Notes: generated from the letters alone by a model not told the origin. A stretch of 64,000 bases of DNA from Nitrospira sp. (GCA_037445435.1 JBBIKN010000005.1:7420-71419); one strand, 5' to 3'; counted from the first letter of the stretch, positions 1-64,000 are shown. Translations and numbers: made by a program.

Positions 1-242
1 CCCTCCCAAGCCGGATGAGCGTGCGCGAGATAATCCTGCAAGAATGGAGAACATTGCTTGAGGTCTAACGCGGTGCGGTCCGCAAGACCAACGGACTGAC
101 GCCACCATTCAGGCGGGAGACCTCGGAGCCGAAACTCATTTGCCTCGTCCGCCCGCTCAAGCACCGCGATATCGAGCATCGACAGGACGCGATTGAACAG
201 GGGATCGTCGGCCGGCACGAAATCGGAATTCCTACTGTTCAT
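1..242 (-). CDS. hypothetical protein, N-terminal fragment (continues beyond window start)
   Basis: ATG at 242..240 lies 1 nt after the GTPase stop (minus strand TGAcATG). The frame stays open to base 1 (MNSRNSDFVPADDPLFNRVLSMLDIAVLERADEANEFRLRGLPPEWW...). It is missing from the ORF track because the window edge truncates it. Confidence 0.4.
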   Translation of the reverse strand, partial: MNSRNSDFVPADDPLFNRVLSMLDIAVLERADEANEFRLRGLPPEWWRQSVGLADRTALDLKQCSPFLQDYLAHAHPAWE

Positions 243-243
243 G

Positions 244-759
244 TCAATCACGGGGAAGCACAGGGGCACTGATCATCTGGGTGGCGAGTAGCGCAAATAG
301 CTCTTCAACCCCTTGCCCCAGTTTCGCGCTGCCGAACAGGACAGGCCAGCCTCGCTCACGAAGTCGCTCGATCGCCGGCTCATCGATCTCCCATTCCGGT
401 CGAACATCGGCCTTGTTGATGATTGAGACGAATGGGACGGCTCCTATCGTTCGTACAGCAGTCTCTTGCAGAGAGATGGCCGTGTCCAGCGTGGCCTTTC
501 TCGTGCCGTCCATGACCAAGATATAGCCGGATGAACCTCGGAGGTACGATTCGCGCACGCGCTGGAACTCATCCTCCCCATAGAGGTCCCACAACACCAA
601 CATCACGTCCTGAGGGCCGACTGTGACATTCTTCTTTTCCACGGTCACGCCGATCGTCGTATGGTAATGATCCGAAAACACATTGCTCACAAATCGGCGT
701 ACGAGGCTCGTCTTCCCTACCGCAAACCCGCCCAGCATGCACACCTTCTTCTGCATCAT
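244..759 (-). CDS. Ras/Rab-like small GTPase
   Basis: 171-aa ORF with all G motifs: P-loop GGFAVGKTS, switch-I Thr in HYHTTIGV, DLYG, NKAD, SAK. Its start overlaps the upstream ORF stop (ATGA). Confidence 0.85.
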   Translation of the reverse strand: MMQKKVCMLGGFAVGKTSLVRRFVSNVFSDHYHTTIGVTVEKKNVTVGPQDVMLVLWDLYGEDEFQRVRESYLRGSSGYILVMDGTRKATLDTAISLQETAVRTIGAVPFVSIINKADVRPEWEIDEPAIERLRERGWPVLFGSAKLGQGVEELFALLATQMISAPVLPRD

Positions 760-2522
760 GATCGGGAAATCTCTTGACCAGCCTGTACGAGGCGTGCGTG
801 CAACGATGCGATCCTCCGGTCCGCGGAATCGCCTTTGTGGGCGCGCCGTTTCGCGGCAGAGACGATGTCCGTGGTGATGGTCGTGGCCTCACCAAGACGC
901 TCGCCTCCCAGCACGGTACGGACGGCATCCGCACGAGCCTTACTGAGCTGCATGTTGATCGACTCCGGACCGGTCTCGTCCGCCGAGCCATGTATTTCGA
1001 GCGCCACACCTTGACCCGACTGGAACGCTGCTTGATCCAACTGACGTACGACCGCTGCGATTGAACTCAACGCCGCGAGTTCCCCTTGCTCCACCGTCGA
1101 GGAGCCGGGGCTGAAATGCACGACGGTCTGATTGATGTGCGTGAGGAGATCAGGGATGGATGTCGTCACGAGACCCTCATCGCGATAGCGCGAGACCCCT
1201 GGGATGAAAGTCGCCAAACGTTTCGTTTCTCTGGCCCATTCGATTGGAGCTGAACCGGTCGCCACCAGCGTGTCGCCTTCCAAAGTCAGCTTGACGGTGC
1301 TCGGAGGCTGCAACATCGATCGCGCTCTGGTCGCAACTAACTGAGGGTCCAGAGCGTAATAGGAAGACCACGTGGCTTTGACGGTCGATGAGTCGAAGCC
1401 GGCCTCGCTCATCAATACCGAAGGGTCCTTGGCCAAAGGGTCTCGTAACCCTTCGAGGTGATGCGCTCCCCAAGTCGATTTCGCCGCGGTGACGAGGATT
1501 CCCGGTTCCGCCCTGAGCTCGGCGAGCAGATCGGACCACCGGGCGTGGGTGTGGTAGACCGTCAAACCCCACCACGAGAGTGGGAGGAGAACGGCTCCTC
1601 CCAGAATCCAGAGTTTCAATGCGCTGGGTCGCGGTGGAGCTTCGTAGTGCGCTTGTAAACAGTTTTCCAGGTGAGTCTGTGTTGTCTTAAACGGCGCCGC
1701 ATCCCCGGCAAAGGTCGTCAAGGCATCGGCTTGCTGAGCATGAATATCATCCAGTGCCGCTCGAAAATCTTCTCTGAGGCTCGCCGGAGGAGTGCCTCGA
1801 ATGACGGCGGCCAAGTAAGCATGGGATCCTTGTTCAATCCACACAGTCCAGTCACCAACGTGGAACTGATCAAGGGTCTGGTCCTGGGATACGCCGAACG
1901 AATCTCGCACATACTGTTGAATCGCCGTCAGCATACCGGAAAGGACATGCTGATCTTGCACGACGGTCGCATCCGTCGCGACGTGGTGCAGCAAGAGCCC
2001 TGTCTCCAGATGAATGAGAAATACTTGTTCGACGCGATAGCGGAGCGTATGGAGCAGCACGACCTCCGCGAACGGTCTCCCCGTCCGCCAGGCTTCCACT
2101 CGCCAGCGAAGGCCCCGGATGGACAGACTCTCGTCCAACGACTGGTTGAACGACTGCATCATGCTTTGTAGGGCCCGCGCGATGGCTTGCCGGATAGCCG
2201 GCCCCATGATGGGAGCGATGGCATCGACGATCGCCCGAGGCGACTTCCGCACCGAGGCGACAAATCCATTTTCGACATAGGGAGCGAGGACGCTCGACAT
2301 CTGCTGGTCGTGTTCGCCGAGAATGGCGAACGCCTCGGGAAGCACTCGACTGACATCACGCGGCTGGATCTCTCGGTTGTCGAGCCGATCGCGAAGTTCG
2401 TCGAGTTGCGTCTGTTCCGGAGCCAGCAATAAGGTGCGGAGTTGAGTCCAATCTTCCTCTACGGACGTGCGTCCTTCTGAGGAGGCAGAATCGGAACGGA
2501 GTCTGAGGGGATCGCTAGACAT
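756..2522 (-). CDS. membrane protein with cytoplasmic N-terminal region, one TM span and a C-terminal OmpA/MotB-like domain
   Basis: 588-aa ORF. Hydrophobic span LKLWILGGAVLLPLSWWGLTVY. C-terminal OmpA-like string ALEIHGSADETGPESINMQLSKARADAVRTVL. Translationally coupled to the GTPase gene. Confidence 0.75.
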   Translation of the reverse strand: MSSDPLRLRSDSASSEGRTSVEEDWTQLRTLLLAPEQTQLDELRDRLDNREIQPRDVSRVLPEAFAILGEHDQQMSSVLAPYVENGFVASVRKSPRAIVDAIAPIMGPAIRQAIARALQSMMQSFNQSLDESLSIRGLRWRVEAWRTGRPFAEVVLLHTLRYRVEQVFLIHLETGLLLHHVATDATVVQDQHVLSGMLTAIQQYVRDSFGVSQDQTLDQFHVGDWTVWIEQGSHAYLAAVIRGTPPASLREDFRAALDDIHAQQADALTTFAGDAAPFKTTQTHLENCLQAHYEAPPRPSALKLWILGGAVLLPLSWWGLTVYHTHARWSDLLAELRAEPGILVTAAKSTWGAHHLEGLRDPLAKDPSVLMSEAGFDSSTVKATWSSYYALDPQLVATRARSMLQPPSTVKLTLEGDTLVATGSAPIEWARETKRLATFIPGVSRYRDEGLVTTSIPDLLTHINQTVVHFSPGSSTVEQGELAALSSIAAVVRQLDQAAFQSGQGVALEIHGSADETGPESINMQLSKARADAVRTVLGGERLGEATTITTDIVSAAKRRAHKGDSADRRIASLHARLVQAGQEISRS

Positions 2523-2646
2523 ATGGCAATGCCATCGTGGTTCAAATGTGGTTCAAGCCAAGCCGCGCAAGGAGGCCGGCAAGCGACTTGCCGTTACGAA
2601 AGGCAGCGGACACCTGTCAGGACTAAATCAGCCATGATCTTCGAGC

Positions 2647-3264
2647 TCATGTGCGAACGGAGTTTGCGTCGTTGTCGGTAAGTCGCTTGGACGCTTCCAT
2701 CAAGATCGCAGCGAGAGTCGCGCGATCCGTCTTTTCTGCACGGAGGTCATGGACCGCCTGTTTGAGTGCCGACGTCGCTTCGGCGTGACGAGTACGAACG
2801 TCAGTCGCCAGCTCGCTCGTCCGTTCTGTCAGCTGTTGTAACACATGGGTGTGTGATTGCGTCACTTGTATTTCGATTTGACGGGCTTTCTCCTCAAGAG
2901 CGGCAGCCAGATGGGTGAGTTCCTGCGTCAGACTCGTGACCGATTCTCCTCGCACTTCCTGTTCTCTCGTCAACCTGCTCGTCAACGCGTCGATTTCCTT
3001 TTTGACATATCCTTCAAGGGCATCAAAACGCCGTTTCAGATCATTGCGCAGGTCAGTGGCTTCACGTATCAAATGTTGCTCAAGTTGTGCAAATCGCCGG
3101 TCATGCTCGCGAACCTGTGCCCCGAAGAGAATGTCCCGAATCTTGTCGAGATTCCCACTGGCTGATGGCTCGTCAGTATGGGAGATGACACCTTCGCGAC
3201 CCGCCCTCTCGGCTTGACCTCGATGAACAACAGCAGACGGGTCCGTAGAGGGTAACCGACTCAT
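2647..3264 (-). CDS. coiled-coil protein, function unknown
   Basis: 205-aa ORF on the same strand, upstream of the OmpA-domain gene. Highly charged, heptad-like sequence (LDKIRDILFGAQVREHDRRFAQLEQHLIREATDLRNDLKRRFDALEGYVKKEIDAL...). No enzymatic motif seen. Confidence 0.6.
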   Translation of the reverse strand: MSRLPSTDPSAVVHRGQAERAGREGVISHTDEPSASGNLDKIRDILFGAQVREHDRRFAQLEQHLIREATDLRNDLKRRFDALEGYVKKEIDALTSRLTREQEVRGESVTSLTQELTHLAAALEEKARQIEIQVTQSHTHVLQQLTERTSELATDVRTRHAEATSALKQAVHDLRAEKTDRATLAAILMEASKRLTDNDANSVRT

Positions 3265-3478
3265 AGCTTCACCTCATTCGCTCACGATGGACGGGATGAC
3301 AGCTTGGGTCACACGATACTCGTCCAATTAATTGGCCACTAGTGATTCGCGTTCCATCCTACTTGCCTTATGCAGGTAGGTATCCTAGCACCGTCAACTG
3401 ACTCCAACAAGAGCAGATTGATGAGCTTGGCTGGATTTCGTTATGGAGGGCGACGAGCCATGCATGCACGACAAACTG

Positions 3479-4285
3479 TTAATACTTCACCAAGTGAATA
3501 TGATGATGGGAGGATGGCAACTCGATACCATGAGCCCGAAATCGTTCGAGGATCAACTTATTCAATTCTCCAGGAACCGAGCCATAATCAGCTACAGTCG
3601 TCCAAGGATTCACGGAAATGGCGATTGATGATTCCCCTAGCGATGATACTCCCACCCCAGGAGCAGGGTCCTTCAAGATCTTAGGATGTTGTTGGAGAAT
3701 ATCCTTCACCTCCGCCAGTGCCTCATCGAGATTGGTCCGGTGAGACACAGGGATAGACAAGTGCACCTGACGGATCGTGCCGAAGTTGTGCAGGATCTCG
3801 CCCACAATCTTTCGATTGGGGATGATGACGCGGGATCGGTCCGCATGCATCAGCGTCGTCGTGAAGATGTCGATGACCACGACGTCGCCGTGCACGCCCA
3901 ATAGCGAAATATGCTCGCCGACCTTGTAGGGCTTGCTGAAGATGATGGAGAGCCCGGCCATCACGTTGCTCAACACCCCCTGCAAGGCTAAGCCGATCCC
4001 CACGCCGGCGACTCCGACGCCGGCGATCAACGGAGCGATGGGAACACCGAGCGTCTGCAGCGCGATCATCGCGGTAAAGAGCATCACCACGATTTTCACG
4101 ATGCGAACGAGCAGCAGACGCACAGGCGGTTCAAGGGTCTGCTTTTCGAGCGCCTGTTGGGCAACATTCCCGGCCCAGCGGGATGCCATGCTGCCGGCAA
4201 CGATGATGCCGAGCGCGACCGCCGCCTGCAATCCGTACTGCACGGCATATTGCGTGAGCGTATCGACGACGTTCATAGAAGGCAT
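3479..4285 (-). CDS. small-conductance mechanosensitive channel (MscS family)
   Basis: 268-aa ORF with N-terminal TM helices followed by an MscS-type beta domain (IIFSKPYKVGEHISLLGVHGDVVVIDIFTTTLMHADRSRVIIPNRKIVGEILHNF). Confidence 0.85.
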   Translation of the reverse strand: MPSMNVVDTLTQYAVQYGLQAAVALGIIVAGSMASRWAGNVAQQALEKQTLEPPVRLLLVRIVKIVVMLFTAMIALQTLGVPIAPLIAGVGVAGVGIGLALQGVLSNVMAGLSIIFSKPYKVGEHISLLGVHGDVVVIDIFTTTLMHADRSRVIIPNRKIVGEILHNFGTIRQVHLSIPVSHRTNLDEALAEVKDILQQHPKILKDPAPGVGVSSLGESSIAISVNPWTTVADYGSVPGELNKLILERFRAHGIELPSSHHHIHLVKY

Positions 4286-4289
4286 TGCG

Positions 4290-5939
4290 TTATCTCCCGA
4301 AGAGGCCTTTCAGAAGTTCTTCTCCCTCTTTCTTTAAGTCCTCTGGCTTCGTGGTGCCTTTGAGTAATCCGCCGACGGCTTCTTCGACCTTCTTCTTCAC
4401 CTGCTCTTGCACTTTTCCGGTGAGGCCCTTGACGTCAACTCCGTACGACGGGGCTTGAGCCGTTCCGGCGATGGTCAGCGGAAGACTCAACCGGCCATCT
4501 TTCATCGCGACTTTGACGACGGGCGACGCAGCCGCAAGCTTCTGGCTCACCTCTTGCGACAGATTGAGATTCACGATCAAGTTCAGCTTTTGGTCGAATC
4601 CGATCGTGCCGCCCCCGGTGGCTTGAAAATCATGGCTATCCATTAATAGACGCTGCACGTTGATGATCCCTTGCTTGATGGCGAGATCCGTCTCGATCGT
4701 TGAAAACGCCGTAGCCTTTGCGTCGCCAAGGGAAATACCGGCCACCCTGAGGGCTGAGGCCACTTCTTGAAGAAGATTCACCCCTTCGATCTTCCCATCC
4801 CTCACCGCCAGATGACCGGTGCCCTCCAATGCCTTCGTCAGGTCCGGTATAGAGAACCCCTTACCTAGCAGCGAAAGATCGGCACCGGCTGTGCCGCTGA
4901 TGGAGACGGGTGTCTCGGCGACAGCATTCAACGCCGGACCAAGCTGCACTCCTTGAACCGTGACACCGCCCTTAAAAGGCGGCGCGTCCGACCCGGCGAT
5001 CATTTTCCCTTGTCCCTTCACCTCGCCATCGAACAGGTGAAACGACATGGAATTGAGTTTCGCCTCTTGTCCCCTGATCTCTGCAGTGATTTTGAGATCC
5101 TTGATATCAACCGGCTTTTTCAAGGGAAGCGCGATCGGAAGGTTCGCGGTATTAATCACCGGCGAGCTGATAGTGACCGTAGCATCGTTCCCAGCGGCAT
5201 TTCCACTAATGGTAAAGTCTGTTTTCCCTACGCCAAGCTGGAAATTGATCGCGTCGATGTCCATCGTCTCTTTCAGGGGGCCGAACGTGCCGTCGAGTTT
5301 CACCGGCAGGTTGAAGGGCTGCACGAGCGAGGCGAAATGGAGCTGCGGCGTTTGACCGAGTCGAACCTCACGAAGGAGCAACTCCAGATCTTGCAGTACG
5401 TATTCGGTAGGAGTGGCGGCAGACAGATCACGGTAGGTCAGCTTCCCGCCGTCGATCGACACTCGATCAACCGCCAACATCGCTAAAATCTTGAGCGGCC
5501 CTTCCGTCGAAGGAATCGGAGCGCGCGATGGCTTCTCCGGCACCGGCACGCCTTTGCGGCCGATCGTCGAGGCATTGAGCACGCCGTTTTTATTCTTGAT
5601 AACCGTAATGACCGGATTGTGAAGTGTGATCTCCTCAACCTCCACCTTGCCACTCAACAGGGGCATGAGTTTCACACCCACATCCAACGACGAGAGCGAC
5701 GCAAACGGACCGGAACTAAAGGCCGGATCATCCAGCACGGCAAACCCCGCCACGCGCGCCCCGATCCTTGGCCAGACGGTGAGACGAATTTCTTGTAACT
5801 GGACCTTCCGATTGAGCGCGTCTTCGATGTGCGGCTTGTACTGCTCCTGATACTTGCTGAGGTCGACCAGGAAGGGTAGCGAGAGGACCACACCGACCAC
5901 CAGAACCACGAGCACAAGCAAGCCGATGGCTATTTTCAT
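4290..5939 (-). CDS. AsmA family outer-membrane biogenesis protein
   Basis: N-terminal anchor MKIAIGLLVLVVLVVGVVLSLPFLV followed by a long beta-rich AsmA-like body. Start placed at ATG 5939, which has GGAGG 8 nt upstream, rather than the longest ORF start at 5993. Confidence 0.75.
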   Translation of the reverse strand: MKIAIGLLVLVVLVVGVVLSLPFLVDLSKYQEQYKPHIEDALNRKVQLQEIRLTVWPRIGARVAGFAVLDDPAFSSGPFASLSSLDVGVKLMPLLSGKVEVEEITLHNPVITVIKNKNGVLNASTIGRKGVPVPEKPSRAPIPSTEGPLKILAMLAVDRVSIDGGKLTYRDLSAATPTEYVLQDLELLLREVRLGQTPQLHFASLVQPFNLPVKLDGTFGPLKETMDIDAINFQLGVGKTDFTISGNAAGNDATVTISSPVINTANLPIALPLKKPVDIKDLKITAEIRGQEAKLNSMSFHLFDGEVKGQGKMIAGSDAPPFKGGVTVQGVQLGPALNAVAETPVSISGTAGADLSLLGKGFSIPDLTKALEGTGHLAVRDGKIEGVNLLQEVASALRVAGISLGDAKATAFSTIETDLAIKQGIINVQRLLMDSHDFQATGGGTIGFDQKLNLIVNLNLSQEVSQKLAAASPVVKVAMKDGRLSLPLTIAGTAQAPSYGVDVKGLTGKVQEQVKKKVEEAVGGLLKGTTKPEDLKKEGEELLKGLFGR

Positions 5940-6027
5940 CTCAATCGCCTCCAGGTGGAACGTAAGTATATAAACCGACTCATGATGAGTCAACGAACAG
6001 GTATGTAGGCGAGACTCGCGATCCGTC

Positions 6028-6393
6028 TAGCAGGATGCTGAAAAAATCTCCCACCGGCGTTCTCGCGGGACACTGCCGCCTCACCATCTCGGCGGCGTTC
6101 ACCAGCTTGTCGCGCTTTATTCAGCGCGGCGGGCACCTCAGAGGCTCAACGTACGAGAATGAGTACGCCTCGCATTAAGACACGGGGCGCTCGGGAGACA
6201 CGGCCCGCTCACCATCTCGCGGGCGTCCACAGACGTGCCATGCTTATTCGGCATGGCGTGGACCTCGCGCCCATCCGCAGACGTGACGCTTATTCGTCGC
6301 GTCGCGGCCCTCGCTGCGGCCTTGGTCGGTGACATGCGCGTCTTGGCGCGCAGGGGTGGGCGGGTGAGAATCGCGGCCTTTTTAAGCATCCTG
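6028..6393 (+). mobile_element. MITE/REP-like non-coding repeat element, expanded copy (same family as 54603-54731)
   Basis: Imperfect terminal inverted repeats CAGGATGCTGAAAAA (6031-6045) and TTTTTAAGCATCCTG (6379-6393), 14/15 complementary. Internal blocks are shared with the second copy (GGCGTTCTCGCGGG, CTCAGAGGCTCAACGTACGAGAATGAGTACGCCTCGC, CCTCGCTGCGGCCTTGG). ORFs across it are Arg/Ala-rich nonsense. Confidence 0.7.
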
Positions 6394-6540
6394 AGTTATT
6401 CCAGCGGTAACACCATACGGAAAATTCCAGCCATATTGTTGGCCTCAACCGAGTTTTTCCGCAGCCTGCCAATGCTTTCCATGTTCGCGGACATTGTCGT
6501 TATTGGCGACCCACTCTCCAACTCCGGAAGCCGGTTATCC

Positions 6541-6783
6541 TTAGCCGAACAACTTGTGGAGCAATTGTTCCCGACTCAGTTCGAAATGCTTCGCAACGTC
6601 CGCGAGGATTGCGGAAAGCGTTCCGATACGGAGAGGATTATGCTGAGGAATGGTCAGATGATGCTCACAGTGTTCTTGAGTCGTGAGTCGCAGATGACTC
6701 CCCGTTTGGCGGGTAATGACATATCCCAGCTTGTGTAGGGCGTGGGCTAGATCGGCTCCCGACAGATCGCGGGGAAGCCTCAT
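6541..6783 (-). CDS. hicA: type II toxin-antitoxin system HicA family toxin
   Basis: 80-aa ORF with a YcfA/HicA-like sequence (LSGADLAHALHKLGYVITRQTGSHLRLTT...PLRIGTLSAILADVAKH). 4-nt overlap with the upstream HicB-like gene. Confidence 0.75.
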   Translation of the reverse strand: MRLPRDLSGADLAHALHKLGYVITRQTGSHLRLTTQEHCEHHLTIPQHNPLRIGTLSAILADVAKHFELSREQLLHKLFG

Positions 6784-6992
6784 ACGGCGATGACTTCCTC
6801 ACGAACATGGTGCAGACGCACGACCTTCGGAGCTTTTCCTTCCTCAAAATGGCAACGGACGGCATCACGGACTTTTTCCGGCAACTCGGCCAGGGAGTCT
6901 GCTTCGGTATAGATCGACACCCCGAGCGCGCGCGCGATAAACCCACCCTCAGGCGCATCTTCTACGACGAAGATCACTTCATGCATCATCAT
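6780..6992 (-). CDS. hicB: HicB-like antitoxin
   Basis: 70-aa ORF (EVIFVVEDAPEGGFIARALGVSIYTEADSLAELPEKVRDAVRCHFEEG), typical of short HicB/UPF0150 partners. Overlaps the hicA start. Confidence 0.7.
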   Translation of the reverse strand: MMMHEVIFVVEDAPEGGFIARALGVSIYTEADSLAELPEKVRDAVRCHFEEGKAPKVVRLHHVREEVIAV

Positions 6993-7452
6993 TTACCAAT
7001 AGCGGTGTGACCATCGTAGTCTTGCTGTGGGCCAATGTCCAGCCCTGTATAGTTTTCAGAGCGTGCTGATGAGCATGCACAAAGCAAGACCCGACCCCAT
7101 TAGGACCTCACTTTGCCATGGCCATAAGAGTTAGCCAGTGAACTGAGCATACTATGAAATGCAACAAACAAGACTTGACCCCATCTCGACACGGGATCAC
7201 TAAGACGAGCATGCCTATCAGAATCTTCATCTAGGTCTTCTCCAGTTGAAAATGAAGTATATAAATGGATCCGAGGTGAGTCAACGAGCAACGGCGCGCA
7301 CACTCGCGAGAACTCTACAACATCTCACTTCGCCGCAATTCGTAGTGAGGGACGGGCGCCTGACACAGTGTCGGGGGAGTCGTCATTTGGGATGCCATTT
7401 GACGACAGAGTCGTCACGCGTGATTATGTATTCGGAGAACCTCGCCTTTTAG

Positions 7453-7661
7453 AAATCAAAGTCCGGCTTCGAAGTGGACTTTATCTTGGGCGATCATACC
7501 GCGATCGAACTCAAGGCGAGTGAAAAAGTCGGCCCCAACCATCTCAGATCGTTGAAGGCGCTGGCGGAGGAACGGAAACCAAACGCTATCTCTGCGTCAG
7601 CTTGGAAACGCGATGGCGAAAGGTCGGGGAGGTCACGATCCGCCCCATACATGAGTTTTGA
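7453..7661 (+). pseudogene. relic of the C-terminus of a DUF4143-type AAA ATPase
   Basis: Begins directly after a TAG with no N-terminal ATPase part. It reads KSKSGFEVDFILGDHTAIELKASEKVGPNHLRSLKALAEE. The expected tail (KRYLCVSLETRWRKVGEVTIRPIHEF*) then continues in a different frame from 7581. Confidence 0.55.
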
Positions 7662-8025
7662 AAGTCATATTCATAGTTCTACACCTCCTAGAACCTCTTA
7701 GCCGACGGATGTGAGGGAATGAATTCGTGGAAGTCCACAAGCGCCAGAGCCAGATGGCAAGCGACGCATGCCATGGCATACACGAAGCAAGACCAGACCA
7801 CTGGACTGTCATGCCTTGCTTTAATACATGAATTATGAATTAACCGATAACTCGACCGTCCTGGTGGTGTAGCTGTCAGCCTGTGGCAGGGTATGAATGC
7901 AAAACCATAATCGGATTTCCGATCTTGGATACCCGTCGATTTCTACCGATCCCCCTGTTCTCCGTCTTTTTCCACTTCATTGCTCTGTGCACGGGGCAGA
8001 GCTTGTGTTAAAATAACAGAGCGTC

Positions 8026-9687
8026 ATGCCAGGCGCAGTGTTTTCACCTCGCCAAACTTATCTTTTACAAAAGCTCTATACCGAGCAACAGCCTTACACC
8101 CTCATAGCAATAGTTCTAGCCGGCATAACTATCTTGACGTCAATCGGAGGCTGTTGGCCAAATAAGGCCTCTTCCATTTCCATTCCCGCATTTTCTCTCC
8201 TACATCAACCAGTTGCCTCCCACAAACTTATCGTGTTTGTCCACGGATTTACTGGGGATCCTTTGTCCACTTGGACAAATCAATCAGGAGTGACCTGGGC
8301 GGATCTTATCAAAGAGGACGAACGACTTCGCGAATTTACAGTCTGGATGCACCATTATGACACTCCCCTCCTGGATCGTTCTTTGACGGTCGAGGAAACC
8401 GCCACACGATTTCTTCGGCAGCTTAAGGACGAAGGAGCGTTCGATAGGTTTGAAGAAATATACCTTATCGCTCACAGTATGGGCGGGCTGGTTGTAAAAC
8501 GAGTATTAGCAGATCTCAACAGCGCAACTCAGATCGAGAGACTTCGCAAGATTAAGGCTGTGTTACTCATCTCTACACCAACTCAGGGGTCGAGCGTGGC
8601 TCAATTAGCAGCTCTGCTTAGTCTCAATCCTCAAGCACGAGACATGAAACCTGCCAATCTAAACTCGTATCTTCAGTCCATTGAGAATCAGTGGCAGAGT
8701 CTTATGCGCGATCGAGGGAATCGACCTTTTCCAAAATCCTATTGCGCGTACGAGACAAAGCCGACTGGAGGTATTGTTATTGTTGATCGAGTCTCGGCGG
8801 CCACCTTTTGTGACGACAGTATGTTTCCTGTGCCTGCTGACCACCGAGATGTCGTGAAACCACAGGACGCCCAAAGTGACATTTATCGGTGGGTACAAGC
8901 GCGACTTATAGAAACAAGTGGGCTTGTACGATCCACCATACAGACGGCTATATCCGTTCAAGTGGCGCCACGCGTACTGCATTACGTGTATCGTTACAAA
9001 AGCAGTGGCGAAACAATACGGCAAAACGAATATGGATTCGGCCTCGTCGTGCGTGTCCGAAATACAGGGGAGAAAATCGAACGGGTTAAGGCATTAGAAA
9101 TTGTGGGCGAAATTGATGCAGATCCCGACGATTTAGAAGCCTTCAACGCAGAAGGAAAAACCTTTGAGGAGCTTGACGAGGAATACGGTCGGACTCAACC
9201 ATACTATCGAATCTCTTTCGTATCTTTTCCTATAAGCGGGAACAAGATTGAACCCGGGAGTGAAGAATTTTTTCGTTTTATGGTTTTAGATCCAACTTAC
9301 CTTTCTACGCAAGCGATTCACCGGGGGGAAGAGGCGTGGAAATACATCGGGTTTCGAGCTAAAACCCCTCGGCCACCTTTGCTTTTGACCACTGTTCCGA
9401 ATATCCGTTCCTTTATAACCTTCACTAAATCTCGACACGCTGTTCCTGGAAACTCAGAACTTCTAGGACCAAGACTTAGAAGCGAGATGAAGTCCGGAGT
9501 AATGCAGATTACCTTAAGGTTTGAGTCAGGCTCGCAAGCCATAAATCCCGTGGACCTACAGGATCCTGCTTTAATTTCATGGGACAATTGGAACAAACTC
9601 TCACCACAGGACATTTATTTCAGGAACAGCCCCTGGGACAGAGTCGTACCGATAACTAAAGATCCTCTAGTGGAGTCTAGCCCATAG
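8026..9687 (+). CDS. membrane-anchored alpha/beta-hydrolase (lipase/esterase, PGAP1/DUF676-like) with a ~300-aa C-terminal domain of unknown function
   Basis: 553-aa ORF with an N-terminal TM (YTLIAIVLAGITILTSIGG). LIVFVHGFTGDP oxyanion-type block and GxSxG nucleophile elbow (IAHSMGG). Lies in a visibly A+T-rich stretch. Confidence 0.7.
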   Translation: MPGAVFSPRQTYLLQKLYTEQQPYTLIAIVLAGITILTSIGGCWPNKASSISIPAFSLLHQPVASHKLIVFVHGFTGDPLSTWTNQSGVTWADLIKEDERLREFTVWMHHYDTPLLDRSLTVEETATRFLRQLKDEGAFDRFEEIYLIAHSMGGLVVKRVLADLNSATQIERLRKIKAVLLISTPTQGSSVAQLAALLSLNPQARDMKPANLNSYLQSIENQWQSLMRDRGNRPFPKSYCAYETKPTGGIVIVDRVSAATFCDDSMFPVPADHRDVVKPQDAQSDIYRWVQARLIETSGLVRSTIQTAISVQVAPRVLHYVYRYKSSGETIRQNEYGFGLVVRVRNTGEKIERVKALEIVGEIDADPDDLEAFNAEGKTFEELDEEYGRTQPYYRISFVSFPISGNKIEPGSEEFFRFMVLDPTYLSTQAIHRGEEAWKYIGFRAKTPRPPLLLTTVPNIRSFITFTKSRHAVPGNSELLGPRLRSEMKSGVMQITLRFESGSQAINPVDLQDPALISWDNWNKLSPQDIYFRNSPWDRVVPITKDPLVESSP

Positions 9688-9919
9688 GTGAATCATTGCC
9701 AAACGGGTGTGTTTACTTGTTTGTTTATGCGTTGCCTTTTCTGGACGGTGGAGCTTACTTTCTCAATAAGAAACTACATGAGCATTGAGTTGGACCATCC
9801 AAACTCAGCCATCATCCGGTTTTTGCAGCATGACAATCCGCTTGGCCATCAACACGCAGAACGAACCTGTTAGCTGAGAAGTGCTTAGGTAAGCTTACAC
9901 GAAGCAAACCCTGAGTGCA

Positions 9920-10125
9920 TCATCGCTTCTTCCTGTTGAGCAGGCTGCCGGATCGCACCTGGCAGGCCAGGACGTAGCAAATCCACCCTTGTGGCCATGA
10001 GGCTGGTGATTTCCGCCGCGTGGTAGGAAGGCGAACACTCGACAATTTCCATTCCTCGCCAGCGGCTCGTGTAGGCGATCTGGAAAAACTTCAGCACTTC
10101 ACGCAGCAGAAACCTACCCGGCTCT
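9920..10125 (-). pseudogene. displaced 3'-end relic of an arginase-family (guanidinase-like) gene
   Basis: About 205 nt align by hand to the 3' end of the intact gene at 13246-13453 (about 27 mismatches, one 3-nt and one 1-nt indel). There is no 5' part. Removing 1 nt after GTG restores VICYVLACQVRSGSLLNRKKR*, compared with VICDVLACQVRSGNLLNRKKR* in the intact gene. Confidence 0.75.
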
Positions 10126-10163
10126 TCAAAAAGTAATCTACCTGCCTCTCCATCTCCCTGCAC

Positions 10164-13073
10164 TTGAGTCCCGACTCTCTAGAGGCTTATCGTGGTATAC
10201 GGAGGGGTATCAAGAAGGATCCCGTGGCCAGCATCGCGGACATCGCCACACAAGCCGATCAGGACCATATCCAGCGTCTGCTGGACGTCGTGCGCAACCT
10301 GGTGATGGAAGTCCATCCCGGCAGCACCGCTGCACATGCGGTCAACTTGGACAGCATTCTCGACCGGGAGTTGGGACTCGACAGTTTGTCGCGCGTCGAA
10401 CTATTTGCGCGTGTGGAACGAGAGTTCAACGTTGATCTTCCGGAGTCGTTGCTGGCCGAGGCGCAAACCCCCGGCGATTTTCTGGGCACAATCCTAAAAG
10501 GCGTGGGCACCAGGCTCACGCCTGCTGCCGAACGCAGTCTCCGCCAGGACCTGAAAGCCGGCGCTGCGATTCCAGCGGGGATACAGACCCTCCCCGACGC
10601 GCTCGCCTGGCAAGCCGCACATCACGGAGAGCGCACCCATATCCACTTGTATGCGGAAAGCGAGGCGATCGAGCCGATTTCCTACCGAACATTGTATAGA
10701 GATGCCCAGGCTCTGGCGGTAGGCCTGCACCGAACGGGTTTCAAACCCGGCCATGCCGTAGCGCTGATGCTCCCGACCGGCCGAGAGTTTTTCTCCGCCT
10801 TTGCCGGAATCCAACTGGCCGGCGGCATTCCCGTGCCGATCTATCCCCCGACTCGGCTGAGCCAGCTCGGCGACCACTTGCTCCGGCAGCAGGGTATCCT
10901 GACCAACGCCGAGGCGGTGGCCTTGATCACCCACCCCGAGGCGAAGCGCGTGACGCATGTGCTGCAGGCGAAGGTGCCTTCCATTCAACGCGTGGCCACG
11001 ACCTTGGATCTGCAAGGCGACCCCGATGCCTTTTCCAGACCGTACGTCGCGGCGCAAGACACGGCGTTTCTCCAATACACGTCGGGCAGCACGGGGAATC
11101 CCAAAGGCGTGCTGCTGACCCATGCCAATCTGCTGGCCAATATCCGGGCGATGAGCTCCACGCTTCACGTGACGCCCGACGACGTCTTCGTGAGTTGGCT
11201 GCCGCTGTATCACGATATGGGACTGATCGGAGCCTGGCTGGGAGCGCTGTGCTGCGGGTACCCCTTGGCGATCATGTCGCCCTTGAGATTCCTCAGCAAA
11301 CCGTCTCGCTAGCTGAAGGCCATCCACCGCCATGGCGGCACGCTGTCAGCCGCCCCGAACTTCGCCTACGAATTGTGCGCCACGCGGATCAGCGACCAGG
11401 AGATCGAGGAGCTGGATCTGAGTTTGTGGCGCGTAGCCCTCAACGGAGCGGAGCCGGTCAGTCCGGAAACGATCGAGCGATTCACCTCTCGATTCTCACG
11501 TTGCGGCTTCCGCAAGGACGCAATGTTTCCGGCATATGGCCTGGCCGAATCCACGGTTGGATTGACGTTTCCGCCGCCCAGTCGAGAGCCGGTGATCGAC
11601 TACATCAAGCCTGAACCATTCCGCTCGGAAGGCATGGCCGTCCCCGCCTCGACCGACGAGAAAGACGCCTTGCGCTATGTGTCTTGCGGGTCCCCTCTTC
11701 CGGATCACCGGATCCGCATTGTGGACGAGGAGGGGAAGGCGTTGCCGGACCGCAGGCAAGGACATCTTCAGTTTACAGGTCCCTCCGCAACGGCCGGCTA
11801 CCATCGCAATCCCGAAGAGACCGCACAGATCAAGAAGGGGGAATGGCTGGATTCATTCGATCTGGCCTATGCCGTCAACGGAGAGATCTTCATTACGGGC
11901 CGTGCCAAGGATCTCATCATCCGCGGCGGCCGCAATCTGTACCCGTACGATCTGGAGTTGGCGATCGGCAATCTACCCGGTATGCGCAGCGGCTGTGTGG
12001 CGGTGTTCGGCAGCCGTGAGGCGCACGCCGTCGGAGAGCGGCTGATCGTGGTCGCGGAAACCAAGGAGCAGGACCCGGTGATACGCGAGCGGCTGAGAGG
12101 CCAGATCACGGTGTTGGCTACCGAGGTGGTGGGGTCACCGCCTGATGACATCGTGCTGGCGTCACCCCATGCCGTGCTGAAAACGTCCAGTGGAAAGATC
12201 CGCCGCGCCGCCATGCGCGACCGATATGAACGGGGCCTTATCGGGATCGAGCCGCGCAGCGGTTGGGGGCAGCTGGCGCAGGTCCAAGGCCTCGGTCTTG
12301 AGATCCGAGCACGGCATGCGCTGCGTTCGTTCGCCAGAGGGTTGTTCGGCATCTACGCGGTCGGTGTCTTTGCGATCTTGGGCACAATCACATGGCTCCT
12401 CGTGGCGGCGCTGCCGGCTGGACGAACCGCCCGCAGAGCGGCACAAACGTCGGCTCGAGCGCTATTTCGTGCCTGCGGTCTCCGCCCACGTGTCGACGGA
12501 TGTGAGTATGTGAGGCCGGACTCGCCTCAGATTCTGGTGTCCAATCACGCCAGCTACCTTGACGGCCTCCTGCTGTTCGCGTGGTTGCCCGGCCGCCCAC
12601 GATTCATCGTCAAGGGCGAACTCACGAGAGTGTGGGTCTTGCGCACGTTTCTCGAGAAAATCGGTGCCGAATTCGTCGAGCGCTTTGCATTCGACAAGAG
12701 CGTCGAAGACGCCGAACGGCTCGCGCGTCGGCTACAGGCAGGAGAAAGCCTCGTATTCTTTCCGGAAGGGACGCTTCGCCGTCCTCCCGGTCTCTTGCCA
12801 TTTCGGTTAGGAGCCTTCTCCATCGCAGTTCGCAACCAAACACCTCTCCTCCCGCTGGTCCTCCGTGGCACCCGGGCGGTACTGCCGGACGGCAACTGGC
12901 TGCCACGGTACGGCAGGCTTTCGATCACAATCTGTCCGCCACTTGAGCCCGAGGGCCGAGATTTCCAGGCGGCGCTGACCCTCCGCCATGCGGCACGCTC
13001 CAGCATGCTGCGATTCTTGGATGAGCCGGATATTCATGACCCGACGGAAACGGCCCTCACTCGTCAGATTTGA
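10164..13073 (+). pseudogene. ACP / fatty acyl-AMP ligase (AMP-binding) / lysophospholipid acyltransferase fusion gene interrupted by one in-frame TAG (11310-11312)
   Basis: ORFs 10164-11312 and 11373-13073 are in the same frame. The 60 nt between them also read as protein (PSR*LKAIHRHGGTLSAAPNFAYELC). Motifs: PP-binding LGLDSLSRVEL, AMP-binding YTSGSTGNPKGV, PlsC-type NHASYLD and FFPEGT, with TM helices between the ligase and acyltransferase parts. Confidence 0.8.
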
Positions 13074-13183
13074 AACGAATCTGAGTCGCGACCTGTATCT
13101 CTAGCCGAACTGAAATCTGCACAGCATGACAAGCTTGTTATTCAATCAATACCTCAGCAGGAGTTATTTATTGAGAAATTGCT

Positions 13184-13211
13184 AAGGGGCTTGCAGCTAT
13201 GCAAGCCCCTT
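13184..13211. terminator. bidirectional stem-loop between convergent genes
   Basis: Perfect 12-bp stem AAGGGGCTTGCA / TGCAAGCCCCTT with a GCTA loop. Sits between the FAAL fusion (+) and the hydrolase gene (-). The flanking U-tracts are weak. Confidence 0.6.
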
Positions 13212-13245
13212 CGTAGCCGTTTCGTCATCTCTCAATCAGTGCATC

Positions 13246-14394
13246 TCAACGTTTCTTCCGGTTGAGCAGGTTTCCGGACCGCACCTGGCACGCCAGGACG
13301 TCGCAGATCACCCGTGTGGCCATGAGGCTGGTAATCTCCGCCGCGTCGTAGGGTGGCGAACATTCCACGATTTCCATACCCGCCAGCGGTTTCGTGTCGG
13401 CGATGATCTGGAGGAACTTCAGCACTTCGCGCGGCAGAAACCCGCCCGGCTCCGGCCAACCGGTGCCCGGCACGAAGGCGGCGTCCAAGCAATCGACGTC
13501 GAAGCTCAACCACACCGCATCCACACCATCAAACGCTACTTCAAGCGCCTGTTTCGCGGCATTCTCGATCCCCATTTCCACGCAGTCGGTCACGGTCATG
13601 ATCGTGGTCTGACGTTCACGGCCGGCCTTCACGCCGGGTCTGGGCGCTTGCCAGCCGCCGATGCCAATCTGCACGAGATTTTTCGCCGGCACGTTGGGGA
13701 TATTCGTCGCATGGAACCAGGGCGTGGTATGCATGCGCTCATCGAGATCGGTCTCCTGCGTGTCCACATGTCGATCGAAGTGCAGGATGCCGAGCTTCTT
13801 GCCGTTCATATTCTGCGCCACACCCCGCACGGTGGCAAATCCCAAGGAATGGTCTCCGCCGAGAACCACGGGAAACGCGCCGCTGGCATAGACATGCCCC
13901 ACGCCCTTACTGACTTGATCGAAGGTCTTTTCGATGTTGCCGGGAATGGTAAACACGTCGCCCACATCGCAGATGGACACGGATTCTCGCAGATCCACGC
14001 CGAGCTCGAAACTATAGGTTCCGTAGAGCGCCGAGATCTTGCGGATGCCTTGGGGTCCGAACCGGGTGCCGGCACGATAGGTCGTGCCGCCATCGAACGG
14101 CGCGCCAAGAATGGCAACATCGTATTGGCCGCACTTGCGGACATCTTCGACATACGGAGCCTTGATAAAAGTATTGATGCCAGCAAAGTGCGGCAGTTCT
14201 CCGCGGCTGAACGTGGGGATCCGGCGATCCTTGATGGAATCGGCACCCGGCAGGCCCAATTCTAGGCCTCGGGCCACTTCCTCTTCATATTTCGTGGTCG
14301 GCAGCAGCGCCTCGGCTTCGACCGCATACTTCGCTTCCGGACCATATTTGTCATGCAGTGGAACCTTGCCTTGGTATGTTCTCTTTTTCGCCAT
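13246..14394 (-). CDS. arginase/agmatinase-family ureohydrolase, predicted guanidine hydrolase (guanidinase)
   Basis: Ureohydrolase metal-site motifs FDRHVD, GGDHS and SFDVDCLD. Start set at ATG 14394, preceded by GAAAGGAG. Second gene of the operon behind the guanidine-I riboswitch. Confidence 0.85.
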   Translation of the reverse strand: MAKKRTYQGKVPLHDKYGPEAKYAVEAEALLPTTKYEEEVARGLELGLPGADSIKDRRIPTFSRGELPHFAGINTFIKAPYVEDVRKCGQYDVAILGAPFDGGTTYRAGTRFGPQGIRKISALYGTYSFELGVDLRESVSICDVGDVFTIPGNIEKTFDQVSKGVGHVYASGAFPVVLGGDHSLGFATVRGVAQNMNGKKLGILHFDRHVDTQETDLDERMHTTPWFHATNIPNVPAKNLVQIGIGGWQAPRPGVKAGRERQTTIMTVTDCVEMGIENAAKQALEVAFDGVDAVWLSFDVDCLDAAFVPGTGWPEPGGFLPREVLKFLQIIADTKPLAGMEIVECSPPYDAAEITSLMATRVICDVLACQVRSGNLLNRKKR

Positions 14395-14478
14395 GATGCT
14401 CCTTTCTAGTAGATGAATGGATTCTGACTTTGAGTGAAACCCATGTTGCGACACGAGACCTGATGAACGACCTGTCTT

Positions 14479-15957
14479 TCATTCTTGAGTTGGTGCGGAC
14501 TCTCTCGGACTCAGCGAGACGTCGCTCCTTGCCGATCTCACGACCAGGAGATACAGCGTGGTGCCCCCCAGAATGCTTCCGAGAACCAACGGCACGGCCC
14601 AGAGTTGCCACCAGGGGGCGTTGGGAGAGGTGGCATAGGGACGTGGCCACGCGATATTGACGAATTCAAACACCGACCAGAGAAACGCCGCCGTGTTGAT
14701 CAGCAATCCCCACGAGCCCAGCTTCAGGTGACCTAACGAGGGATCCCAGCGACCTGTGAGACGAGTGTAGAGTCCCACCCCCGTGGTCATCGCAAACATG
14801 GCGTACACCCCCCCCGTGCCGAACGCCAGGACCGTGGCGACCGCTTCATCGTTGAGCCCGAAGAGCAGGCCGAGCGTCGCCAGCAGCACCGTGAACAGCA
14901 CGGCGTTCCGAGGAGCGCCGGCGGGGGTGACCCGACTGAGAACGGCCGGCATACTGCCTTCGCGGGCCATGGAAAACACGATACGAGACGTGTACTGGAC
15001 CATGGAGGATCCACAAGCCAGGAATGCGACCATGACGATGGCCAGAAATGGGGTTTCCGCCCAGGCTCCCAAATTTTGGACGATCACTGGAGTGACGGGG
15101 TCGGACGTGGCGCTCGTCTGCTGCAACGTATCGCGGTTAAAACTCAGGGTCAGTGCGGCAGAGTTGAAGAGCACCACACCTCCCACCATGCAGAGAGAGA
15201 AGAAGATCGCACGCGGCACCATCCGCTTGGGCTCATGCGTTTCTTCGGCGATGGTCGAGCAAGCATCGAAGCCGATGAACGCCCACCCGGAAATCGCGAG
15301 CGCCGCTAGAAACGCAGCGGTCTGGCTGGGGGCGGTTCCTGTCCCAAGATGGGCGAACAGCTCGGAAAATTCATGTTGCCGAAAAAAGAGGAACAACAGC
15401 AGCGCGACACCGAACGAGCCGACGATTTCCGCATAGACCCCCAGGGAAATGAGGAACTTGAATACAGAGACATGGACCAGGTTGATGGCGGTGCAGATCA
15501 GCATAAACACCGCCCCCCAGATCACGAGGGTGACGCCTGTTCCACCTCCTGATCCGAAAAAAATCGCCAGCCAGATTCCCCCGGTGTAGGCCGTCGTGGT
15601 GAGCATCGCGATCGTGGAACTCACGTAGATGGCCCCGGCGTACGTGCCGGTTGTTGCGCCTCCGAGCTGCCTGGCCCATTTATACGCGCCTCCTGCGATT
15701 GGGATCTGCGACGACAGCTCCGCATACACGGTTGCGACCAGCAACTGCATCACTAAGCAGAGCGCCAGCGCCGCAAACCAACCGCCGCCCGTTACGACCG
15801 TCTGGACCCCGATAATGGCGTAGAGCCCTGCAACCGGTGAAACGGTCGCGAACCCGATGGTCAGGCTGTTCCAGAGACTGAGACTACGGCGGAGTGTCGC
15901 GGGAGCGCCCGTAGCGGTGGCAGGAAGGGCGTCATCCGGAATTTCTTTAGTTAACAT
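14479..15957 (-). CDS. APC-superfamily amino acid/polyamine-type permease (candidate guanidine importer)
   Basis: 492-aa ORF that is hydrophobic throughout (about 12 TM), with APC-like blocks (SLWNSLTIGFATVSP, GGAYKWA). First gene downstream of the riboswitch. AGGAAGGA precedes the ATG. Confidence 0.8.
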   Translation of the reverse strand: MLTKEIPDDALPATATGAPATLRRSLSLWNSLTIGFATVSPVAGLYAIIGVQTVVTGGGWFAALALCLVMQLLVATVYAELSSQIPIAGGAYKWARQLGGATTGTYAGAIYVSSTIAMLTTTAYTGGIWLAIFFGSGGGTGVTLVIWGAVFMLICTAINLVHVSVFKFLISLGVYAEIVGSFGVALLLFLFFRQHEFSELFAHLGTGTAPSQTAAFLAALAISGWAFIGFDACSTIAEETHEPKRMVPRAIFFSLCMVGGVVLFNSAALTLSFNRDTLQQTSATSDPVTPVIVQNLGAWAETPFLAIVMVAFLACGSSMVQYTSRIVFSMAREGSMPAVLSRVTPAGAPRNAVLFTVLLATLGLLFGLNDEAVATVLAFGTGGVYAMFAMTTGVGLYTRLTGRWDPSLGHLKLGSWGLLINTAAFLWSVFEFVNIAWPRPYATSPNAPWWQLWAVPLVLGSILGGTTLYLLVVRSARSDVSLSPRESAPTQE

Positions 15958-16085
15958 GACAGTCCTTCCTGACTTGGCACCAGGTCAGACTGTTCTGGTA
16001 AGGCTTTATGGGATGGGAATAAACATGCATAACGAACCTCCAACTGGAAAGGTTACTTCCCAAAAGGCCATGTACCTCAGTACAT

Positions 16086-16190
16086 GATCTCCCGGGCTTT
16101 TATCCCTCCGTGGAGCCTCGTTATGCGAGGCCGAAAACTCTTGGACCAGACGCTCCTTCCGACAAGGAAGGAAGCCGGAACCCTAGTTTT
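16086..16190 (-). promoter_or_regulatory. guanidine-I riboswitch (ykkC-yxkD class, subtype 1) aptamer
   Basis: The minus strand reads AACUAGGGUUCCGGCUUCCUUCCUUGUCGGAAGGAGCGUCUGGUCCAAGAGUUUUCGGCCUCGCAUAACGAGGCUCCACGGAGGGAUAAAAGCCCGGGAGAUCAU. It contains the conserved CUAGGGUUCCGG, GGUCCRAGAG and ACGGAGGGAUAAAAGCCCGGGAGA blocks with paired spacer helices. It lies about 125 nt upstream of the permease ATG. Confidence 0.85.
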
Positions 16191-16212
16191 CCTTTTGGAA
16201 CACTTTATGGAT

Positions 16213-16241
16213 ATGCTATTGCTTGGCCATACCAAAGTCAA
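16213..16241 (-). promoter_or_regulatory. candidate sigma70-type promoter for the riboswitch operon
   Basis: Minus strand TTGACT (16241-16236), 17 nt, TAGCAT (16218-16213), ending about 20 nt upstream of the aptamer. Pattern match only. Confidence 0.35.
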
Positions 16242-16413
16242 GTTCTTAGAAGTACACCTCCTCAACGCTGACGGTTTCGCCTCGTGACGACTCACTCCCA
16301 TCGATCAGCGAAATGTTCAGGATCTTGGGTTTTGGGTTTCCAAGACACACCCGCCCCACACACAGCACAGTTGTTCGAAATCACCTTACGCGTCTCGTTC
16401 CCCTAAAGCAATT

Positions 16414-17493
16414 GTGCTAGGATGCGACCCGATCCCTTACACAGATGCTATCTGCGCGGATGCCATGACTTCCCCGGCTGCCTCACCAGCTTCTGACTAT
16501 CGTTTTCTACTCCTCATGATCCCCGCGCTGTTCATCCTGCTGCTTGCAGCCGGCTTATTTGAATTCAGTTCGAACATCACGGTGGACAATTTTCACAATC
16601 TCACGAGCCGGCTGATGCACCGGGCTTCAGAAGCGTCGAAGGAAACTTTCGACCCTACTCATTTTCTCGTAGAGGTCAAATCCCGGTATATCTGGCTCAC
16701 GACCGTAGTGGTGGCGCTGGTAGCCGGACTGTACGCCTTCATCGTATGCGGGATGATCATTTACCAGTCTCATCCACGACCGCGGTTCGTGGTGGTCACA
16801 GCAGTCGGGATCTTTTTGGCCTCAATCGGGCTCGCCTTTCTCTGGGCACTGGATGAGACGCACGCGCTCTATCGAGCCGTGTTTAGCTTCAGCTACGATA
16901 ACTTGCGGCAGGCCGGGCCTAAACGAATCAGCCCGGATCTCTTACGCTATGCCATGATTGTCGTGTCTATCGTCAACGTGCAGGCCATGGTTGTGCCGGT
17001 GGTGGCCCTGCTTGCCGCCTGCAGCACGCTCGCACCGCCGAGCTCGGGCGATAAGCCGAACCCTCAGTTTTGTGCGATGCAGTTGACGCGGTTAAAGGAA
17101 GTGCTGACTGCGGCCTCCGCTATTCTCGTAGCCGGAGTCTTGCACATGGGAGCCTGGCTCAGGTGGCCGGCGGCGTTGATCGCCGACCAGGCTGCGCACG
17201 AAGCCGTGCTGGGGGCAGCCTTGGCCATCACCCTCTTTTGGGGCGTCACTTTCACGTTGATGTTGGTCTCGACATATCTCCCAGCCGCGTTCCTTCTCGC
17301 GAAGCGGGCCCAGGCTCTGCTGCAAGACAACTCAAATAAGGAATCCGTCTCGGCACCGGAAGAATGGCTCAAGGAGCACGGTCTTTTTCTCTCCCTGCAG
17401 GATCATTTCCCCCAGTTCGGGCTCATGCTCGCCCCCTTGCTCGCCAGCCCCTTGAGTTCTCTACTGCTTGCCCCGCTGACGCCGACGGGCTAA
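16414..17493 (+). CDS. multi-pass membrane protein, function unknown
   Basis: 359-aa ORF with several long hydrophobic segments. GTG start at 16414; an alternative in-frame ATG is at 16465. No family motif recognised. Confidence 0.55.
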   Translation: MLGCDPIPYTDAICADAMTSPAASPASDYRFLLLMIPALFILLLAAGLFEFSSNITVDNFHNLTSRLMHRASEASKETFDPTHFLVEVKSRYIWLTTVVVALVAGLYAFIVCGMIIYQSHPRPRFVVVTAVGIFLASIGLAFLWALDETHALYRAVFSFSYDNLRQAGPKRISPDLLRYAMIVVSIVNVQAMVVPVVALLAACSTLAPPSSGDKPNPQFCAMQLTRLKEVLTAASAILVAGVLHMGAWLRWPAALIADQAAHEAVLGAALAITLFWGVTFTLMLVSTYLPAAFLLAKRAQALLQDNSNKESVSAPEEWLKEHGLFLSLQDHFPQFGLMLAPLLASPLSSLLLAPLTPTG

Positions 17494-17540
17494 CGACCAA
17501 GCCCTGTAATGAACTAGCGTGGGGAGAGAACGACTCGACG

Positions 17541-17879
17541 CTATTCGTCTCTTCCGTGGACCTCAGCCGGAGGAGCTGTCGCCTCTACGGCGGTGAACGG
17601 CTCCATAATGGTGAAAGAATGGCAACTCCCCTTCGGCACGACCCACGAATCGCCTGGCTGCAGCAAGATCGTCTGCCCTTCGATATCGAGTTCGGCACGT
17701 CCTTTGATGGCATAGCCCACTGTCTCGTAGTCCCGCGCTCGTGACTCCTTCGGTGTCCCAGGTGGCAGATCCTCCCAGAGCCGCATCGAGACGGCTTTCC
17801 CAGACGCCAGATACTTTTGTCCCATTTTTCCGCTTGGAGAATGGTGCGAATCGATTTTTTTGACCGTACTGTCTGCCAT
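17541..17879 (-). CDS. cupin domain protein
   Basis: Cupin beta-barrel pattern (YETVGYAIKGRAELDIEGQTILLQPGDSWVVPKGSCHSF). Start at ATG 17879, preceded by AGGAGG. Confidence 0.75.
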   Translation of the reverse strand: MADSTVKKIDSHHSPSGKMGQKYLASGKAVSMRLWEDLPPGTPKESRARDYETVGYAIKGRAELDIEGQTILLQPGDSWVVPKGSCHSFTIMEPFTAVEATAPPAEVHGRDE

Positions 17880-17954
17880 GACACCTCCTATGGGATTCTG
17901 AATGAGGCAATGGCGGCCTTCCCCATCCTCCATGACGACCGTCACTTCGTGACC

Positions 17955-18932
17955 CTATCTCCGGGTGTATGAGACCGAGGCAAAAAAGAACGCTGCGCCG
18001 ATACAGGCAAGGCCAAGGCGAGTGAGCGTTCTCGCCGATGGCACATGATTACGCTCCCGCCATCCACCGGCCGTGGCAGTGCCTTGTGGCACTGGATTCA
18101 ATAGTGCTCCTTCATACGGTGGCGCCGAATCGGCATGTCGCAAGACCGCCCTCATGGCAGAACCCACGACCCATTCCGTCGGTCTGGGTGCCACTGTGTA
18201 GGCGACCTGCGCAACGCGCGCCGGCCATCCGACGGCCACTTCGTCGCGCGGATGGATGGCCAACCCCACGATCGTATGGGCCACATCTTCCGGTGCATAG
18301 AGGAACGGTCCCGGATTGATGCGGCGACCGGAAAGGTTGGCGGCATGTTCAAGACCCGGTGTATCGACAATGGTGGGGAATACGCCGCAGACATGAATGT
18401 CGGGCCAGCCAAGGAGCTCTTGGCGAAGACTCGCTGCAAATCCTCTCAGGGCAAACTTACTCGCGGTATAAGCCCCGGTATACGGCGTCGGACACCAGCC
18501 TCCGATCGAAATGTTGTTGATGAGCGTGCCCCAGCCTTGCCGTCGAAACACCGGCAAAGCGGCATAGGCTCCATGCATTGCCCCCAACAGATTCACCTCG
18601 ATCGTCCGTCGATGCAGGGCGAACGGAACCGCTGCATAAGGTCCCAACACCCCCGTGCCTGCATTGTTCACCCAGACATCGATACCTCCGAAGGTTTCGT
18701 CGGCGACTCGTGCCAATGCCCGAACCGATTCCAGATCTATCACATCGGTCTGCACCGCGATGGCTTCACCCCCGACCTGTCGGCACTGCTCGGCGACCTC
18801 TTCCAACACATTCCTTCTTCGAGCGCCCAGAGCAAGGCGACCGCCATATCGAGCAAAGGCAAGTGCGGTGGCACGACCGATTCCGCTCGACGCTCCGGTA
18901 ATAACAATCGTTCGTCCTCTCAGCGAGTCCAT
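17955..18932 (-). CDS. SDR-family oxidoreductase with C-terminal membrane-anchor-like tail
   Basis: TGASSGIGRA cofactor motif, NNAG, and catalytic YTASKFAL. Confidence 0.85.
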   Translation of the reverse strand: MDSLRGRTIVITGASSGIGRATALAFARYGGRLALGARRRNVLEEVAEQCRQVGGEAIAVQTDVIDLESVRALARVADETFGGIDVWVNNAGTGVLGPYAAVPFALHRRTIEVNLLGAMHGAYAALPVFRRQGWGTLINNISIGGWCPTPYTGAYTASKFALRGFAASLRQELLGWPDIHVCGVFPTIVDTPGLEHAANLSGRRINPGPFLYAPEDVAHTIVGLAIHPRDEVAVGWPARVAQVAYTVAPRPTEWVVGSAMRAVLRHADSAPPYEGALLNPVPQGTATAGGWRERNHVPSARTLTRLGLACIGAAFFFASVSYTRR

Positions 18933-19005
18933 CGCAGTACCTTCACATCCGTTGCGACTATTAGATCAAACAGCCCGTCGCCGGACTACCAGCAACCTCC
19001 CTGGT

Positions 19006-19401
19006 TTATCGACGGCATGGAGTCGACGTTTCGCGCGTACGTGAGAGGAACCATGCATAGAGAAGACACAGCACCACGAAATTTGGGACAAGGATACCGG
19101 GTGTCATCCATTGCCAACCGTCGAACTTCCATTCGGCAAGTGGCCAAAGTACGGAGGTGGGGAAGAACGCATATGAATGGGTAGGCACATCCATGATGAC
19201 GTGCAATCCCCACGCACCAAGTTCCCAGACCGGGCGCTTCCATAGCCACCACACGATGAGAAAAGCCGCGAGGAACACAACGAGGCTATGGGTCACCTCG
19301 TACAGATGATGGACATAGGCCGGAATACTCGATTCAGGCGGCGTTCCGTTACTGAACTCCGGTTTCGGGGACAAGCCCGGCCAAGCGTAAATGCCAACCA
19401 A
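19006..19401 (-). CDS. DUF457/YdjM-like membrane-bound metal-dependent hydrolase (5' end apparently frameshifted; see findings)
   Basis: Hydrophobic ORF with His-rich blocks (VHHLYEVTHSLVV, GLHVIMDVPTHS). A typical family N-terminus, MDIVSHGLWGGIAFG, is encoded from ATG 19466 in another frame. Confidence 0.55.
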   Translation of the reverse strand: MVGIYAWPGLSPKPEFSNGTPPESSIPAYVHHLYEVTHSLVVFLAAFLIVWWLWKRPVWELGAWGLHVIMDVPTHSYAFFPTSVLWPLAEWKFDGWQWMTPGILVPNFVVLCLLYAWFLSRTRETSTPCRR

Positions 19402-19578
19402 TAGCTGAATCGGCTTTTTCGGCCGAACGCGATTCCACCCCAGAGACCGTGAGAAACAATGTCCATTTGATTGATGGAACCGATGGATTACTTAATCACC
19501 GAGGTGTCATCGAAGGCCGACATTATCCCAGAAGTTCGTGACTCGAGATGTATCGACATTTTTGAATACTAAATACGG

Positions 19579-19622
19579 TTGGGCGGCACGCGTCTGCGCC
19601 TGAGGCAGCGCGTGCCGCCCAA
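19579..19622. repeat. long perfect inverted repeat (stem-loop) in a divergent intergenic region
   Basis: TTGGGCGGCACGCG (19579-19592) pairs with CGCGTGCCGCCCAA (19609-19622). An inner CTGC/GCAG extension leaves a 7-nt loop. Confidence 0.8.
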
Positions 19623-19921
19623 TCGATCGCCAACTGGGGAAGGGAGGGGTCACAACAGCCGGCGATAGGTCGAAGCCTCACTCCCGATGAAGACGTCTAT
19701 GGTCTGTTATTTCACTATACGACGTGAGGTGGAGCCACTAGCAGATGCCCGAGAACTTTGATCATGGGACCTTGTGGGGCCGCCTAACCTGCCTTTTCAG
19801 GGAGCATAAGAGGCTGATTCCCGTTTTCCGTCACTGGCACAGGACGAGGGCTCTTCCGAGTGATCCGTCGTTTAGGAGTCCGGTATGTATGTGTGTAGCA
19901 CATCAGCAAAGGGAGGCACCT

Positions 19922-20377
19922 ATGAGCCAGTACGAGCATACGGCAACCGTCAACTCAAGTCCGGAACAGGTTTTCGATTTTGTCTCGAACATCGATAACC
20001 TGCCTCGATATCTACCGACGGTCAAAAATGCCATGTCGCAAGGTCGTGAACGTGTCCGCGTACAGGGGAAGGCTGGGGAACATCACTACGATGCCGAGGG
20101 CTATTACCCTGTCGATAAAACCCGCCACCGCATCGAGTGGGGCCCTGACGGCGAACATCAGTACCATGGCTGGTTAGAAGTGAAAGCCAATGAAGGTGCC
20201 ACTGCCAGCGTCACCGTTCATCTTTCCTTCGATCCACGTCCGGATATCGCAGAAAAATACGACCAGCAGAGTGGAGACCGCCATCGCACCATCCAGGAAG
20301 GTCTAGAGAAGGCGCTGCAATCTATCAAGAACCAGTGTGAGGGCAAGGGCGGCAAAGTTGAGCCGCATGCAGCATGA
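19922..20377 (+). CDS. SRPBCC (START/polyketide cyclase-like) family protein
   Basis: 151 aa from ATG 19922, preceded by AGGGAGG. The N-terminus (TATVNSSPEQVFDFVSNIDNLPRYLP) is typical of SRPBCC proteins. Confidence 0.65.
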   Translation: MSQYEHTATVNSSPEQVFDFVSNIDNLPRYLPTVKNAMSQGRERVRVQGKAGEHHYDAEGYYPVDKTRHRIEWGPDGEHQYHGWLEVKANEGATASVTVHLSFDPRPDIAEKYDQQSGDRHRTIQEGLEKALQSIKNQCEGKGGKVEPHAA

Positions 20378-20429
20378 CACAACCAATGTTCTCAAGCCTT
20401 TCACACAGTGGTAGGAAAGGAGATGGACG

Positions 20430-20927
20430 ATGACCAATACGATCATAGGATTATTCGATACTCCGACTCAGGCAGAACAAGCAAGGTCAGATATCATGGC
20501 CCTCAGCAATCCTTCCGTTGATATTCAGGTCTATGACAAAGCCGGCTTTCAGCTCACCGGTGGAACAGACACGTCAACGAGGGGCTTTTGGGAGAGCCTT
20601 TCACAGACCCTGGGGTTCGGCCCCTCGAATCAGGCTATGTATCAGCAGGGGATTCAGCGCGGAGGGACGGTGGTGAGCGTGAGGGCCGACGAGGGTCGAA
20701 CCGAAGAAATAGCCGACATTTTGGACCGATGCGGAGCGGTGGATATCGATACACGTGCGGCAGAATGGCAGGCCGGAAGTTGGAAAGCCAAAGGGCCTAA
20801 GCCGGAATTGAAACCTTCAGAGTCCGGAACTACGCCTGTCGTCACGAATGAGTTTGCTCCCGACAAGGTCGAACTCAAACGAGGGAACGTGTGGATATAC
20901 AGGCATATCGAGCGTAAAGCGGCCTAG
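20430..20927 (+). CDS. general-stress-type protein (YflT-like N-terminal domain)
   Basis: 165-aa ORF with AAGGAG upstream. N-terminus IIGLFDTPTQAEQARSDIMAL resembles the YflT/stress-protein fold. Confidence 0.55.
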   Translation: MTNTIIGLFDTPTQAEQARSDIMALSNPSVDIQVYDKAGFQLTGGTDTSTRGFWESLSQTLGFGPSNQAMYQQGIQRGGTVVSVRADEGRTEEIADILDRCGAVDIDTRAAEWQAGSWKAKGPKPELKPSESGTTPVVTNEFAPDKVELKRGNVWIYRHIERKAA

Positions 20928-20989
20928 GTTGATCCAGCGCGCCATGTAGTATTCAGTATCGGGGCCGACAGGAGGAGCGCTCCATTCAG

Positions 20990-22450
20990 CTATCGACACG
21001 CGAAGTGGCAATATTCGATGGGGCTGGGAGGAGCGTTCAACGCCATTCTGATCGCATCCCCATCGTAGCCGATCGCTACTAATTGCTGTTGCGCCCTGAT
21101 GAGCTCTTCCTCGGTTAGGTAGGCCACGGTGTCTGGAATGCCGTTCTCTTTTAGTGAACGCAGGATCGCCCTCAAGGTTTCTCGTTCTTCCGATGGGATA
21201 GCGGTGCCGAGCGGAAATTCGAGCCGGCGGCGATAGGGACTTTCGAAGGTGTCGTTTAACGCCTTGATGGTCTTTAACACGAGTCTGTCTTGCTCCCAGG
21301 CTTGGAGTTTAGGCCCGGCCGATGGATGCGTCGCCAGCAAGTCCATAAGGGTGATGACGTTGGTATTCAATGATCTGCCGACGAATTCCCGCTGCGGCTC
21401 CAGCGTCGTCTGTTTTATCCCGAGATGTCTTGCCACAGCTTCGACCAAGGCGAAGTTGATCATGAAACTGTATTGCCCGCCGAACTGGCCGTAGCAGGGT
21501 TTCTCCGGATCGTTGAGGACTTTCCTGTCCCCGGTGCCCGCATCGAACGCACTGAATCCGATCGCATCTGGGGCCAGCAGACGCTTCGCCTCTTTCAGGG
21601 TCGCGAAGGCGCCGACGTTGACCGGCACCAAGACTTCTTGGTCGATGGACTGGAGGAATTCGACGACAGTTTTCCGATAGGGCACGTCTTTCCACTCGAC
21701 TGTACGGTACTCTTTTTCCCAGACCAGTTCGTCGAGGAACGGTGGAAAGGTCTTGAGCATTGCAAGATCCTTTTCCTGAAATGCCCTGACGAACGACGAC
21801 CAATCTTGGATCTTGGCATGCAGAGACTCACTCAGATTGGGGCGGAGATACTCCTCCTCGACCTCGCTCCCATGTTTAGCCAACAATTTCGTCGGCAGGT
21901 CGTTCCACAACTCGTTACAGATGATCCGATCCACGCTGGAGTCGGCCACGCCGCTCACATGCTCAACCGAGGCACAGTGGGTCTTCACACGATCCCGATG
22001 TGCCGCCAGGTCAGGATGAGACAACGCACTCTCTAATACCGGTTGTTGCCAATCGACCATGACGTACCGCACACGCGGATAGATCGTCCCGTCTTTGTCG
22101 AGCGCCTTGAGGTGGCTGAGGAAGCAAGCCGCAAGATTGCCGTTGCCTGGCCCCAACTCAAGAACGATCAAGGGTGAGGCGTGAGGCGTCACGCGTGAGG
22201 AATCGACCGATCGGTGATTGATGGACGGTGAATGATGATTTCTGCTCTTCTCGCGTTTGATGACACGCTCGACATAATCAACCGCCAGCGCATGAGCCAA
22301 GCGATAGTCGGCAGAGGCGAACGTTTGGTAGTACGATCTGAGCTTGTCCCCTCGCAGCCCATAGAAGAGCTGGTTGAGATGGTTCTGCCACTGATCGAGC
22401 GGTTTATACTCCCCGATCAACTGAGGAAGGGCGTCGGCATCTTGCAACAT
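20990..22450 (-). CDS. class I SAM-dependent methyltransferase (MidA/DUF185-like)
   Basis: 486-aa ORF with SAM motif I, VLELGPGNGNLA. The family assignment is from memory only. Confidence 0.55.
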   Translation of the reverse strand: MLQDADALPQLIGEYKPLDQWQNHLNQLFYGLRGDKLRSYYQTFASADYRLAHALAVDYVERVIKREKSRNHHSPSINHRSVDSSRVTPHASPLIVLELGPGNGNLAACFLSHLKALDKDGTIYPRVRYVMVDWQQPVLESALSHPDLAAHRDRVKTHCASVEHVSGVADSSVDRIICNELWNDLPTKLLAKHGSEVEEEYLRPNLSESLHAKIQDWSSFVRAFQEKDLAMLKTFPPFLDELVWEKEYRTVEWKDVPYRKTVVEFLQSIDQEVLVPVNVGAFATLKEAKRLLAPDAIGFSAFDAGTGDRKVLNDPEKPCYGQFGGQYSFMINFALVEAVARHLGIKQTTLEPQREFVGRSLNTNVITLMDLLATHPSAGPKLQAWEQDRLVLKTIKALNDTFESPYRRRLEFPLGTAIPSEERETLRAILRSLKENGIPDTVAYLTEEELIRAQQQLVAIGYDGDAIRMALNAPPSPIEYCHFACR

Positions 22451-22591
22451 GTCGTTCCGTCACCAATGAGCGATCTCGATGAATTGATTGGACAGCGGGT
22501 GAAATCCTAACAGATGGCCGGAAAACCACGCAATGGGCCGATGGGTGTCGATTTCTTGACAGTTCTACCTCGACAGGTGTAGCAGTCAGAA

Positions 22592-23164
22592 ATGACGACG
22601 AGAGATTTTCATTTGGCCAGCATTGCAATGGTTGCCGCTTTCTTGTGGTGCTCAGCAGCGGTAAGCGAAGAACTTCCGATCATGGAGAATGTGCCGATCT
22701 CGGAGTTCCAAAGCCGCACAGAAGACGTCAACGCCTATGATTTCGATGCTCCTCCGCAAGGCATGTTTCGCTCGATCGCCATGGCGGAAGACTTTGAAGA
22801 GCGCCTGGGGTTTCTCCGAGCCCACGAGATCGTGCCGATTAAACCGACGGAACGATTTCGCTCGGACGTCCCCGCCATTTTTATCGTGTTCTCGCTCCAT
22901 CAACATTATCAGGCCTTCACCGTGTTCGGCCGGTGCACGCCTGAACAGGTAGAGGGTATCAGACCGGGGACGATCGTCAGCGAAGACGCGATGCGCATTG
23001 CGCTGGAGGATGACAGCGGATATCTCAAACTGACACCCCCGCGGGACGGATGGAAACCGGGCAGGTACAAAGTCGAAATTCATACGGGCGAGCAAGTCAA
23101 CGAGATGAGCCTCATGGGCACGATGCGTTTCACCGTCGTGGCGTCTGGGAAAGAGTCAGATTGA
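22592..23164 (+). CDS. secreted protein, function unknown
   Basis: 190-aa ORF with a signal-peptide-like N-terminus (LASIAMVAAFLWCSAAVS). Confidence 0.55.
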   Translation: MTTRDFHLASIAMVAAFLWCSAAVSEELPIMENVPISEFQSRTEDVNAYDFDAPPQGMFRSIAMAEDFEERLGFLRAHEIVPIKPTERFRSDVPAIFIVFSLHQHYQAFTVFGRCTPEQVEGIRPGTIVSEDAMRIALEDDSGYLKLTPPRDGWKPGRYKVEIHTGEQVNEMSLMGTMRFTVVASGKESD

Positions 23165-23276
23165 GGATTTGCCCCATTCTTCCTCGGCACGTGTTTGACC
23201 CTCTCTCCCCCTTCCGTTAAAATGCCCTACTTCGTGTCGTAATCCCTGGCCCTGGTTCGAGTTTGCTTATCGTATT

Positions 23277-24011
23277 ATGACGCCGCCATCCAGTCCCTGG
23301 GCCTCAATCATCGTCCCGATCAAGGATGAACGAGAGAATCTGTCCCCTCTCATCGCAAGCCTGCTGAAAGTCATGGATTCACATGAGCAGTCACGTTCCC
23401 GCCCTTATGAGATTCTCTTTGTCGACGACGGAAGCAGCGACGGCAGCAGCGACGAGCTGGACCGCTTGGCTCGTGAGCATGCTCAGGTGCGGGTGTTTCA
23501 CTTCGACCGAAATTACGGCAAGACGTGCGCGCTTGACGCGGGTTTTCGGCAATCCTTGGGCGAGATCATTATCCAGATCGACGGCGATCTCCAGCAGGAC
23601 AGCGAAGATATTTTAAAGTTGCTACCGTATACCGCTTCGTACGACGTGGTCTGCGGATGGAGGCAACAGCGACAGGACGGTTTTGTGAAGATGATCTCCT
23701 CCCGAATTGCGAACCGTGTGCGAAACTTTTTCACTCAGGACGGTGTCCACGACACCGGATGCCCGCTCAAGATCTTCCGACGCCCGGTGCTGGAACGGAT
23801 ATGTCTCTTTGAGGGGATGCACCGATTCTTTCCGGCGCTCGCCTTGATGCATGGATTTACGGTGACCGAGGTGCCGGTCCGGCATTATCCGCGCATTCAT
23901 GGAATCTCCAAATACGGCATGGGAAACCGCCTGTTTAAGTCGCTCTATGATTTGATCGCGGTTCGATGGATGCAGGATCGTGTGCTGCGCTACAAATTCC
24001 GTGACGAGTGA
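23277..24011 (+). CDS. GT2 polyprenyl-phosphate glycosyltransferase (ArnC/DPM1-like)
   Basis: SIIVPIKDE, VDDGSSDGS and DGDLQ (DxD) motifs. Confidence 0.85.
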   Translation: MTPPSSPWASIIVPIKDERENLSPLIASLLKVMDSHEQSRSRPYEILFVDDGSSDGSSDELDRLAREHAQVRVFHFDRNYGKTCALDAGFRQSLGEIIIQIDGDLQQDSEDILKLLPYTASYDVVCGWRQQRQDGFVKMISSRIANRVRNFFTQDGVHDTGCPLKIFRRPVLERICLFEGMHRFFPALALMHGFTVTEVPVRHYPRIHGISKYGMGNRLFKSLYDLIAVRWMQDRVLRYKFRDE

Positions 24012-24084
24012 CGTGAGTCGATACATTCCAGACAGCCCCCTTGACATTCCGGAAGTACGATGACGGCCGCCGTCCGAATACCTC

Positions 24085-24375
24085 ATGACTACTGAGACCA
24101 TATGGCTTGGTATCGGCTTCCTGGGCCAAGGACTCTTTTTCGGCCGTTGGCTGGTTCAATGGATCGCGTCCGAGCGGAGCGCAGAGAGCCGCGTCCCCCT
24201 CTCCTTTTGGTACATGAGTCTCATCGGGGGGTTGATTACCCTCGCCTACGCGATCTACCGCATGGACCCGGTATTTATCTCGGGACAGGGACTTGGAGCT
24301 GTCGTGTATCTGCGCAACCTGATCCTCATTCACCGCGCGGATCAAACCAAGAACCAGCCACGACCACAGGCATGA
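24085..24375 (+). CDS. lipid-A-disaccharide synthase N-terminal-domain small membrane protein
   Basis: 96-aa, 3-TM ORF (WLGIGFLGQGLFFGRWLVQWIASERS...SFWYMSLIGG). A common partner of ArnC/ArnT-like pairs. Confidence 0.7.
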   Translation: MTTETIWLGIGFLGQGLFFGRWLVQWIASERSAESRVPLSFWYMSLIGGLITLAYAIYRMDPVFISGQGLGAVVYLRNLILIHRADQTKNQPRPQA

Positions 24376-24440
24376 AACCCAGGGACACAAACCACCGTTC
24401 GGTGCCTTCCACCGCCCACTGGTAACTACCACATCCAATC

Positions 24441-26201
24441 ATGGATCGCATGTCTGCTCGAACGATACAGTTGTTCCTCCTTCTGTTCCTCTCCGGTCTA
24501 CTTTTTTTCACCGGTCTCGGCAGTATGGGACTGACAGATCGCGATGAAGGTCGGAATGCCGAAGCCGGGCGAGAAATGTTCGCCTCCGGCGACTTAGTCA
24601 CCCCGACGTTTAACGGGGAACTGCGAGTCGCCAAACCGGTCTTCCTGTACTGGCTGATGACCGCATCCTACTATCTCTTCGGCGTGAACGAGTTTGCGGC
24701 GCGAGCCCCTTCCGCTTTGTTCGGAGTGGCGTTGATCGTGATGCACTACCTGTTTCTCACTCGGCTCCGCGGCCCGACCGTCGGTTTCTATGGAGCCCTG
24801 ACGTTGCTGCTGAACATCGAGATACTGGCGCTTGGGCGCATGGCGATTACCGATAGCGTCTTAATCTTCTTTACCACCCTGTCGCTCTACGGATTTTGGC
24901 TTGGTCTGCACGAATCAGGCGCAGGGCGCCATTGGATCTGGGGCTTTTATGCCAGCATGGCCTTGGCGACCTTAACGAAAGGACCGGTGGGGTTCGCCGT
25001 TCCGCTGATCACCGCTCTCCTATATCTCGCGGCCACCCGGCAGTGGCGCGTGTTTTGGCAGAGAGGCGCGCCGATCGCCGGCACGTTGCTCTTTCTTATC
25101 CTCTCCGGTCCATGGTATGCCGCCATGTTCCTTATTCATGGAGATGCCTACTCCTCTCAAGCGAAAGTCCATACGGTGGGACGATTTCTCGCTCCGATGG
25201 AGGGACACGGAGGGGGCTGGTGGTTTTATTTTCCGGTCGTGTTGCTGGGATTTTATCCCTGGAGCACCTTCTTACCGGCTGGACTCTATCGCGCCTATCA
25301 GAGCTGGCGAGAATGTCGCCCGCCGAGGGACCGTAACCACGAACTACCTGAATCAGGGACACCGTTAGGGTCCGGCAAGGAGTTGGAATGGTTCGCGGCA
25401 CTCTGGTTCGTCGGGGTATTCATATTCTTTAGCCTGTCCTCCACCCGACTGCCTCACTATATCGGTCCGCTGTTTCCCGCCTGCGCCATCCTGGCTGCTT
25501 CATTTTGGGCTCAGGGCCTGAAGGATCCGTCGATCAAAGGACTGCGAGGGTCAATCCACTTCATGATGGGAATCGGATATCTTCTCGCCGTTGGATTTGC
25601 GAGCGCGCCTTCCCTGTTCGCGAAATTCTCAGGGAAGATGGTCAAGGAGTTCCCGTTTGCTACCCAATTCGATCTGGGTATCGGTCCTTACATTGGTGCG
25701 GCTATCGTCCTGGTCGCTATGGGGCTAATCGGATATTTCGGTCTGAAGGACAACCGACGCGGTATCGCCTTCGGGGTGGCCGGCGGTGCACTGGCGAGCG
25801 TTTTTCTTGTCGCCATCCTGTTGGTGGTTCCAGGACTCAACCGATACGCCATTGCACCCCCGCAGGAATTGGCCTACGCGGCCGGGTTGAACCTGAATCC
25901 AAGCGACCAGCTGATCGCGTTCGGTTCAACCAGACCATCCACCGCCTTTTACGCGAGACGAACCGTGACCTTTATCCCAGCCAACGAAATCGATCGCCTG
26001 CGTACGGCCCTGGGGAAAGAAGGCCGGACGATGATCCTCCTCCCGGAATACTTTCAGGATGCCTTGCCGAAGGAGGCGGAGGGATTTCAGCCGATTCTCA
26101 AGCGTTACGGCTATGTCTTGTTGGGCAATGAACCGATGGTCGCCTTGCCTCAAGGCACAGAGAATACTGCCCCACCGCCGCCCAAAATTCATGGCCACTG
26201 A
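24441..26201 (+). CDS. GT39/ArnT-like (PMT_2) glycosyltransferase
   Basis: 586-aa polytopic membrane ORF. The first periplasmic loop has DRDEGRNAEAGREM, followed by GELRVAKPVFLYWL. Confidence 0.8.
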   Translation: MDRMSARTIQLFLLLFLSGLLFFTGLGSMGLTDRDEGRNAEAGREMFASGDLVTPTFNGELRVAKPVFLYWLMTASYYLFGVNEFAARAPSALFGVALIVMHYLFLTRLRGPTVGFYGALTLLLNIEILALGRMAITDSVLIFFTTLSLYGFWLGLHESGAGRHWIWGFYASMALATLTKGPVGFAVPLITALLYLAATRQWRVFWQRGAPIAGTLLFLILSGPWYAAMFLIHGDAYSSQAKVHTVGRFLAPMEGHGGGWWFYFPVVLLGFYPWSTFLPAGLYRAYQSWRECRPPRDRNHELPESGTPLGSGKELEWFAALWFVGVFIFFSLSSTRLPHYIGPLFPACAILAASFWAQGLKDPSIKGLRGSIHFMMGIGYLLAVGFASAPSLFAKFSGKMVKEFPFATQFDLGIGPYIGAAIVLVAMGLIGYFGLKDNRRGIAFGVAGGALASVFLVAILLVVPGLNRYAIAPPQELAYAAGLNLNPSDQLIAFGSTRPSTAFYARRTVTFIPANEIDRLRTALGKEGRTMILLPEYFQDALPKEAEGFQPILKRYGYVLLGNEPMVALPQGTENTAPPPPKIHGH

Positions 26202-26300
26202 CTGCCACTCGTCGAGTCTACTGGTGAGGCATTTTTCTGTGGTCAAGATGGCCTTGAGGGAATTCGCACGAGGCCACGCGCATCGCCTGTGTATTGATGG

Positions 26301-27431
26301 TCACTGAACGGGCAAAATCCCTCGTCCATCAACGAGAATCAAAATGGCAATGACCAAGCCCCCAATCAAGACACTTTCCCGTACCACGGACCAGGCTGGC
26401 GATTCCTCTGCGTAATCGTCGTCCCGGCCTATCACCTGGAGCCAAAACGCCATGCAAGCGAATCCGACCGACGAGAGGACAAGCGGTGAGGTTGTCATGG
26501 CAGCCAGGCCGTACGCGATCAACAACACTGAGGTATTCGAATGCCAGCTCCCTCCTGTTCCTCCCCGACGCAGCCAATGAGTTCGCCGGATCCATAAGCC
26601 GCCCGCTACCGCACCAGCCCCTAATACCAGGAACAGGATGCTCACCACTCCATCAGCCATTTGATGAGACAGGACCCAGAGCAAGGAAAATAGCGCCGAA
26701 GTCCCCATCGCCGCATATCGTAGTCCATCCTGTATTGAAGTGCGCCACTGTTTTAACGGGGCTGTCGCAACAAATCCGCTGAGGATGCCGATCACCGCCC
26801 CTCCAAGAACATCGGTCGGGAAATGCGATCCTCGAAGGATGCGACTGAGTCCTACGAAAAGTGCGACCGCGATACAAAGAGGTCCAAGGAATGGAAACCT
26901 TATGGCCAGCACCGTCGCGACGGCAAAACTCGCCGTACTATGCCCTGATGGAAAGGAATCCAGTCCCGATGCCCAGGAAAAAGTTATCTGCCAGTCCCCC
27001 GAGTGGGCGAACTTCGGTCGAGGCCTTCCGATCAGGTGTTTCATCCCGTTGGCGAGTAGTGCGGCGATTCCATGAGCGATCAGCGACTGGATGGCGACTA
27101 TCTTGACGGTTGGCTTTTCAAATGCCCACGCACCTACGAGCAAGAGGACACTCACAGTCGCCAGCCGCCACCCTTGGCCGATCCAGTCGCCCATATCGCT
27201 GGTGAACGCCATCCATGGAACGGTGAGCTGGTCCCAGGGAAGATGAATCGTCACCGATCGCACATACTTGGTGATCGGCAGATCAAACTGAGCCACCCCC
27301 AGAAAGCTGATGGCCAACGCAGCACAAGAGCATCCGACTGCAATGATCGACGAGGTCCTGTTTTGAGATGATTGGGAGGGGACGCTCATCGAGCCATGAT
27401 CTGTAACGAGGCTCCTGGAACTGATCACCAA
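26301..27431 (-). CDS. PAP2-family lipid phosphatase with extended membrane C-terminus
   Basis: PAP2 motifs KHLIGRPRP, PSGHS and SRILRGSHFPTD. An alternative start is at ATG 27389. Confidence 0.8.
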   Translation of the reverse strand: MVISSRSLVTDHGSMSVPSQSSQNRTSSIIAVGCSCAALAISFLGVAQFDLPITKYVRSVTIHLPWDQLTVPWMAFTSDMGDWIGQGWRLATVSVLLLVGAWAFEKPTVKIVAIQSLIAHGIAALLANGMKHLIGRPRPKFAHSGDWQITFSWASGLDSFPSGHSTASFAVATVLAIRFPFLGPLCIAVALFVGLSRILRGSHFPTDVLGGAVIGILSGFVATAPLKQWRTSIQDGLRYAAMGTSALFSLLWVLSHQMADGVVSILFLVLGAGAVAGGLWIRRTHWLRRGGTGGSWHSNTSVLLIAYGLAAMTTSPLVLSSVGFACMAFWLQVIGRDDDYAEESPAWSVVRESVLIGGLVIAILILVDGRGILPVQ

Positions 27432-27455
27432 CCGCTCATCGCCGATTCCCGTGCT

Positions 27456-28583
27456 TTACGGCACCCAGTCGGCCAGGAACACATTAAACTCCCCCGATTC
27501 CTTGGCATTGCGATCCGAGACCCAGACAAGGCGTTTGCCGTCCGGCGAGAACATCGGGAAACTATTGAAGTGTCCTTCCCTGGTGAGACGTTCTAATCCG
27601 GTTCCGTCATCGCGCACCAGATACAGATGAAAACTCGGGCGTCCGCCTTCACCTCTCGTTTCTATGTTGGACGAAAAGATGATACGTCGACCGTCGGGAT
27701 GAAAATACGGAGAAAAATTCGACGCGCCGGTCGTTGTCACCTGCTTTTTGTTCGACCCATCGGCATTCATGACAAAAATTTCAAGCTGACCGGGCTCGAC
27801 CAGCCGTTGCGCCAACAGCTCCTTGTATTTCGCCACTTCGGACGGATCGGTCGGATGGGCCGCCCGATAGACGATTCTCTTGCTGTCCGGTGAAAAGAAC
27901 GCCCCACCATCGTACCCGACATCGTCCGTCAGGCGACGGACGTTCGAACCGTCTAGGTTCATTGTATACAGGTCGAGGTCTCCGTCCTTTACCGATGTCC
28001 AAACAATGGTTCTTCCATCGGGTGAGATCGTGGCTTCGGCATCATACCCTGGTGACATCGTCAGCCTCTGCATGTCCTGACCGTCGAGATTCACGGCGTA
28101 GATATCGTAATCGTCGAGTGCCCATCGATACGCGCCACCCCGTTTGGGTTTTGGCGGGCAATCGGGCCCGGCGGCATGGGTGGATGAGTACAGCACTCGA
28201 CTATCACCAGGGAAAAAGTAGCCGCACGTCGTGGCACCCTTCCCGGTACTCACCAAGTGGACGGTCTCGCTTTCTACGTCCATCACGTACATTTGATAAC
28301 ACCCAAGCCCTGACTCGGCCGGCTTTCGGAGGGAGGCCGGTGAATCCGTCATCCAGTTGTTCGTCGATTGAAAAATGAGCTTGGTCCCGTTGAACGAAAA
28401 ATAGGCCTCCGCATTCTGGCGGCCAAAGGTCAACTGCCGGATATTGGTTAGATGCGGTTCCGTCGAACGAATCGACGCGGCAGACTCCTTCGGTCGATCA
28501 GCGGCCAGAGCAGACGGGGGAATACTCATCAAGGCACAGACTCCCCATAGCCATATTCCCCCGACCTTACGATGTTGCATCAA
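27456..28583 (-). CDS. TolB-like periplasmic beta-propeller protein (PD40 repeats)
   Basis: Signal peptide plus repeated PD40 strings (SPDGRTIVWTS, SPDSKRIVYRA, HPDGRRIIFSS, SPDGKRLVWVS). Confidence 0.8.
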   Translation of the reverse strand: MMQHRKVGGIWLWGVCALMSIPPSALAADRPKESAASIRSTEPHLTNIRQLTFGRQNAEAYFSFNGTKLIFQSTNNWMTDSPASLRKPAESGLGCYQMYVMDVESETVHLVSTGKGATTCGYFFPGDSRVLYSSTHAAGPDCPPKPKRGGAYRWALDDYDIYAVNLDGQDMQRLTMSPGYDAEATISPDGRTIVWTSVKDGDLDLYTMNLDGSNVRRLTDDVGYDGGAFFSPDSKRIVYRAAHPTDPSEVAKYKELLAQRLVEPGQLEIFVMNADGSNKKQVTTTGASNFSPYFHPDGRRIIFSSNIETRGEGGRPSFHLYLVRDDGTGLERLTREGHFNSFPMFSPDGKRLVWVSDRNAKESGEFNVFLADWVP

Positions 28584-30795
28584 TCCGCACCTCCTTCACC
28601 TCCGGCGAACTTTGCCACACTTCGCGTTTTGTCACGACTCCGTTCTGAAAAATGACGTAACTATGCCATCCATAATAGAACAGAAAACGTGAAACTTTCT
28701 CGACCGCGTCTGGTGTCACGCCATACAGCACCGTGATGACGCTGCCCGGTACATTTGCACGATGGCAGGAGAAGAGGACCGCCATCGTTGGTCCATTGTA
28801 TGCCTGACCATCAATCTGGAAACCCGTCTCTCCCAAAGCAATTCGGTCACCGCAAGATTCCTCCACCGCTGATTGAACCGCCTGTCGCTGGTCGGCTTCT
28901 GCCAGGACCAAGATCGATCCATCGTGAGGAAGAGAACTCTCGTTGAGAGAAACCACCGTCGTTCTAGACGATCCTGTCAGCTCGTGATCGGAGATGCGAG
29001 ACACAATCTCCTGCAACGGTGAAACAGGGTTCTCAAACGCCCGAACCACCGTCTTGTGTGAATCGGTGACATACCCGTTCAGCATCGGCGGCATCTGATG
29101 TCTCGTCAGCCGGTGAAAAGTCATGAGGTGAGGATCAAGCTCCACGCGCAACGGCTGGTCTGGTAGGACAAAGTCGGCAATGCTCGTTTGCGAGAGGCCA
29201 AGCACGATCGACATGATTTCCGTCGATTCCTTCATCACGATGTGGATGGGGATCGCCATTCGAAAAAGCTGCTCGTCCTGCTCGATCTGAACCGTCAACC
29301 GCCAAGTTTCCCTGTCACCGTCTCCCTTCACGCGACGAGCGTGGGCATCGCGCAACGATACCTGCGGGGCACCAGGTTGTTCGACCCATTGTTTGAAAAA
29401 CCACCGCAAGTTCCGACCGCTTTCTCGAGAAAACACTTCTTCGATCGATTTCCAATCCGCCGGGCGATTACGGTAGCTACCGACGAAGGTCTTCAAGCTG
29501 CGCCAGAATGGCTCATCTCCGATTTCTTGCCGAAGGAGGTGAAACACAAAGGCCGATTTGTGGTAGCCGATGGCATTATCTTTCTCGTCATGCTTCCGCA
29601 GAAATTGAGAAACCGCGTAGTCTGTGTCAGGCTTCACATAGAGATTGTAACCGTGAAGCATCATGCGCCTTTGTTCGAAGGCTTGCGGAACATCCTGAAC
29701 CAACTCGTGCCAGTAGTAATTCGCCAAGTAGGTCGTCATTCCCTCGACCCAATTGCCATGATCGTCTCGATTGAACACCGAATTTCCGATCCACGAATGA
29801 ACGATCTCATGACCCAAGGCATAGGGTTGGACATAGTGGCGTTTGATGCTGCCGCTGCCGAGCAAGGTGAACGACGGCAGACCAAGACCGCTCGCAAAAA
29901 AATTTTCAACCACTGCAAATTTGTCGAAGGGATAGTTCCCTAGGATCCTGACATACACGTCGAGATACCTGGCGGTCGCATCGAGATACTCATCTGCCAA
30001 GGTGGCATTATCGGGCAAGAAATGGGTCTGGAGCTCGACTCGCTGTCCCGTCGAGCTTTTCCACTCCCGCGATGTCGTCACAAATTTGTTGGCAACCAGA
30101 GTGAACGCCTCGGACTGATCCTGAACGATCCATGTTGATGTGGTCTTTCCCTCGCTCGTCGTCTCACCGTCCTTACGTCCGGACGTCACCACCGTCCAGC
30201 CCTGTGGAATCTGAGCAGTCACTCGATAGGTACTGAAGGAACCGATGATATCGGGATACCACTGGCTTTCCCCGCTCAAGTACACACCTTCCAAACCGAT
30301 ATAGCCCGCCGTCTCACTTGGTGTCACGAATCGTAAGTGACGCGGCTCCCTCGGAGGGTCATTGATTTGGCCGCGATAACTCATCACCAATGTCACCTTT
30401 CGGCCATGCTCTCTTGGAATGGAGACCACGATACGCTGGCCCGCTGTCTCGGGAGAGCGCATGCTCTTGAATGGGACGATTTTGTCCAGGCCTTTTTGTC
30501 CCCCGGAGATAGGGCGTGTTCGCATGGCGATGGACTCGACATGCAACGCTTGTGCAAGCGTGAATGTGACCGAAGTGGCCTGTGGCTCAAGATCCAGTTC
30601 GATCTGATCGCTTGCAAATAATTCGTGTGTGGCGGGGACCAACTCGGCTGAGAGGATGTGATGAATGCTGGTGACTTTCTCCTGGGCGAGCAAGACCGGA
30701 ACGGTCCACGCCTGTGCGATGGCGGTCGACAGTAGTCCGATGAAGCAAAAGCCAAGAAGACGGGTCCTGATGTCCATCAGGAAGCGTTTTAACAC
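28567..30795 (-). CDS. M1-family zinc metallopeptidase (aminopeptidase N-like), secreted
   Basis: HEIVHSW (HExxH) plus WVEGMTTY downstream Glu. N-terminal signal/anchor. Confidence 0.85.
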   Translation of the reverse strand: MLKRFLMDIRTRLLGFCFIGLLSTAIAQAWTVPVLLAQEKVTSIHHILSAELVPATHELFASDQIELDLEPQATSVTFTLAQALHVESIAMRTRPISGGQKGLDKIVPFKSMRSPETAGQRIVVSIPREHGRKVTLVMSYRGQINDPPREPRHLRFVTPSETAGYIGLEGVYLSGESQWYPDIIGSFSTYRVTAQIPQGWTVVTSGRKDGETTSEGKTTSTWIVQDQSEAFTLVANKFVTTSREWKSSTGQRVELQTHFLPDNATLADEYLDATARYLDVYVRILGNYPFDKFAVVENFFASGLGLPSFTLLGSGSIKRHYVQPYALGHEIVHSWIGNSVFNRDDHGNWVEGMTTYLANYYWHELVQDVPQAFEQRRMMLHGYNLYVKPDTDYAVSQFLRKHDEKDNAIGYHKSAFVFHLLRQEIGDEPFWRSLKTFVGSYRNRPADWKSIEEVFSRESGRNLRWFFKQWVEQPGAPQVSLRDAHARRVKGDGDRETWRLTVQIEQDEQLFRMAIPIHIVMKESTEIMSIVLGLSQTSIADFVLPDQPLRVELDPHLMTFHRLTRHQMPPMLNGYVTDSHKTVVRAFENPVSPLQEIVSRISDHELTGSSRTTVVSLNESSLPHDGSILVLAEADQRQAVQSAVEESCGDRIALGETGFQIDGQAYNGPTMAVLFSCHRANVPGSVITVLYGVTPDAVEKVSRFLFYYGWHSYVIFQNGVVTKREVWQSSPEVKEVRIDATS

Positions 30796-31574
30796 TCGCG
30801 GCAGACGAGTACAAGCTGGATCGCGGTTAAGAGACGCTCAAGATCCACCGGTTTGATAAGAATCTCCTGAGGGCCCAGGCTCCACGCTTCTCGAAGCAAT
30901 TCCTCATTATGACTTCCAGTCATGATGATGATACCACCTGAATAACCCTTGTCACGCAGGGTGCGAAGAACTTCGATCCCCGGCATTCCGGGCATGATCA
31001 GGTCGAGCACAATCGCATCCGGAGGTCTATCTTCGACTATCCGTAGAGCCTCGTGACCGTCTTTGACGCCAGACGCCCGATACCCGCGCAGGCTGAGAAA
31101 TCGGACCAAGAGGTCGCACAGGAGCGATTCGTCGTCGACTACCAAGACCGATTCATCGATCTGCTCGATGACATGCCCGTTGCCAAGCGAAGGCTGTATG
31201 GTTACCGACTGCGCAGGTTGCCGCGAGACCTGATTCACCGCCTCGACGAGAACATCCAATGACAATCCTTTTCTAATGAAATCCGTGGCCCGCAGGGCTC
31301 GTGCTTGATTCTCCTGCATTTCTGTTGCACCACCGCCCAGGATAATTACCGGCGCAAGAGGGTCGAGCGCCCGGATTTCCTTTAGAACAGTCAATCCATC
31401 CATCTCCGGCATCCGGAGGTCCAGGAGGGTAACTCGTGGAGCGTGTGCACGGAATAGATCAAGACCTTCTCGTCCACTCGTCGCCGAAATGACGCGGTAC
31501 CCATGACGGGTGAACACGCTCTGCAACAAATCACAATTCATCTGATCGTCGTCCACGATCAAGACCTTGATCAT
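30789..31574 (-). CDS. tandem receiver-domain response regulator (REC-REC, no output domain)
   Basis: Two CheY-like domains (KVLIVDDD...LLDLRMPEMDG and VLVVDDES...VLDLIMPGMPG). Start chosen at ATG 31574, with GGAGAGGAG upstream. The longest ORF would overlap ftsY. Confidence 0.8.
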   Translation of the reverse strand: MIKVLIVDDDQMNCDLLQSVFTRHGYRVISATSGREGLDLFRAHAPRVTLLDLRMPEMDGLTVLKEIRALDPLAPVIILGGGATEMQENQARALRATDFIRKGLSLDVLVEAVNQVSRQPAQSVTIQPSLGNGHVIEQIDESVLVVDDESLLCDLLVRFLSLRGYRASGVKDGHEALRIVEDRPPDAIVLDLIMPGMPGIEVLRTLRDKGYSGGIIIMTGSHNEELLREAWSLGPQEILIKPVDLERLLTAIQLVLVCREC

Positions 31575-31659
31575 CGATCTCGGCTCCTCTCCCATCAAAA
31601 CTGTACTACTAGAAAGGAGAATAGCACGAGGCCGTGGACAATGAGAAGAAAATGCGTGG

Positions 31660-32595
31660 TTATGCGCGGGAAGTCGGCTGTCCAAACAAAGCTGCGACGA
31701 ACGCCTCGGCATTGAAATCCTGGAGGTCATCGGCTCCTTCTCCTACACCGATCAGACGCAGGGGAAGTTTCAATTCTTCGGCAATCGCTACGACGATCCC
31801 TCCCCGTGCGGTCCCGTCAAGTTTCGTCAGAGCGAGTCCAGTGACTCCAACCGCCTCGTGAAATTGATGGGCCTGGGCCAGTGCGTTCTGTCCGACCGTG
31901 GCATCAAGGACCAACAATACCTCATGAGGCGCACCGGGCAACTCTTGAGCGATCACTCGTTTTACTTTCCGCAGCTCGTCCATTAAATTGGACTTTGTGT
32001 GCAAGCGACCGGCCGTATCAATAAGGACCATGTCCATCATTCTGGCGTTGGCTGCAACGATGCCGTCGAAGGCCACTGCCGCGGGATCGGCACCATGCCG
32101 TTGGCGAATTACCTCCACTCCGATCCGATCTCCCCAAACTTGAAGTTGATCAATAGCAGCTGCACGGAAGGTATCTCCCGCGACAAGGAGAGGTCTCCGC
32201 CCGGCCTGCGTCATCCGCTGTGCAATCTTGGCGATAGTGGTCGTTTTTCCTACGCCGTTGACTCCGACGACAAGCGTAACAAACGGCTTAGGGCCCTCGT
32301 TGACCAGCTGATCGATCGTAGGACCCGATATGGTTTTTAGAATGCTATAGAGGGACCGACTTAAGACATTTTGGAGCCCTTCCGACGTTTTCGCCTCCGC
32401 TCCACGGGTCTCTTCCCTAACCCGCTGCATCAAACGATCGACGACGCGAGCGCCAAGATCGGCCGCGAGCAACGCCGCTTCTAGATCTTCAAGAAGTTCT
32501 TCGTCCGGTGCACGTCCGAGGAATCGATCTAGGGACTGCTGTACGACATTGCGTGTTCTACCGAGCCCTTCGCTCAGCCGTTGGAACCATCCCAT
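31660..32595 (-). CDS. ftsY: signal recognition particle receptor FtsY
   Basis: GVNGVGKTTTIAKIA, DTAGR and TKLDGTARGG motifs. Start at MGWFQRLSEGL. Confidence 0.92.
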   Translation of the reverse strand: MGWFQRLSEGLGRTRNVVQQSLDRFLGRAPDEELLEDLEAALLAADLGARVVDRLMQRVREETRGAEAKTSEGLQNVLSRSLYSILKTISGPTIDQLVNEGPKPFVTLVVGVNGVGKTTTIAKIAQRMTQAGRRPLLVAGDTFRAAAIDQLQVWGDRIGVEVIRQRHGADPAAVAFDGIVAANARMMDMVLIDTAGRLHTKSNLMDELRKVKRVIAQELPGAPHEVLLVLDATVGQNALAQAHQFHEAVGVTGLALTKLDGTARGGIVVAIAEELKLPLRLIGVGEGADDLQDFNAEAFVAALFGQPTSRA

Positions 32596-32597
32596 TG

Positions 32598-33095
32598 TCA
32601 ACGACCTCTTGGTTGCCGTCCGGTACGAACGGTTACCAGGCACGGCACAGGTGAGATTAGATGGAGCAGGGCCCGTTCCCGACGCGACATTCGCGCCGCT
32701 TCTCGTGGATTCAGTTCATGGTCATATCCGCAAAGATGGAGCACCCCGTGCACTAAAAGGGTGGCCAACTCTTCGTTGATCGATCGTCCGGCTTCCTTCG
32801 CTTGTCGTAAGGCGGTCGGTAACGAAATCACGACATCACCAAGCATCTTGGTTACAGGGCGCGTGCCTCGAGGCATCACGGCCTCACGAATAGGGAAAGC
32901 TAACACATCAGTGGGTCTATCCTTCTTGCGGTACTCACGGTTCAGCCGTCGCATACGTCTGTCTCCAGTCAATTCTAGACTCAGTTCCGATCGAGACTCC
33001 CCGACGGCCGATAAAACACGTTTGGCTAGATGGACCAGTGTGTTTTGTCTGACGGCAAACCGCGTGACATGCACGCGAAGATAGACAGTCATCAA
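32598..33095 (-). CDS. ybeY: rRNA maturation endoribonuclease YbeY
   Basis: HGVLHLCGYDH zinc motif. Conserved position downstream of phoH. Confidence 0.9.
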   Translation of the reverse strand: MMTVYLRVHVTRFAVRQNTLVHLAKRVLSAVGESRSELSLELTGDRRMRRLNREYRKKDRPTDVLAFPIREAVMPRGTRPVTKMLGDVVISLPTALRQAKEAGRSINEELATLLVHGVLHLCGYDHELNPREAARMSRRERALLHLISPVPCLVTVRTGRQPRGR

Positions 33096-34159
33096 TGAGA
33101 ACTGTCGGGTAGATCACGTGGCAATGAGCTGGCCGGGGGCGACTTGCGGGGATTTGGCGATGGGCGTTGGTGAGACGCGACCTGCCCTCGAGCCTGTCGA
33201 GAATCACCGCTGTTTACGGGTTGATGGCGATCATAAGCCTTGATGATTTCTTGAACCAGTCGATGTCGGACCACATCCTTTTCATCAAAGTAGACGAACC
33301 CAATTCCCTCAACGCCGCGAAGGATTTCCTTCACCTGAATCAGACCGGACACTCGATCGCTCGGTAAATCAACTTGCGTGATGTCGCCAGTCACGACAAC
33401 TTTTGAATGGAATCCCAGTCGGGTGAGAAACATCTTCATCTGCTCTGCGGTGGCGTTTTGGGCTTCGTCTAAAATGACAAAGGAATCGTTGAGCGTCCTT
33501 CCCCGCATGAACGCCAGTGGTGCAATCTCAATATCTCCGCGCTCGATCAAACGATTCGCTCGTTCCATATCCATCATATCAAACAGCGCATCGTAGAGAG
33601 GCCTCAGATAGGGGTTCACTTTCTCGTAGATATCACCGGGCAAGAAACCAAGTTTTTCCCCTGCCTCCACCGCCGGCCGTGCGAGAATGATCCGGCTCAC
33701 CTCTTTGTTCATCAGCGCACTGACGGCCATAGCCATAGCTAAATATGTCTTGCCCGTTCCAGCCGGACCGATGGCGATGACAATATCGTGTTCCTGAATC
33801 GCTTCGATGTAAGCCTTCTGCGTTGGCGACTTGGGGCCCACGAACCGTTTTTTCGTGACAATCATGGCCGACTCGCCAAGCACCTCTTTCAGAGGCGCCT
33901 CTGGAGTTCGGCGCAATGCCGTGAGCGCATGGGTTACATCTTCTGCTTGGAGTGATACCCCTTGATTAGTCAGGGAGGCAAGCTCGACAAGGATGCGTTC
34001 AGCTTGACGAACGGCCTCGGGAAGACCGTCCAACGTGAGTTCTTCGCCACGAGCAGAGAGTCGGACACCCAACTCGTCTTCAATCAACTTAAGATGGCGG
34101 TCATGATGACCGAACAGAACGGCGGTATTAGTGCCTTCTCGTAGTTTGAGTTTACGCAC
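33092..34159 (-). CDS. phoH: PhoH-family ATPase
   Basis: Walker A GPAGTGKTYLAMA and the VILDEAQN block, with a KH-like N-terminal extension. Confidence 0.9.
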   Translation of the reverse strand: MRKLKLREGTNTAVLFGHHDRHLKLIEDELGVRLSARGEELTLDGLPEAVRQAERILVELASLTNQGVSLQAEDVTHALTALRRTPEAPLKEVLGESAMIVTKKRFVGPKSPTQKAYIEAIQEHDIVIAIGPAGTGKTYLAMAMAVSALMNKEVSRIILARPAVEAGEKLGFLPGDIYEKVNPYLRPLYDALFDMMDMERANRLIERGDIEIAPLAFMRGRTLNDSFVILDEAQNATAEQMKMFLTRLGFHSKVVVTGDITQVDLPSDRVSGLIQVKEILRGVEGIGFVYFDEKDVVRHRLVQEIIKAYDRHQPVNSGDSRQARGQVASHQRPSPNPRKSPPASSLPRDLPDSSH

Positions 34160-34248
34160 GAGTTTGGGGTGGTCTCCCTCCTACATCCTGGTGGAATTGT
34201 AGCAGACGACAAATAGCAGGGACAAGCGGGGCAGTATCTTTCAAAACC

Positions 34249-35235
34249 TTAACCTCCTAAATGCCTAGCAGGCGCCGCGGCGGTAAGTGTCAAATCAAAC
34301 TCCTGTGAAGCGATGCCACCCTGCCCATCCTTGGCCACAACCTTGACGTGAAATGTCCCTTCTTGATCAGCGGGGATCTGCCACGTGATGTGGCCCAACT
34401 CTTCACTAATAGTCATGCCGACCGGGGCGACTTCCAACTGATAAGTCAATCGGTCGCCATCAGGGTCTACGGCTTTTACAAAATAGTCAAAATGATCTTG
34501 GGAGGCTGAGATAGGAGGTGTTGATATGATTTTGGGACCACTATTGCCTAACACGAGTGGTTCAGATTTTAAGGAACCTCCAGGACCGATGGGATCATGA
34601 GCTGTAGCCTCGACCACGATTTTATCTCCAGCAGCGAATCCCGTCGTGTCGAGAAAGGGTTCATCTCCTTCCTTCACGAGCGTATCATTACGATACCATT
34701 TAAAGGATAAGTCGACGCGATCATGGTCCGAATCGCTGGCCTCAACTTGCGTTTCAAGCCTATCACCAGGTCGAGCTGTTTGAGGGGTCACTGAAACCGC
34801 GGTTAGTCTTGGAGGAGTATTACCCACCACGACACTCGCCGTTCGATAGGGTCGACCCTTCTGCACCGAATCGGCGGGAATGATGACGACGCTGATCCGT
34901 TGACCTCGATGAAAGAATTCCGGTTGGAGCGTCGGATTCGACTGCCCCGGCACGGGAGCATCGTTCACATACCATTCGTACTGGTAAGTGATGGACTCTC
35001 GCTCAGGATCCTCTGACTGAATTTGCACGGAAGCAGGAGCTGCTTGGGTGAGTGGAGCATCTAGGATGTGTGCCGACCTCACGACGGGCGGCTGATTCTT
35101 TCCGGACCGACTGCCTGGCGAGGCAGTCTCCGTCACTCCATCGCCGGTACAACCAGTGACCAGGAGAGCCCACGACAACGAGAGCCCGCACACCGACGCG
35201 TTGCGGTTATGATTGAGTGCTCCGTGTCGACTCAC
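34249..35235 (-). CDS. lipoprotein with three Ig-like/cadherin-like repeats
   Basis: Lipobox-like LLVTGC. Three internally similar ~90-aa repeats (YQYEWYVND..., FKWYRND..., LTYQLEV...). Confidence 0.65.
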   Translation of the reverse strand: MSRHGALNHNRNASVCGLSLSWALLVTGCTGDGVTETASPGSRSGKNQPPVVRSAHILDAPLTQAAPASVQIQSEDPERESITYQYEWYVNDAPVPGQSNPTLQPEFFHRGQRISVVIIPADSVQKGRPYRTASVVVGNTPPRLTAVSVTPQTARPGDRLETQVEASDSDHDRVDLSFKWYRNDTLVKEGDEPFLDTTGFAAGDKIVVEATAHDPIGPGGSLKSEPLVLGNSGPKIISTPPISASQDHFDYFVKAVDPDGDRLTYQLEVAPVGMTISEELGHITWQIPADQEGTFHVKVVAKDGQGGIASQEFDLTLTAAAPARHLGG

Positions 35236-35262
35236 ACCGCGCTCCCTCAGAGTCGGCGGAAA

Positions 35263-38200
35263 CTAGTCACGCTGATGCACCCAGTTGACGTAGCGGCTGT
35301 AATTGCCTTCGAGGCTCACGTCCCCCTGTGTGAACGCACCCGTCGACATCTGGGTATTATAGGTACACCCTTGTCCGCAATGGATCGTGCCACTTGACGC
35401 AAGACCGGTTCCCATGGATGTCTTTGTATTCACATTGGTATTTCCGCCGGAGTTCGCCGTACCGATAACAGGAGCGGTCGACGCTGTGCCGGTCTTGTAG
35501 AAAAGCGCGTACAGATAGCTCGCGCCATCGGATGCACAGAAGTCGTTCGTTGGAGCAAAGGTTGGGAAGAAAATCGTCCCGGCCACCAAAGTCGGATTGA
35601 CCACAGACCGTTCAGCGGCATAACTCGTTGCCACACCGGTAACAGGGTCCGTGATGGTGACCGGCCCGGGCATCGTGACGCGCCAGCCATCTTTCGAGGC
35701 AACCAGACCGATCATCGAAGTTGTTCCGGTGCCATTGAACGTTGTCACGCCAGGATTCGTCGGGTCGGTCACCTGATTGGTGCTGCCGCTACAGACGATG
35801 CAAATCACCGCGTTGGTGACATCGACAAGATCATTATCGTGACAGCTGGTTGTAGAGCTCTCATTGCACAGGGCATTCAGAACAGAATCTTTGATCCCGA
35901 AGAGGCGTTGTATCGTGTTATCTACCTTATCCGTATTACCAAAATACCGACCTGTCCCGAAGAAGACCCATATCTTGTCGGTATCGTCCAGGGTCACGGC
36001 TGGAGCTGATGCAGAGGGCCCGACCTCGACCCAAGACCCAAAAGTTGGGGACCCAGGCGTTGCATCGTAGAACGTATCGATCACTTCCGTCGGAGTCCGA
36101 TTGCCTCCATTGGCAATACCCCAGGTCATGGGGTCACATGGAGCCGCAGAACATCCCATAGTCAGGCGGTATAGCTTCCCTCGCCACGGGAGAGCCCCGT
36201 CGTGAATGGTCCGAACTGCGTAGGCCACGTCCGTCCGCCAATCCGAATCCTTATCAACCGCCACCACATGCCCCATGAAGGATCGCCACGTTCCTATTGG
36301 CATAGTGGTGAGACTGCCTCCCGCAGCCACCTTCGGGCCATTCTTCAAATCGACGGTATACAACCTCGCTCCCTGCGACGGGGCTGATGGGAGATCGGCT
36401 TGATACCCGTTCGGTCCTGATCCGAACAGGACGTACCACTTCTCATTGGTCGGATCGATGGGGCTATCCGTTTTCGGGTTCATACGAGCCACTGCCGGAT
36501 AGCTGGTGGTTAACCCAAGATTGTTATCGGTAAACACCCAGAGCAACTTTGGGTCGACTTCGGGATTCGTGACATCCAATGCGAAGTACGCACTATAGAA
36601 TGTGCGAGATACACCCCCGATCGTGGCCGTCATCGGCGGGGCTCCTGAGCCCGCAGCACAGTTTCCGCAACTGCCTCCCATCCGGAATCCACCGATCAAG
36701 ATCGTTCCCCAACCGCCAGGGTGATCCGCATCCGATGTAAAGATCCTGGCCTCGGCGATCGTCGGTTTGAGATCGACGTAGTACACGTGCGTGTAATCCG
36801 TCCTGGCAAGCCACTGGAGATGCGGCAATAATTCCTGCGGAATGAACGACCAAAGTTCCGCTCCCAAATTTTGACCGCTGGAATTGTCTGTTGGATTCTT
36901 GGTGTACCAGCCATGTTCCACAGTGGACGCCGTGGTCGGATCGTCACCCTTGTGGTAGTACCCGCCGTTGAAGGCATGCAGCATTCCGTCATTGGCGCCG
37001 ACGTAGACGACCTGACGTCTGTTTCGATACTTCGCGTAAAATGCGGTGTAGGTGGGATCCCCGAACGCCAGATCGTAGCGCGCCTTCGGGGCCCCCACGA
37101 CCGTTGGAGTCGAGTGAATGGGATCACCTAGCTTCCAGACCTTGAAGTTTCCACTTCCAACCGGAACTTCGAGCATCCTGGTCCGTAACCCGGCGATCTC
37201 ATCACCTCGAATGAAGTTAATCAAGTTCGTGGCATTGGTGCTACCAACACAGGTGTCTAATGCATACCGCAAGTAGTCCCGAAGCAGGAGACAATTAGTC
37301 GTACTAAACTCGATTTGCTCTGTGGGGTCCACGATCCCGTCGTTATTGACATCGATCCAGGTAAAGATCTTGCGGGAAGCAGACGTCCCATTCGCGAGTT
37401 CTTTACCTGCTTCCCAAATCGGCTTAATCGACTTGAGGTCGCTGGTGAGGATGGGCATCGTATTGTCCGCGACTCCATCCGCCGGGCTGGTATCTGCAAA
37501 CTTGTCCACAAGGACTTTCTGATAGGTCGGACTCGCGGGATCATTATCATATCTTGTCCTCACGATCAGGTCTTGATCATACGTCAGCTTGCCGTCTTGA
37601 TTCGTATCTTCTCTGAAATTACCGAACCCATCGACGAACAAGGCATGGGTATACCCTGTCCACTTAACGTTCACCCCTCCCTGCCCGACATCACTCGTGA
37701 AGAAGTAGGCTTGATAGATCGACCCTTCACCGGTCGACGATGTTGCCAAGACCGAGATCGAGGTGCCGGATGCACTTTTCCTGAGAATCGCCGTCAGGGA
37801 AGCGAGCAGCCGCTCCTGCAAATCATCGACATTGGAAGACTCGAAATAGGTATCGGGAATCCCATCTACACCGGCGGCCCCTGTCGCATTGATCACTTTG
37901 TCCCATTCGCTGGTGAGATCCGGAAGATTGTTGTTGTTGGTGTCCTCAAAGCCACCCAATTGAGCGGCATGCATCAGCAATTCCCGCCCACTAATATTGC
38001 CGAATGCATAGAAGGTGTAGACCGTCAGGTTTTGCAGGCCCTGCAAACAATGCCCCGAGACCCCCAACACAGGGATCACTCCATCCGTAGTCCCATTGCA
38101 CGGTCGAAGATCGTTGATGTGTGACCAGTAGGCAACGTCATCCAAAAAGTGCCGCCCGTTATCAGCATAGTCGGTTCTGTGCTGTTTAAGCAGCACGTTA

Positions 38201-39681
38201 TTGGGAGTCGCTGGATCGTTATTGCAGGTCCCGCCGGGAGGATCCACAAAAGGCACTCCCCGATTCCCATTACAATACGTTCCCGCATAGGGCTGAGCAT
38301 TGACATTGGCATATTGATTGATACTCGCAGGCACGCCGGTATCCTGCGTCGGAGCGCCATCCGTGAAAACCATTACAAATGTCTTGCAGCAGCGCACTTG
38401 CGTCGAGGTACTGGCCCAGGCCGGCGTGTGGTTGCTCCCGTAGAAGAATGGATCACGCCCACAGGCATTGGTGATATAGCCGGCAGGACAGACCTCCGGC
38501 GCTGTGAGGGCTGAAATCTCTGTACCACCAATTCCACCAGTTCCTGAGCTTCCAAACGCCACTCCGTTCGAGTTTCCACCTGAGAACGCAATTGGGTACA
38601 CATATTGGTTGGGATAAAAGGCTGAGTTGATTTGTGCAACGTACCGAGCGACTTCGTAGAGTGATTCGGCCAGTGGCGTCCAGGTCGCGGGAAACGTTTC
38701 GTCGACGGCGTCCACCATCGCTGCTGTGTTGGTGTTGAACGTCTCAACTGTTGTACCGGCAAAGTCGATCGACTGACGGCTCCCAACCCCGGTCAACACC
38801 CGAAGTCCGTTGTTGCTCCCATCATTGTTGAACACGGCCAGCGCAAACCGAGCCTGTGGCCCGATTTGCTGAATCACTCCTGTCGGCTCGCTGTACATGG
38901 CAAAGGCGATTTCGTTGAGTTCCGTTTCGACGAAACCATCTCCATCCGATGATCCAGGATTTCCACAATTGGTACCGTTGTCATCATCGATGCACATGTC
39001 GGCATCATCTTCGATATGGATGAAGATGTTGGCTGGATTCCCAGGGTGTGTTGTGGTCGGAATTCGCCCTACATAGGTGAGATCACCGGTGCCACCGTTA
39101 TATCCCACCGCCACGGTTGTTTCGGTATTGACACCTGTCCCGCGTTGAGCTCTGACCGTCGGCAAGGATGGTGTCCCGTATGGCTTGCACGTTGAATCGG
39201 CGTTACGAGTCGGATTGAACCCATTCTGGCATTGCCCGCCGATCATCGCCTTCTTGACCGCGTCGAACCGGCGGAACGTTGCCCAATTGACGAAATTCCC
39301 ATCGTATTCGGTTCCAGGACAGGGTGTGTTGAGGGCTGCTTTCATTCCCGTGCCGTGCTCAAACCGGTTATCGGTCGAGTCCCAGACATAGCAGCGCATC
39401 GGATCGGCGAATCCCGAATACCGCGTGGTGGCCGTAAAGGTAAGGGTCGTGGAGGGGAGACCGCTCGCCAACGTGCCGCAGTTCGTAACCTCGCAGGCTC
39501 GATTGCTCATACTCCCCGAGTTATCCATGAGAATGATGATGTTAGGAGCAACCTGATCCGAGACGAAGGGAGGAGCGGATGTATACTGGTCCATCGTCTG
39601 GGCTGACGCCGTCAGTGCCCACGCCAGGCCAATTACAGTGATCCCCACAGTTCCATGAAGGGCCTGTGTCTTGTTTTTCAT
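35263..39681 (-). CDS. pilY1: PilY1-like type IV pilus tip adhesin with N-terminal vWA-type domain
   Basis: Very large secreted ORF. vWA MIDAS-like IIILMDNSGSM near the N-terminus. PilY1-type propeller region (GDPIHSTPTVVG, VYVGANDGMLHAFN). Follows pilVWX-like genes. Start at ATG 39681, with GGGAGGGA upstream. Confidence 0.85.
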   Translation of the reverse strand: MKNKTQALHGTVGITVIGLAWALTASAQTMDQYTSAPPFVSDQVAPNIIILMDNSGSMSNRACEVTNCGTLASGLPSTTLTFTATTRYSGFADPMRCYVWDSTDNRFEHGTGMKAALNTPCPGTEYDGNFVNWATFRRFDAVKKAMIGGQCQNGFNPTRNADSTCKPYGTPSLPTVRAQRGTGVNTETTVAVGYNGGTGDLTYVGRIPTTTHPGNPANIFIHIEDDADMCIDDDNGTNCGNPGSSDGDGFVETELNEIAFAMYSEPTGVIQQIGPQARFALAVFNNDGSNNGLRVLTGVGSRQSIDFAGTTVETFNTNTAAMVDAVDETFPATWTPLAESLYEVARYVAQINSAFYPNQYVYPIAFSGGNSNGVAFGSSGTGGIGGTEISALTAPEVCPAGYITNACGRDPFFYGSNHTPAWASTSTQVRCCKTFVMVFTDGAPTQDTGVPASINQYANVNAQPYAGTYCNGNRGVPFVDPPGGTCNNDPATPNNVLLKQHRTDYADNGRHFLDDVAYWSHINDLRPCNGTTDGVIPVLGVSGHCLQGLQNLTVYTFYAFGNISGRELLMHAAQLGGFEDTNNNNLPDLTSEWDKVINATGAAGVDGIPDTYFESSNVDDLQERLLASLTAILRKSASGTSISVLATSSTGEGSIYQAYFFTSDVGQGGVNVKWTGYTHALFVDGFGNFREDTNQDGKLTYDQDLIVRTRYDNDPASPTYQKVLVDKFADTSPADGVADNTMPILTSDLKSIKPIWEAGKELANGTSASRKIFTWIDVNNDGIVDPTEQIEFSTTNCLLLRDYLRYALDTCVGSTNATNLINFIRGDEIAGLRTRMLEVPVGSGNFKVWKLGDPIHSTPTVVGAPKARYDLAFGDPTYTAFYAKYRNRRQVVYVGANDGMLHAFNGGYYHKGDDPTTASTVEHGWYTKNPTDNSSGQNLGAELWSFIPQELLPHLQWLARTDYTHVYYVDLKPTIAEARIFTSDADHPGGWGTILIGGFRMGGSCGNCAAGSGAPPMTATIGGVSRTFYSAYFALDVTNPEVDPKLLWVFTDNNLGLTTSYPAVARMNPKTDSPIDPTNEKWYVLFGSGPNGYQADLPSAPSQGARLYTVDLKNGPKVAAGGSLTTMPIGTWRSFMGHVVAVDKDSDWRTDVAYAVRTIHDGALPWRGKLYRLTMGCSAAPCDPMTWGIANGGNRTPTEVIDTFYDATPGSPTFGSWVEVGPSASAPAVTLDDTDKIWVFFGTGRYFGNTDKVDNTIQRLFGIKDSVLNALCNESSTTSCHDNDLVDVTNAVICIVCSGSTNQVTDPTNPGVTTFNGTGTTSMIGLVASKDGWRVTMPGPVTITDPVTGVATSYAAERSVVNPTLVAGTIFFPTFAPTNDFCASDGASYLYALFYKTGTASTAPVIGTANSGGNTNVNTKTSMGTGLASSGTIHCGQGCTYNTQMSTGAFTQGDVSLEGNYSRYVNWVHQRD

Positions 39682-39739
39682 GGTCCCTCCCTCATCCACG
39701 TTCATCTCACCCCGCTCGATCATGCATGTCGCCGATCTG

Positions 39740-40114
39740 CTATTGCGGCACATACACGATCATCACATCGATCTTGTTGCCGTCGCCCTTCTTGAGATGA
39801 AACCTCACCTCGTGATTGGGCTTAATGACGTCCGCCTGCAGCATGTTATCTTCCTGGTCGCGAATTTCGACTTCGGGATCCAGCGTATATTCTTTCCCGC
39901 TGATAACGAGAGACTGGTGCCCGATCGATGTCACGACTCCGGCTTGTAATCCGCTCATGATAGCCGAAGGAATCGGGTCGAGCGCATGAGCTAACAGCGC
40001 ATATCCACAGACCGTGCTAAGCGCGGCTACCAGGACAGCCCCACAGATTCTAAATGGCTTTCGCGGGCTAGCGTCCTTCGCCATCTGATGGATAGGTTGA
40101 GTTAGGCCGTTCAT
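39740..40114 (-). CDS. small secreted protein, function unknown (between pilX-like and pilY1)
   Basis: 124-aa ORF with a signal-like segment (ICGAVLVAALSTVCGYALLAHA). No prepilin motif. Confidence 0.5.
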   Translation of the reverse strand: MNGLTQPIHQMAKDASPRKPFRICGAVLVAALSTVCGYALLAHALDPIPSAIMSGLQAGVVTSIGHQSLVISGKEYTLDPEVEIRDQEDNMLQADVIKPNHEVRFHLKKGDGNKIDVMIVYVPQ

Positions 40115-40133
40115 AGTAACGCTCCCCCATTGA

Positions 40134-40754
40134 TCACGTACCGTTATAACTTCGCTTCATGCACCCTTCCCCGGTTTCGTTCAGGCAGTCGAACGTGACA
40201 ATGACGCGGCTCGTCGCACCAGTTGCCGCGTTCGCCGCTACACAGTCCACTCGATAGAACTGATCGTAGGTGGGTTTATCAGGATCGGCGAAGTCGCTAC
40301 CGGTCCGTCGCTTGGAATAGAGAAAATCGATGTCCCCGTTGACTGTGTACCCGTTGACGTTCATGACCAAGTTGGGCGCATTACCCGCTCCAACGGCGAT
40401 GTCGGCATTGTTCCGAAGCGTGCCGTTGATCTCCTGGGCAAACACCGCCTGATTGGCGGCGGGCACCGGTCCCTGCGGTGCGAGAAGCACGGCTGCCGGG
40501 CCGGTCATTTGAGGATCGTCTATCGTCAAGCGGATCGCTCGGACCGCCGTCCCTACACACGCTTCTGCGGCATCTGTCCCCTCCTCGACCATTCGTATCG
40601 CACCGGCCATCGAGTTTTCGAGACCCGTCATCGTCAACGCGGCCACGCCCAGAGAGCCGATGATCAACATCAGGAGCATGACCGTCACGAACGAGGTGCC
40701 TCGTTCGCTCAGAGACAACCGGCTTTGGTTCATGTTTGTGTGAGAGAGCATCAT
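40134..40754 (-). CDS. pilX: PilX-like minor pilin (PilX_N domain)
   Basis: N-terminus ERGTSFVTVMLLMLIIGSLGVAALTMTG. Position after the pilW-like gene. Confidence 0.7.
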   Translation of the reverse strand: MMLSHTNMNQSRLSLSERGTSFVTVMLLMLIIGSLGVAALTMTGLENSMAGAIRMVEEGTDAAEACVGTAVRAIRLTIDDPQMTGPAAVLLAPQGPVPAANQAVFAQEINGTLRNNADIAVGAGNAPNLVMNVNGYTVNGDIDFLYSKRRTGSDFADPDKPTYDQFYRVDCVAANAATGATSRVIVTFDCLNETGEGCMKRSYNGT

Positions 40755-40757
40755 AAA

Positions 40758-41987
40758 TTAGAGCCTTTGGTTGCGGAGCTCAATCGTCCGAGTCAGAATT
40801 CTTCGACGAAACTGAAAATAGGATACTTGCTGTGCCGGAGCAGCGGTATCTCCCGCCACAAAGAGCCCATTCGCGTGGTTATGATCGCTGATTACAGGGA
40901 AGGTCGAGCTATGCACGGGCGTTGAGTTCGCCTCCCCCATACCCTGATCGGCTCTGGTCTGCCGCGCGACGATATTGACCTGCACCAATCGAATCGTCCT
41001 CGGCGTCATGAAGGTGCCGTATGGTCCGGCGTTGCCGAACCAGTTTCGATTGGTGATGAAGTCGGCCTGGTCGAACTGATTGGATAGATCGAGATCGTCC
41101 GGCTGCATATCAGGAATGCCGCTATTGACACGCGGATCGCAGCCATCACAGGCATAGGCCAATTGGAGGTCTTCAACTCCATCCATGATGGGAATGCAGC
41201 CTGAATTTACCTGGTTGCAGTTGGGAGGCCCTCCAGGACCGACTAATATGGCCGGGACCGCGCCGCGGACCAGACAGGGAGCATTGCCTTGACAAAGATT
41301 CAGATTGTCCGGCGGAGGAATCACTTGATAGGTGATGCATTGCAGCAAGTACACCTGTGTTCCAGTCCCAAAGGCCGTGGGATCTGGGATCGCGGGGTTC
41401 AGGGTCAAACCTCCTGGATTGACGGACTGAATCGTTGAACCAGCAACTCCACCGATTGAAACAGGCATGCCGAGCAACGCCGCCCCTCCACCAGGAATAG
41501 CATTCCCCATCGCCGTGGTGGCATTGGCCGGCATAGGAATACTCGTAATCGGCGTATTGAGTCCTCCAATGGTGCCGGGGAGAGCTGGGACAAACACCTG
41601 CCACAGGGGTCCGACTGCAGCAATGGAGTTTGTCATCGGAACAACCATCGAGATGGTATCCGGTCCTGTGTCCGCCCCAAGAGGATTGTTGTCGCCTGGA
41701 ACGAGAGGATACGGAGTGCCGTTGATCTGACAGCCTCCTACTGGAGCCGTAAGGCCACGCATCCCGAATCCAGCCAACTTCAGATCCGCCGTGATCATGT
41801 CCAGAGTGTTTCGGGCCGTCGCCTGAGTACTTCCCACCTGTCCCGTAATACGTGTGGTCTTCTGGCTGACAACCAATGCGCCGAACCCTGCTGCAACAAT
41901 GGCCGTCGTCATCATCGTCGCGACCATGATTTCTGTCAGTGTGAAACCGTTCTGATGTCCCTCGTTCAATGCCGACGATTGCCTCAT
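40758..41987 (-). CDS. pilW: PilW-like minor pilin
   Basis: Prepilin leader and N-methylation motif (QNGFTLTEIMVATMM). Confidence 0.75.
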   Translation of the reverse strand: MRQSSALNEGHQNGFTLTEIMVATMMTTAIVAAGFGALVVSQKTTRITGQVGSTQATARNTLDMITADLKLAGFGMRGLTAPVGGCQINGTPYPLVPGDNNPLGADTGPDTISMVVPMTNSIAAVGPLWQVFVPALPGTIGGLNTPITSIPMPANATTAMGNAIPGGGAALLGMPVSIGGVAGSTIQSVNPGGLTLNPAIPDPTAFGTGTQVYLLQCITYQVIPPPDNLNLCQGNAPCLVRGAVPAILVGPGGPPNCNQVNSGCIPIMDGVEDLQLAYACDGCDPRVNSGIPDMQPDDLDLSNQFDQADFITNRNWFGNAGPYGTFMTPRTIRLVQVNIVARQTRADQGMGEANSTPVHSSTFPVISDHNHANGLFVAGDTAAPAQQVSYFQFRRRILTRTIELRNQRL

Positions 41988-41996
41988 GCGAGCCCC

Positions 41997-42524
41997 CTAT
42001 TCCGGCTCAATCAGCGTTTGGAAAGCCACGTTGCGTGTGCGCTGTGTTCCGGCACGCTCGTTCCACTGAAGTTGTACCGTGACCTGTACAGCGCTTGAAT
42101 CGGCCCTGAGTGGAAGCACAGGAGCGACTTGTACCGTACCGCGTGCGTTTAAGAGATTCGTGGCTAGAACCAGTGTGCGCCACTGAGTACAATCGCCTTG
42201 GATCGCTCTCGTCGCCGCTATCGACGGTGCCACCCAGAAGAACGGATCAGGTGGGGCTGGAGCGGGGATTCCACCAGCCAAGCAGTTGCCCGGTCCGTTG
42301 GTGTCCAAATTGTTATAGGCCCAGGCGAAGCGGCGATTGCTCTGGATTCTCTCCAGCATGTCGGCCGCGACATTAGTGACGATGGATAAGTCGTTAGCAT
42401 CGACATTTTTCGTAAACGAAATGCTCTGCATGGCAGCCATGCCCATAACCCCTACACCCAGAATAGCGGCGGAGATCATCACTTCGGCCAGCGTAAATCC
42501 CTTTTCGTTGCGTACCTTCATCAT
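41997..42524 (-). CDS. pilV: PilV-like minor pilin
   Basis: Prepilin motif EKGFTLAEVMISAAILGVG. Confidence 0.75.
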   Translation of the reverse strand: MMKVRNEKGFTLAEVMISAAILGVGVMGMAAMQSISFTKNVDANDLSIVTNVAADMLERIQSNRRFAWAYNNLDTNGPGNCLAGGIPAPAPPDPFFWVAPSIAATRAIQGDCTQWRTLVLATNLLNARGTVQVAPVLPLRADSSAVQVTVQLQWNERAGTQRTRNVAFQTLIEPE

Positions 42525-42543
42525 GATGCCTCTACCTTCTTGC

Positions 42544-43059
42544 TCATGATGCCTCGTTCACGACGCATGGGTTGATCGCCTGTCGGCACCATGCCACCTT
42601 TCCCGATGGCATCAGGGAAATCGAATAGATGAGATTGGGGTCACGCGTACTCTGCAATTGAATTGTCTGCGTCGCCAAAGGCGTCGTACTCAAGCCCCTC
42701 GGTGTAAATCCAATCGGCTGCGCCGGCAACGGCACGACAAATGTCACGTTGAGTGGGAACCTCTCGATGCCCAGAGGCGCGGTAAATGTCATTCCTGTTT
42801 CCCCTGAGGGAAGTGGCATCCCCGGCGTGGCTACGATCATGGCATTGCGGCTAATTGCTGCTGAACGGGCAAGGATCAAGCGGTTATAGAGACTCGTCGT
42901 TGCTTGATACAGCTCGTGCTTTGCGTACATTTGCTGAAAATTGGGAATCGACATCGCAGCTGCAATACTCAGAATGGCCCCGACTATGGCGAGTTCTATG
43001 AGGGTGAAACCCTCCTCGTTCGAACGGGGCTTGCCTAAGGTCAGTGCTGTTTCCTTCAT
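42544..43059 (-). CDS. FimU/GspH-like minor pilin
   Basis: Prepilin motif EEGFTLIELAIVGAILSIAA. Start at ATG 43059, preceded by AGGAGG. Confidence 0.75.
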   Translation of the reverse strand: MKETALTLGKPRSNEEGFTLIELAIVGAILSIAAAMSIPNFQQMYAKHELYQATTSLYNRLILARSAAISRNAMIVATPGMPLPSGETGMTFTAPLGIERFPLNVTFVVPLPAQPIGFTPRGLSTTPLATQTIQLQSTRDPNLIYSISLMPSGKVAWCRQAINPCVVNEAS

Positions 43060-43317
43060 GGCGCCTCCTGAGCGAGCAAGGGGCATGCCGCTTCAGGAAA
43101 TGGATTGCATCCTTCCAACCTCTTGATTTGATTGTATTGTTCTGCCAGAGAAGCTATCCCTTTTCGACCATTTTGCGCGCTTCTGAACGACAATTTTCGT
43201 CTGGGATCTTGTACGGTTTTTGTACATTTCGGATAGTCATGTCCGGCTGAGAAAAGGAGGGTCAGGACGACAGGCGTCTAATGGGGTAGGATTTATTGTG
43301 ATTGGAAAGGAAACCCT

Positions 43318-43638
43318 ATGAATCGAGAGTCTCGCAAGGTCCAGCGTTTTGCAGTACAGCTTCCCTGCCAATTGTGGAACGATGAAAACAAGTCGGGTGG
43401 AACTGTCTTAAACCTTTCGGCACAGGGTTGTGCGATGACGGCGGAGCATCTTCCGTCCGTTTCGACCTACGTTTCCCTGGACATCGATCTTCTAAATGGC
43501 GAGGAGCCGGCTAAGATCGAATTGGCTGGAGTTCGCTGGGTTTCCGGGCACCGATGTGGGCTGGAATTCATCCGCGTTCGACCTGATATGCTCATGAGGC
43601 TCAGAGCTTTCACTTTGTTGCTAGAGCAGACCTCCTAA
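43318..43638 (+). CDS. PilZ domain protein
   Basis: 106-aa ORF carrying both c-di-GMP-binding PilZ motifs, RKVQR (RxxxR) and NLSAQG ([DN]xSxxG). Confidence 0.75.
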   Translation: MNRESRKVQRFAVQLPCQLWNDENKSGGTVLNLSAQGCAMTAEHLPSVSTYVSLDIDLLNGEEPAKIELAGVRWVSGHRCGLEFIRVRPDMLMRLRAFTLLLEQTS

Positions 43639-43661
43639 CAGGTGTTTACCTCCTAGCGAAA

Positions 43662-45488
43662 TTACTTTATCGCAACGGCTCGGACTTGCCGATAGGTCGT
43701 CAGACCTTTCAGCACTTTTTGGATGCCATTCTGCAGCAGGGTGACCATTCCATCCCGCATCGCTACGCTGAGGATCTCGGCTGTCCTCGCTCTAGCTTGG
43801 ATCAGATTCTTAATTTCTTCTGACCCAACCAAAAGTTCGTGCAGTGCCACCCGACCTTTAAATCCACTGTGATTGCAAACCTCACAACCACGCCCACGAT
43901 ACAAGGTCCAGTCTTCCGTATAAGTAACTCCTAGCTTTTCCCAGTATCGTGCTCCATAGCCTTGCACCAGTTCATCATACTCTTGCTGGGTCGGGTGATA
44001 GGCTTCTTTACAGTGAGAACAAATACGCTTACAGAGTCGCATTGCCAGGACCCCCAACATCGCATCGGCAAAGTTGAACGAGTCACAACCCATATCCAGC
44101 AATCGAGTGACGGTTTCTACTGCGCTGTTGGTATGGAGCGTGCTCATCACCAGATGACCGGTGAGCGAAGCTTCTATTGCAATATCAGCAGTTTCTTTGT
44201 CCCGCATTTCTCCGATCATGATCACGTCCGGGTCGGCTCGAAGGAATGCGCGCATCGCGGCGGCAAAAGTGAATCCGATTTTAGGATGCACCTGTACCTG
44301 CCTCAACCCTTCCTGTGTGATCTCGATGGGATCCTCTGCAGTCCAAATCTTTCGCTCATCGGTGTTGATGTGCTTCATGACAGCGTGGAGGGTGGTTGTC
44401 TTTCCCGATCCAGTCGGTCCTACACACAGGAAAATTCCATGCGGACGTTCGGACAGGTCTATGACGGCTTGCAGAATGTCCGGGGAAAAGTCCATGGCCT
44501 CTAAGGGCATGGTGTCTTTTGCCGTGAGGAGACGCAGCACCACATCTTCATTGTTTCCTGCGGTAGGCAAGGTCGCTACCCGCAATTCGATTTCACGATC
44601 CTTCGCTAATTTGTAGCGGATCTTACCGTCCTGCGGTTTGCGCCGCTCGGCGATATCGAGGTTGGCCATGATCTTCAACCGCGACACAATGGCACGCCGG
44701 TAGACGGCGGGAATGCGCATATAGGTAAAACAAGTCCCATCGACACGGAACCGTACGGCCGTTTCCTTGCGATCGGAATAAGGTTCGATATGGACATCGG
44801 AAGCTCCTAATCGATACGCCTCGGCGATCACCTGGTTCGCCAGACGTACGATGGCTGAATCGTTTTCATCGATCTCTCCCGACTCCCCCTCTGCGCTCCG
44901 CTCAACGCCAGCTTCATCGACGAGTTCCCCCAGGATCTCCGTGATTGAGCCTCCGTTAGCCTGCCCTGTTGCGACAAGGAGATATTGTTCGATATCCCGG
45001 CGAAGCCCGACGGAGAAACGAATCGTCGTACCGGGGAATGCGCGCCGTATATCAAGGCCTTTCTCCAAATCGTGCGGATCATTGATGACAATGTCGAGCA
45101 CCACCCCTTGTCGCTTCAACGGAATCCAGGCGTTCCTCCGGAGATAATCGAAACTGAGGTTTTTCAAGAGTTCGGGGTCTATGACGGTTCGTTCATCATA
45201 GGACACATAGGGACATTGGTAAAATTCACTGAGCGCAGACCCGAGTGCAGATTTCGGCACACGGTACTTATCGAGCAAAAGGCTTTCTAGATCAATTTCA
45301 CGTGACAGAGATTCTTCTATTGCAGCATCGAGATCCGACTGCTTGATAAGTCCGCGATATGCGATGCAGTCCAAAAGACTGCGCCCCATTGTCATCTTGC
45401 GAGGTTGCTTTGCCATCGACGGCTTTTTCAGACTGGCGACCGAGAGGATCTGCCGTCTGTGATGAGTGTCAACATGTTGCGTGATCAT
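43662..45488 (-). CDS. pilB: type IV pilus assembly ATPase PilB (GspE/PulE family)
   Basis: Walker A GPTGSGKTTT, Asp box, tetracysteine CSHC...CEVC, and an N-terminal MshEN/T2SSE_N-like region. The true start may be ATG 45416. Confidence 0.9.
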   Translation of the reverse strand: MITQHVDTHHRRQILSVASLKKPSMAKQPRKMTMGRSLLDCIAYRGLIKQSDLDAAIEESLSREIDLESLLLDKYRVPKSALGSALSEFYQCPYVSYDERTVIDPELLKNLSFDYLRRNAWIPLKRQGVVLDIVINDPHDLEKGLDIRRAFPGTTIRFSVGLRRDIEQYLLVATGQANGGSITEILGELVDEAGVERSAEGESGEIDENDSAIVRLANQVIAEAYRLGASDVHIEPYSDRKETAVRFRVDGTCFTYMRIPAVYRRAIVSRLKIMANLDIAERRKPQDGKIRYKLAKDREIELRVATLPTAGNNEDVVLRLLTAKDTMPLEAMDFSPDILQAVIDLSERPHGIFLCVGPTGSGKTTTLHAVMKHINTDERKIWTAEDPIEITQEGLRQVQVHPKIGFTFAAAMRAFLRADPDVIMIGEMRDKETADIAIEASLTGHLVMSTLHTNSAVETVTRLLDMGCDSFNFADAMLGVLAMRLCKRICSHCKEAYHPTQQEYDELVQGYGARYWEKLGVTYTEDWTLYRGRGCEVCNHSGFKGRVALHELLVGSEEIKNLIQARARTAEILSVAMRDGMVTLLQNGIQKVLKGLTTYRQVRAVAIK

Positions 45489-45577
45489 TCTATCTCATCC
45501 TTTCTCATCGACAATAAGATGTTGTTTTTATGTGTCAGTCTTCTTCGTCTTGATATCATGCGTTCTTCGTTTCGGAC

Positions 45578-47068
45578 TCAATATCGTGTCATCCAGGTAC
45601 CTGGTGCGCGATAGACCACGGGCAATCCGCGATAGAAGCCTTGGCCGAGATCATGGTCATACCAGACCTCCAACCCACTTCCTGAACCAGCCGAAGTGAT
45701 TGTTCCACCTGCGGCCACAGCTCCATATAACCTGACTCTTCCAGAGATCGTAATATCTCCACTTGCGTGGAGCACCCCGTTGAAATGTACGCCGGTCAGT
45801 TGAATGGGTGTCCGAGTGACATCATTACTCTGATCTATTTGTGGAGGACTAAGTGCTTGTATACGCTGTCCTGACCCGCTGGGGGCAAGTACAACGTGGC
45901 CTTGCACGACCGCCATACCTTCAAAGTACGGAGCGTGCAGCCTGACAACTCCGAGATTGTCTAGGCGGGGAGCCGTTTGATCGAGGGTGTCAATGAAGAT
46001 CAAACCATGCTGATTGCCGGGTTCGCGTGACTGAAATACCTCGTCTGGGGAAATACCGCGTCCTGGTTCTACAACACCTTGAGGATACAGAAGACCTTCT
46101 CGATCAATCGCAAAGTAACGTCCGAATCTCTTTGCCACTCGCTTTATGTGTTCATAAGTCCACTGATCGAGGCGAACACCCGGGATCGGATTCTGGCCCA
46201 TGTGAAGATTATGTGGAAAACTTGGAGCCTGTCCCGAAGGGGGTTGTGTCATCTGAACCGTTCCGCCTATCCACGCCTCCATCCATCGATCTTCTCGTGG
46301 CGTCATGTCGTCATAGGCCTGCCCTGTTATTGGTGCAAGCACACTCTTTAAAGGGATCTCATCAGTCTGGGTGAGAACCAAGTCACCTCCCACCTTTAGC
46401 TCGCCCCAATGCACGGCAACCGGTGATTCGCTCCCTGGCTGAAACCGGCCGAGATGCTGGCCCACTTGCACGGCGGCTCTCAGCGGCGGCAGGTCCAACG
46501 CGCCCAGCTGCATGAGTATCGATTGCCTGACCGGGGTAGGGGTATTGATGTTGGTAACTACAGTGGTGTCGATTGTGCACAGAAGACCCGGCTTGGAAGG
46601 CGCGTAGACTTTAAGCTCTTCCACTTTTCCTAGATGTGCCATCGCGCGAAACATCCCTGTTTCCGGATCATTCAACAGTCCATTATCCAAGGGATTGTCT
46701 GCCTGTAACCGTACATCAGGCTGATCTGCCGTACCGACGAATTGGGAATGACCGGACGCATGAAAAAATGAAGGCGCTCCTTCCTTGTCATGATTTCTTT
46801 TCTCACGGAGAGGCGTGAGCTTGGGGACGCTTGCAGTTGTCCCGGGACTGTGAAACCAGGCCACCACCAATTCACTCGCCGCATCAGCCAGTTGCTGGGC
46901 GACTGCCGACTGGCCTGCCAGCCCAGCACTTGCGGCCTCTTGTCCGGCAAGGTTGAGAATCGTCGCGCCTAGCATCGAGAGAATGAGCGCAATCACCATA
47001 GCTCCGAAGAGCGCAATGCCCTGCTGACCATCTTGGACTTTGAAATCCGACATGTCTTGACTCCTCAT
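45578..47068 (-). CDS. large PilX_N/GspK-like pseudopilin-family protein
   Basis: 496-aa ORF. N-terminus QQGIALFGAMVIALILSMLGATILNLAG is PilX_N-type. 4-nt overlap with the upstream pilW-like gene. Confidence 0.6.
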   Translation of the reverse strand: MRSQDMSDFKVQDGQQGIALFGAMVIALILSMLGATILNLAGQEAASAGLAGQSAVAQQLADAASELVVAWFHSPGTTASVPKLTPLREKRNHDKEGAPSFFHASGHSQFVGTADQPDVRLQADNPLDNGLLNDPETGMFRAMAHLGKVEELKVYAPSKPGLLCTIDTTVVTNINTPTPVRQSILMQLGALDLPPLRAAVQVGQHLGRFQPGSESPVAVHWGELKVGGDLVLTQTDEIPLKSVLAPITGQAYDDMTPREDRWMEAWIGGTVQMTQPPSGQAPSFPHNLHMGQNPIPGVRLDQWTYEHIKRVAKRFGRYFAIDREGLLYPQGVVEPGRGISPDEVFQSREPGNQHGLIFIDTLDQTAPRLDNLGVVRLHAPYFEGMAVVQGHVVLAPSGSGQRIQALSPPQIDQSNDVTRTPIQLTGVHFNGVLHASGDITISGRVRLYGAVAAGGTITSAGSGSGLEVWYDHDLGQGFYRGLPVVYRAPGTWMTRY

Positions 47069-47823
47069 GATCGAAGGCTTACCTCTCGCATCATTCGATG
47101 CAGGGAATGATTCGACTCGATTTCGAGCATGACTCGCTTCACGAACAAAGGATGCCGCGTGATGTGGCCCTGCTCATCCCAATACGAAAAATGTAAATTG
47201 TCCAGGTCACCGATGAGAGTATTCGCTCCTCCATCAACCATCCGCATAAGCTTCATCGTTCCGTTTTCGTCTCGCTTGATGTAATAGGCCACCCGATTAT
47301 TCACTTCCACAGAGGCACCCGCGGGAAACGACAAGGCGACCGGCTCAGTCAAGGTCAATTGATACTGTTGTCCCGAACGAGACAGTCGATGCGTTTCGCA
47401 GGCCTGAGATCCACAAATGATGACGGTCTTTCCCTCGCCCCATCCGCCGCCATCTTGTACTGCAATGACCGATTGGCCCGGGACAACCGCACCAGTGGTC
47501 ACCGTTCGGTGGGCACTGATATTGGCATGAAACCGAAATTCATCCGGAGTTGCAGAAATGATTGAATCGGATATAGCCAATCGAACTTCTTGCTCGAAGA
47601 CCTCCAACCCCAGTCGGAGATCTTGCTGATGTGTCAAATCACGTTGCTGTTTGCTGACATGGGTCTGCGCGAGATTCAGTGCATTCAACGCTGCCGCTAA
47701 GACGATCACGCCGACCGTCAAACTGATCATCAATTCGGTCAAACACACACCGCGGGTGTCGAACACAATGCTCACGATACGTCTGTCGTACTTGTCGGAG
47801 CTGATGGCATCCCCTTGGTTCAT
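47065..47823 (-). CDS. PilW/GspJ-like minor pilin (second set)
   Basis: Prepilin-like RGVCLTELMISLTVGVIVLAAA. ATGA-type overlaps on both sides. Confidence 0.65.
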   Translation of the reverse strand: MNQGDAISSDKYDRRIVSIVFDTRGVCLTELMISLTVGVIVLAAALNALNLAQTHVSKQQRDLTHQQDLRLGLEVFEQEVRLAISDSIISATPDEFRFHANISAHRTVTTGAVVPGQSVIAVQDGGGWGEGKTVIICGSQACETHRLSRSGQQYQLTLTEPVALSFPAGASVEVNNRVAYYIKRDENGTMKLMRMVDGGANTLIGDLDNLHFSYWDEQGHITRHPLFVKRVMLEIESNHSLHRMMREVSLRS

Positions 47824-48305
47824 CGTGGCCCCACAAAGTTTGGATTGGCTCGGATGGTTGCCGCCTGCGCTTCCCTCTTCTGCCCGTTGAGTCCTGGATA
47901 AGACGCGACGGCTCGAATGGTCACCATGGCAGTGGAATGCAGCGGTCCTGGACGTTCTGCCTCAATCATCCACACAATTGTCATTCCGTCACGCTCATAC
48001 ATAGCCGTATAGATCCCATCACCTGCCGTTCTGTCTGATCCTTGGCCGTCGTCGGTCATGAGCGTTTCTGGAACGCCATCGTGATCGAGATCATCTTCCA
48101 AAAGAGACTGCCACCGAACGGAACGCTTTGCTTCTAATCTTGACTGAACCAACTCGATCGCCTTACTGTTCAGGCCGCCCTGTTGTACATGCTTGGACGA
48201 AATCTCCACTGCGCCAAGAGTACCCATCAGTGCAACCCCTGCGATCACCATGGCCACCATCACCTCGACCAGACTGAAACCTTCGTTCTTCATCGTTCGT
48301 CTCAT
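47820..48305 (-). CDS. PilV/GspI-like minor pilin (second set)
   Basis: Prepilin motif NEGFSLVEVMVAMVIAGVALMG. Confidence 0.75.
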   Translation of the reverse strand: MRRTMKNEGFSLVEVMVAMVIAGVALMGTLGAVEISSKHVQQGGLNSKAIELVQSRLEAKRSVRWQSLLEDDLDHDGVPETLMTDDGQGSDRTAGDGIYTAMYERDGMTIVWMIEAERPGPLHSTAMVTIRAVASYPGLNGQKREAQAATIRANPNFVGPR

Positions 48306-48733
48306 AGCAGCGATACCCGACCCGTGATGCTCACGGTGAGCTTCTGAGTTTGTCCTTCCAAGCTGTGAAGTTGGATTGTGGTGGCACTGGCAGAGCGTCC
48401 GCTTGGATGGAAGACAATCTCCGGCCCTGCGCTTGGCTCTTCAATGACGATTCCTTTTCCTCCATAGTGATACGCATGATGCGTGGTTGCCGTGTTGACG
48501 AACTGAGTGGTAAGCGCCTGCTGTTCCAGGTCGATGACGATTCGGACTCGATCTCGATGAGTCATCGCAAGCTGCCGTGCAAGGCGCAGTTCCGAAGCGA
48601 TTTCTTCGGTCACACAACGGACCTGCGTGCGTGAATTGAGAACTGAGTAACTGGGAACGGCCAGCATGGCGACCATCCCTATGATTGCCGCGACCACCAT
48701 GAGATTCGTCAATGTTTTGCCTTCTTGCTCCAT
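48302..48733 (-). CDS. GspH/FimT-like minor pilin with non-canonical leader (second set)
   Basis: N-terminus MEQEGKTLTNLMVVAAIIGMVAMLAVPSY has the pilin hydrophobic helix, but Lys at +1 and Asn at +5 replace the usual Phe and Glu. Confidence 0.6.
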   Translation of the reverse strand: MEQEGKTLTNLMVVAAIIGMVAMLAVPSYSVLNSRTQVRCVTEEIASELRLARQLAMTHRDRVRIVIDLEQQALTTQFVNTATTHHAYHYGGKGIVIEEPSAGPEIVFHPSGRSASATTIQLHSLEGQTQKLTVSITGRVSLL

Positions 48734-49016
48734 ACTCCCCTCACTATGCCGCGATTGATTAGGTAGTCCGACGCTATGTCAAGACTCATGCCATTCATAG
48801 TTGAAGCGCTCATGGATTGCTTCCTTACACAGCACGGGCTCGCTCCAGACCCTAAGCTATTGAATGAATGGATCTAAACGAGAACGCCTCGGAAGACCTG
48901 GAAGACGTGGTGCATGCAAGGAGAGAAGACGGTAGAGAGGAGTAGTACCTCCTGAGATACAGTATCTTTACAGAAGAGATACAGTACGAAAGGGTGGAAA
49001 TCGGCCAGCAGAGCCG

Positions 49017-49802
49017 TTATCCTGCCAAGATGCCTTGATACCAATCAAGGATAGATTGGCCAAAGAATAGTGCCACCAGCGCACCGCAAACTAGAAACGG
49101 CCCGAAGGGAATGTAATCTTCGCGTTTGATCACCTGTGCTGCAATAAGGGTCACCCCCACAAGTGACCCCAGGAACGACCCTACCATGATCGTCATCAGG
49201 GCCGGCTTCCACCCCAAAAATGCCCCTATCATTGCCAGAAGTTTGATGTCTCCTCCCCCCATCCCTTCTTTCCCAAAAACATAGGGGCTGGCCCACGCTA
49301 GAAGCCACAGGATTCCTCCACCGATGAGAACTCCGAGTAAGCTACCCATGAATCCAAGGGGTAGGATGGTGGCGGCAGAAACGAGGCCCACAATAATCCC
49401 GGGAAACGTCACGGCATTTGGGATGATCTTATGAGAAAGGTCTGTCCCGGCTACCACGAGGAGGGCTGAGTAGAGCAGCCCGTACACCACAGTCACCCAG
49501 CTCGGGCCGAAGAACCAGAGAAGCCCTACATAACCTAAGGCATTCAGGATCTCAACCAAGGGATAGCGGAAGGAAATGGCCACGGCGCAGTGGCGGCACC
49601 GTCCAGCCAACGCGAAATAGCTCAAGATGGGGATGTTATCATACCAGGAAATGAAGTGAGTACAGGTGGGACAATGAGAGCCTGGCCATGCGATCGATTC
49701 TCGCCGTGGCAGGCGGTAGATACAGACGTTGAGAAAGCTCCCGATGAGCGCCCCGAAAATGCCAACGAGCAGTAGCGATAGCAGTATGTGCCCCTCATGC
49801 AT
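49017..49802 (-). CDS. pilD: prepilin peptidase / N-methyltransferase PilD (A24 family)
   Basis: Cys cluster CPTC...CRHC and the second active-site block GMGGGDIKLLAMIGAFLG. Polytopic membrane protein. Confidence 0.88.
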   Translation of the reverse strand: MHEGHILLSLLLVGIFGALIGSFLNVCIYRLPRRESIAWPGSHCPTCTHFISWYDNIPILSYFALAGRCRHCAVAISFRYPLVEILNALGYVGLLWFFGPSWVTVVYGLLYSALLVVAGTDLSHKIIPNAVTFPGIIVGLVSAATILPLGFMGSLLGVLIGGGILWLLAWASPYVFGKEGMGGGDIKLLAMIGAFLGWKPALMTIMVGSFLGSLVGVTLIAAQVIKREDYIPFGPFLVCGALVALFFGQSILDWYQGILAG

Positions 49803-49972
49803 AATTGCCCAGAGTCCTTTCCCTACCTAGCAACCCTACTAGGGCCGAAGTGCCTTTCTTTACATTCTTGTATGACCATTCCATAATCACTGTATTGTGT
49901 GGGGTGTGATGCATCCTTGAGTCTATAAAGTATACCTGATGTACGTACCTACTAAATGGAGAGCTAACTACT

Positions 49973-50251
49973 ATGGCGAAGACAACGGTAAAGGCACGGC
50001 CTCGGAAATCTCTTACCGATCTTGAACCTCCTCCGCGCACAAAACGGCCTGAATCGCTCACATCACGCGAACAGGAAATTTTGGAATTGATATGGGCGGG
50101 GTTTAAGAACAAAGAAATTGGTCAACGGCTGAAGATCAGTGTCAAGACCGTCGAAGCACACCGCGCCAATATGATGAAGAAAATGCGGGTGTCGAATACG
50201 GCTCAACTGCTCAAAACCGCCATTCAGGGCGGCGTGCTCAGAATCCGGTAA
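49973..50251 (+). CDS. LuxR-family helix-turn-helix protein (HTH domain only)
   Basis: LTSREQEILELIWAGFKNKEIGQRLKISVKTVEAHRANMMKKM. Confidence 0.8.
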   Translation: MAKTTVKARPRKSLTDLEPPPRTKRPESLTSREQEILELIWAGFKNKEIGQRLKISVKTVEAHRANMMKKMRVSNTAQLLKTAIQGGVLRIR

Positions 50252-51011
50252 CGGCCGCCCTCTGGATGGGACAGCGTTGACGCACCGCCTCAAACAGGAC
50301 GATGGCCGCCGCAGCGGAGACATTCAACGATTGAACCTGTCCTCGAAGGGGAATGCGGACACATGCATCGCAATGTAGCAGGACGCCGGGTCTGATTCCC
50401 GTTCCCTCTCCTCCCAACACGAGCCCAACCGGTTCTCTCAGATCGATCTCCGTAAAGAGCTTATTCGCAGACGGCGTCACCCCGTAGATCCACACTCCTG
50501 CCGCCTTCAACGACTCAATCGACCGACTCATGTTGGTGACGCGCGCAACGGGAATATGATCGATCGCTCCGGCGGAAGCTTTAGCCACTACTGACGTAAG
50601 TCCGACCGCCCGCCGTTCGGGGATAAGCACTCCGTGGGCACCCGCACCCTCCGCCGTGCGAAGCACGGCGCCGAGATTGTGTGGATCTTCGACACCGTCG
50701 AGGATGACCAACAGCGGCGCCTCATGCCGTTGGGCCGCCCGTGCGAGAATCGACTCTTCCGTCTGATAGGCTTTGGCTGCGGTAAAGGCGACGACACCTT
50801 GGTGCTTGCCGTTGGGAACGAGACGGTCCAAGGAGCTCAGTGGCTGAACATGAATCGGAACACGGCGAGATCGCGCCAATTGCACCAGATCCGTGAATTG
50901 TTTGTCCGTTCGGAGCACCAGCACACGGTGTAATGGCCTATTGCCGGCCTTCAGCGCTTCACGTACGGCATGGAGACCATAGAGCATCTCTTGATGCATT
51001 AGCGCTTCCAA
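50238..51011 (-). CDS. rlmB: 23S rRNA (guanosine-2'-O)-methyltransferase, SpoU/TrmH family (RlmB-like)
   Basis: N-terminal SpoU_sub_bind-like region (LYGLHAVREAL) and SpoU motifs (LDGVEDPHNLGAVLRTA, LVLGGEGTGIR, IPLRGQVQSLNVSAAAAI). Confidence 0.8.
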   Translation of the reverse strand: MEALMHQEMLYGLHAVREALKAGNRPLHRVLVLRTDKQFTDLVQLARSRRVPIHVQPLSSLDRLVPNGKHQGVVAFTAAKAYQTEESILARAAQRHEAPLLVILDGVEDPHNLGAVLRTAEGAGAHGVLIPERRAVGLTSVVAKASAGAIDHIPVARVTNMSRSIESLKAAGVWIYGVTPSANKLFTEIDLREPVGLVLGGEGTGIRPGVLLHCDACVRIPLRGQVQSLNVSAAAAIVLFEAVRQRCPIQRAAVTGF

Positions 51012-52465
51012 CGGGTTGTGCCATCGGGCTTGTCCTCGATGATGATTCCTTGAGTCGCGAGCGACTTACGGATTTCATCTGCTCGTCTAAAGTCTTTTCG
51101 ACGGCGAGCTTCTCTGCGCTCTGTCAACATCCTCTCAATGTCCGTCTCATTGAGAACCGATCTGACAGTCGTGGTTTCGTCAGTGTTGACTGAGAAAGCT
51201 TCTGATACAGCACTACCGAACTGCCACTTGTCCAACTGAAGGAGTCCCAATGCACTCCCTACCGAGCGAAATTCATCTCTGGCTACCTTTCGGGCTTTGA
51301 TTGAAAGCCCACGATCGAGGAGTTTGTTGGTGTCGCTCCGTAGCTTCTGCAATTCAGCAATCGCCGCCGGAGTATTGATGTCATCATCCATTGCTGCCGT
51401 GAAAGCTCCTCTGAATCGACCTATCCTCAAATCCAGCTCCTGATCGGCAGCCGAATTCCCATCGGTCTCGCCTAAGCGCCCAAAAAGATCATAGAAGGCA
51501 TTCAAGGCGTTCTTGGCTTCTTTTAAGGCCTGGTCTGAGAAATCAAGAGGGCTATGGTAGTGCGTGGATAAGAGGAAGTATCGAAGGATTTCGCCCGTGA
51601 CTTCCTCCGACCATTCTGACTTCTCGAAAATCTCCCGGATCGTGAAAAAGTTCCCAAGAGACTTGGACATTTTCCCTTTGTTGATCTCGACGAACCCGTT
51701 GTGGATCCAATAGCGCGCAAATTCTTTTTCCGTCGCTCCACATGATTGAGCTATTTCGTTCTCATGGTGTGGAAAAATCAGATCCATTCCACCGCCATGG
51801 ATGTCGAACGTTTCACCGAGGTGCCGGATCGACATGGCGGAACATTCAATATGCCAGCCAGGACGACCGGGACCCCAGGGACTCGGCCACGACGGTTCGC
51901 CAGGCTTGCTGCTTTTCCAGAGTGCAAAATCCATGGGATGCCGTTTCCGCTCATCGACTTCGACACGCGCCCCCGCCTGAAGATCTTCAAGCTTGCGTTT
52001 GGAGAGCCGCCCATAGTCAGGATACTTCGACACGTCGAAATACACGTCACCATCAACTATGTAGGCCAAACTTTTCTTGATTAAAACCCCAGTCAGCTCG
52101 ATGATGTCGGTCATGTGCTCGGTGGCTTTGGGTTCGACCGACGCAGGACGAATGCCGAGCTTTCCCATGTCATCATAGTAGGCCTGGATGAACTTCTGTG
52201 TAATAGCCTCACAACCCACACCCTGCTCATTCGCCCGCTTGATGATCTTATCGTCCACATCGGTGAAGTTTTTCACGAATGTCACGTGATAACCGCTGAA
52301 CTCCAAATACCGCCGGAGTACATCGAAGACCAGCGCGCTCCGCGCATGGCCGATGTGGCAATAGTCGTAAACCGTCACGCCGCAGACATACATCTTCACG
52401 TTCTGCGGCACGAGAGGTTCAAAGATCTCCTTCTTCCCCGTGAGTGTATTGTAGATCTTAAGCAT
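50999..52465 (-). CDS. cysS: cysteine--tRNA ligase
   Basis: HIGH (CHIGHARS) and KMSKS motifs. Start at MLKIYNTLTG (ATG 52465). Confidence 0.93.
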   Translation of the reverse strand: MLKIYNTLTGKKEIFEPLVPQNVKMYVCGVTVYDYCHIGHARSALVFDVLRRYLEFSGYHVTFVKNFTDVDDKIIKRANEQGVGCEAITQKFIQAYYDDMGKLGIRPASVEPKATEHMTDIIELTGVLIKKSLAYIVDGDVYFDVSKYPDYGRLSKRKLEDLQAGARVEVDERKRHPMDFALWKSSKPGEPSWPSPWGPGRPGWHIECSAMSIRHLGETFDIHGGGMDLIFPHHENEIAQSCGATEKEFARYWIHNGFVEINKGKMSKSLGNFFTIREIFEKSEWSEEVTGEILRYFLLSTHYHSPLDFSDQALKEAKNALNAFYDLFGRLGETDGNSAADQELDLRIGRFRGAFTAAMDDDINTPAAIAELQKLRSDTNKLLDRGLSIKARKVARDEFRSVGSALGLLQLDKWQFGSAVSEAFSVNTDETTTVRSVLNETDIERMLTERREARRRKDFRRADEIRKSLATQGIIIEDKPDGTTRWKR

Positions 52466-52476
52466 GAAACGGCCCT

Positions 52477-53115
52477 CTATTGGAGCGTGGGACGCCGCCT
52501 TGGCCAATGCGACCAAAGGAAATAGCCAAGGGCACACGCAAGAAAAAGACCGATGACGATGTCAAACTGATGAAAGTAATCCCGAAGATGTTCCCACTGC
52601 TCGCCCATACGAAGGCCGATATAGGCCAACAGATAGCACCAGGGCAGCGCGCCGACGAAGGTGAAGACGACGAACCTCGGGAAATTCATCTGTGCAATGC
52701 CGGCCGGGAGCGAAATGAACGTGCGTACGACCGGCAGCATTCTGCTGAAGAAGACCGCAGCTTCGCCATATTTTGCGAACCATCGATCGGCGATATCGAG
52801 ATCGTGGTGGGATACTAAAAAATACGGACCGTAGCGTTCCGCAAATGGTCGTCCTCCCCAGACGCCTGCGTAGTAGGCGACAATTGACCCCAGAACATTG
52901 CCGACCGCACCCGCGAGGGTCACCCCCAGCATGGTGAACTCTCCCGTGGTCACCAAATAGCCGGAAAAGGGCATGATAATTTCGCTTGGGAGGGGGATAC
53001 AGGCACTCTCCACCGCCATCGTGAAGAGGATCCCCCCATAGCCGAATCTTGAGATACAGCCGATAATGAATCGACTTAACTCGCTGATGATCGCTTCGAT
53101 CAGTCCACCCATCAT
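52477..53115 (-). CDS. DedA-family membrane protein
   Basis: 212-aa ORF with DedA/SNARE-associated pattern (FTMAVESACIPLPSEIIMPFSGYL...FFSRMLPVVRTFISLPAG). Confidence 0.8.
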   Translation of the reverse strand: MMGGLIEAIISELSRFIIGCISRFGYGGILFTMAVESACIPLPSEIIMPFSGYLVTTGEFTMLGVTLAGAVGNVLGSIVAYYAGVWGGRPFAERYGPYFLVSHHDLDIADRWFAKYGEAAVFFSRMLPVVRTFISLPAGIAQMNFPRFVVFTFVGALPWCYLLAYIGLRMGEQWEHLRDYFHQFDIVIGLFLACALGYFLWSHWPRRRPTLQ

Positions 53116-53119
53116 GTCT

Positions 53120-53923
53120 CTAGCTGTCCTGTGCGGTAATCACTGACCGAGCAGTTGAAGACTTCCTGGCAGCACGGTTTATGATCGGTTCCCACGCGCG
53201 GAACTGATCCAGCACGCCGTGGTGAGTACTATCCAGACGGACCGGCGTGATGGAGACATACCCTTCTTCGATCGCCTCGTGATCGGCGTCCTTGCTACGA
53301 CTCCACGAAATCCGTTCGCCCGCGATCCAATAATATTTCCGTCCGTGCGGATCAACCTTCTCGATGATCGGATTATGAAACCGTCTTCGGCTCAAGCAGG
53401 TAACCCGTACCCCCTTGATTTCATGACGCGGACGGTTCGGGATATTGACGTTCAAGAGCGTCTCCTCGGGCAGACCCTGGGCAAGAGTAAGCCGAGCCAC
53501 CCGTACGGCATAGATCGCACCGACGTCAAAGCGAAATTTGTCCAATCCTTCTTGGGACACTGCCACGGACGGGACCCCAAGGATGGTCCCTTCCATCGCG
53601 GCCGATACGGTGCCTGAATACATGACATCATCGCCGAGATTAACTCCTTTATTGATGCCGGACACGACGAGGGCCGGAGGTTTGGGCATCACTTTAAGCA
53701 GCGCGAGATTGACACAATCCACCGGGGTTCCATTCACGGCGTACGTACGTGGTCGCAGTTGATGAATACGCAATGGCTTATGCAATGTCACGGCGTGGGC
53801 GACCGCCGTGCGCTCTCGATCCGGGGCGACAATCCAGACTTCACCGATCGCAGCAAGCGCCTTCGCTAACGCAGCGATGCCTGGTGAGTGGATACCATCG
53901 TCGTTGGTCACGAGGATGCGCAT
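53120..53923 (-). CDS. surE: 5'/3'-nucleotidase SurE
   Basis: MRILVTNDDGIHSPGI N-terminus and GINKGVNLG block. Confidence 0.92.
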   Translation of the reverse strand: MRILVTNDDGIHSPGIAALAKALAAIGEVWIVAPDRERTAVAHAVTLHKPLRIHQLRPRTYAVNGTPVDCVNLALLKVMPKPPALVVSGINKGVNLGDDVMYSGTVSAAMEGTILGVPSVAVSQEGLDKFRFDVGAIYAVRVARLTLAQGLPEETLLNVNIPNRPRHEIKGVRVTCLSRRRFHNPIIEKVDPHGRKYYWIAGERISWSRSKDADHEAIEEGYVSITPVRLDSTHHGVLDQFRAWEPIINRAARKSSTARSVITAQDS

Positions 53924-53935
53924 AGGTGGCGTTCA

Positions 53936-53962
53936 ATAAAAAAGAGCTGCGCAAGGCAGCTC
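53936..53962 (-). terminator. rho-independent terminator downstream of tRNA-Pro
   Basis: Minus strand GAGCTGC-CTTGC-GCAGCTC followed by TTTTTT (A-run 53938-53943 on the plus strand). Confidence 0.7.
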
Positions 53963-54026
53963 CCGGAATCAAGACCGAGCCGGTGGACACAGCCGCTCAG
54001 TTCTCAGCCTTCATCACTCAGAAGAT

Positions 54027-54103
54027 TGGTCGGGGCGGCGGGATTTGAACCCACGACCACTCGCACCCCAAGCGAGTGCGCTACCGGGCTGCGCTACGCC
54101 CCG
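54027..54103 (-). tRNA. tRNA-Pro (anticodon GGG)
   Basis: Minus strand CGGGGCGTAGCGCAGCCCGGTAGCGCACTCGCTTGGGGTGCGAGTGGTCGTGGGTTCAAATCCCGCCGCCCCGACCA. It folds as a cloverleaf with a 7-bp acceptor stem, anticodon loop UUGGGGU, GTTCAAATC T-loop and an encoded CCA. Confidence 0.92.
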
Positions 54104-54178
54104 ACACATTCTTTGCTCCGCAGGTGCCTATCTTAACCTATGAGCAGGGGGACTGTCTTGCGTGAAACTGCCCTTCTC

Positions 54179-54541
54179 TCATGAGGAATGCGAGTCGATA
54201 ATCTTGAGTATTACTTGGAGATCACCTCTCAGCTTTTTGGCGATCTCTTTCGGGCGCAGCCGACGCGACGCAGCCCGCCCCCGACGCACCCAATATCGCT
54301 TCACGCCTTCAAGGGTATGTCCTTCCTCGTAGAGCATGCGCTTGATTTCCAGCACGGTTTCGACATCGCGTTGAACATAGAGGCGTTGATTCCCTCGACT
54401 TTTCTTGGGTTTCAAAAACGTGAATTGAGATTCCCAGAAACGAAGTACATAGGCGGGAAGCTTCGTCAATTGACTCACTTCGCCGATTTTATAGAAAACC
54501 TTGCTCCCCAGCCTGGGTTCAGTTCCCATGACCGGCCTCAC
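54179..54541 (-). CDS. MerR-family transcriptional regulator
   Basis: FYKIGEVSQLTKLPAYVLRFWESQF...QRLYVQRDVETVLEIKRMLYEEGHTLEGV. Typical ihfA-merR-tRNA-Pro arrangement. Confidence 0.85.
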   Translation of the reverse strand: MRPVMGTEPRLGSKVFYKIGEVSQLTKLPAYVLRFWESQFTFLKPKKSRGNQRLYVQRDVETVLEIKRMLYEEGHTLEGVKRYWVRRGRAASRRLRPKEIAKKLRGDLQVILKIIDSHSS

Positions 54542-54602
54542 GGTATACCTTTTGTGGTTTATCGACGGAGCCGAGCCGGTTGTTGACCTGACTGCTTTTG
54601 TT

Positions 54603-54731
54603 TAGCAGGATGATCAAAAAGACCGCCGGCAAGGCCGCAGCGAGCGAGAAGCCGAGTCGTACAGTATGCCGTACGGTGAGGCTTTGAGCGATGCGAGAAC
54701 GACGCGGGCGGTTTTTTTCAGCATCCTGCTA
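54603..54731 (-). mobile_element. MITE/REP-like repeat element, compact 129-bp copy
   Basis: TIRs TAGCAGGATGATCAAAAA (54603-54620) and TTTTTTTCAGCATCCTGCTA (54712-54731). Interior blocks match the 6028-6393 element in opposite orientation. The right-hand TIR supplies the ihfA stop codon. Confidence 0.7.
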
Positions 54732-55004
54732 TGAATTGACGTACTTCTTGAACACCTGGCTTGGCCGAAACGTCACGACTCGACGGGGAGTGATCCCAAT
54801 TTCTTCTCCAGTTCGAGGATTGCGTCCCTTGCGAGCTCCCTTGCTGCGCACAACGAAATTGCCAAACCCCGCGATTTTGACCGATTCTCCCTTCTGCAAG
54901 ACAGACTTCAATAGATTTAGTACAAACTCAACGATATCAGCGGCTTCATTTTTCGAGATGCCGACTTGCTTGAAAATTTCGTCAGCGATATCCGCCTTTC
55001 TCAT
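54729..55004 (-). CDS. ihfA: integration host factor subunit alpha
   Basis: 91 aa with GFGNFVVRSKGARKGRNPRTGEEIGITPRRVVTFRPSQVFK, an IHF-alpha type arm. Confidence 0.85.
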   Translation of the reverse strand: MRKADIADEIFKQVGISKNEAADIVEFVLNLLKSVLQKGESVKIAGFGNFVVRSKGARKGRNPRTGEEIGITPRRVVTFRPSQVFKKYVNS

Positions 55005-55145
55005 GCCACCCCCCTACGTGACCGATGCAACTCGCCGCGTGTTCCTTCTGACCGACTCTTCTCGTGAAGCGATGAGTTTTGCTTAAGTTACGTGAGGTTA
55101 TGAGGCCTGTCAAGAATAAATTTGGGTAGTGCTTACGAAAATACT

Positions 55146-56738
55146 CTAATCCTTGGCTAAAAGTTTGTATTCAATACTATCTGCGAGGGCCTGCCATGTG
55201 GCCTCGATGATGTTTTCCGAGACCCCGACCGTCCCCCACTTATCTTTGTGGTCTCCGGATTCGATCAAGACACGCACTTTTGATTCGGTCCCTTGATTCG
55301 CCGCCAACACGCGCACCTTATAGTCCAGCAGCTTCACCTCTCGAAGTTCGGGATAGAATTTTTCCAACGCCTTTCGTAGAGCATGGTCAAGCGCATTGAC
55401 CGGTCCCGCCCCGACCGCTGCCGTATGTTCGACCGCGTCACCGACCTTCACCATGACTGTCGCCTCGGAAAGGGGCGTTCCATCCTCTTGTTTTTTTTCA
55501 ACGATCACGCGAAACCCAAGTAATTGAAACGAGGGGCGATGACTGCCCATCGCCTTTCGCATCAGTAATTCAAATGACCCTTCGGCCCCTTCGAATTGAT
55601 AGCCCTGACTCTCTCGATCCTTCAACGTATGGATCAGCTCGCCGACTTTGGAATGGTCCTTTGAGAGCGTGATTCCGTACGCTTTAATCTTGTCCAGCAA
55701 ACCACTCCGTCCTCCGTAGTCGGAGATCAGCATCCGTTGCCGATTCCCGACCCGACCCGGATCGATATGTTCATAGGTCGCCGGATTCTTCAGCACCGCA
55801 TGAATATGGACTCCTCCCTTGTGGGCAAAGGCGGAATCACCGACATAGGGTTGGTGCTTGTTCGGCATCAGATTCGCGATCTCCGTCACGAAACCTGATA
55901 CTTCCTTTAAGTGGCTCAATCGGTCATTCAAGGCCGGACGCTTCATCTTCAGCTCTAAATTAGGGATGATCGAACAGAGATTGGCATTCCCGCACCGCTC
56001 CCCGATCCCATTGATCGTGCCTTGCACCTGCACGATCCCCGTCTCGATCGCCACCAGGGAGTTGGCCACCGCCATTTCGCAGTCGTTATGGGCATGAATA
56101 CCAAGCGGAACCCGACACTCGTGTTGAACGATCTGGCAGATCTCACGAATCTCCCACGGCATCGTCCCACCGTTCGTATCGCACAGAATCACCCGCTCCG
56201 CACCAGCATCCACTGCCTTTCTAATTGAATTCAACGCATACTCGGGATTGGTCTTGTAGCCGTCAAAGAAATGTTCCGCGTCGTAGAACACCCGACGCCC
56301 CTTCTCGCGGAGATACGCAATGGAATCGGCGATCAACTCCAAGTTCTTGTTCAACGAAATCCCGAGGGCATCAGTGACGTGGAGCGACCAGGTTTTTCCA
56401 AAGAGGGTGATCGTCTTGGTTTCGGCCGCGAGTAAGGCCTGGAGGTTCTGATCTTTGCGAACGGTATTGCTGGCTTTCCTGGTCGATCCGAACGCAATGA
56501 CATCCGCATGCTTCAGCGGAATCGTCTTGATCATCCTAAAGAACTCAATGTCCTTTGGATTCGCCCCAGGCCAGCCTCCTTCAATAAAATGTACCCCAAG
56601 GCTATCCAACTTTTGCGCGATGAGAACTTTGTCTTCGGCCGAGAAACTGACATCCTCCGCCTGAGCCCCGTCGCGCAAGGTCGTGTCGTAGATTTCCAAC
56701 GCCGCCATTTGCTGCGCAGACGGTTTTGGTTTAAGCAT
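55146..56738 (-). CDS. cimA: (R)-citramalate synthase / 2-isopropylmalate synthase family
   Basis: IYDTTLRDGAQ, HAHND and a C-terminal LeuA-dimer regulatory domain. Length and N-terminus fit CimA-type enzymes. The longest ORF extends to 56795. Confidence 0.8.
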   Translation of the reverse strand: MLKPKPSAQQMAALEIYDTTLRDGAQAEDVSFSAEDKVLIAQKLDSLGVHFIEGGWPGANPKDIEFFRMIKTIPLKHADVIAFGSTRKASNTVRKDQNLQALLAAETKTITLFGKTWSLHVTDALGISLNKNLELIADSIAYLREKGRRVFYDAEHFFDGYKTNPEYALNSIRKAVDAGAERVILCDTNGGTMPWEIREICQIVQHECRVPLGIHAHNDCEMAVANSLVAIETGIVQVQGTINGIGERCGNANLCSIIPNLELKMKRPALNDRLSHLKEVSGFVTEIANLMPNKHQPYVGDSAFAHKGGVHIHAVLKNPATYEHIDPGRVGNRQRMLISDYGGRSGLLDKIKAYGITLSKDHSKVGELIHTLKDRESQGYQFEGAEGSFELLMRKAMGSHRPSFQLLGFRVIVEKKQEDGTPLSEATVMVKVGDAVEHTAAVGAGPVNALDHALRKALEKFYPELREVKLLDYKVRVLAANQGTESKVRVLIESGDHKDKWGTVGVSENIIEATWQALADSIEYKLLAKD

Positions 56739-57104
56739 CGGCTGTGGCTCACGCGAAGCGCGGGAAGAATCGGATTGCGAGGTTTTTCGAGTCATGGCAT
56801 GAAAGGGTATCAGGAGAGAGGCTCTCCTGTCGAGCCGTTAGGAACCGAGCGATTGGAAGAAGCCTGTGAGACCGGCACTCGACTAGCCTTCTTTGAAAAG
56901 CATCTGTAGAGGTGTTGCAGATTGACTGTACCCACTCTGGCGTAGCAGAATGTAGCTTTTGGGTTTCAATGAGACGCCGTATAGGGGTCTGCACGGTTCA
57001 CGATCCTTCCCTATCACTCGCCCCTGCTTCCTCTCCCAGATCATTAGCAATCAAGCGGAACTGTTCGAGCGCAGATTCGAGGTCGTCGACGATTTCCTGC
57101 GCGA

Positions 57105-58505
57105 TCACGTCGGGTCGGGGAGGTTGTCGGAGGCTTCGAGGGATTCGTCTTTGAGCCAGAAGATGTCGAGGCTGGCTTTGTCGCGGGCGATGAGTTCGTC
57201 GTAGGCGTAGGCACGCCAGCGGCCGTCCGGTTTCTTCTCGGACCAGGTCGCTTTCCGCTCGTGACGGTTCGCCGGGTTGTAGCATTGCACGAATTCGTCC
57301 AAATCCTCGCGTTTGAGCGGGTTGGTCTTGAGCGTGAAGTGCTGGTTGGTGCGCAGGTCATAGATCCAGAGTTTCCTGGTCCAGGGCGTTTCGCTCGCCG
57401 GTTTCTTATCGAAGAAGAGAACGTTGGCCTTGACGCCTTGGGCATAAAACAGGCCGGTCGGCAATCGCAGCAGCGTATGTACGTCGCAGTCGTGGAGCAG
57501 CTTGCGGCGAACAGTCTCGCCTGCACCGCCTTCAAAGAGCACGTTGTCCGGCACCACGACAGCGGCGCGGCCATTCACCGCCAGGATCGTCTTTACATGC
57601 TGGACGAAGTTCAGTTGCTTGTTGGAAGTTGTCGCCCAGAAGTCGTCACGCTCGTAGGTTTCTCGTTCCTTGGAGACTTCACCCTCCTGTCCGACGACCG
57701 TGTAGCTGCTCTTCTTGCCGAACGGCGGATTGGTGAGGACGATGGTGAACCGTTCGCCTGGATCGGAGGCGAGGGAATCGGCCGCCTCGATTGGCTCGAA
57801 GTCCTGAGAGCCGATGCCGTGCAAGAGCAGATTCATCGCGCAGAGACGGACGACGCTCTGGACAAGCTCGTAGCCTTTTAACGTCTCTTCTTTAAGCTTC
57901 TTCTTTTCAGCCTTCGTCAGATTCGGATTGTGCTTCACCACATAATCGTGCGCAGCGAAGAGAAATCCGCCGGTCCCGCAGGCAGGATCGCAGATCGTGT
58001 CACCGGGCTTCGGTGCAACGGCATCGACCATCGCTTGGATCAACGGACGCGGCGTGAAGTACTGGCCGGCCCCACCCTTCACGTCTTCGGCGTTCTTTTG
58101 GAGCAGTCCCTCGTAGGCATCGCCTTTCACGTCGGCGCTCATCGTGGACCAGTCTTCCTTGTCGATGAGGTCCACGATCAGGCGGCGGAGCTTGGCGGGA
58201 TCTTGGAACTTGTTCTGAGACTTGTTGAAGATCAGCCCGAGCAAGCCCTTTTCGTTCCCCAGTTTCTCTAAGCTGTGGCGATAGTGGTCGAACAGCTCAT
58301 CGCCGTCCTTCTTGAGCAAGCTCTGCCAACTGTACTTTTCAGGAACCGGGCTGACCTGGTTGTACGGCGGCTTCGTCCGTTCATCCGCCATCTTAAGGAA
58401 CAGCAAATACGTCAACTGCTCGACGTAGTCGCCGTAGCTCATCCCGTCATCGCGAAGGACGTTGCAATAGTTCCAGAGTTTTTGGACGATGGCGGAGGGG
58501 CTCAT
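57105..58505 (-). CDS. hsdM: type I restriction-modification methyltransferase subunit HsdM (C-terminal ~37 codons displaced by a frameshift)
   Basis: N6-adenine MTase motifs DPACGTGGFL and NPPFGKK, with the HsdM N-terminal domain. The normal tail (PDVIAQEIVDDLESALEQFRLIANDL) is encoded in another frame at 56998-57110. Confidence 0.88.
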   Translation of the reverse strand: MSPSAIVQKLWNYCNVLRDDGMSYGDYVEQLTYLLFLKMADERTKPPYNQVSPVPEKYSWQSLLKKDGDELFDHYRHSLEKLGNEKGLLGLIFNKSQNKFQDPAKLRRLIVDLIDKEDWSTMSADVKGDAYEGLLQKNAEDVKGGAGQYFTPRPLIQAMVDAVAPKPGDTICDPACGTGGFLFAAHDYVVKHNPNLTKAEKKKLKEETLKGYELVQSVVRLCAMNLLLHGIGSQDFEPIEAADSLASDPGERFTIVLTNPPFGKKSSYTVVGQEGEVSKERETYERDDFWATTSNKQLNFVQHVKTILAVNGRAAVVVPDNVLFEGGAGETVRRKLLHDCDVHTLLRLPTGLFYAQGVKANVLFFDKKPASETPWTRKLWIYDLRTNQHFTLKTNPLKREDLDEFVQCYNPANRHERKATWSEKKPDGRWRAYAYDELIARDKASLDIFWLKDESLEASDNLPDPT

Positions 58506-58870
58506 TGAGGGCGATCGCCTGTTTCCGAAAGTTGCTGACCTGCCGAAGTCTGCGGGAACAGTTGTAGGACTCTGCTTCTGAGTTCTTCACGGAAGAGAAT
58601 TTCAATACACACAATTGTCCTGTCTACGAGGTCGAGAATCATTTCCCCGGAGGAAGGACAGAGAGAGAGGCTTTCATGATTCGGCCCGTATGCTCCCTTT
58701 GGTTTTGGAGCGGTGTAGAGCGTGGCGCAGAAGTCATCACCACAGCGCCACCGGTCAACGAGTCGAAGCTGCGGTACTTGCTCGGCCAAATCCCTATCAC
58801 CTTGATTTCTGAGAAGCACGGTTAATTCGTCCGCAAGGTCAGGCAGAGCGTCCTGCAGAAGTGATGACAT
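58502..58870 (-). CDS. hypothetical protein (partner of DUF4926 gene)
   Basis: 122-aa ORF whose stop overlaps the hsdM start (ATGA). No motif recognised. Confidence 0.5.
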   Translation of the reverse strand: MSSLLQDALPDLADELTVLLRNQGDRDLAEQVPQLRLVDRWRCGDDFCATLYTAPKPKGAYGPNHESLSLCPSSGEMILDLVDRTIVCIEILFREELRSRVLQLFPQTSAGQQLSETGDRPQ

Positions 58871-58885
58871 TGTGGGTGAAGGGGG

Positions 58886-59116
58886 TTATTGCGAAAGAAG
58901 CTCGCGGGCATGAGTAATTTCGCGTTTGCCGACAGGGCGAACCTGGGCAGCTTCCACCGTGATGACCGCAGCAGTCTTACCTTCCAGGGTGGTAAACTCC
59001 ACCTCATAGGCCTGACCTTCACAATAAATAAGCACGATCGTCCCAACATCTCCCGCTACAAGCCCTTCAGCGGGAACATCAGCAGCTAATACGACTTGAT
59101 CGAGTTCCTTCATCAT
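58886..59116 (-). CDS. DUF4926 domain protein
   Basis: 76 aa (LDQVVLAADVPAEGLVAGDVGTIVLIYCEGQAYEVEFTTLEGKTAAVITV), which I recall as the DUF4926 pattern. Confidence 0.6.
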   Translation of the reverse strand: MMKELDQVVLAADVPAEGLVAGDVGTIVLIYCEGQAYEVEFTTLEGKTAAVITVEAAQVRPVGKREITHARELLSQ

Positions 59117-59143
59117 GGTCCGGTACTTGGCTTGCGTCAGAGA

Positions 59144-59341
59144 TCAGGCGCGCAACACTTCCGGCCTGGTTGAAAGATAGGCCAGGATCTCTTGTTGCCG
59201 GTCCTGAATTTGAAGCAGGTATGGTGCGGCAAGGCGTTCGTAGTCCGTACGTGCGTGCGTCTGCCTCGCCTGCTCAAGAAACTGCCAGAGCTTCTGCACA
59301 GCTGTTTCAGCCTGATGGAGTTCGTCGTCGTTGGCAATCAC
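59144..59341 (-). CDS. small helical protein, putative cognate partner of the nucleotidyltransferase
   Basis: 65-aa ORF. 4-nt overlap with the upstream NTase gene. Confidence 0.5.
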   Translation of the reverse strand: MIANDDELHQAETAVQKLWQFLEQARQTHARTDYERLAAPYLLQIQDRQQEILAYLSTRPEVLRA

Positions 59342-59733
59342 GGAAGCACCTCGACAATGGGTTGAGGACGAAACTGCCGGTCACGCGAGAACACCGCCAA
59401 TGCATCTGCGATAGGCTCAGCGCCGATCGACTCGGTGACCCAAAAGACATCGACATTATAGCGGATTCGACAGGAATCATGCACAAATACGGCGAGGAGT
59501 TCATCGGGGAGCCCGGTGGTGTGAAAATCAGCGGACATCACAACAAACAGATCGACATCATTAGGCAGTGCAGCCTCAGTGGGAAAGCTGCCGAAGAGGT
59601 AAATGTGCCTGACCTGACCCGTCTCGTGAAGCCGCATTACCACCGCGCGGAGGCGCTCATACAGAAACTGTCGCCTCGGCGTACTGGTCCCAAACCGTTC
59701 TCTGACTGCGGCTAGGGTGAGGACTTCGATCAT
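59338..59733 (-). CDS. nucleotidyltransferase-domain protein (MNT-like, toxin-antitoxin type)
   Basis: GS-x10-DxD pattern: IYLFGSFPTEAALPNDVDLFVV. Confidence 0.65.
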   Translation of the reverse strand: MIEVLTLAAVRERFGTSTPRRQFLYERLRAVVMRLHETGQVRHIYLFGSFPTEAALPNDVDLFVVMSADFHTTGLPDELLAVFVHDSCRIRYNVDVFWVTESIGAEPIADALAVFSRDRQFRPQPIVEVLP

Positions 59734-59756
59734 GACTCGTCGTTCATATGGTTATT

Positions 59757-59852
59757 CCCGTCATCGCGCCTGCCTGCGCCAAGCAACGCGCGGCAGGCAG
59801 GGAGGACGTTGCAGTAGTTCCAGAGCTTTGGGACGATGGCTGAGGAACTCAT
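59757..59852 (-). repeat. relic copy 1 of the hsdM 5' end (codons 1-21) carrying a 33-bp palindrome
   Basis: ATGAGTTCCTCAGCCATCGTCCCAAAGCTCTGGAACTACTGCAACGTCCTC [33 bp] CGCGATGACGGG aligns to hsdM 58505-58446. The insert at 59769-59801 is CCTGCCTGC-N15-GCAGGCAGG. Confidence 0.85.
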
Positions 59853-59943
59853 CTGGAATAGAATGGTGCCCAAACAGCGTGAGCGCCGGTGGGAGACGAA
59901 GTCGGAAGCGTCACGGACAGGTCAGATTCCTCCGCATTGTCCA

Positions 59944-60156
59944 TCATGTGCCGGTCATGAGCTCGGCTTCCAGAGGGCGATCCTTCTTGAAACGGCTCAC
60001 GCCAAGTACACTGAAGCCCAGCACATGTCCCTGCTCATCAACCCGCTCCATGACCGCATCATGGGCTGTGGGTCGCATGAAACCAGGCGCCTCACGAAAC
60101 TGCACCTCAAGGTAGTCCGCGTCCGGATCGAACCAGACTTTTACTTTTTCGGCCAT
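59944..60156 (-). CDS. DUF2283 domain protein (antitoxin-like)
   Basis: 70 aa (KVWFDPDADYLEVQFREAPGFMRPTAHDAVMERVDEQGHVLGFSVLGVS), a typical DUF2283 sequence. Confidence 0.7.
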   Translation of the reverse strand: MAEKVKVWFDPDADYLEVQFREAPGFMRPTAHDAVMERVDEQGHVLGFSVLGVSRFKKDRPLEAELMTGT

Positions 60157-60452
60157 ATCGTCTCTCCCGCCTTACGTTGATCGGTCAAATAGGCCGTCAC
60201 CATAAAAGCATCCTCAGGGGCATACTTTACCACGACACACAGCCACTTCCCACCAACCATCGTCCTGGCATAGAACTCGTAGAACAATCGCACAGTCTCA
60301 TCCGAGCGCGAAACCCGCACTTCGGTTGGCGATTGAAGCACCCGCTCAATCTCCTGGGCCAGGCCGGCCATTTCCGCATGTTGAAGGCAATAGGCGATCC
60401 GTTCATCTGTCAGTCGGACAGATCGGCCAAAACAATCACGGACAACCTTCAT
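60141..60452 (-). CDS. putative toxin partner of DUF2283 (small conserved hypothetical)
   Basis: 103-aa ORF overlapping the DUF2283 gene by 16 nt (VRLTDERIAYCLQHAEM...KWLCVVVKYAPEDAFMVTAYLTDQRKAGETIW). Family name not certain. Confidence 0.55.
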   Translation of the reverse strand: MKVVRDCFGRSVRLTDERIAYCLQHAEMAGLAQEIERVLQSPTEVRVSRSDETVRLFYEFYARTMVGGKWLCVVVKYAPEDAFMVTAYLTDQRKAGETIWPKK

Positions 60453-60546
60453 CGATCATCCCCAAAGATACGAATAGTCAGAGTCATCGGTGATTCACGA
60501 AGTCGCCCCGGCTCAGCCCGCATGCCTGTGTGTCGCACGCAGACAG

Positions 60547-60639
60547 GTCATCGCGCCTGCCTGCCGCGCGTGGCTTGGCGCAGGCAGGAAGGACGTTGCA
60601 GTAGTTCCAGAGTTTTTGAACGATGGCTGAGGTTGTCAA
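60547..60639 (-). repeat. relic copy 2 of the hsdM 5' end carrying the 33-bp palindrome with inverted spacer
   Basis: TTGACAACCTCAGCCATCGTTCAAAAACTCTGGAACTACTGCAACGTCCTT [33 bp] CGCGATGAC aligns to the hsdM start. The insert is at 60556-60588. Its 15-nt spacer is the reverse complement (14/15) of the copy-1 spacer. Confidence 0.85.
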
Positions 60640-60676
60640 TTTATTGTCTTTCTATTGCACTTTGGCGCGCTCGCTA

Positions 60677-61483
60677 CTAATGCGCGTGAATCTCCAATAA
60701 CTCACAGAGAACGACTCTGACGAGGTCCCGGACCCGAAGGACCTCAGCTTTGTCTGTGGGTGTGTGCGTCGAAACGCTCGATCTTGTGTAAACCGAGCGG
60801 ACAAAAGATCCCACGGCTTCTTCGACAGCATCTATCGCCTCTTCCGTCGTTCCTGAAACCGCTTTTGACACCCCCCTGCTTTTTAATATGTACCGGACTT
60901 TTTGTTTCATCGTTGGTCCGTCTGTGTCTGCATCTTGCTTGTAGCCGGGCATTGCCTTTACATCTTTATCGGGCGCTAGATAATCAAGCGTCTCACGCAA
61001 TGCCTCGCGCAAATCCGTTGCTGGTCCTCGCCAGGAACACCTCTTGTCAGATTGAATATCAATGGTGGCCTGCTCATAAGACCGAGCTGCTGACGGAACT
61101 ACGGATTGCAAGGTCTCTAATATTTGAGCATCAACTACATCCAGACGTTTCTTGGTAGCAGCTTTCGCAGCAGTGGCTATAGCTTGGCTATCTAGCGAAA
61201 TGAGAGAAGTTTTTGCGCTCGCAAGAATCTCCTGATAACGCGTAGCCATGCTTCTCTTGTGACAAAGCACCAGTAATTCCTGCATAAGGTCGTCAACCTG
61301 TTTTATTGCCTCGTCCTGTTCTTGTTTGCTGGCTAGGGAAGGCCTTATTTCAACAAAGTAATTCTCAACTAATCGCCTGAGCTCATCCCTATGCTTCTGT
61401 GAATGCACCTGACCGGTGACCTTATTAAGGTCCTTTCTAGCTTTTTCGACATGCCGAATGTAGGACTTAATAACCTCCGACAT
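60677..61483 (-). CDS. hypothetical alpha-helical protein (candidate effector of a two-gene module)
   Basis: 268-aa ORF, 4 nt downstream of the preceding gene. No family recognised. C-terminal string VYTRSSVSTHTP fits a loose R-x5-H pattern. Confidence 0.6.
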   Translation of the reverse strand: MSEVIKSYIRHVEKARKDLNKVTGQVHSQKHRDELRRLVENYFVEIRPSLASKQEQDEAIKQVDDLMQELLVLCHKRSMATRYQEILASAKTSLISLDSQAIATAAKAATKKRLDVVDAQILETLQSVVPSAARSYEQATIDIQSDKRCSWRGPATDLREALRETLDYLAPDKDVKAMPGYKQDADTDGPTMKQKVRYILKSRGVSKAVSGTTEEAIDAVEEAVGSFVRSVYTRSSVSTHTPTDKAEVLRVRDLVRVVLCELLEIHAH

Positions 61484-61487
61484 TCAC

Positions 61488-62024
61488 TCAAGACCCTTTC
61501 TTGGCGGGCAACCCGTGCACGACAAGGTTATAGCCAACTGCGTTTAGCTTGTATTCGCCTCTTGCCTTCGATTCAAAATAACCCGATCGCTTGGCATCTT
61601 TGAGTATTTGATCGACCTTCTTCGGAAGTTTGAAACTGGCCTGCTTGAAGTACTTCTCAATATCGCCGGTAGAGATCGATTGTTTCCGCTCGTCCTTTGG
61701 AGCCTTTTCCTGAAGGTAGTATGCAACTAGACATGCCATCTGCTTGGCTGAATCAGGATTCTTCTCTTCCTTGAGCGAACGAATATCTATCTGACGCCCA
61801 GCATGTTTGGTCGTTGCCTCAGCAGCCGCTGCTCCACCTGATTGCTTCTCCTGCTCGCCGCTGTCAGCTCCACTGCCATTCTCTTGGTCCCTTAAGGCAA
61901 GGTGAATCTTTAGATGTTTGCATGCCGCTGAGACAGCCGTGATCCGTGCGTTCTCATCCAGTCCATCGAGTGCATTGATTATGTGGTCAATTGCCTGCCC
62001 GAGTGACATTTTAGTCTCAGCCAT
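61488..62024 (-). CDS. hypothetical protein with low-complexity linker and C-terminal winged-helix-like region
   Basis: 178 aa from ATG 62024, with GGAGG upstream. The C-terminus (STGDIEKYFKQASFKLPKKVDQILKDAKRSGYFESKARGEYKLNAVGYNLV) looks wHTH-like. This is an inference. Confidence 0.55.
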   Translation of the reverse strand: MAETKMSLGQAIDHIINALDGLDENARITAVSAACKHLKIHLALRDQENGSGADSGEQEKQSGGAAAAEATTKHAGRQIDIRSLKEEKNPDSAKQMACLVAYYLQEKAPKDERKQSISTGDIEKYFKQASFKLPKKVDQILKDAKRSGYFESKARGEYKLNAVGYNLVVHGLPAKKGS

Positions 62025-62075
62025 ACGACCTCCATCTTCATGAAGAAGCAATAACGCTATTGCGTCTCCCTAAAT

Positions 62076-63461
62076 TTATGGCTCTCCAACCGTAAGCGTC
62101 CCAGAAAACGCAGTTGTCAGGACGGACTGCCGTAAACGTTCCGCGCGGGTGAGGTTGGCTTCGACGACGGCTTCGAGTTCGTCGATGACGGACAGGCGGC
62201 GCTCGACTTCGGCGACGATTTGTTCTTGCTCTTCACGTGGGGGGATGGGGATAGGTAATCGTCGAAAGTCCTCGACGTTTACTCCCTGCAAAGCAACGCC
62301 CCGAGTTTCACCGGTTAGCCAGCGCTGGCAGTAGTCCGATCGAATCGCCCATACGACAAAGTTCCGCACCATCATGGAGTGAACCGGAGCCCTCATCACA
62401 TGCTGAGTTATGTTGCCTCCCTCTAGCTCAGGTGGCACAACCGCGACGCGTCCAATAGTTCCATCCTTCGAGATCAGGATATCTCCTGAAGCCAGTGTGG
62501 CCCTCGCAAATTTGGCTGCACGTTCTGGCGATGTCCGCCTAAGATTCTTAATATCTATTCGCCCGTCCTTCATCTCCGTGACCCTCACATAAGGGACACC
62601 ATTCGAGATGTGTGGACCTGGCTTGATGATTCCATAGATGATGGGCCTTCCATGTTGACCGATCCATTCGAGACTCGCCCATGTCCATCCGCTCGGAAGG
62701 GGTGGCAAATCAGTTAGATCAGGTGGTAATGTTTCTTTGCGCTTTCCTTTTCCATCCGACTTCACCTGCCGTTCAGCGAGGATGCGTTCGAGGAGTTTGC
62801 TGGCTGGTTCGACGTCCGGATGCGCCTTGCGCCAGTTTTCGGTCAGCTTCCCTTCGACGGCGGCTTTGAGGACGGCGGCTTGGTAGCGTTTGAGGTTGGC
62901 TTTCGTGCGTTTAAGCGAGGCGACAGCTTCATCGAGGCGGGAGAATTGCTTTTCGATCTCCGCGACGATGCTGATTTGTTCCTCAGGGCATGGGACCGGA
63001 ATTAATACCTCCTCCAAGAAAGACTGCGGCACGCGCTTCTGCCCCACCGCACCAGTCATCTGATGCGCTGCATCACGTCGAAAACTCTGGTTTGACACGA
63101 AGTAGTACACATATCGAGGATCAACTCCCTCATTGGGGCGAAGAACGTGAAACTCTGTTGATCCAAACCCGATGTCATTTGTCAGCTTGGGCACGACCGC
63201 CATTTTCCCGTTTTCCATACACGGGGTAATCTTGGCAAATAGCACATCGCCTTCCTTAAATGGCGTGTAGCCCTTCTTGACAGCACTGAAGGGCTTTGTC
63301 TGAGAAACATCCATTCGTCCGCTGCCAGCTTCGACCGCAGCCATAGGGACGAAAGAAACTTCGAGATCATCCCGATAAGCGGACTTAACAAGGCGCGGAT
63401 TCAATTCCACTACCTCGGACAATGGTTTCTTGGGCCAAGTAGTTACAGTCTTGTCCGACAT
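62076..63461 (-). CDS. hsdS: type I restriction-modification specificity subunit HsdS
   Basis: 461 aa with two target-recognition domains separated by conserved helical repeats (EIEKQFSRLDEAVASLKRTKANLKRYQAAVLKAA and AEVERRLSVIDELEAVVEANLTRAERLRQSVLTTAF). Confidence 0.88.
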   Translation of the reverse strand: MSDKTVTTWPKKPLSEVVELNPRLVKSAYRDDLEVSFVPMAAVEAGSGRMDVSQTKPFSAVKKGYTPFKEGDVLFAKITPCMENGKMAVVPKLTNDIGFGSTEFHVLRPNEGVDPRYVYYFVSNQSFRRDAAHQMTGAVGQKRVPQSFLEEVLIPVPCPEEQISIVAEIEKQFSRLDEAVASLKRTKANLKRYQAAVLKAAVEGKLTENWRKAHPDVEPASKLLERILAERQVKSDGKGKRKETLPPDLTDLPPLPSGWTWASLEWIGQHGRPIIYGIIKPGPHISNGVPYVRVTEMKDGRIDIKNLRRTSPERAAKFARATLASGDILISKDGTIGRVAVVPPELEGGNITQHVMRAPVHSMMVRNFVVWAIRSDYCQRWLTGETRGVALQGVNVEDFRRLPIPIPPREEQEQIVAEVERRLSVIDELEAVVEANLTRAERLRQSVLTTAFSGTLTVGEP

Positions 63462-63463
63462 CG

Positions 63464-63642
63464 CTACGCCGCTAACGCCCCGTTCAGTTCTTCAATAATC
63501 TTGTTCAACTCGCCACCAAAGACCTGATGCACTTTCCCAACCCACCATCCAGATTAAACGGCGCCAGCTCGAAGTCGTCCTTCTCGACGCTGACATTCGC
63601 CGCGATGTGATCGCATCTCAATTCAGAAGAGAGGCCGCACAC
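63464..63642 (-). pseudogene. short relic resembling the C-terminal end of a type I HsdR (EcoEI_R_C-like)
   Basis: Reads ELRCDHIAANVSVEKDDFELAPFNLDGGLGK, then after a 1-nt shift in a G-run, VHQVFGGELNKIIEELNGALAA*. It ends 2 nt before the hsdS ATG and has no upstream helicase part. Family assignment is from memory. Confidence 0.4.
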
Positions 63643-63948
63643 TTATCCTAATCGCGATTGCCAGTAGCCAGGCCGCCGCTTCAGATGCATCACAGCAATG
63701 ACGAAAAGCCCCACTGATTGTTGAATATAAATGATTGCAAAAGGAAACCGATGCACGAGAAAACGCCTTGTTCCTTGCCGGTAATCCGGCCAGGTTTTCG
63801 GAGCCTCTCGTATTCGGGAAATAGCGGTCCTGATTTCCTGGAAGAACGACTCTCCCAGGCCGGGTCGTTGTCCCTCGTACCAGGCCTTGGCTCGCTCTAG
63901 CTCGGCGAGCGCATCGGGATGAAACTCGACGGACTGTTCACTTGCCAT
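63643..63948 (-). CDS. parE: type II toxin-antitoxin system RelE/ParE family toxin
   Basis: 101 aa (FHPDALAELERAKAWYEGQRPGLGESFFQEIRTAISRIREAPKTWP...FPFAIIYI...VIAVMHLKRRPGYW). Confidence 0.8.
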   Translation of the reverse strand: MASEQSVEFHPDALAELERAKAWYEGQRPGLGESFFQEIRTAISRIREAPKTWPDYRQGTRRFLVHRFPFAIIYIQQSVGLFVIAVMHLKRRPGYWQSRLG

Positions 63949-64000
63949 GTCGCAGCCGTCTCTGCACTTCCTCCCAAGGAATCGTGTTCACTTCTCCCCG
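63938..64000 (-). CDS. antitoxin partner of ParE, C-terminal fragment (continues beyond window end)
   Basis: Open frame ...GEVNTIPWEEVQRRLRHGK* whose stop overlaps the parE start region. Confidence 0.45.
   Translation of the reverse strand, partial: RGEVNTIPWEEVQRRLRHGK

Follow-up and report, generated by a model that had tools for sequence, protein, structure and literature searches.

The locus under study lies on the minus strand of a 64,000-nucleotide stretch of DNA from Nitrospira sp. (GCA_037445435.1, JBBIKN010000005.1:7420-71419; hereafter, the window). In the direction of transcription it comprises a predicted promoter, a guanidine-I riboswitch aptamer, a leader with a short upstream open reading frame (hereafter, uORF), a permease of the APC superfamily and a hydrolase of the arginase fold. 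The coordinates of these features, and of the paired elements within the leader, are collected in Table 1.

The aptamer was identified by cmscan as a match to RF00442 (Guanidine-I) that spans model positions 1–107 of 107, with a score of 89.8 bits (gathering score 63) and an E-value of 1.3e-15. It is the single RF00442 match returned by Infernal from the whole genome (3.81 Mb in 235 contigs). An earlier note made on this DNA had placed a ykkC subtype-1 aptamer at 16086–16190 on the minus strand and had called for a check with this covariance model; the placement was essentially right, and the score obtained is well above the gathering score. Base pairing across relatives backs the P1/P1a/P1b, P2 and P3 helices. 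The cells of P2 and P3 are 99.4% paired across the related leaders, compensatory changes across loci are observed in both P1 and P2, and an AU/GC swap is present in P1 in 9 of 21 leader sequences. The element is a predicted guanidine-I riboswitch in which guanidine binding would turn gene expression on, for which the guanidine-dependent rise in transcripts of orthologous genes (PMC11410670) is indirect evidence. In most related loci the sigma-70-like promoter (CTTGACTTTGG...AATAGGAT) is conserved and keeps its spacing to the aptamer. In the window, transcription is predicted to begin a few nucleotides upstream of the aptamer.

Table 1. Features of the guanidine locus, in window coordinates
Feature	Position	Strand	Evidence or remark
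Sigma-70-like promoter (TTGACT, 17 nt, TAGCAT)	16213-16241	-	Consensus scan
Guanidine-I (ykkC subtype 1) riboswitch aptamer	16087-16197	-	RF00442, full length
Conserved hairpin UCAUGUAC-N4-GUACAUGG	16059-16095	-	Pairing in 21 and 29 leaders
Conserved Shine-Dalgarno (GGAGG) and AUG (16030-16028)	16028-16041	-	Complementary to aptamer 16112-16125
uORF, 27 codons; stop TAA 9-11 nt inside the permease ORF	15947-16030	-	uORF conserved in loci
Local hairpin over the permease Shine-Dalgarno (GGAAGGA, 15963-15969)	15959-15993	-	MFE and centroid fold
APC-superfamily permease, putative guanidine importer, 492 aa	14479-15957	-	PF13520
Predicted guanidinase, GdmH family, arginase-fold guanidine hydrolase, 382 aa	13246-14394	-	9FEK/GdmH matches, signature residues

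Hydrolase and permease

The open reading frame of the hydrolase (13246–14454, minus strand) matches the arginase family (PF00491, 257 bits) and contains the ligand motifs of the binuclear metal centre, GGDHS, HFDRHVD and DVDCLD, all intact. The true start codon is an ATG at 14394 that follows GAAAGGAG, and it gives a protein that is co-linear with the Nitrospira inopinata enzyme. A search of all PDB sequences returned the highest score (865 bits end to end, about 97% identity) for 9FEK, the crystallised and assayed guanidinase from N. inopinata (Palatinszky et al. 2024, Nature, PMC11410670), and 11 substitutions among 382 residues were counted from the alignment. Synechocystis GdmH (7ESR/7OI1) scored 571 bits over 360 residues. 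The next PDB match was proclavaminate amidinohydrolase with 178 bits, and agmatinases scored 127 bits or less. Guanidinases are defined by Thr105, His222 and Trp313 (PMC11410670), and in the N. inopinata numbering all three are present at the equivalent positions of the window hydrolase. By bit scores, the predicted guanidinase groups more closely with the characterised guanidinases than with agmatinase, guanidinobutyrase or other ureohydrolases. The earlier note had read the gene as a ureohydrolase with intact metal motifs (FDRHVD, GGDHS, DVDCLD), had named Synechocystis GdmH and the comammox guanidinase as arginase-family guanidine hydrolases, and had set the separation from agmatinases as a test; the motifs, the two leading scores and the gap down to 178 bits agree with this reading.

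Nickel and manganese are present in the purified N. inopinata enzyme, which splits guanidine and whose dependence on nickel has been demonstrated (PMC11410670). Nickel-dependent hydrolysis of guanidine is likewise predicted for the window hydrolase, and is supported by its near identity to that enzyme. The Km of the purified guanidinase for guanidine is about 14 mM, and because of this value a possible side reaction was raised by the authors (PMC11410670). It is very improbable that the hydrolase is instead an agmatinase or guanidino-acid hydrolase, served by a permease that imports a guanidino compound or an amino acid and not free guanidine: the best NCBIfam names for the protein are agmatinase models, the depositor name of the 9FEK match is 'putative agmatinase 2' and the in vitro Km is high (PMC11410670), but the hydrolase falls below both NCBIfam agmatinase cut-offs (201.6 versus 302 and 164.2 versus 174.3), its closest match is proven to hydrolyse guanidine, the three signature residues are in place, and the guanidine-I class has very high substrate specificity and does not recognise metabolites bearing a guanidino group (PMC11410670).

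The permease has the APC fold according to its matches to PF13520 (AA_permease_2, 130.6 bits) and PF00324 (98.2 bits), and a crude scan of its hydropathy shows about 12 hydrophobic segments, in agreement with the 12-TM APC permease that had been claimed downstream of the aptamer. It is placed directly downstream of the guanidine-I riboswitch and beside the guanidine catabolic genes, and is 72–93% identical to the permeases that occupy this position in other comammox loci. Among NCBIfam models it comes closest to TIGR03428 ('permease, urea carboxylase system'), with 159.9 bits against a cut-off of 740.45; because the score is far below this cut-off, the permease is classed by sequence as a relative of the model, and not as a member or equivalog. 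The 'urea carboxylase' of the model name now goes by the name of guanidine carboxylase, and the operons of this system resemble the window in combining an APC-family permease with guanidine catabolism under ykkC control, and differ in that they use ATP-dependent carboxylation whereas the window operon would use hydrolysis. The earlier remark that an APC permease takes the place of an ABC importer is correct, but the arrangement does not really stand out here as had been suggested, given TIGR03428 as the closest model; APC permeases adjoin guanidine genes in most ammonia oxidisers, and the guanidine permease of these organisms is still termed putative (PMC11410670). We infer that the permease imports guanidine, probably without ATP.

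The published operon, related loci and nickel supply

N. inopinata grows on guanidine, and comammox genomes carry the triad of riboswitch, APC permease and guanidinase (Palatinszky et al. 2024, PMC11410670). In that study the permease adjoins the riboswitch in 56 of 56 riboswitch-bearing genomes, with the guanidinase next in 46 of them; ABC transporters and, 'unexpectedly', nickel chaperones are missing from the region; and the addition of guanidine to sludge raised the transcripts of both permease and guanidinase (PMC11410670). A 2025 review repeats the points made there on the comammox guanidine operon (PMC12186494). The triad has already been described in precisely this form, and the APC permease and the missing nickel chaperones are also already in print, since both are stated in the 2024 paper and repeated in the review.

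The window shares with the N. inopinata operon (PMC11410670) the order of guanidine-I riboswitch, APC permease and guanidinase, the signature residues of an enzyme about 97% identical, the absence of an ABC transporter or nickel chaperone nearby, and a urease encoded elsewhere. It differs in belonging to another species-level genome (a MAG of 235 contigs) and in having an insertion of 3.1 kb downstream, flanked by a duplicated guanidinase 3' end. GdmH (Sll1077) of Synechocystis sp. PCC 6803 (refs 17 and 18 of PMC11410670) is, like the predicted window enzyme, an arginase-fold guanidine hydrolase, is Ni-dependent, and is encoded in an operon under guanidine-I riboswitch control. The Synechocystis operon includes an ABC importer and HypA/HypB-type accessory genes, whereas the window has an APC permease and no chaperones; the N- and C-terminal extensions of the enzymes also differ, according to PMC11410670.

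There is little doubt that the window locus serves guanidine utilisation in a comammox Nitrospira and is the operon described for N. inopinata. In such an operon, a sigma-70-type promoter would drive the leader with the guanidine-I riboswitch, and on binding of guanidine the aptamer would fold and both downstream genes would be expressed. The APC permease would bring guanidine in, a hexameric arginase-fold guanidinase would convert it to urea and ammonium, and urease, encoded elsewhere in the genome, would free further ammonia for ammonia oxidation. The import of guanidine and its splitting to urea and ammonium, as the earlier note had proposed, is supported, and is experimentally backed for the near-identical N. 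inopinata system (PMC11410670), with the permease putative.

A scan of a genome collection with the guanidinase as query returned 80 loci. The gene order of the window is that of the clade-A-like Nitrospira loci, and the same order occurs in more than 20 Nitrospira loci. At 89–93% identity, loci are found in which the permease is convergent and lies downstream of the guanidinase, and in two loci (L002 and L017) the permease is gone and the riboswitch directly precedes the guanidinase. Actinobacterial and Chloroflexi loci (81–86% identity) often carry an aptamer motif ahead of the enzyme gene, at a distance of about 200 nt. In many clade-B-like loci a regular-expression search gave no match to the motif upstream of the permease. 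GGGCC variants of the aptamer occur in L012, L013, L029 and L055. A single metatranscriptome run contained a small share of the sequence words, in the form of contigs that do not show transcript ends and are compatible with termination as well as with translational control. Relatives of the operon occur in it, and one of its contigs spans both aptamer and permease.

The window genome is a comammox MAG, as it holds amoB, amoC and urease genes: amoB lies at a contig start, amoC is present in two copies, and ureC (983 bits) is followed by UreF, UreG and UreD. No match to amoA (PF02461) was found anywhere in the genome. Since amoB begins 131 nt from a contig end, amoA was probably lost at the break, and its absence was rejected as an argument against comammox.

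Among the window ORFs between 8026 and 20377, which include the operon flanks, there is no hypA/hypB-like gene, and the claim that nickel-insertion genes of this kind are not adjacent to the operon was correct over this range. The sole HypA of the genome is encoded on another contig, inside a NiFe-hydrogenase cluster that runs from a 4Fe-4S subunit through an NAD-binding subunit, the small and large NiFe subunits and HycI to HypA and HypF; HypD and a HypE-like protein with an AIRS domain follow about 5–6 kb further downstream. No HypB-type GTPase scored above cut-off in the genome, the best HypB-like match being UreG. The nickel chaperones of the genome serve other enzymes, and none is dedicated to the guanidinase. 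With a hydrogenase-linked HypA, UreF, UreG and UreD, and no HypB-type GTPase above cut-off, there are fewer candidates for the route by which the guanidinase is loaded with nickel.

Conserved elements of the leader

Related leaders were aligned, first 21 and then 29, and past the aptamer they share three elements with hardly any variation. The hairpin UCAUGUAC-N4-GUACAUGG, which is followed by CCUUUUGG, can be extended through pairing of the aptamer P3 3' strand and its tail (CCGGGAG) with CUUUUGG. In the 21 leaders the extended helix of 14 pairs has 100% of its cells paired; counting in the 65:99 pair, which is mostly unpaired, gives a value of 94.7% in the 29 leaders. Within the pyrimidine tract, U-to-C changes are found opposite G only (pairs 67:97 and 69:95), and the U facing the A never changes. 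Because these are the only substitutions, and because the tract is complementary to CCGGGAG, the tract behaves, as judged from the alignment, as a paired strand and not as the U-tract of a terminator.

The Shine-Dalgarno of the leader is kept with correct spacing in 29 of 29 sequences. In the MFE fold (z = -4.3) and by RNAalifold, the segment GGAGG-N-CGUUAUG forms 14 bp with the loop and 3' strand of aptamer P2. This helix has 96.5% of cells paired in the 29 leaders versus 51% or less when slid, and two of its pairs carry double changes, one of which also covaries inside P2.

The conserved AUG opens a uORF of 25–30 codons in 22 of the 29 loci, the window included, with the stop 7–11 nt past the permease AUG. 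It coincides with the permease start in five others (L004, L012, L013, L029 and L055), and in the permease-less L002 and L017 the reading frame that begins at it has 79–84 codons. This AUG is separated from that of the permease by 71, 77 or 83 nt in 21 loci, compared with 73 nt in the window. The third conserved element is the hairpin over the permease Shine-Dalgarno; an equivalent of it, with a CAGACC/GGUCUG stem, was recognised by eye in related leaders. Programmed frameshifting from the uORF into the permease was considered and dropped, as no slippery heptamer was seen and the permease has its own Shine-Dalgarno.

Control of the downstream genes

The complementarity between the conserved Shine-Dalgarno and AUG and the 3' half of the aptamer suggests translational control. 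We propose, as a tentative model that is plausible without being probable, that the comammox guanidine-I riboswitch is a translational and not a terminator switch, in which translation of the uORF unmasks the permease ribosome-binding site and the induction of transcripts in sludge is secondary. As long as guanidine is absent, the aptamer would pair through its 3' half with downstream sequence and bury the conserved Shine-Dalgarno and AUG, the P2 3' strand of the aptamer doubling as anti-Shine-Dalgarno and anti-AUG strand; guanidine would lock the aptamer and free the start site. In most lineages, that of the window among them, the controlled start site would have become the start of the 25–30 codon uORF, and ribosomes translating it would run through the hairpin that masks the permease ribosome-binding site and open the site. 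Induction at the transcript level would then follow as a secondary effect, through Rho or through mRNA decay or stability.

The unconstrained fold of the leader is, in silico, about 12.6 kcal/mol more stable than the fold in which the aptamer is enforced. Several observations stand against the model. In silico, enforcing the aptamer still leaves the Shine-Dalgarno and AUG no more than about 20% unpaired; double changes, seen in 3 cells, make for thin covariation, and the sequences vary little; L048 has one A-C mismatch; the frame register of the window uORF (73 nt) differs from that of the other 21; and the transcript induction reported in PMC11410670 would call for a further step, for instance Rho or the decay of mRNA. 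Support for the model is modest. The proposed logic is akin to that of the B12 riboswitch and uORF of Mycobacterium tuberculosis ppe2/metE, for which control of the translation of a short uORF, linked to expression of the downstream gene, is described (PMC11260477); that riboswitch is of another class and from another organism.

It is somewhat unlikely that the conserved Shine-Dalgarno, AUG and uORF are relics of a longer permease N-terminus, retained as the anti-aptamer strand and untranslated. Such an origin would suit the five loci in which the AUG is the permease start, the poor conservation of the uORF peptide and the frameshift of the window uORF relative to the others. Against it, the spacings of 71, 77 or 83 nt keep one frame relation in 21 loci, the uORF stop always falls 7–11 nt past the permease AUG, and every one of the 29 leaders has the correctly spaced Shine-Dalgarno.

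A classical transcriptional ON switch, in which the hairpin at 16068–16087 and CCUUUUGGG form an intrinsic terminator that guanidine prevents, is unlikely. This is the usual mode of guanidine-I riboswitches (reviewed in PMC12186494), and it would agree with the rise of both genes' transcripts with guanidine in sludge (PMC11410670) and with the high conservation of the hairpin and pyrimidine tract. However, the four sites returned by a terminator scan are all within coding sequence and do not exceed the shuffled expectation, and none falls in the leader. The 8-bp stem, moreover, is outside the aptamer, and since the two do not overlap, ligand binding would not block it. The U-tract has only 4 U and changes from U to C precisely where it faces a G of GGGAG, so that it behaves as a paired strand, and once the tract is paired the window has no U-run after the extended stem (GGGAAGUAACC).

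The 2024 paper makes no mention of the leader, a uORF or a terminator (PMC11410670), and the analysis of the leader and its conserved upstream start codon is the sole addition made here to the published comammox operon. That operon, as was established in 2024, lets complete nitrifiers live on guanidine as sole source of energy and nitrogen, and the window represents another genome in which it is found. The translational switch, if true, would be a guanidine-I example of riboswitch-controlled uORF translation, and would guide the reading of reporter and induction experiments in comammox bacteria.

Riboswitch leader and divergent upstream gene

In the window, P2 of the guanidine-I aptamer is complementary to a conserved Shine-Dalgarno sequence and AUG. 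From this AUG runs a uORF of 27 codons, which overlaps the start of the APC permease gene; in five related loci, the same AUG is itself the permease start. On the far side of the riboswitch lies a divergently transcribed gene for a hydrophobic protein of 359 residues, for which searches of Pfam and NCBIfam returned zero matches. Counterparts with 72–83% identity are syntenic in 10 related loci, where they too lie upstream of the riboswitch.

Features of the guanidinase region, of related loci and of another contig of the window's genome (window positions unless a locus or contig is named)
Feature	Location	Strand	Remark
Hydrophobic protein, 359 aa	16414-17493	+	divergently transcribed
Conserved Shine-Dalgarno and AUG, then uORF	15947-16041	-	complementarity to aptamer P2
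Direct repeats of guanidinase 3' end	9920-10124 and 13246-13452		~86% identity
ACP, fatty-acyl-AMP ligase and acyltransferase gene, two ORFs	10164-11312 and 11373-13073	+	
Leader-guanidinase fusion	L002:5556-7146; L017:5606-7143		
NiFe-hydrogenase cluster	G000 contig C16 (L083 4903-19303)		

Arrangement of guanidinase genes in other genomes

One complete Nitrospira chromosome (OZ245008.1) carries two guanidinase genes (loci L004 and L037), 98% and 93% identical to that of the window. The first is part of a riboswitch-permease triad; for the second, neither the aptamer motif nor a permease was seen within 6 kb. Among loci with guanidinases of 87–93% identity (L031–L054), the permease is often found downstream of the guanidinase in convergent orientation on the opposite strand, and a regex match to the aptamer motif lies 5' of the permease only in L040 and L048. 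In some Nitrospira (loci L002 and L017), most of the permease is deleted and the riboswitch leader is fused almost directly to the guanidinase. Similar joints, from window positions 14802/14811 to 16087/16082, occur in contigs from a sludge metatranscriptome, though their short sides span only 29–30 nt.

Beyond the genus, guanidinases 81–86% identical to the Nitrospira enzyme (L056–L080) are encoded by Pseudonocardia, other actinomycetes, and Dehalococcoidia or other Chloroflexi, in many cases with the aptamer motif approximately 200 nt upstream. Such identity across phyla is unusually high conservation.

Repeat-bracketed segment downstream of the guanidinase

The last ~205 nt of the window guanidinase gene are present twice, as direct repeats flanking a 3.1-kb segment that holds the fatty-acyl-AMP ligase-acyltransferase gene. 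This single gene, encoding ACP, ligase and acyltransferase, appears to be split in the window; its AMP-binding domain is divided over two same-frame ORFs (profile positions 2–241 and 282–384). The same ORF pair adjoins the guanidinase of L017.

Nickel-handling genes

Elsewhere in the comammox genome holding the window, a NiFe-hydrogenase cluster encodes HycI, HypA, HypF, HypD and a HypE-like AIRS-domain protein; HypB is absent from this cluster. The urease operon on contig C165 encodes UreG; no other CobW/HypB/UreG-type GTPase lies close to a gene for a nickel enzyme. UreG and these Hyp proteins are candidate moonlighting nickel donors for the guanidinase.

Follow-up and report, generated by a model that had tools for sequence, protein, structure and literature searches.

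Results

Gene content of the locus

The window, that is, the whole stretch of 64 kb of Nitrospira DNA that was analysed, carries on its minus strand a type I restriction-modification operon in the order hsdR-hsdS-hsdM, with small toxin-antitoxin (TA)-like or abortive-infection-like blocks upstream of hsdM (Table 1). The HsdM of the window shares 97% identity with HsdM proteins of Nitrospira sp. that are 493-516 aa long. Alignment with a related locus (L141) reveals a 1-nt deletion near 57105-57115 which puts the final ~34 codons out of frame.

Several block genes recur at related loci. The 122-aa gene is the usual upstream partner of leaders (hsdM 5' ends) of the MSPSAIVQKL type and is followed by an hsdM leader or a relic in L127, L130, L137 and L138; in L135 it sits at the contig end. 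The 65-aa gene and the nucleotidyltransferase, a candidate TA-like or defence-like protein, are kept as a pair in L128, L135, L138 and L141. The DUF2283 gene lies beside hsdM leaders also in L123, L142 and L143, and in L142 the 103-aa gene comes after a different relic. Between hsdS and relic 2 the block consists of the 268-aa and the 187-aa gene, the former being kept in L132. The hsdM 5' relics have a mirror image in the relic of the hsdR 3' end; homologous hsdR relics precede hsdS also in L126, L129, L135 and L137, with a complete hsdR further upstream, and the ParE-like cassette between hsdR and its 3' relic has a matching layout in L126.

Table 1. Features of the hsd locus, with positions counted from the first nucleotide of the window
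Feature	Position	Strand	Remarks
hsdM (type I methylase), working-type, final gene of the array	57105..58505	-	Pfam HsdM_N and N6_Mtase
122-aa gene, no assigned function	58502..58870	-	stop overlaps hsdM ATG (ATGA)
DUF4926 gene, cassette A	58886..59116	-	Pfam E=3e-20
65-aa partner gene of the nucleotidyltransferase, cassette A	59144..59341	-	adjoins and overlaps the nucleotidyltransferase gene
DUF6932 minimal nucleotidyltransferase, cassette A	59338..59733	-	Pfam DUF6932 1e-18; PADLOC candidate PDC-M63A 1e-12
Relic 1, old hsdM 5' end, codons 1-21, 40-codon ORF	59730..59852	-	stop overlaps nucleotidyltransferase ATG
33-bp mini-hairpin element in relic 1	59769..59801	.	gene-strand spacer CGCGCGTTGCTTGGC; dG -27 kcal/mol with flanks
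DUF2283 gene, cassette B, antitoxin-like	59944..60156	-	Pfam
103-aa gene, cassette B, weak RelE/barnase-like match	60141..60452	-	Pfam PBECR2 E=0.04 only
Relic 2, older hsdM 5' end, codons 1-28, TTG start, 51-codon ORF, two in-frame inserts	60484..60639	-
Second mini-hairpin element, 27 nt, CCTGTCTGCGTGC... type, after codon 20 of relic 2	60520..60546	-
33-bp mini-hairpin element in relic 2, spacer flipped versus relic 1	60556..60588	.
268-aa gene, pPIWI/Argonaute-associated-nuclease-like domain	60677..61483	-	Pfam pP_pnuc_1 5e-13; PADLOC Aga_Nuclease
187-aa gene, no assigned function, partner of the 268-aa gene	61488..62051	-
hsdS, specificity subunit	62076..63461	-	Pfam Methylase_S; PADLOC Specificity_I 4e-140
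hsdR 3'-end relic, frameshifted, EcoEI_R_C type, immediately before hsdS	63466..63585	-	translation
ParE-like toxin gene of the TA cassette between hsdR and the hsdR 3' relic	63643..63948	-	Pfam ParE_toxin

Copies of the hsdM 5' end

The first 51-63 nt of hsdM are present three times, intact at 58505 and as relics at 59852 and 60639. A 38-nt leader pattern gives three matches at up to two mismatches, with none expected by chance, and the coordinates of the triplication in the original prediction hold. The two relics had also been taken for nearest relatives of each other, but they agree with one another at 55/63 positions and each with the intact copy at 56/63, which is star-like. Relic 2 is longer than had been noted, as beyond its 27-nt insert the hsdM homology runs on to codon 28 (GLSRGDFV).

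Across the loci, the relic 3' ends are imprecise (D20, G21, M22, Y24 three times, Y27, V28, E42 twice, P47), and the relic lengths fall in a narrow band of 20-47 codons, with one of ~72. Many relics have nonsynonymous changes of their own (Q>P, K>M, L>R, L>P, Y>C, N>S), a frameshift (L128a), a lost start (L129) or an early stop (L141). Between two orthologous relics there are seven synonymous differences versus one nonsynonymous difference, an excess which could mean that the peptide matters.

Among 10 more or less independent relic ORFs, about 8 have remained open, and their stop codons overlap the start of the following gene as ATGA or GTGA. These overlaps occur where relics meet nucleotidyltransferase, hsdM, Fic and DUF6883 genes, and the junction sequences differ. 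In the window the 40-codon ORF of relic 1 ends in such an ATGA, as had been predicted. Because the ORFs are open and stop and start overlap, they are probably kept as translational-coupling leaders passing ribosomes to the first gene of the block. The coupling-leader idea of the original prediction is thereby supported.

Mini-hairpins in the relics

The palindrome CCTGCCTGC-N15-GCAGGCAGG occurs exactly twice in the 64 kb against 0.03 expected, once in each relic and nowhere else in the window. As the original prediction had it, the palindrome interrupts both relics between codons 17 and 18 and is missing from the intact 5' end. Each insert measures exactly 33 bp and shows no duplication of its target. 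Also confirmed is that the two spacers are reverse-complementary at 14/15 positions (97% over all 33 nt). The flipped spacer of relic 2 is found in L132, L124, the second relic of L141 and P0005 as well and recurs in ~6 relic lineages; either the hairpin mediated an inversion on the spot, or the element inserted a second time the other way round. The flipped copy in L132 is a 100% reverse complement of the relic-1 copy. Between relic 2 and L132 the hairpin differs at 1/33 nt and the flanks at ~20%, a hint that the hairpin is constrained or was converted recently. The same codon boundary bears the hairpin, in both orientations, in at least 16 metagenome contigs whose leaders have diverged, and in 9 of 16 metagenome relic contigs its right arm is decayed.

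The relics are colonised by the 33-bp palindrome and a 27-30-nt element, and in related loci also by a 24-nt element. The 27-nt element sits at the identical site in L121, L127 and L128b and is read in many relic ORFs as LSAC..AQAG. The length of every insert is divisible by three. In 120 full-length HsdM homologues, codons 6-48 are free of inserts, and every insert-bearing match is a short ORF. Some relics lack a hairpin (L133, relic0 of L123, the third relic of L141, which is cut at codon 47, and L142), and there is none in the hsdR 3' relic of the window. L124 and L133 are orthologous relics with and without the hairpin, which suggests that the hairpin arrived after the relic had formed.

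A genome scan places the 33-bp palindrome family at no fewer than 120 loci in many phyla with unrelated flanks. Phage contigs also carry it, and 11 of 16 viral matches are family-like. By their family-like asymmetric spacer, 84 nonredundant copies with sufficient flank could be oriented, and a conserved 2-nt bulge gives the hairpin polarity. The element lies inside unrelated coding genes (HsdR, methylases, glycosidases, surface proteins, phage genes) and there not at cassette borders. In-frame insertion is confirmed by the HsdR alignment, with three elements in hsdR of L084 and one in hsdR of L138; the intragenic copies strongly prefer one reading frame (LPA...QAG). The element bears neither a GTAG nor a CGTC tag, and a RAYT-like gene lies near 2 of 120 listed loci. 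The palindrome is a dispersed REP-like mini-hairpin element and, in our reading, not the crossover site.

Variation among related loci

We compared at least eight related Nitrospira-type loci with the layout hsdR-hsdS-array-hsdM. Loci with 91-97% identical HsdM hold completely different blocks between hsdS and hsdM, among them DarTG, Fic, DUF6932, DUF4926, DUF2283, DUF6883 and DUF5131. The blocks are punctuated by hsdM 5' relics, cassettes differ in presence, absence and order, and homology between loci breaks at relic edges. The homology of the window to L135, L128 and L131 begins exactly at 59852, that to L132 ends after the palindrome plus RDD and that to L123 ends at 59760. In L138 a join lies at the microhomology GCGACGAC. 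Different blocks and breaks at relic edges show that cassettes are indeed added and shuffled at the hsdM 5' end, and repeatedly so.

The relics are former working 5' ends, as follows from three comparisons. L143 has an intact hsdM after DUF2283 at the orthologous position of relic 1, and its first 17 codons align with relic 1. In L137 the junction of the 122-aa gene and the leader, intact in the window, is a relic. In L141 an hsdM start of the MTTS type is a relic cut at codon 47; this start is intact in L123, L125, L132 and L148. L132 has the orthologue of relic 2 after the same 268-aa gene and an intact hsdM 11 nt further on. In N. bockiana, hsdM 5' relics are absent. The units of L123, L125, L126, L129, L132, L136 and L148 are variable to the left of the hairpin and conserved to the right. 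Within ~10 kb no integrase or recombinase was found in five of six longer related loci (L137, L138, L141-L143, L146); the sequence of L141 extends only ~4 kb upstream.

Discussion

The proposal of repeated cassette insertion or recombination at the hsdM 5' end is borne out by the comparison of homologous loci. We think it rather probable that insertions with long target duplication struck the hsdM 5' end again and again, that the leader copies then recombined homologously to shape the arrays, and that the hairpins are colonisers of the relics. We suggest the following steps. Each block addition would cut the resident hsdM within the first ~20-47 codons and supply a new hsdM 5' end. The old 5' end would remain as a relic, so that earlier hsdM starts pile up in the array. 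To capture a block for the first time, illegitimate joining of the microhomology type would be needed on its upstream side. The leader copies of 50-130 bp could then act as portable homology arms, and homologous recombination between them, within or between genomes, would move, delete and reshuffle blocks. The relic ORFs would pass ribosomes to the first block gene. Finally, mini-hairpins would invade relics and not full-length hsdM, be it by selection or timing. The recombination pathway is what we infer from these comparisons, as is the means by which the hairpin moves. Against such accretion it can be held that neither recombination intermediates nor population polymorphism were seen, that the narrow band of relic lengths is accounted for only by selection or later trimming, and that a hairpin at one codon boundary requires a strong target preference or spread by recombination.

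The original prediction saw in the hairpin a possible recombination site, attC-like in concept. A dedicated attC-like or loxP-like site, with the recombinase encoded elsewhere and the spacer inverted by flip-flop at the 9-bp arms, would agree with the single codon boundary in at least 16 contigs despite diverged leaders, with the recurrence of both spacer orientations and the perfect reverse complement in L132, and with the polarity given by the bulge. The pattern of several loci, locus-specific left of the hairpin and a conserved unit to its right, would equally be expected from a crossover at the hairpin. However, the genome scan finds the palindrome dispersed at no fewer than 120 unrelated sites away from cassette borders, an outcome that the original prediction had itself named as speaking against it, and relics without hairpin precede the same cassettes (L133 versus L124; L142 versus relic 2 of the window). 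Relic ends scatter, and cassette junctions lie at many positions from 9 to >100 nt downstream of the hairpin. A GTTRRRY-type core is absent, right arms are often decayed, and a linked integrase or resolvase is missing within ~10 kb in five of the six longer loci. A dedicated site is in our view quite improbable. That the hairpins are instead the cause, their insertion inactivating hsdM or making a fragile site by hairpin cleavage and fork stalling, and repair with a foreign or paralogous hsdM dragging in upstream genes and leaving a relic, we consider unlikely. Most relics do bear at least one hairpin in codons 12-28 and most end 0-45 nt downstream of it, no hairpin is present in the 120 full-length homologues, and live restriction-modification genes are hit elsewhere (hsdR of L084 and L138). 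Yet L133 and the third relic of L141 are free of hairpins, the comparison of L124 with L133 suggests its later arrival, and the mirror-image hsdR 3' relic has none.

It is very doubtful that the duplication is maintained as a selected regulatory leader, in which a uORF mimicking the HsdM N-terminus and a stable hairpin tune translation or mRNA stability of hsdM and the inserted genes. A compact unit of relic, hairpin, 11 nt with GGAG and hsdM is seen in seven contigs, one of them without nearby hsdS or hsdR, and the relic stop overlaps the hsdM ATG; the synonymous excess, the conservation of the hairpin relative to its flanks (relic 2 versus L132) and the insert lengths in multiples of three would also fit. 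The nonsynonymous changes and lesions in other relics and the decayed right arms argue against it, as do close relatives, among them N. bockiana, L143 and L142, which run hsdM without such a leader directly upstream; moreover, the synonymous pattern can stem from recombination with working alleles. Finally, short repeats such as the 50-nt leader can mislead assemblers into chimeric metagenome joins, so that the array would not be contiguous, and the window proteins are absent from the public gene index. But many independent assemblies, made in different projects and with different assemblers, show the same architecture and relic-cassette junctions (L128, L131, L135; L137; L138; L141-L145), and with differences at 7-8/63 nt and in their inserts the relics could not collapse as repeats. 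An assembly artefact is extremely improbable.

The mini-hairpin resembles the REP elements and REPINs with their RAYT transposases, intragenic REPs included (Di Nocera et al. 2013, PMC3733652). Like these it is a GC-rich imperfect hairpin of 20-40 bp that is scattered in either orientation, may be nested, paired or intragenic, and leaves no target duplication. Unlike REPs it lacks the tag, has only two copies in the window and RAYT-like genes near few loci, prefers one reading frame within genes, and its arms span many phyla and phage contigs and not one species-specific family. The palindromic elements of Rickettsia, reportedly ~100-150 bp long and confined to that genus, are likewise selfish palindromic DNA read through in coding genes as an extra peptide in one preferred frame, but the present elements measure 24-33 bp and cross phyla. 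Minute inversions at hairpins are said to occur in chloroplast noncoding DNA. A short, perfect hairpin there has its loop now in one and now in the other orientation at a single site, and no recombinase is required. For the present spacers such an inversion would be one possibility, and a new insertion the other way round is just as likely.

As in integrons, small promoterless blocks form a co-directional array with a hairpin-forming repeat each, and TA cargo is common. Here, however, there are no IntI and no R and L boxes, junctions are imprecise, and what is repeated is part of the downstream gene together with an unrelated 33-bp hairpin, which also occurs far from cassettes. Tandem accretion at gene ends is known from tRNA 3' ends and from the phages e14 and 21 in icd, where a site-specific integrase acts at a fixed crossover site, mostly at 3' ends. 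Incoming DNA likewise restores the end of the target gene, the displaced end becomes a relic and repetition gives arrays bounded by relics, but here no integrase is seen and crossover points vary. Insertion with long target duplication has reportedly been observed at restriction-modification loci. Such inserts are flanked by direct repeats of >30 bp and variable length, which are single-copy in genomes without the insert; the inserts have no transposase or integrase and are seen at restriction-modification loci, mostly in recombination-prone bacteria (Furuta, Abe & Kobayashi 2010, PMC2853133). The flanking direct repeats, single-copy where the insert is absent, the inserts without transposase or integrase and the kind of locus are shared. 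The differences are that the cargo here consists of small TA-like or defence-like blocks and not of a restriction-modification system, that the target is always the hsdM 5' end, with the hsdR 3' end as mirror case, that the event is repeated at one target to give multi-relic arrays, and that the relics persist as open, coupled ORFs. Accessory defence genes embedded in type I operons, such as PrrC in PrrI, are known (Anantharaman et al. 2013, PMC3710099). Toxin or abortive-infection genes are similarly nested between hsd genes here, probably as a second defence line, although that literature reports the embedding and not relic gene ends for each insertion or hypervariable multi-block arrays.

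In our reading of repeated insertion with target duplication, the leftover hsdM starts mark repeated additions of small defence-like blocks in front of the methylase gene.

Leader copies and the state of the operon

The 5′ end of hsdM had been predicted to be triplicated, and this is the case. Codons 1–17 of the gene are present again at the start of two relics, that is, leftover hsdM 5′ ends (see the table of features). A 38-nt leader pattern with up to 2 mismatches matches three times in the window and in none of 100 shuffles. As originally described, a 33-bp palindrome, CCTGCCTGC-N15-GCAGGCAGG, is inserted exactly between codon 17 (Leu) and codon 18 (Arg) of both relics; a target duplication is absent. 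The pattern occurs twice in the 64 kb with 0.03 occurrences expected, and we found no element in the window outside the two relics. The predicted flip of the spacers is also seen, the two 33-bp copies being 97% complementary. A closer kinship between the relics, which had likewise been proposed, was not found: without the inserts the pairwise identities are 55/63, 56/63 and 56/63, thus the three copies are equidistant. Relic 2 carries a second in-frame hairpin insert of 27 nt after codon 20, and its homology to hsdM extends to codon 28. The CCTGCCTGC arm is also found once within intact hsdM, where it codes for PAC of the SAM-binding motif DPACGTGGF; this is probably a coincidence since the partner arm is absent.

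Features of the hsdM region in window coordinates, in array order
Feature	Position	Strand	Remarks
ParE-like toxin gene	63948-63643	minus	first in array order
hsdR C-terminus fragment, EcoEI_R_C type	63585-63466	minus	frameshifted; directly upstream of hsdS
hsdS	63461-62076	minus	single copy in window
187-aa gene and 268-aa gene (Argonaute-associated-nuclease-like)	62051-60677	minus	between hsdS and relic 2
Relic 2	60639-60484	minus	TTG start
33-bp hairpin of relic 2	60556-60588		
103-aa gene, DUF2283 (cassette B)		minus	between relic 2 and relic 1
Relic 1	59852-59730	minus	40-codon ORF; its TGA overlaps the ATG of the DUF6932 nucleotidyltransferase gene
33-bp hairpin of relic 1	59769-59801		
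DUF6932 nucleotidyltransferase (NTase), 65-aa gene, DUF4926 (cassette A), then 122-aa gene		minus	between relic 1 and hsdM
hsdM	58505-57105	minus	466 aa; Pfam HsdM_N and N6_Mtase
CCTGCCTGC arm in hsdM	57978-57986	minus	
CCCCGACCCCGAC run with 1-nt deletion	57100-57120	minus	
ORF with the displaced HsdM C-terminus	56998-57285		
Housekeeping genes			beyond hsdM, order along the minus strand; citramalate-synthase-like gene first

Among type I components, hsdM and hsdS are recognised in the window, and hsdR only as the frameshifted 3′ fragment. By likeness to related loci (L126, L135, L137 and L142) a full hsdR is expected beyond position 64000; in the first three of these it lies upstream of the toxin-antitoxin (TA) pair that precedes the hsdR 3′ relic. 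This relic before hsdS, with the TA pair between it and the full gene, is the mirror image of the hsdM 5′ duplication. The hsdR-containing frame of L126 (412-3567) has a GIY-YIG nuclease match at residues 902-969 between two EcoEI_R_C stretches, which suggests that the 3′ region of hsdR has undergone an insertion or a fusion.

The HsdM protein of the window shares 97% identity with proteins from Nitrospira sp. MAGs, and all those homologues have 493-516 aa. Relative to hsdM of the related locus L141, the window gene has lost 1 nt in the CCCCGACCCCGAC run and stops at 466 aa, with the conserved C-terminal ~34 residues (DVIAQEIVDDLE...) in another frame. The deletion is either a genuine inactivating frameshift or a sequencing error. 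The pair of the 187-aa gene and the 268-aa gene (pPIWI/Argonaute-associated nuclease domain) is kept in synteny in the related locus L132, and no Argonaute gene is near the pair. An NCBIfam search of the cassette genes gave no names. A promoter and terminator scan of 58.3-60.8 kb returned background level only and nothing stands out within the array; the hairpins themselves are ruled out as intrinsic terminators as they have no T-tract.

Variation of the arrays

Operons of this family read hsdR (EcoEI_R_C type), TA genes, hsdR 3′ relic, hsdS, array, hsdM. The original prediction of repeated cassette insertion or recombination agrees well with the comparison, as loci whose HsdM is 91-97% identical to that of the window have quite different arrays.

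Gene order in arrays of related loci
Locus	Array
L141	DUF5131, 358 aa, relic, NTase, 65 aa, relic (flipped hairpin), relic (MTTS type, without hairpin, cut at codon 47), Fic, 54 aa, hsdM
L142	hsdS, DUF4747, 152 aa, relic, 103 aa, DUF2283, 67 aa, DUF4926, hsdM
L143	DUF5131, 358 aa, DUF2283, DUF4926, relic, DUF6883, DUF4926, DUF2283, hsdM
L137	hsdS, DarT, Macro ... DUF4926, 121 aa, relic, DUF6883, DUF4926, 70 aa, UPF0149, relic, Fic, hsdM
Ca. N. bockiana	hsdS, 477 aa, hsdM (hsdM 5′ relic absent)

The borders of DNA homology lie at the edges of relics. Three loci (L135, L128, L131) align to the window with 85% over 1299 nt; the alignment begins precisely at 59852 and takes in cassette A. Homology to L132 runs from hsdS to the end of the relic 2 hairpin and the following RDD codons, after which L132 has 11 nt with a Shine-Dalgarno-like GGA and then intact hsdM. 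Homology to L123 comprises DUF2283 and relic 1 and likewise ends after RDD. L143 has an intact hsdM at the position of relic 1 and L137 a relic at the position of the intact start; this exchange argues that the relics are earlier working 5′ ends. The 3′ ends of the relics are spread (D20, G21, M22, Y24 three times, Y27, V28, E42 twice, P47 and about codon 72). In L138 the join is at the microhomology GCGACGAC, between KKDGDD and RDD. The relic of this locus (8009-8740) reaches to about codon 72, is full of nested mini-hairpins and contains in addition a ~190-nt insert; it shows how relics fuse and decay.

It had been proposed that a relic could act as a coupling leader. The reading frames support this: most relic ORFs run uninterrupted across their inserts, and their stop codons overlap the start of the next gene as ATGA or GTGA, as would suit translational coupling. 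Such overlaps are found at relic-NTase junctions (two different), relic-hsdM, relic-Fic (four variants) and relic-DUF6883. By manual count about 8 of 10 relic ORFs are open and overlapping versus about one third expected.

Two further loci deserve mention. In L148 (7828-8000) a compact unit of relic, hairpin, 11 nt and hsdM adjoins a DDE transposase gene, with no hsdS or hsdR within 8 kb upstream of the unit. The gene caller placed the start of this hsdM at Met22, so such units are open to mis-annotation. A "truncated methyltransferase" of Candidatus Jettenia (P0039), considered as a relic array, is an ordinary split pseudogene near IS elements.

The hairpin in leaders and elsewhere

A metagenome scan with a wobble-degenerate version of codons 11-17 followed by the left arm gave 16 contigs, whose leaders are diverged hsdM N-termini (MSNHSQQIVQKF, MSPSAIVQKL, MRTSQIIQKL and others). 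The spacer is mostly oriented as in relic 1 and is flipped in L124 and L132; the L132 hairpin is the 100% reverse complement of the relic 1 copy. The two orientations could come from inversion in place or from re-insertion. In 9 of the 16 contigs the right arm is decayed. A protein search with leader plus inserts gave short ORFs of 48-119 aa throughout the best 120 matches; many of these are relics, others are genes cut by contig ends.

The insertion point is identical in many leaders. At L17|R18 the insert reads PACRALLGAGR, or PACAKPRAAGR when flipped. Other inserts are found at D20|G21 (LSAC..AQAG, 24-30 nt), Y27|V28 (PSARLRAG, 24 nt) and N12|Y13, and nested copies occur as well. No inserts are present in codons 6-48 of 120 full-length HsdM homologues. 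The mini-insert at codon 27/28, CCTTCGGCGAGGCTCAGGACAGGC, was seen in relics of four loci (L123:1866-2030, L130, L137:10001-10240, L142:8684-8851), and strings like CTTCGACAAGCTCAGG lie near hairpins in the unrelated loci L085 and L119. Some relics are without the 33-bp element (L133, the relic termed relic0 in L123, L142 and the third relic of L141). L133 and L124 have orthologous relics before the same Fic-type gene, with the hairpin absent in the former and present in the latter. Between relic 2 and L132 the hairpin differs at 1 of 33 positions, the flanks at about 20%.

Outside the leaders the palindrome is dispersed, as a family that shares identical 9-bp arms. A scan for the bare palindrome, one genome per species, gave at least 120 loci, where chance would give about 10-20 exact matches by a rough manual estimate. 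They come from Verrucomicrobiota, Latescibacterota, Methylomirabilota, Desulfobacterota, Chloroflexota, Bacteroidota, Planctomycetota, low-GC Patescibacteria, Nitrospira and others, and their flanks have no relation to hsdM. Several Latescibacterota chromosomes have at least 4-8 matches each, and the same 33-mer is found letter for letter in different phyla. The hairpin had originally been taken for a possible dedicated recombination site of hsdM. Its dispersal among unrelated flanks, named beforehand as the observation that would speak against such a role, makes such a role unlikely.

From 84 non-redundant copies a common asymmetric spacer, CGNGN-N4/5-NCNG-GC, emerges, which lengthens the stem across a 2-nt bulge. 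The predicted fold has a 9-bp stem, the bulge and an inner stem of 2-5 bp, with dG from -19 to -27 kcal/mol. At the flanks of the oriented copies G/A is favoured at -1 and C/T at +1. Long ORFs contain many of the copies, and one frame, reading LPA....(A/R)QAG, accounts for 22 of about 30. The host genes code for HsdR, N6/N4 methylases, a DUF1156 methylase, glycosidases and surface proteins. When three HsdR proteins are aligned, the 11-aa segments prove to be true insertions, present in one homologue and missing in another; the HsdR of L084 has two further inserts which are missing from its 70%-identical relative in L065. In IMG/VR viral contigs 11 of 16 matches are family-like, and five of these are at one position, where the sequence, read by eye, is in the frame LPA...QAG. 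No significant copy of the 33-mer was found in the PLSDB collection, which represents plasmids of cultured bacteria. At a permissive threshold, Rfam gave two chance-level matches in window 57-64 kb, neither at the hairpins. A literature search with the hairpin sequence returned unrelated primers and oligonucleotides only, and no description of the family was found.

In L088 a long open frame (3473-7615, minus strand) contains a RAYT-like Y1 transposase segment (HUH ...HVHALV..., Pfam Y1_Tnp), DUF1156 and D12 methylase domains and a hairpin. A weaker Y1 relative is encoded in L059 (2624-2815), about 2 kb from hairpins. It is possible that these proteins are the mobilising enzymes of the hairpin. 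RAYTs are single-copy genes within a genome. With three Y1 transposase queries, tblastn found among the 120 palindrome-scan loci (within 8 kb) only L088 and L059, besides self-matches in L139 and L140. Two of 120 loci are too few to claim a linkage between hairpin and RAYT.

Comparison with known systems

Integron arrays are recognised by a gene for the tyrosine recombinase IntI and an attI site beside the array, and attC sites are imperfect palindromes of ~57-141 bp with R''/L''...L'/R' boxes and a GTTRRRY core. The attC-like character that was originally considered finds no support. The element in the window has 33 bp with the arms CCTGCCTGC/GCAGGCAGG and is without GTTRRRY; the relic-cassette junctions are spread over codons 20-47 whereas integron cassettes end exactly at their recombination site; and the hairpin is also found inside unrelated genes of many phyla, whereas an integron site is confined to cassette borders. 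Phase-variable hsdS shufflons such as the pneumococcal ivr/tvr loci have inverted repeats in duplicated hsdS target-recognition domains and a linked invertase. In contrast, the window has a single hsdS, direct repeats in hsdM and no recombinase. In the window from 52 to 64 kb no Pfam match to an integrase, resolvase or transposase was detected, nor was a recombinase gene within ~10 kb of the arrays of L137, L138, L142, L143 and L146, or in the ~4 kb covered upstream of the array in L141.

The arrangement shares features with insertion with long target duplication, which is known for R-M-linked genes without mobility genes (PMC2853133). In such events (Furuta et al. 2010) the insert lies between direct repeats >30 bp that are single-copy where the insert is absent. 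Here, cassette A is flanked by relic 1 and the intact leader (63 nt, 56/63 identical) and in L143 the same DUF2283 is followed by just one leader, which is intact; L132 and the window show the same relation for relic 2. Absence of a mobility gene and variable duplications, here of ~60 to ~215 nt, are also shared, and the inserts hold only small TA-like or defence-like genes. In the screen of Furuta et al. (2010), however, the insert had to contain R and M genes, whereas here TA-like and abortive-infection-like genes are inserted and the R-M gene is the target.

The hairpin itself resembles the REP palindromes associated with RAYTs in being a GC-rich, imperfect, stable hairpin within their 20-40 bp range. 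REPs have many dispersed copies per genome; the 64-kb window has two, both in relics, and several Latescibacterota chromosomes have at least 4-8 each. In REPs an unpaired GTAG or CGTC is conserved as a tag at one end (PMC3733652), and no tetranucleotide tag is seen among the 84 oriented copies. The most plausible view of the hairpins is that of selfish, REP-like passengers: relics would tolerate them and working hsdM would be purged of them, which is consistent with their decay in many relics.

Proposed pathway and meaning

We suggest the following recombination pathway at the hsdM leader. The pattern fits insertion with long target duplication, here repeated at one target. A first capture would require illegitimate joining on the upstream side and, downstream, homologous joining within hsdM. 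With leaders on both sides of a block, a donor fragment of relic, block, leader and hsdM could integrate into any related hsdM through two crossovers of the ordinary kind. Blocks could also be deleted or reshuffled when leader copies recombine with one another. Such a scheme would explain why homology begins at the start codon, why the same block is found behind different relics, and why the relic type is tied to the upstream gene in one comparison and to the downstream block in another.

The structure is a variation on known kinds, namely insertion with long target duplication, type I operons that harbour accessory genes (PMC3710099) and REP-like palindromes within genes (PMC3733652). A literature search for hsdM cassette arrays found nothing specific. 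The wider reading, that hsdM leader and hsdR 3′ end form a recombinase-free capture platform and that the hairpin represents a new class of ultra-small mobile elements, appears to us rather unlikely as a whole. If true, both the platform in Nitrospira-type type I R-M operons and the mini-palindrome family are possibly undescribed. Relic gene ends would be portable homology arms by which TA-like and abortive-infection blocks hop between R-M loci through ordinary recombination, leaving past acquisitions stacked in order, with selection on the relic ORFs to maintain translational coupling. The 24-33-bp in-frame mini-palindromes (LPA...QAG) would form a cross-phylum, phage-borne family which repeatedly strikes preferred sites in R-M genes and might have an anti-restriction effect.

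For annotation it matters that metagenomes commonly contain short "HsdM N-terminal domain" ORFs, many of which are probably relics; the rest are genes cut by contig ends. The occurrence of the hairpin family in many phyla and phages raises the questions of what moves 33 bp so far and whether it prefers R-M targets, and both this family and the array architecture merit further study. For the R-M operons, the arrays would offer a concrete route for the growth of a defence island inside an operon without transposases or integrases: the duplicated gene ends would keep the flanking R-M genes intact, couple translation and then serve as homology arms for more exchange. The stack of relics would be a readable acquisition history, and rates of cassette gain and the donors could be tested in Nitrospira populations.
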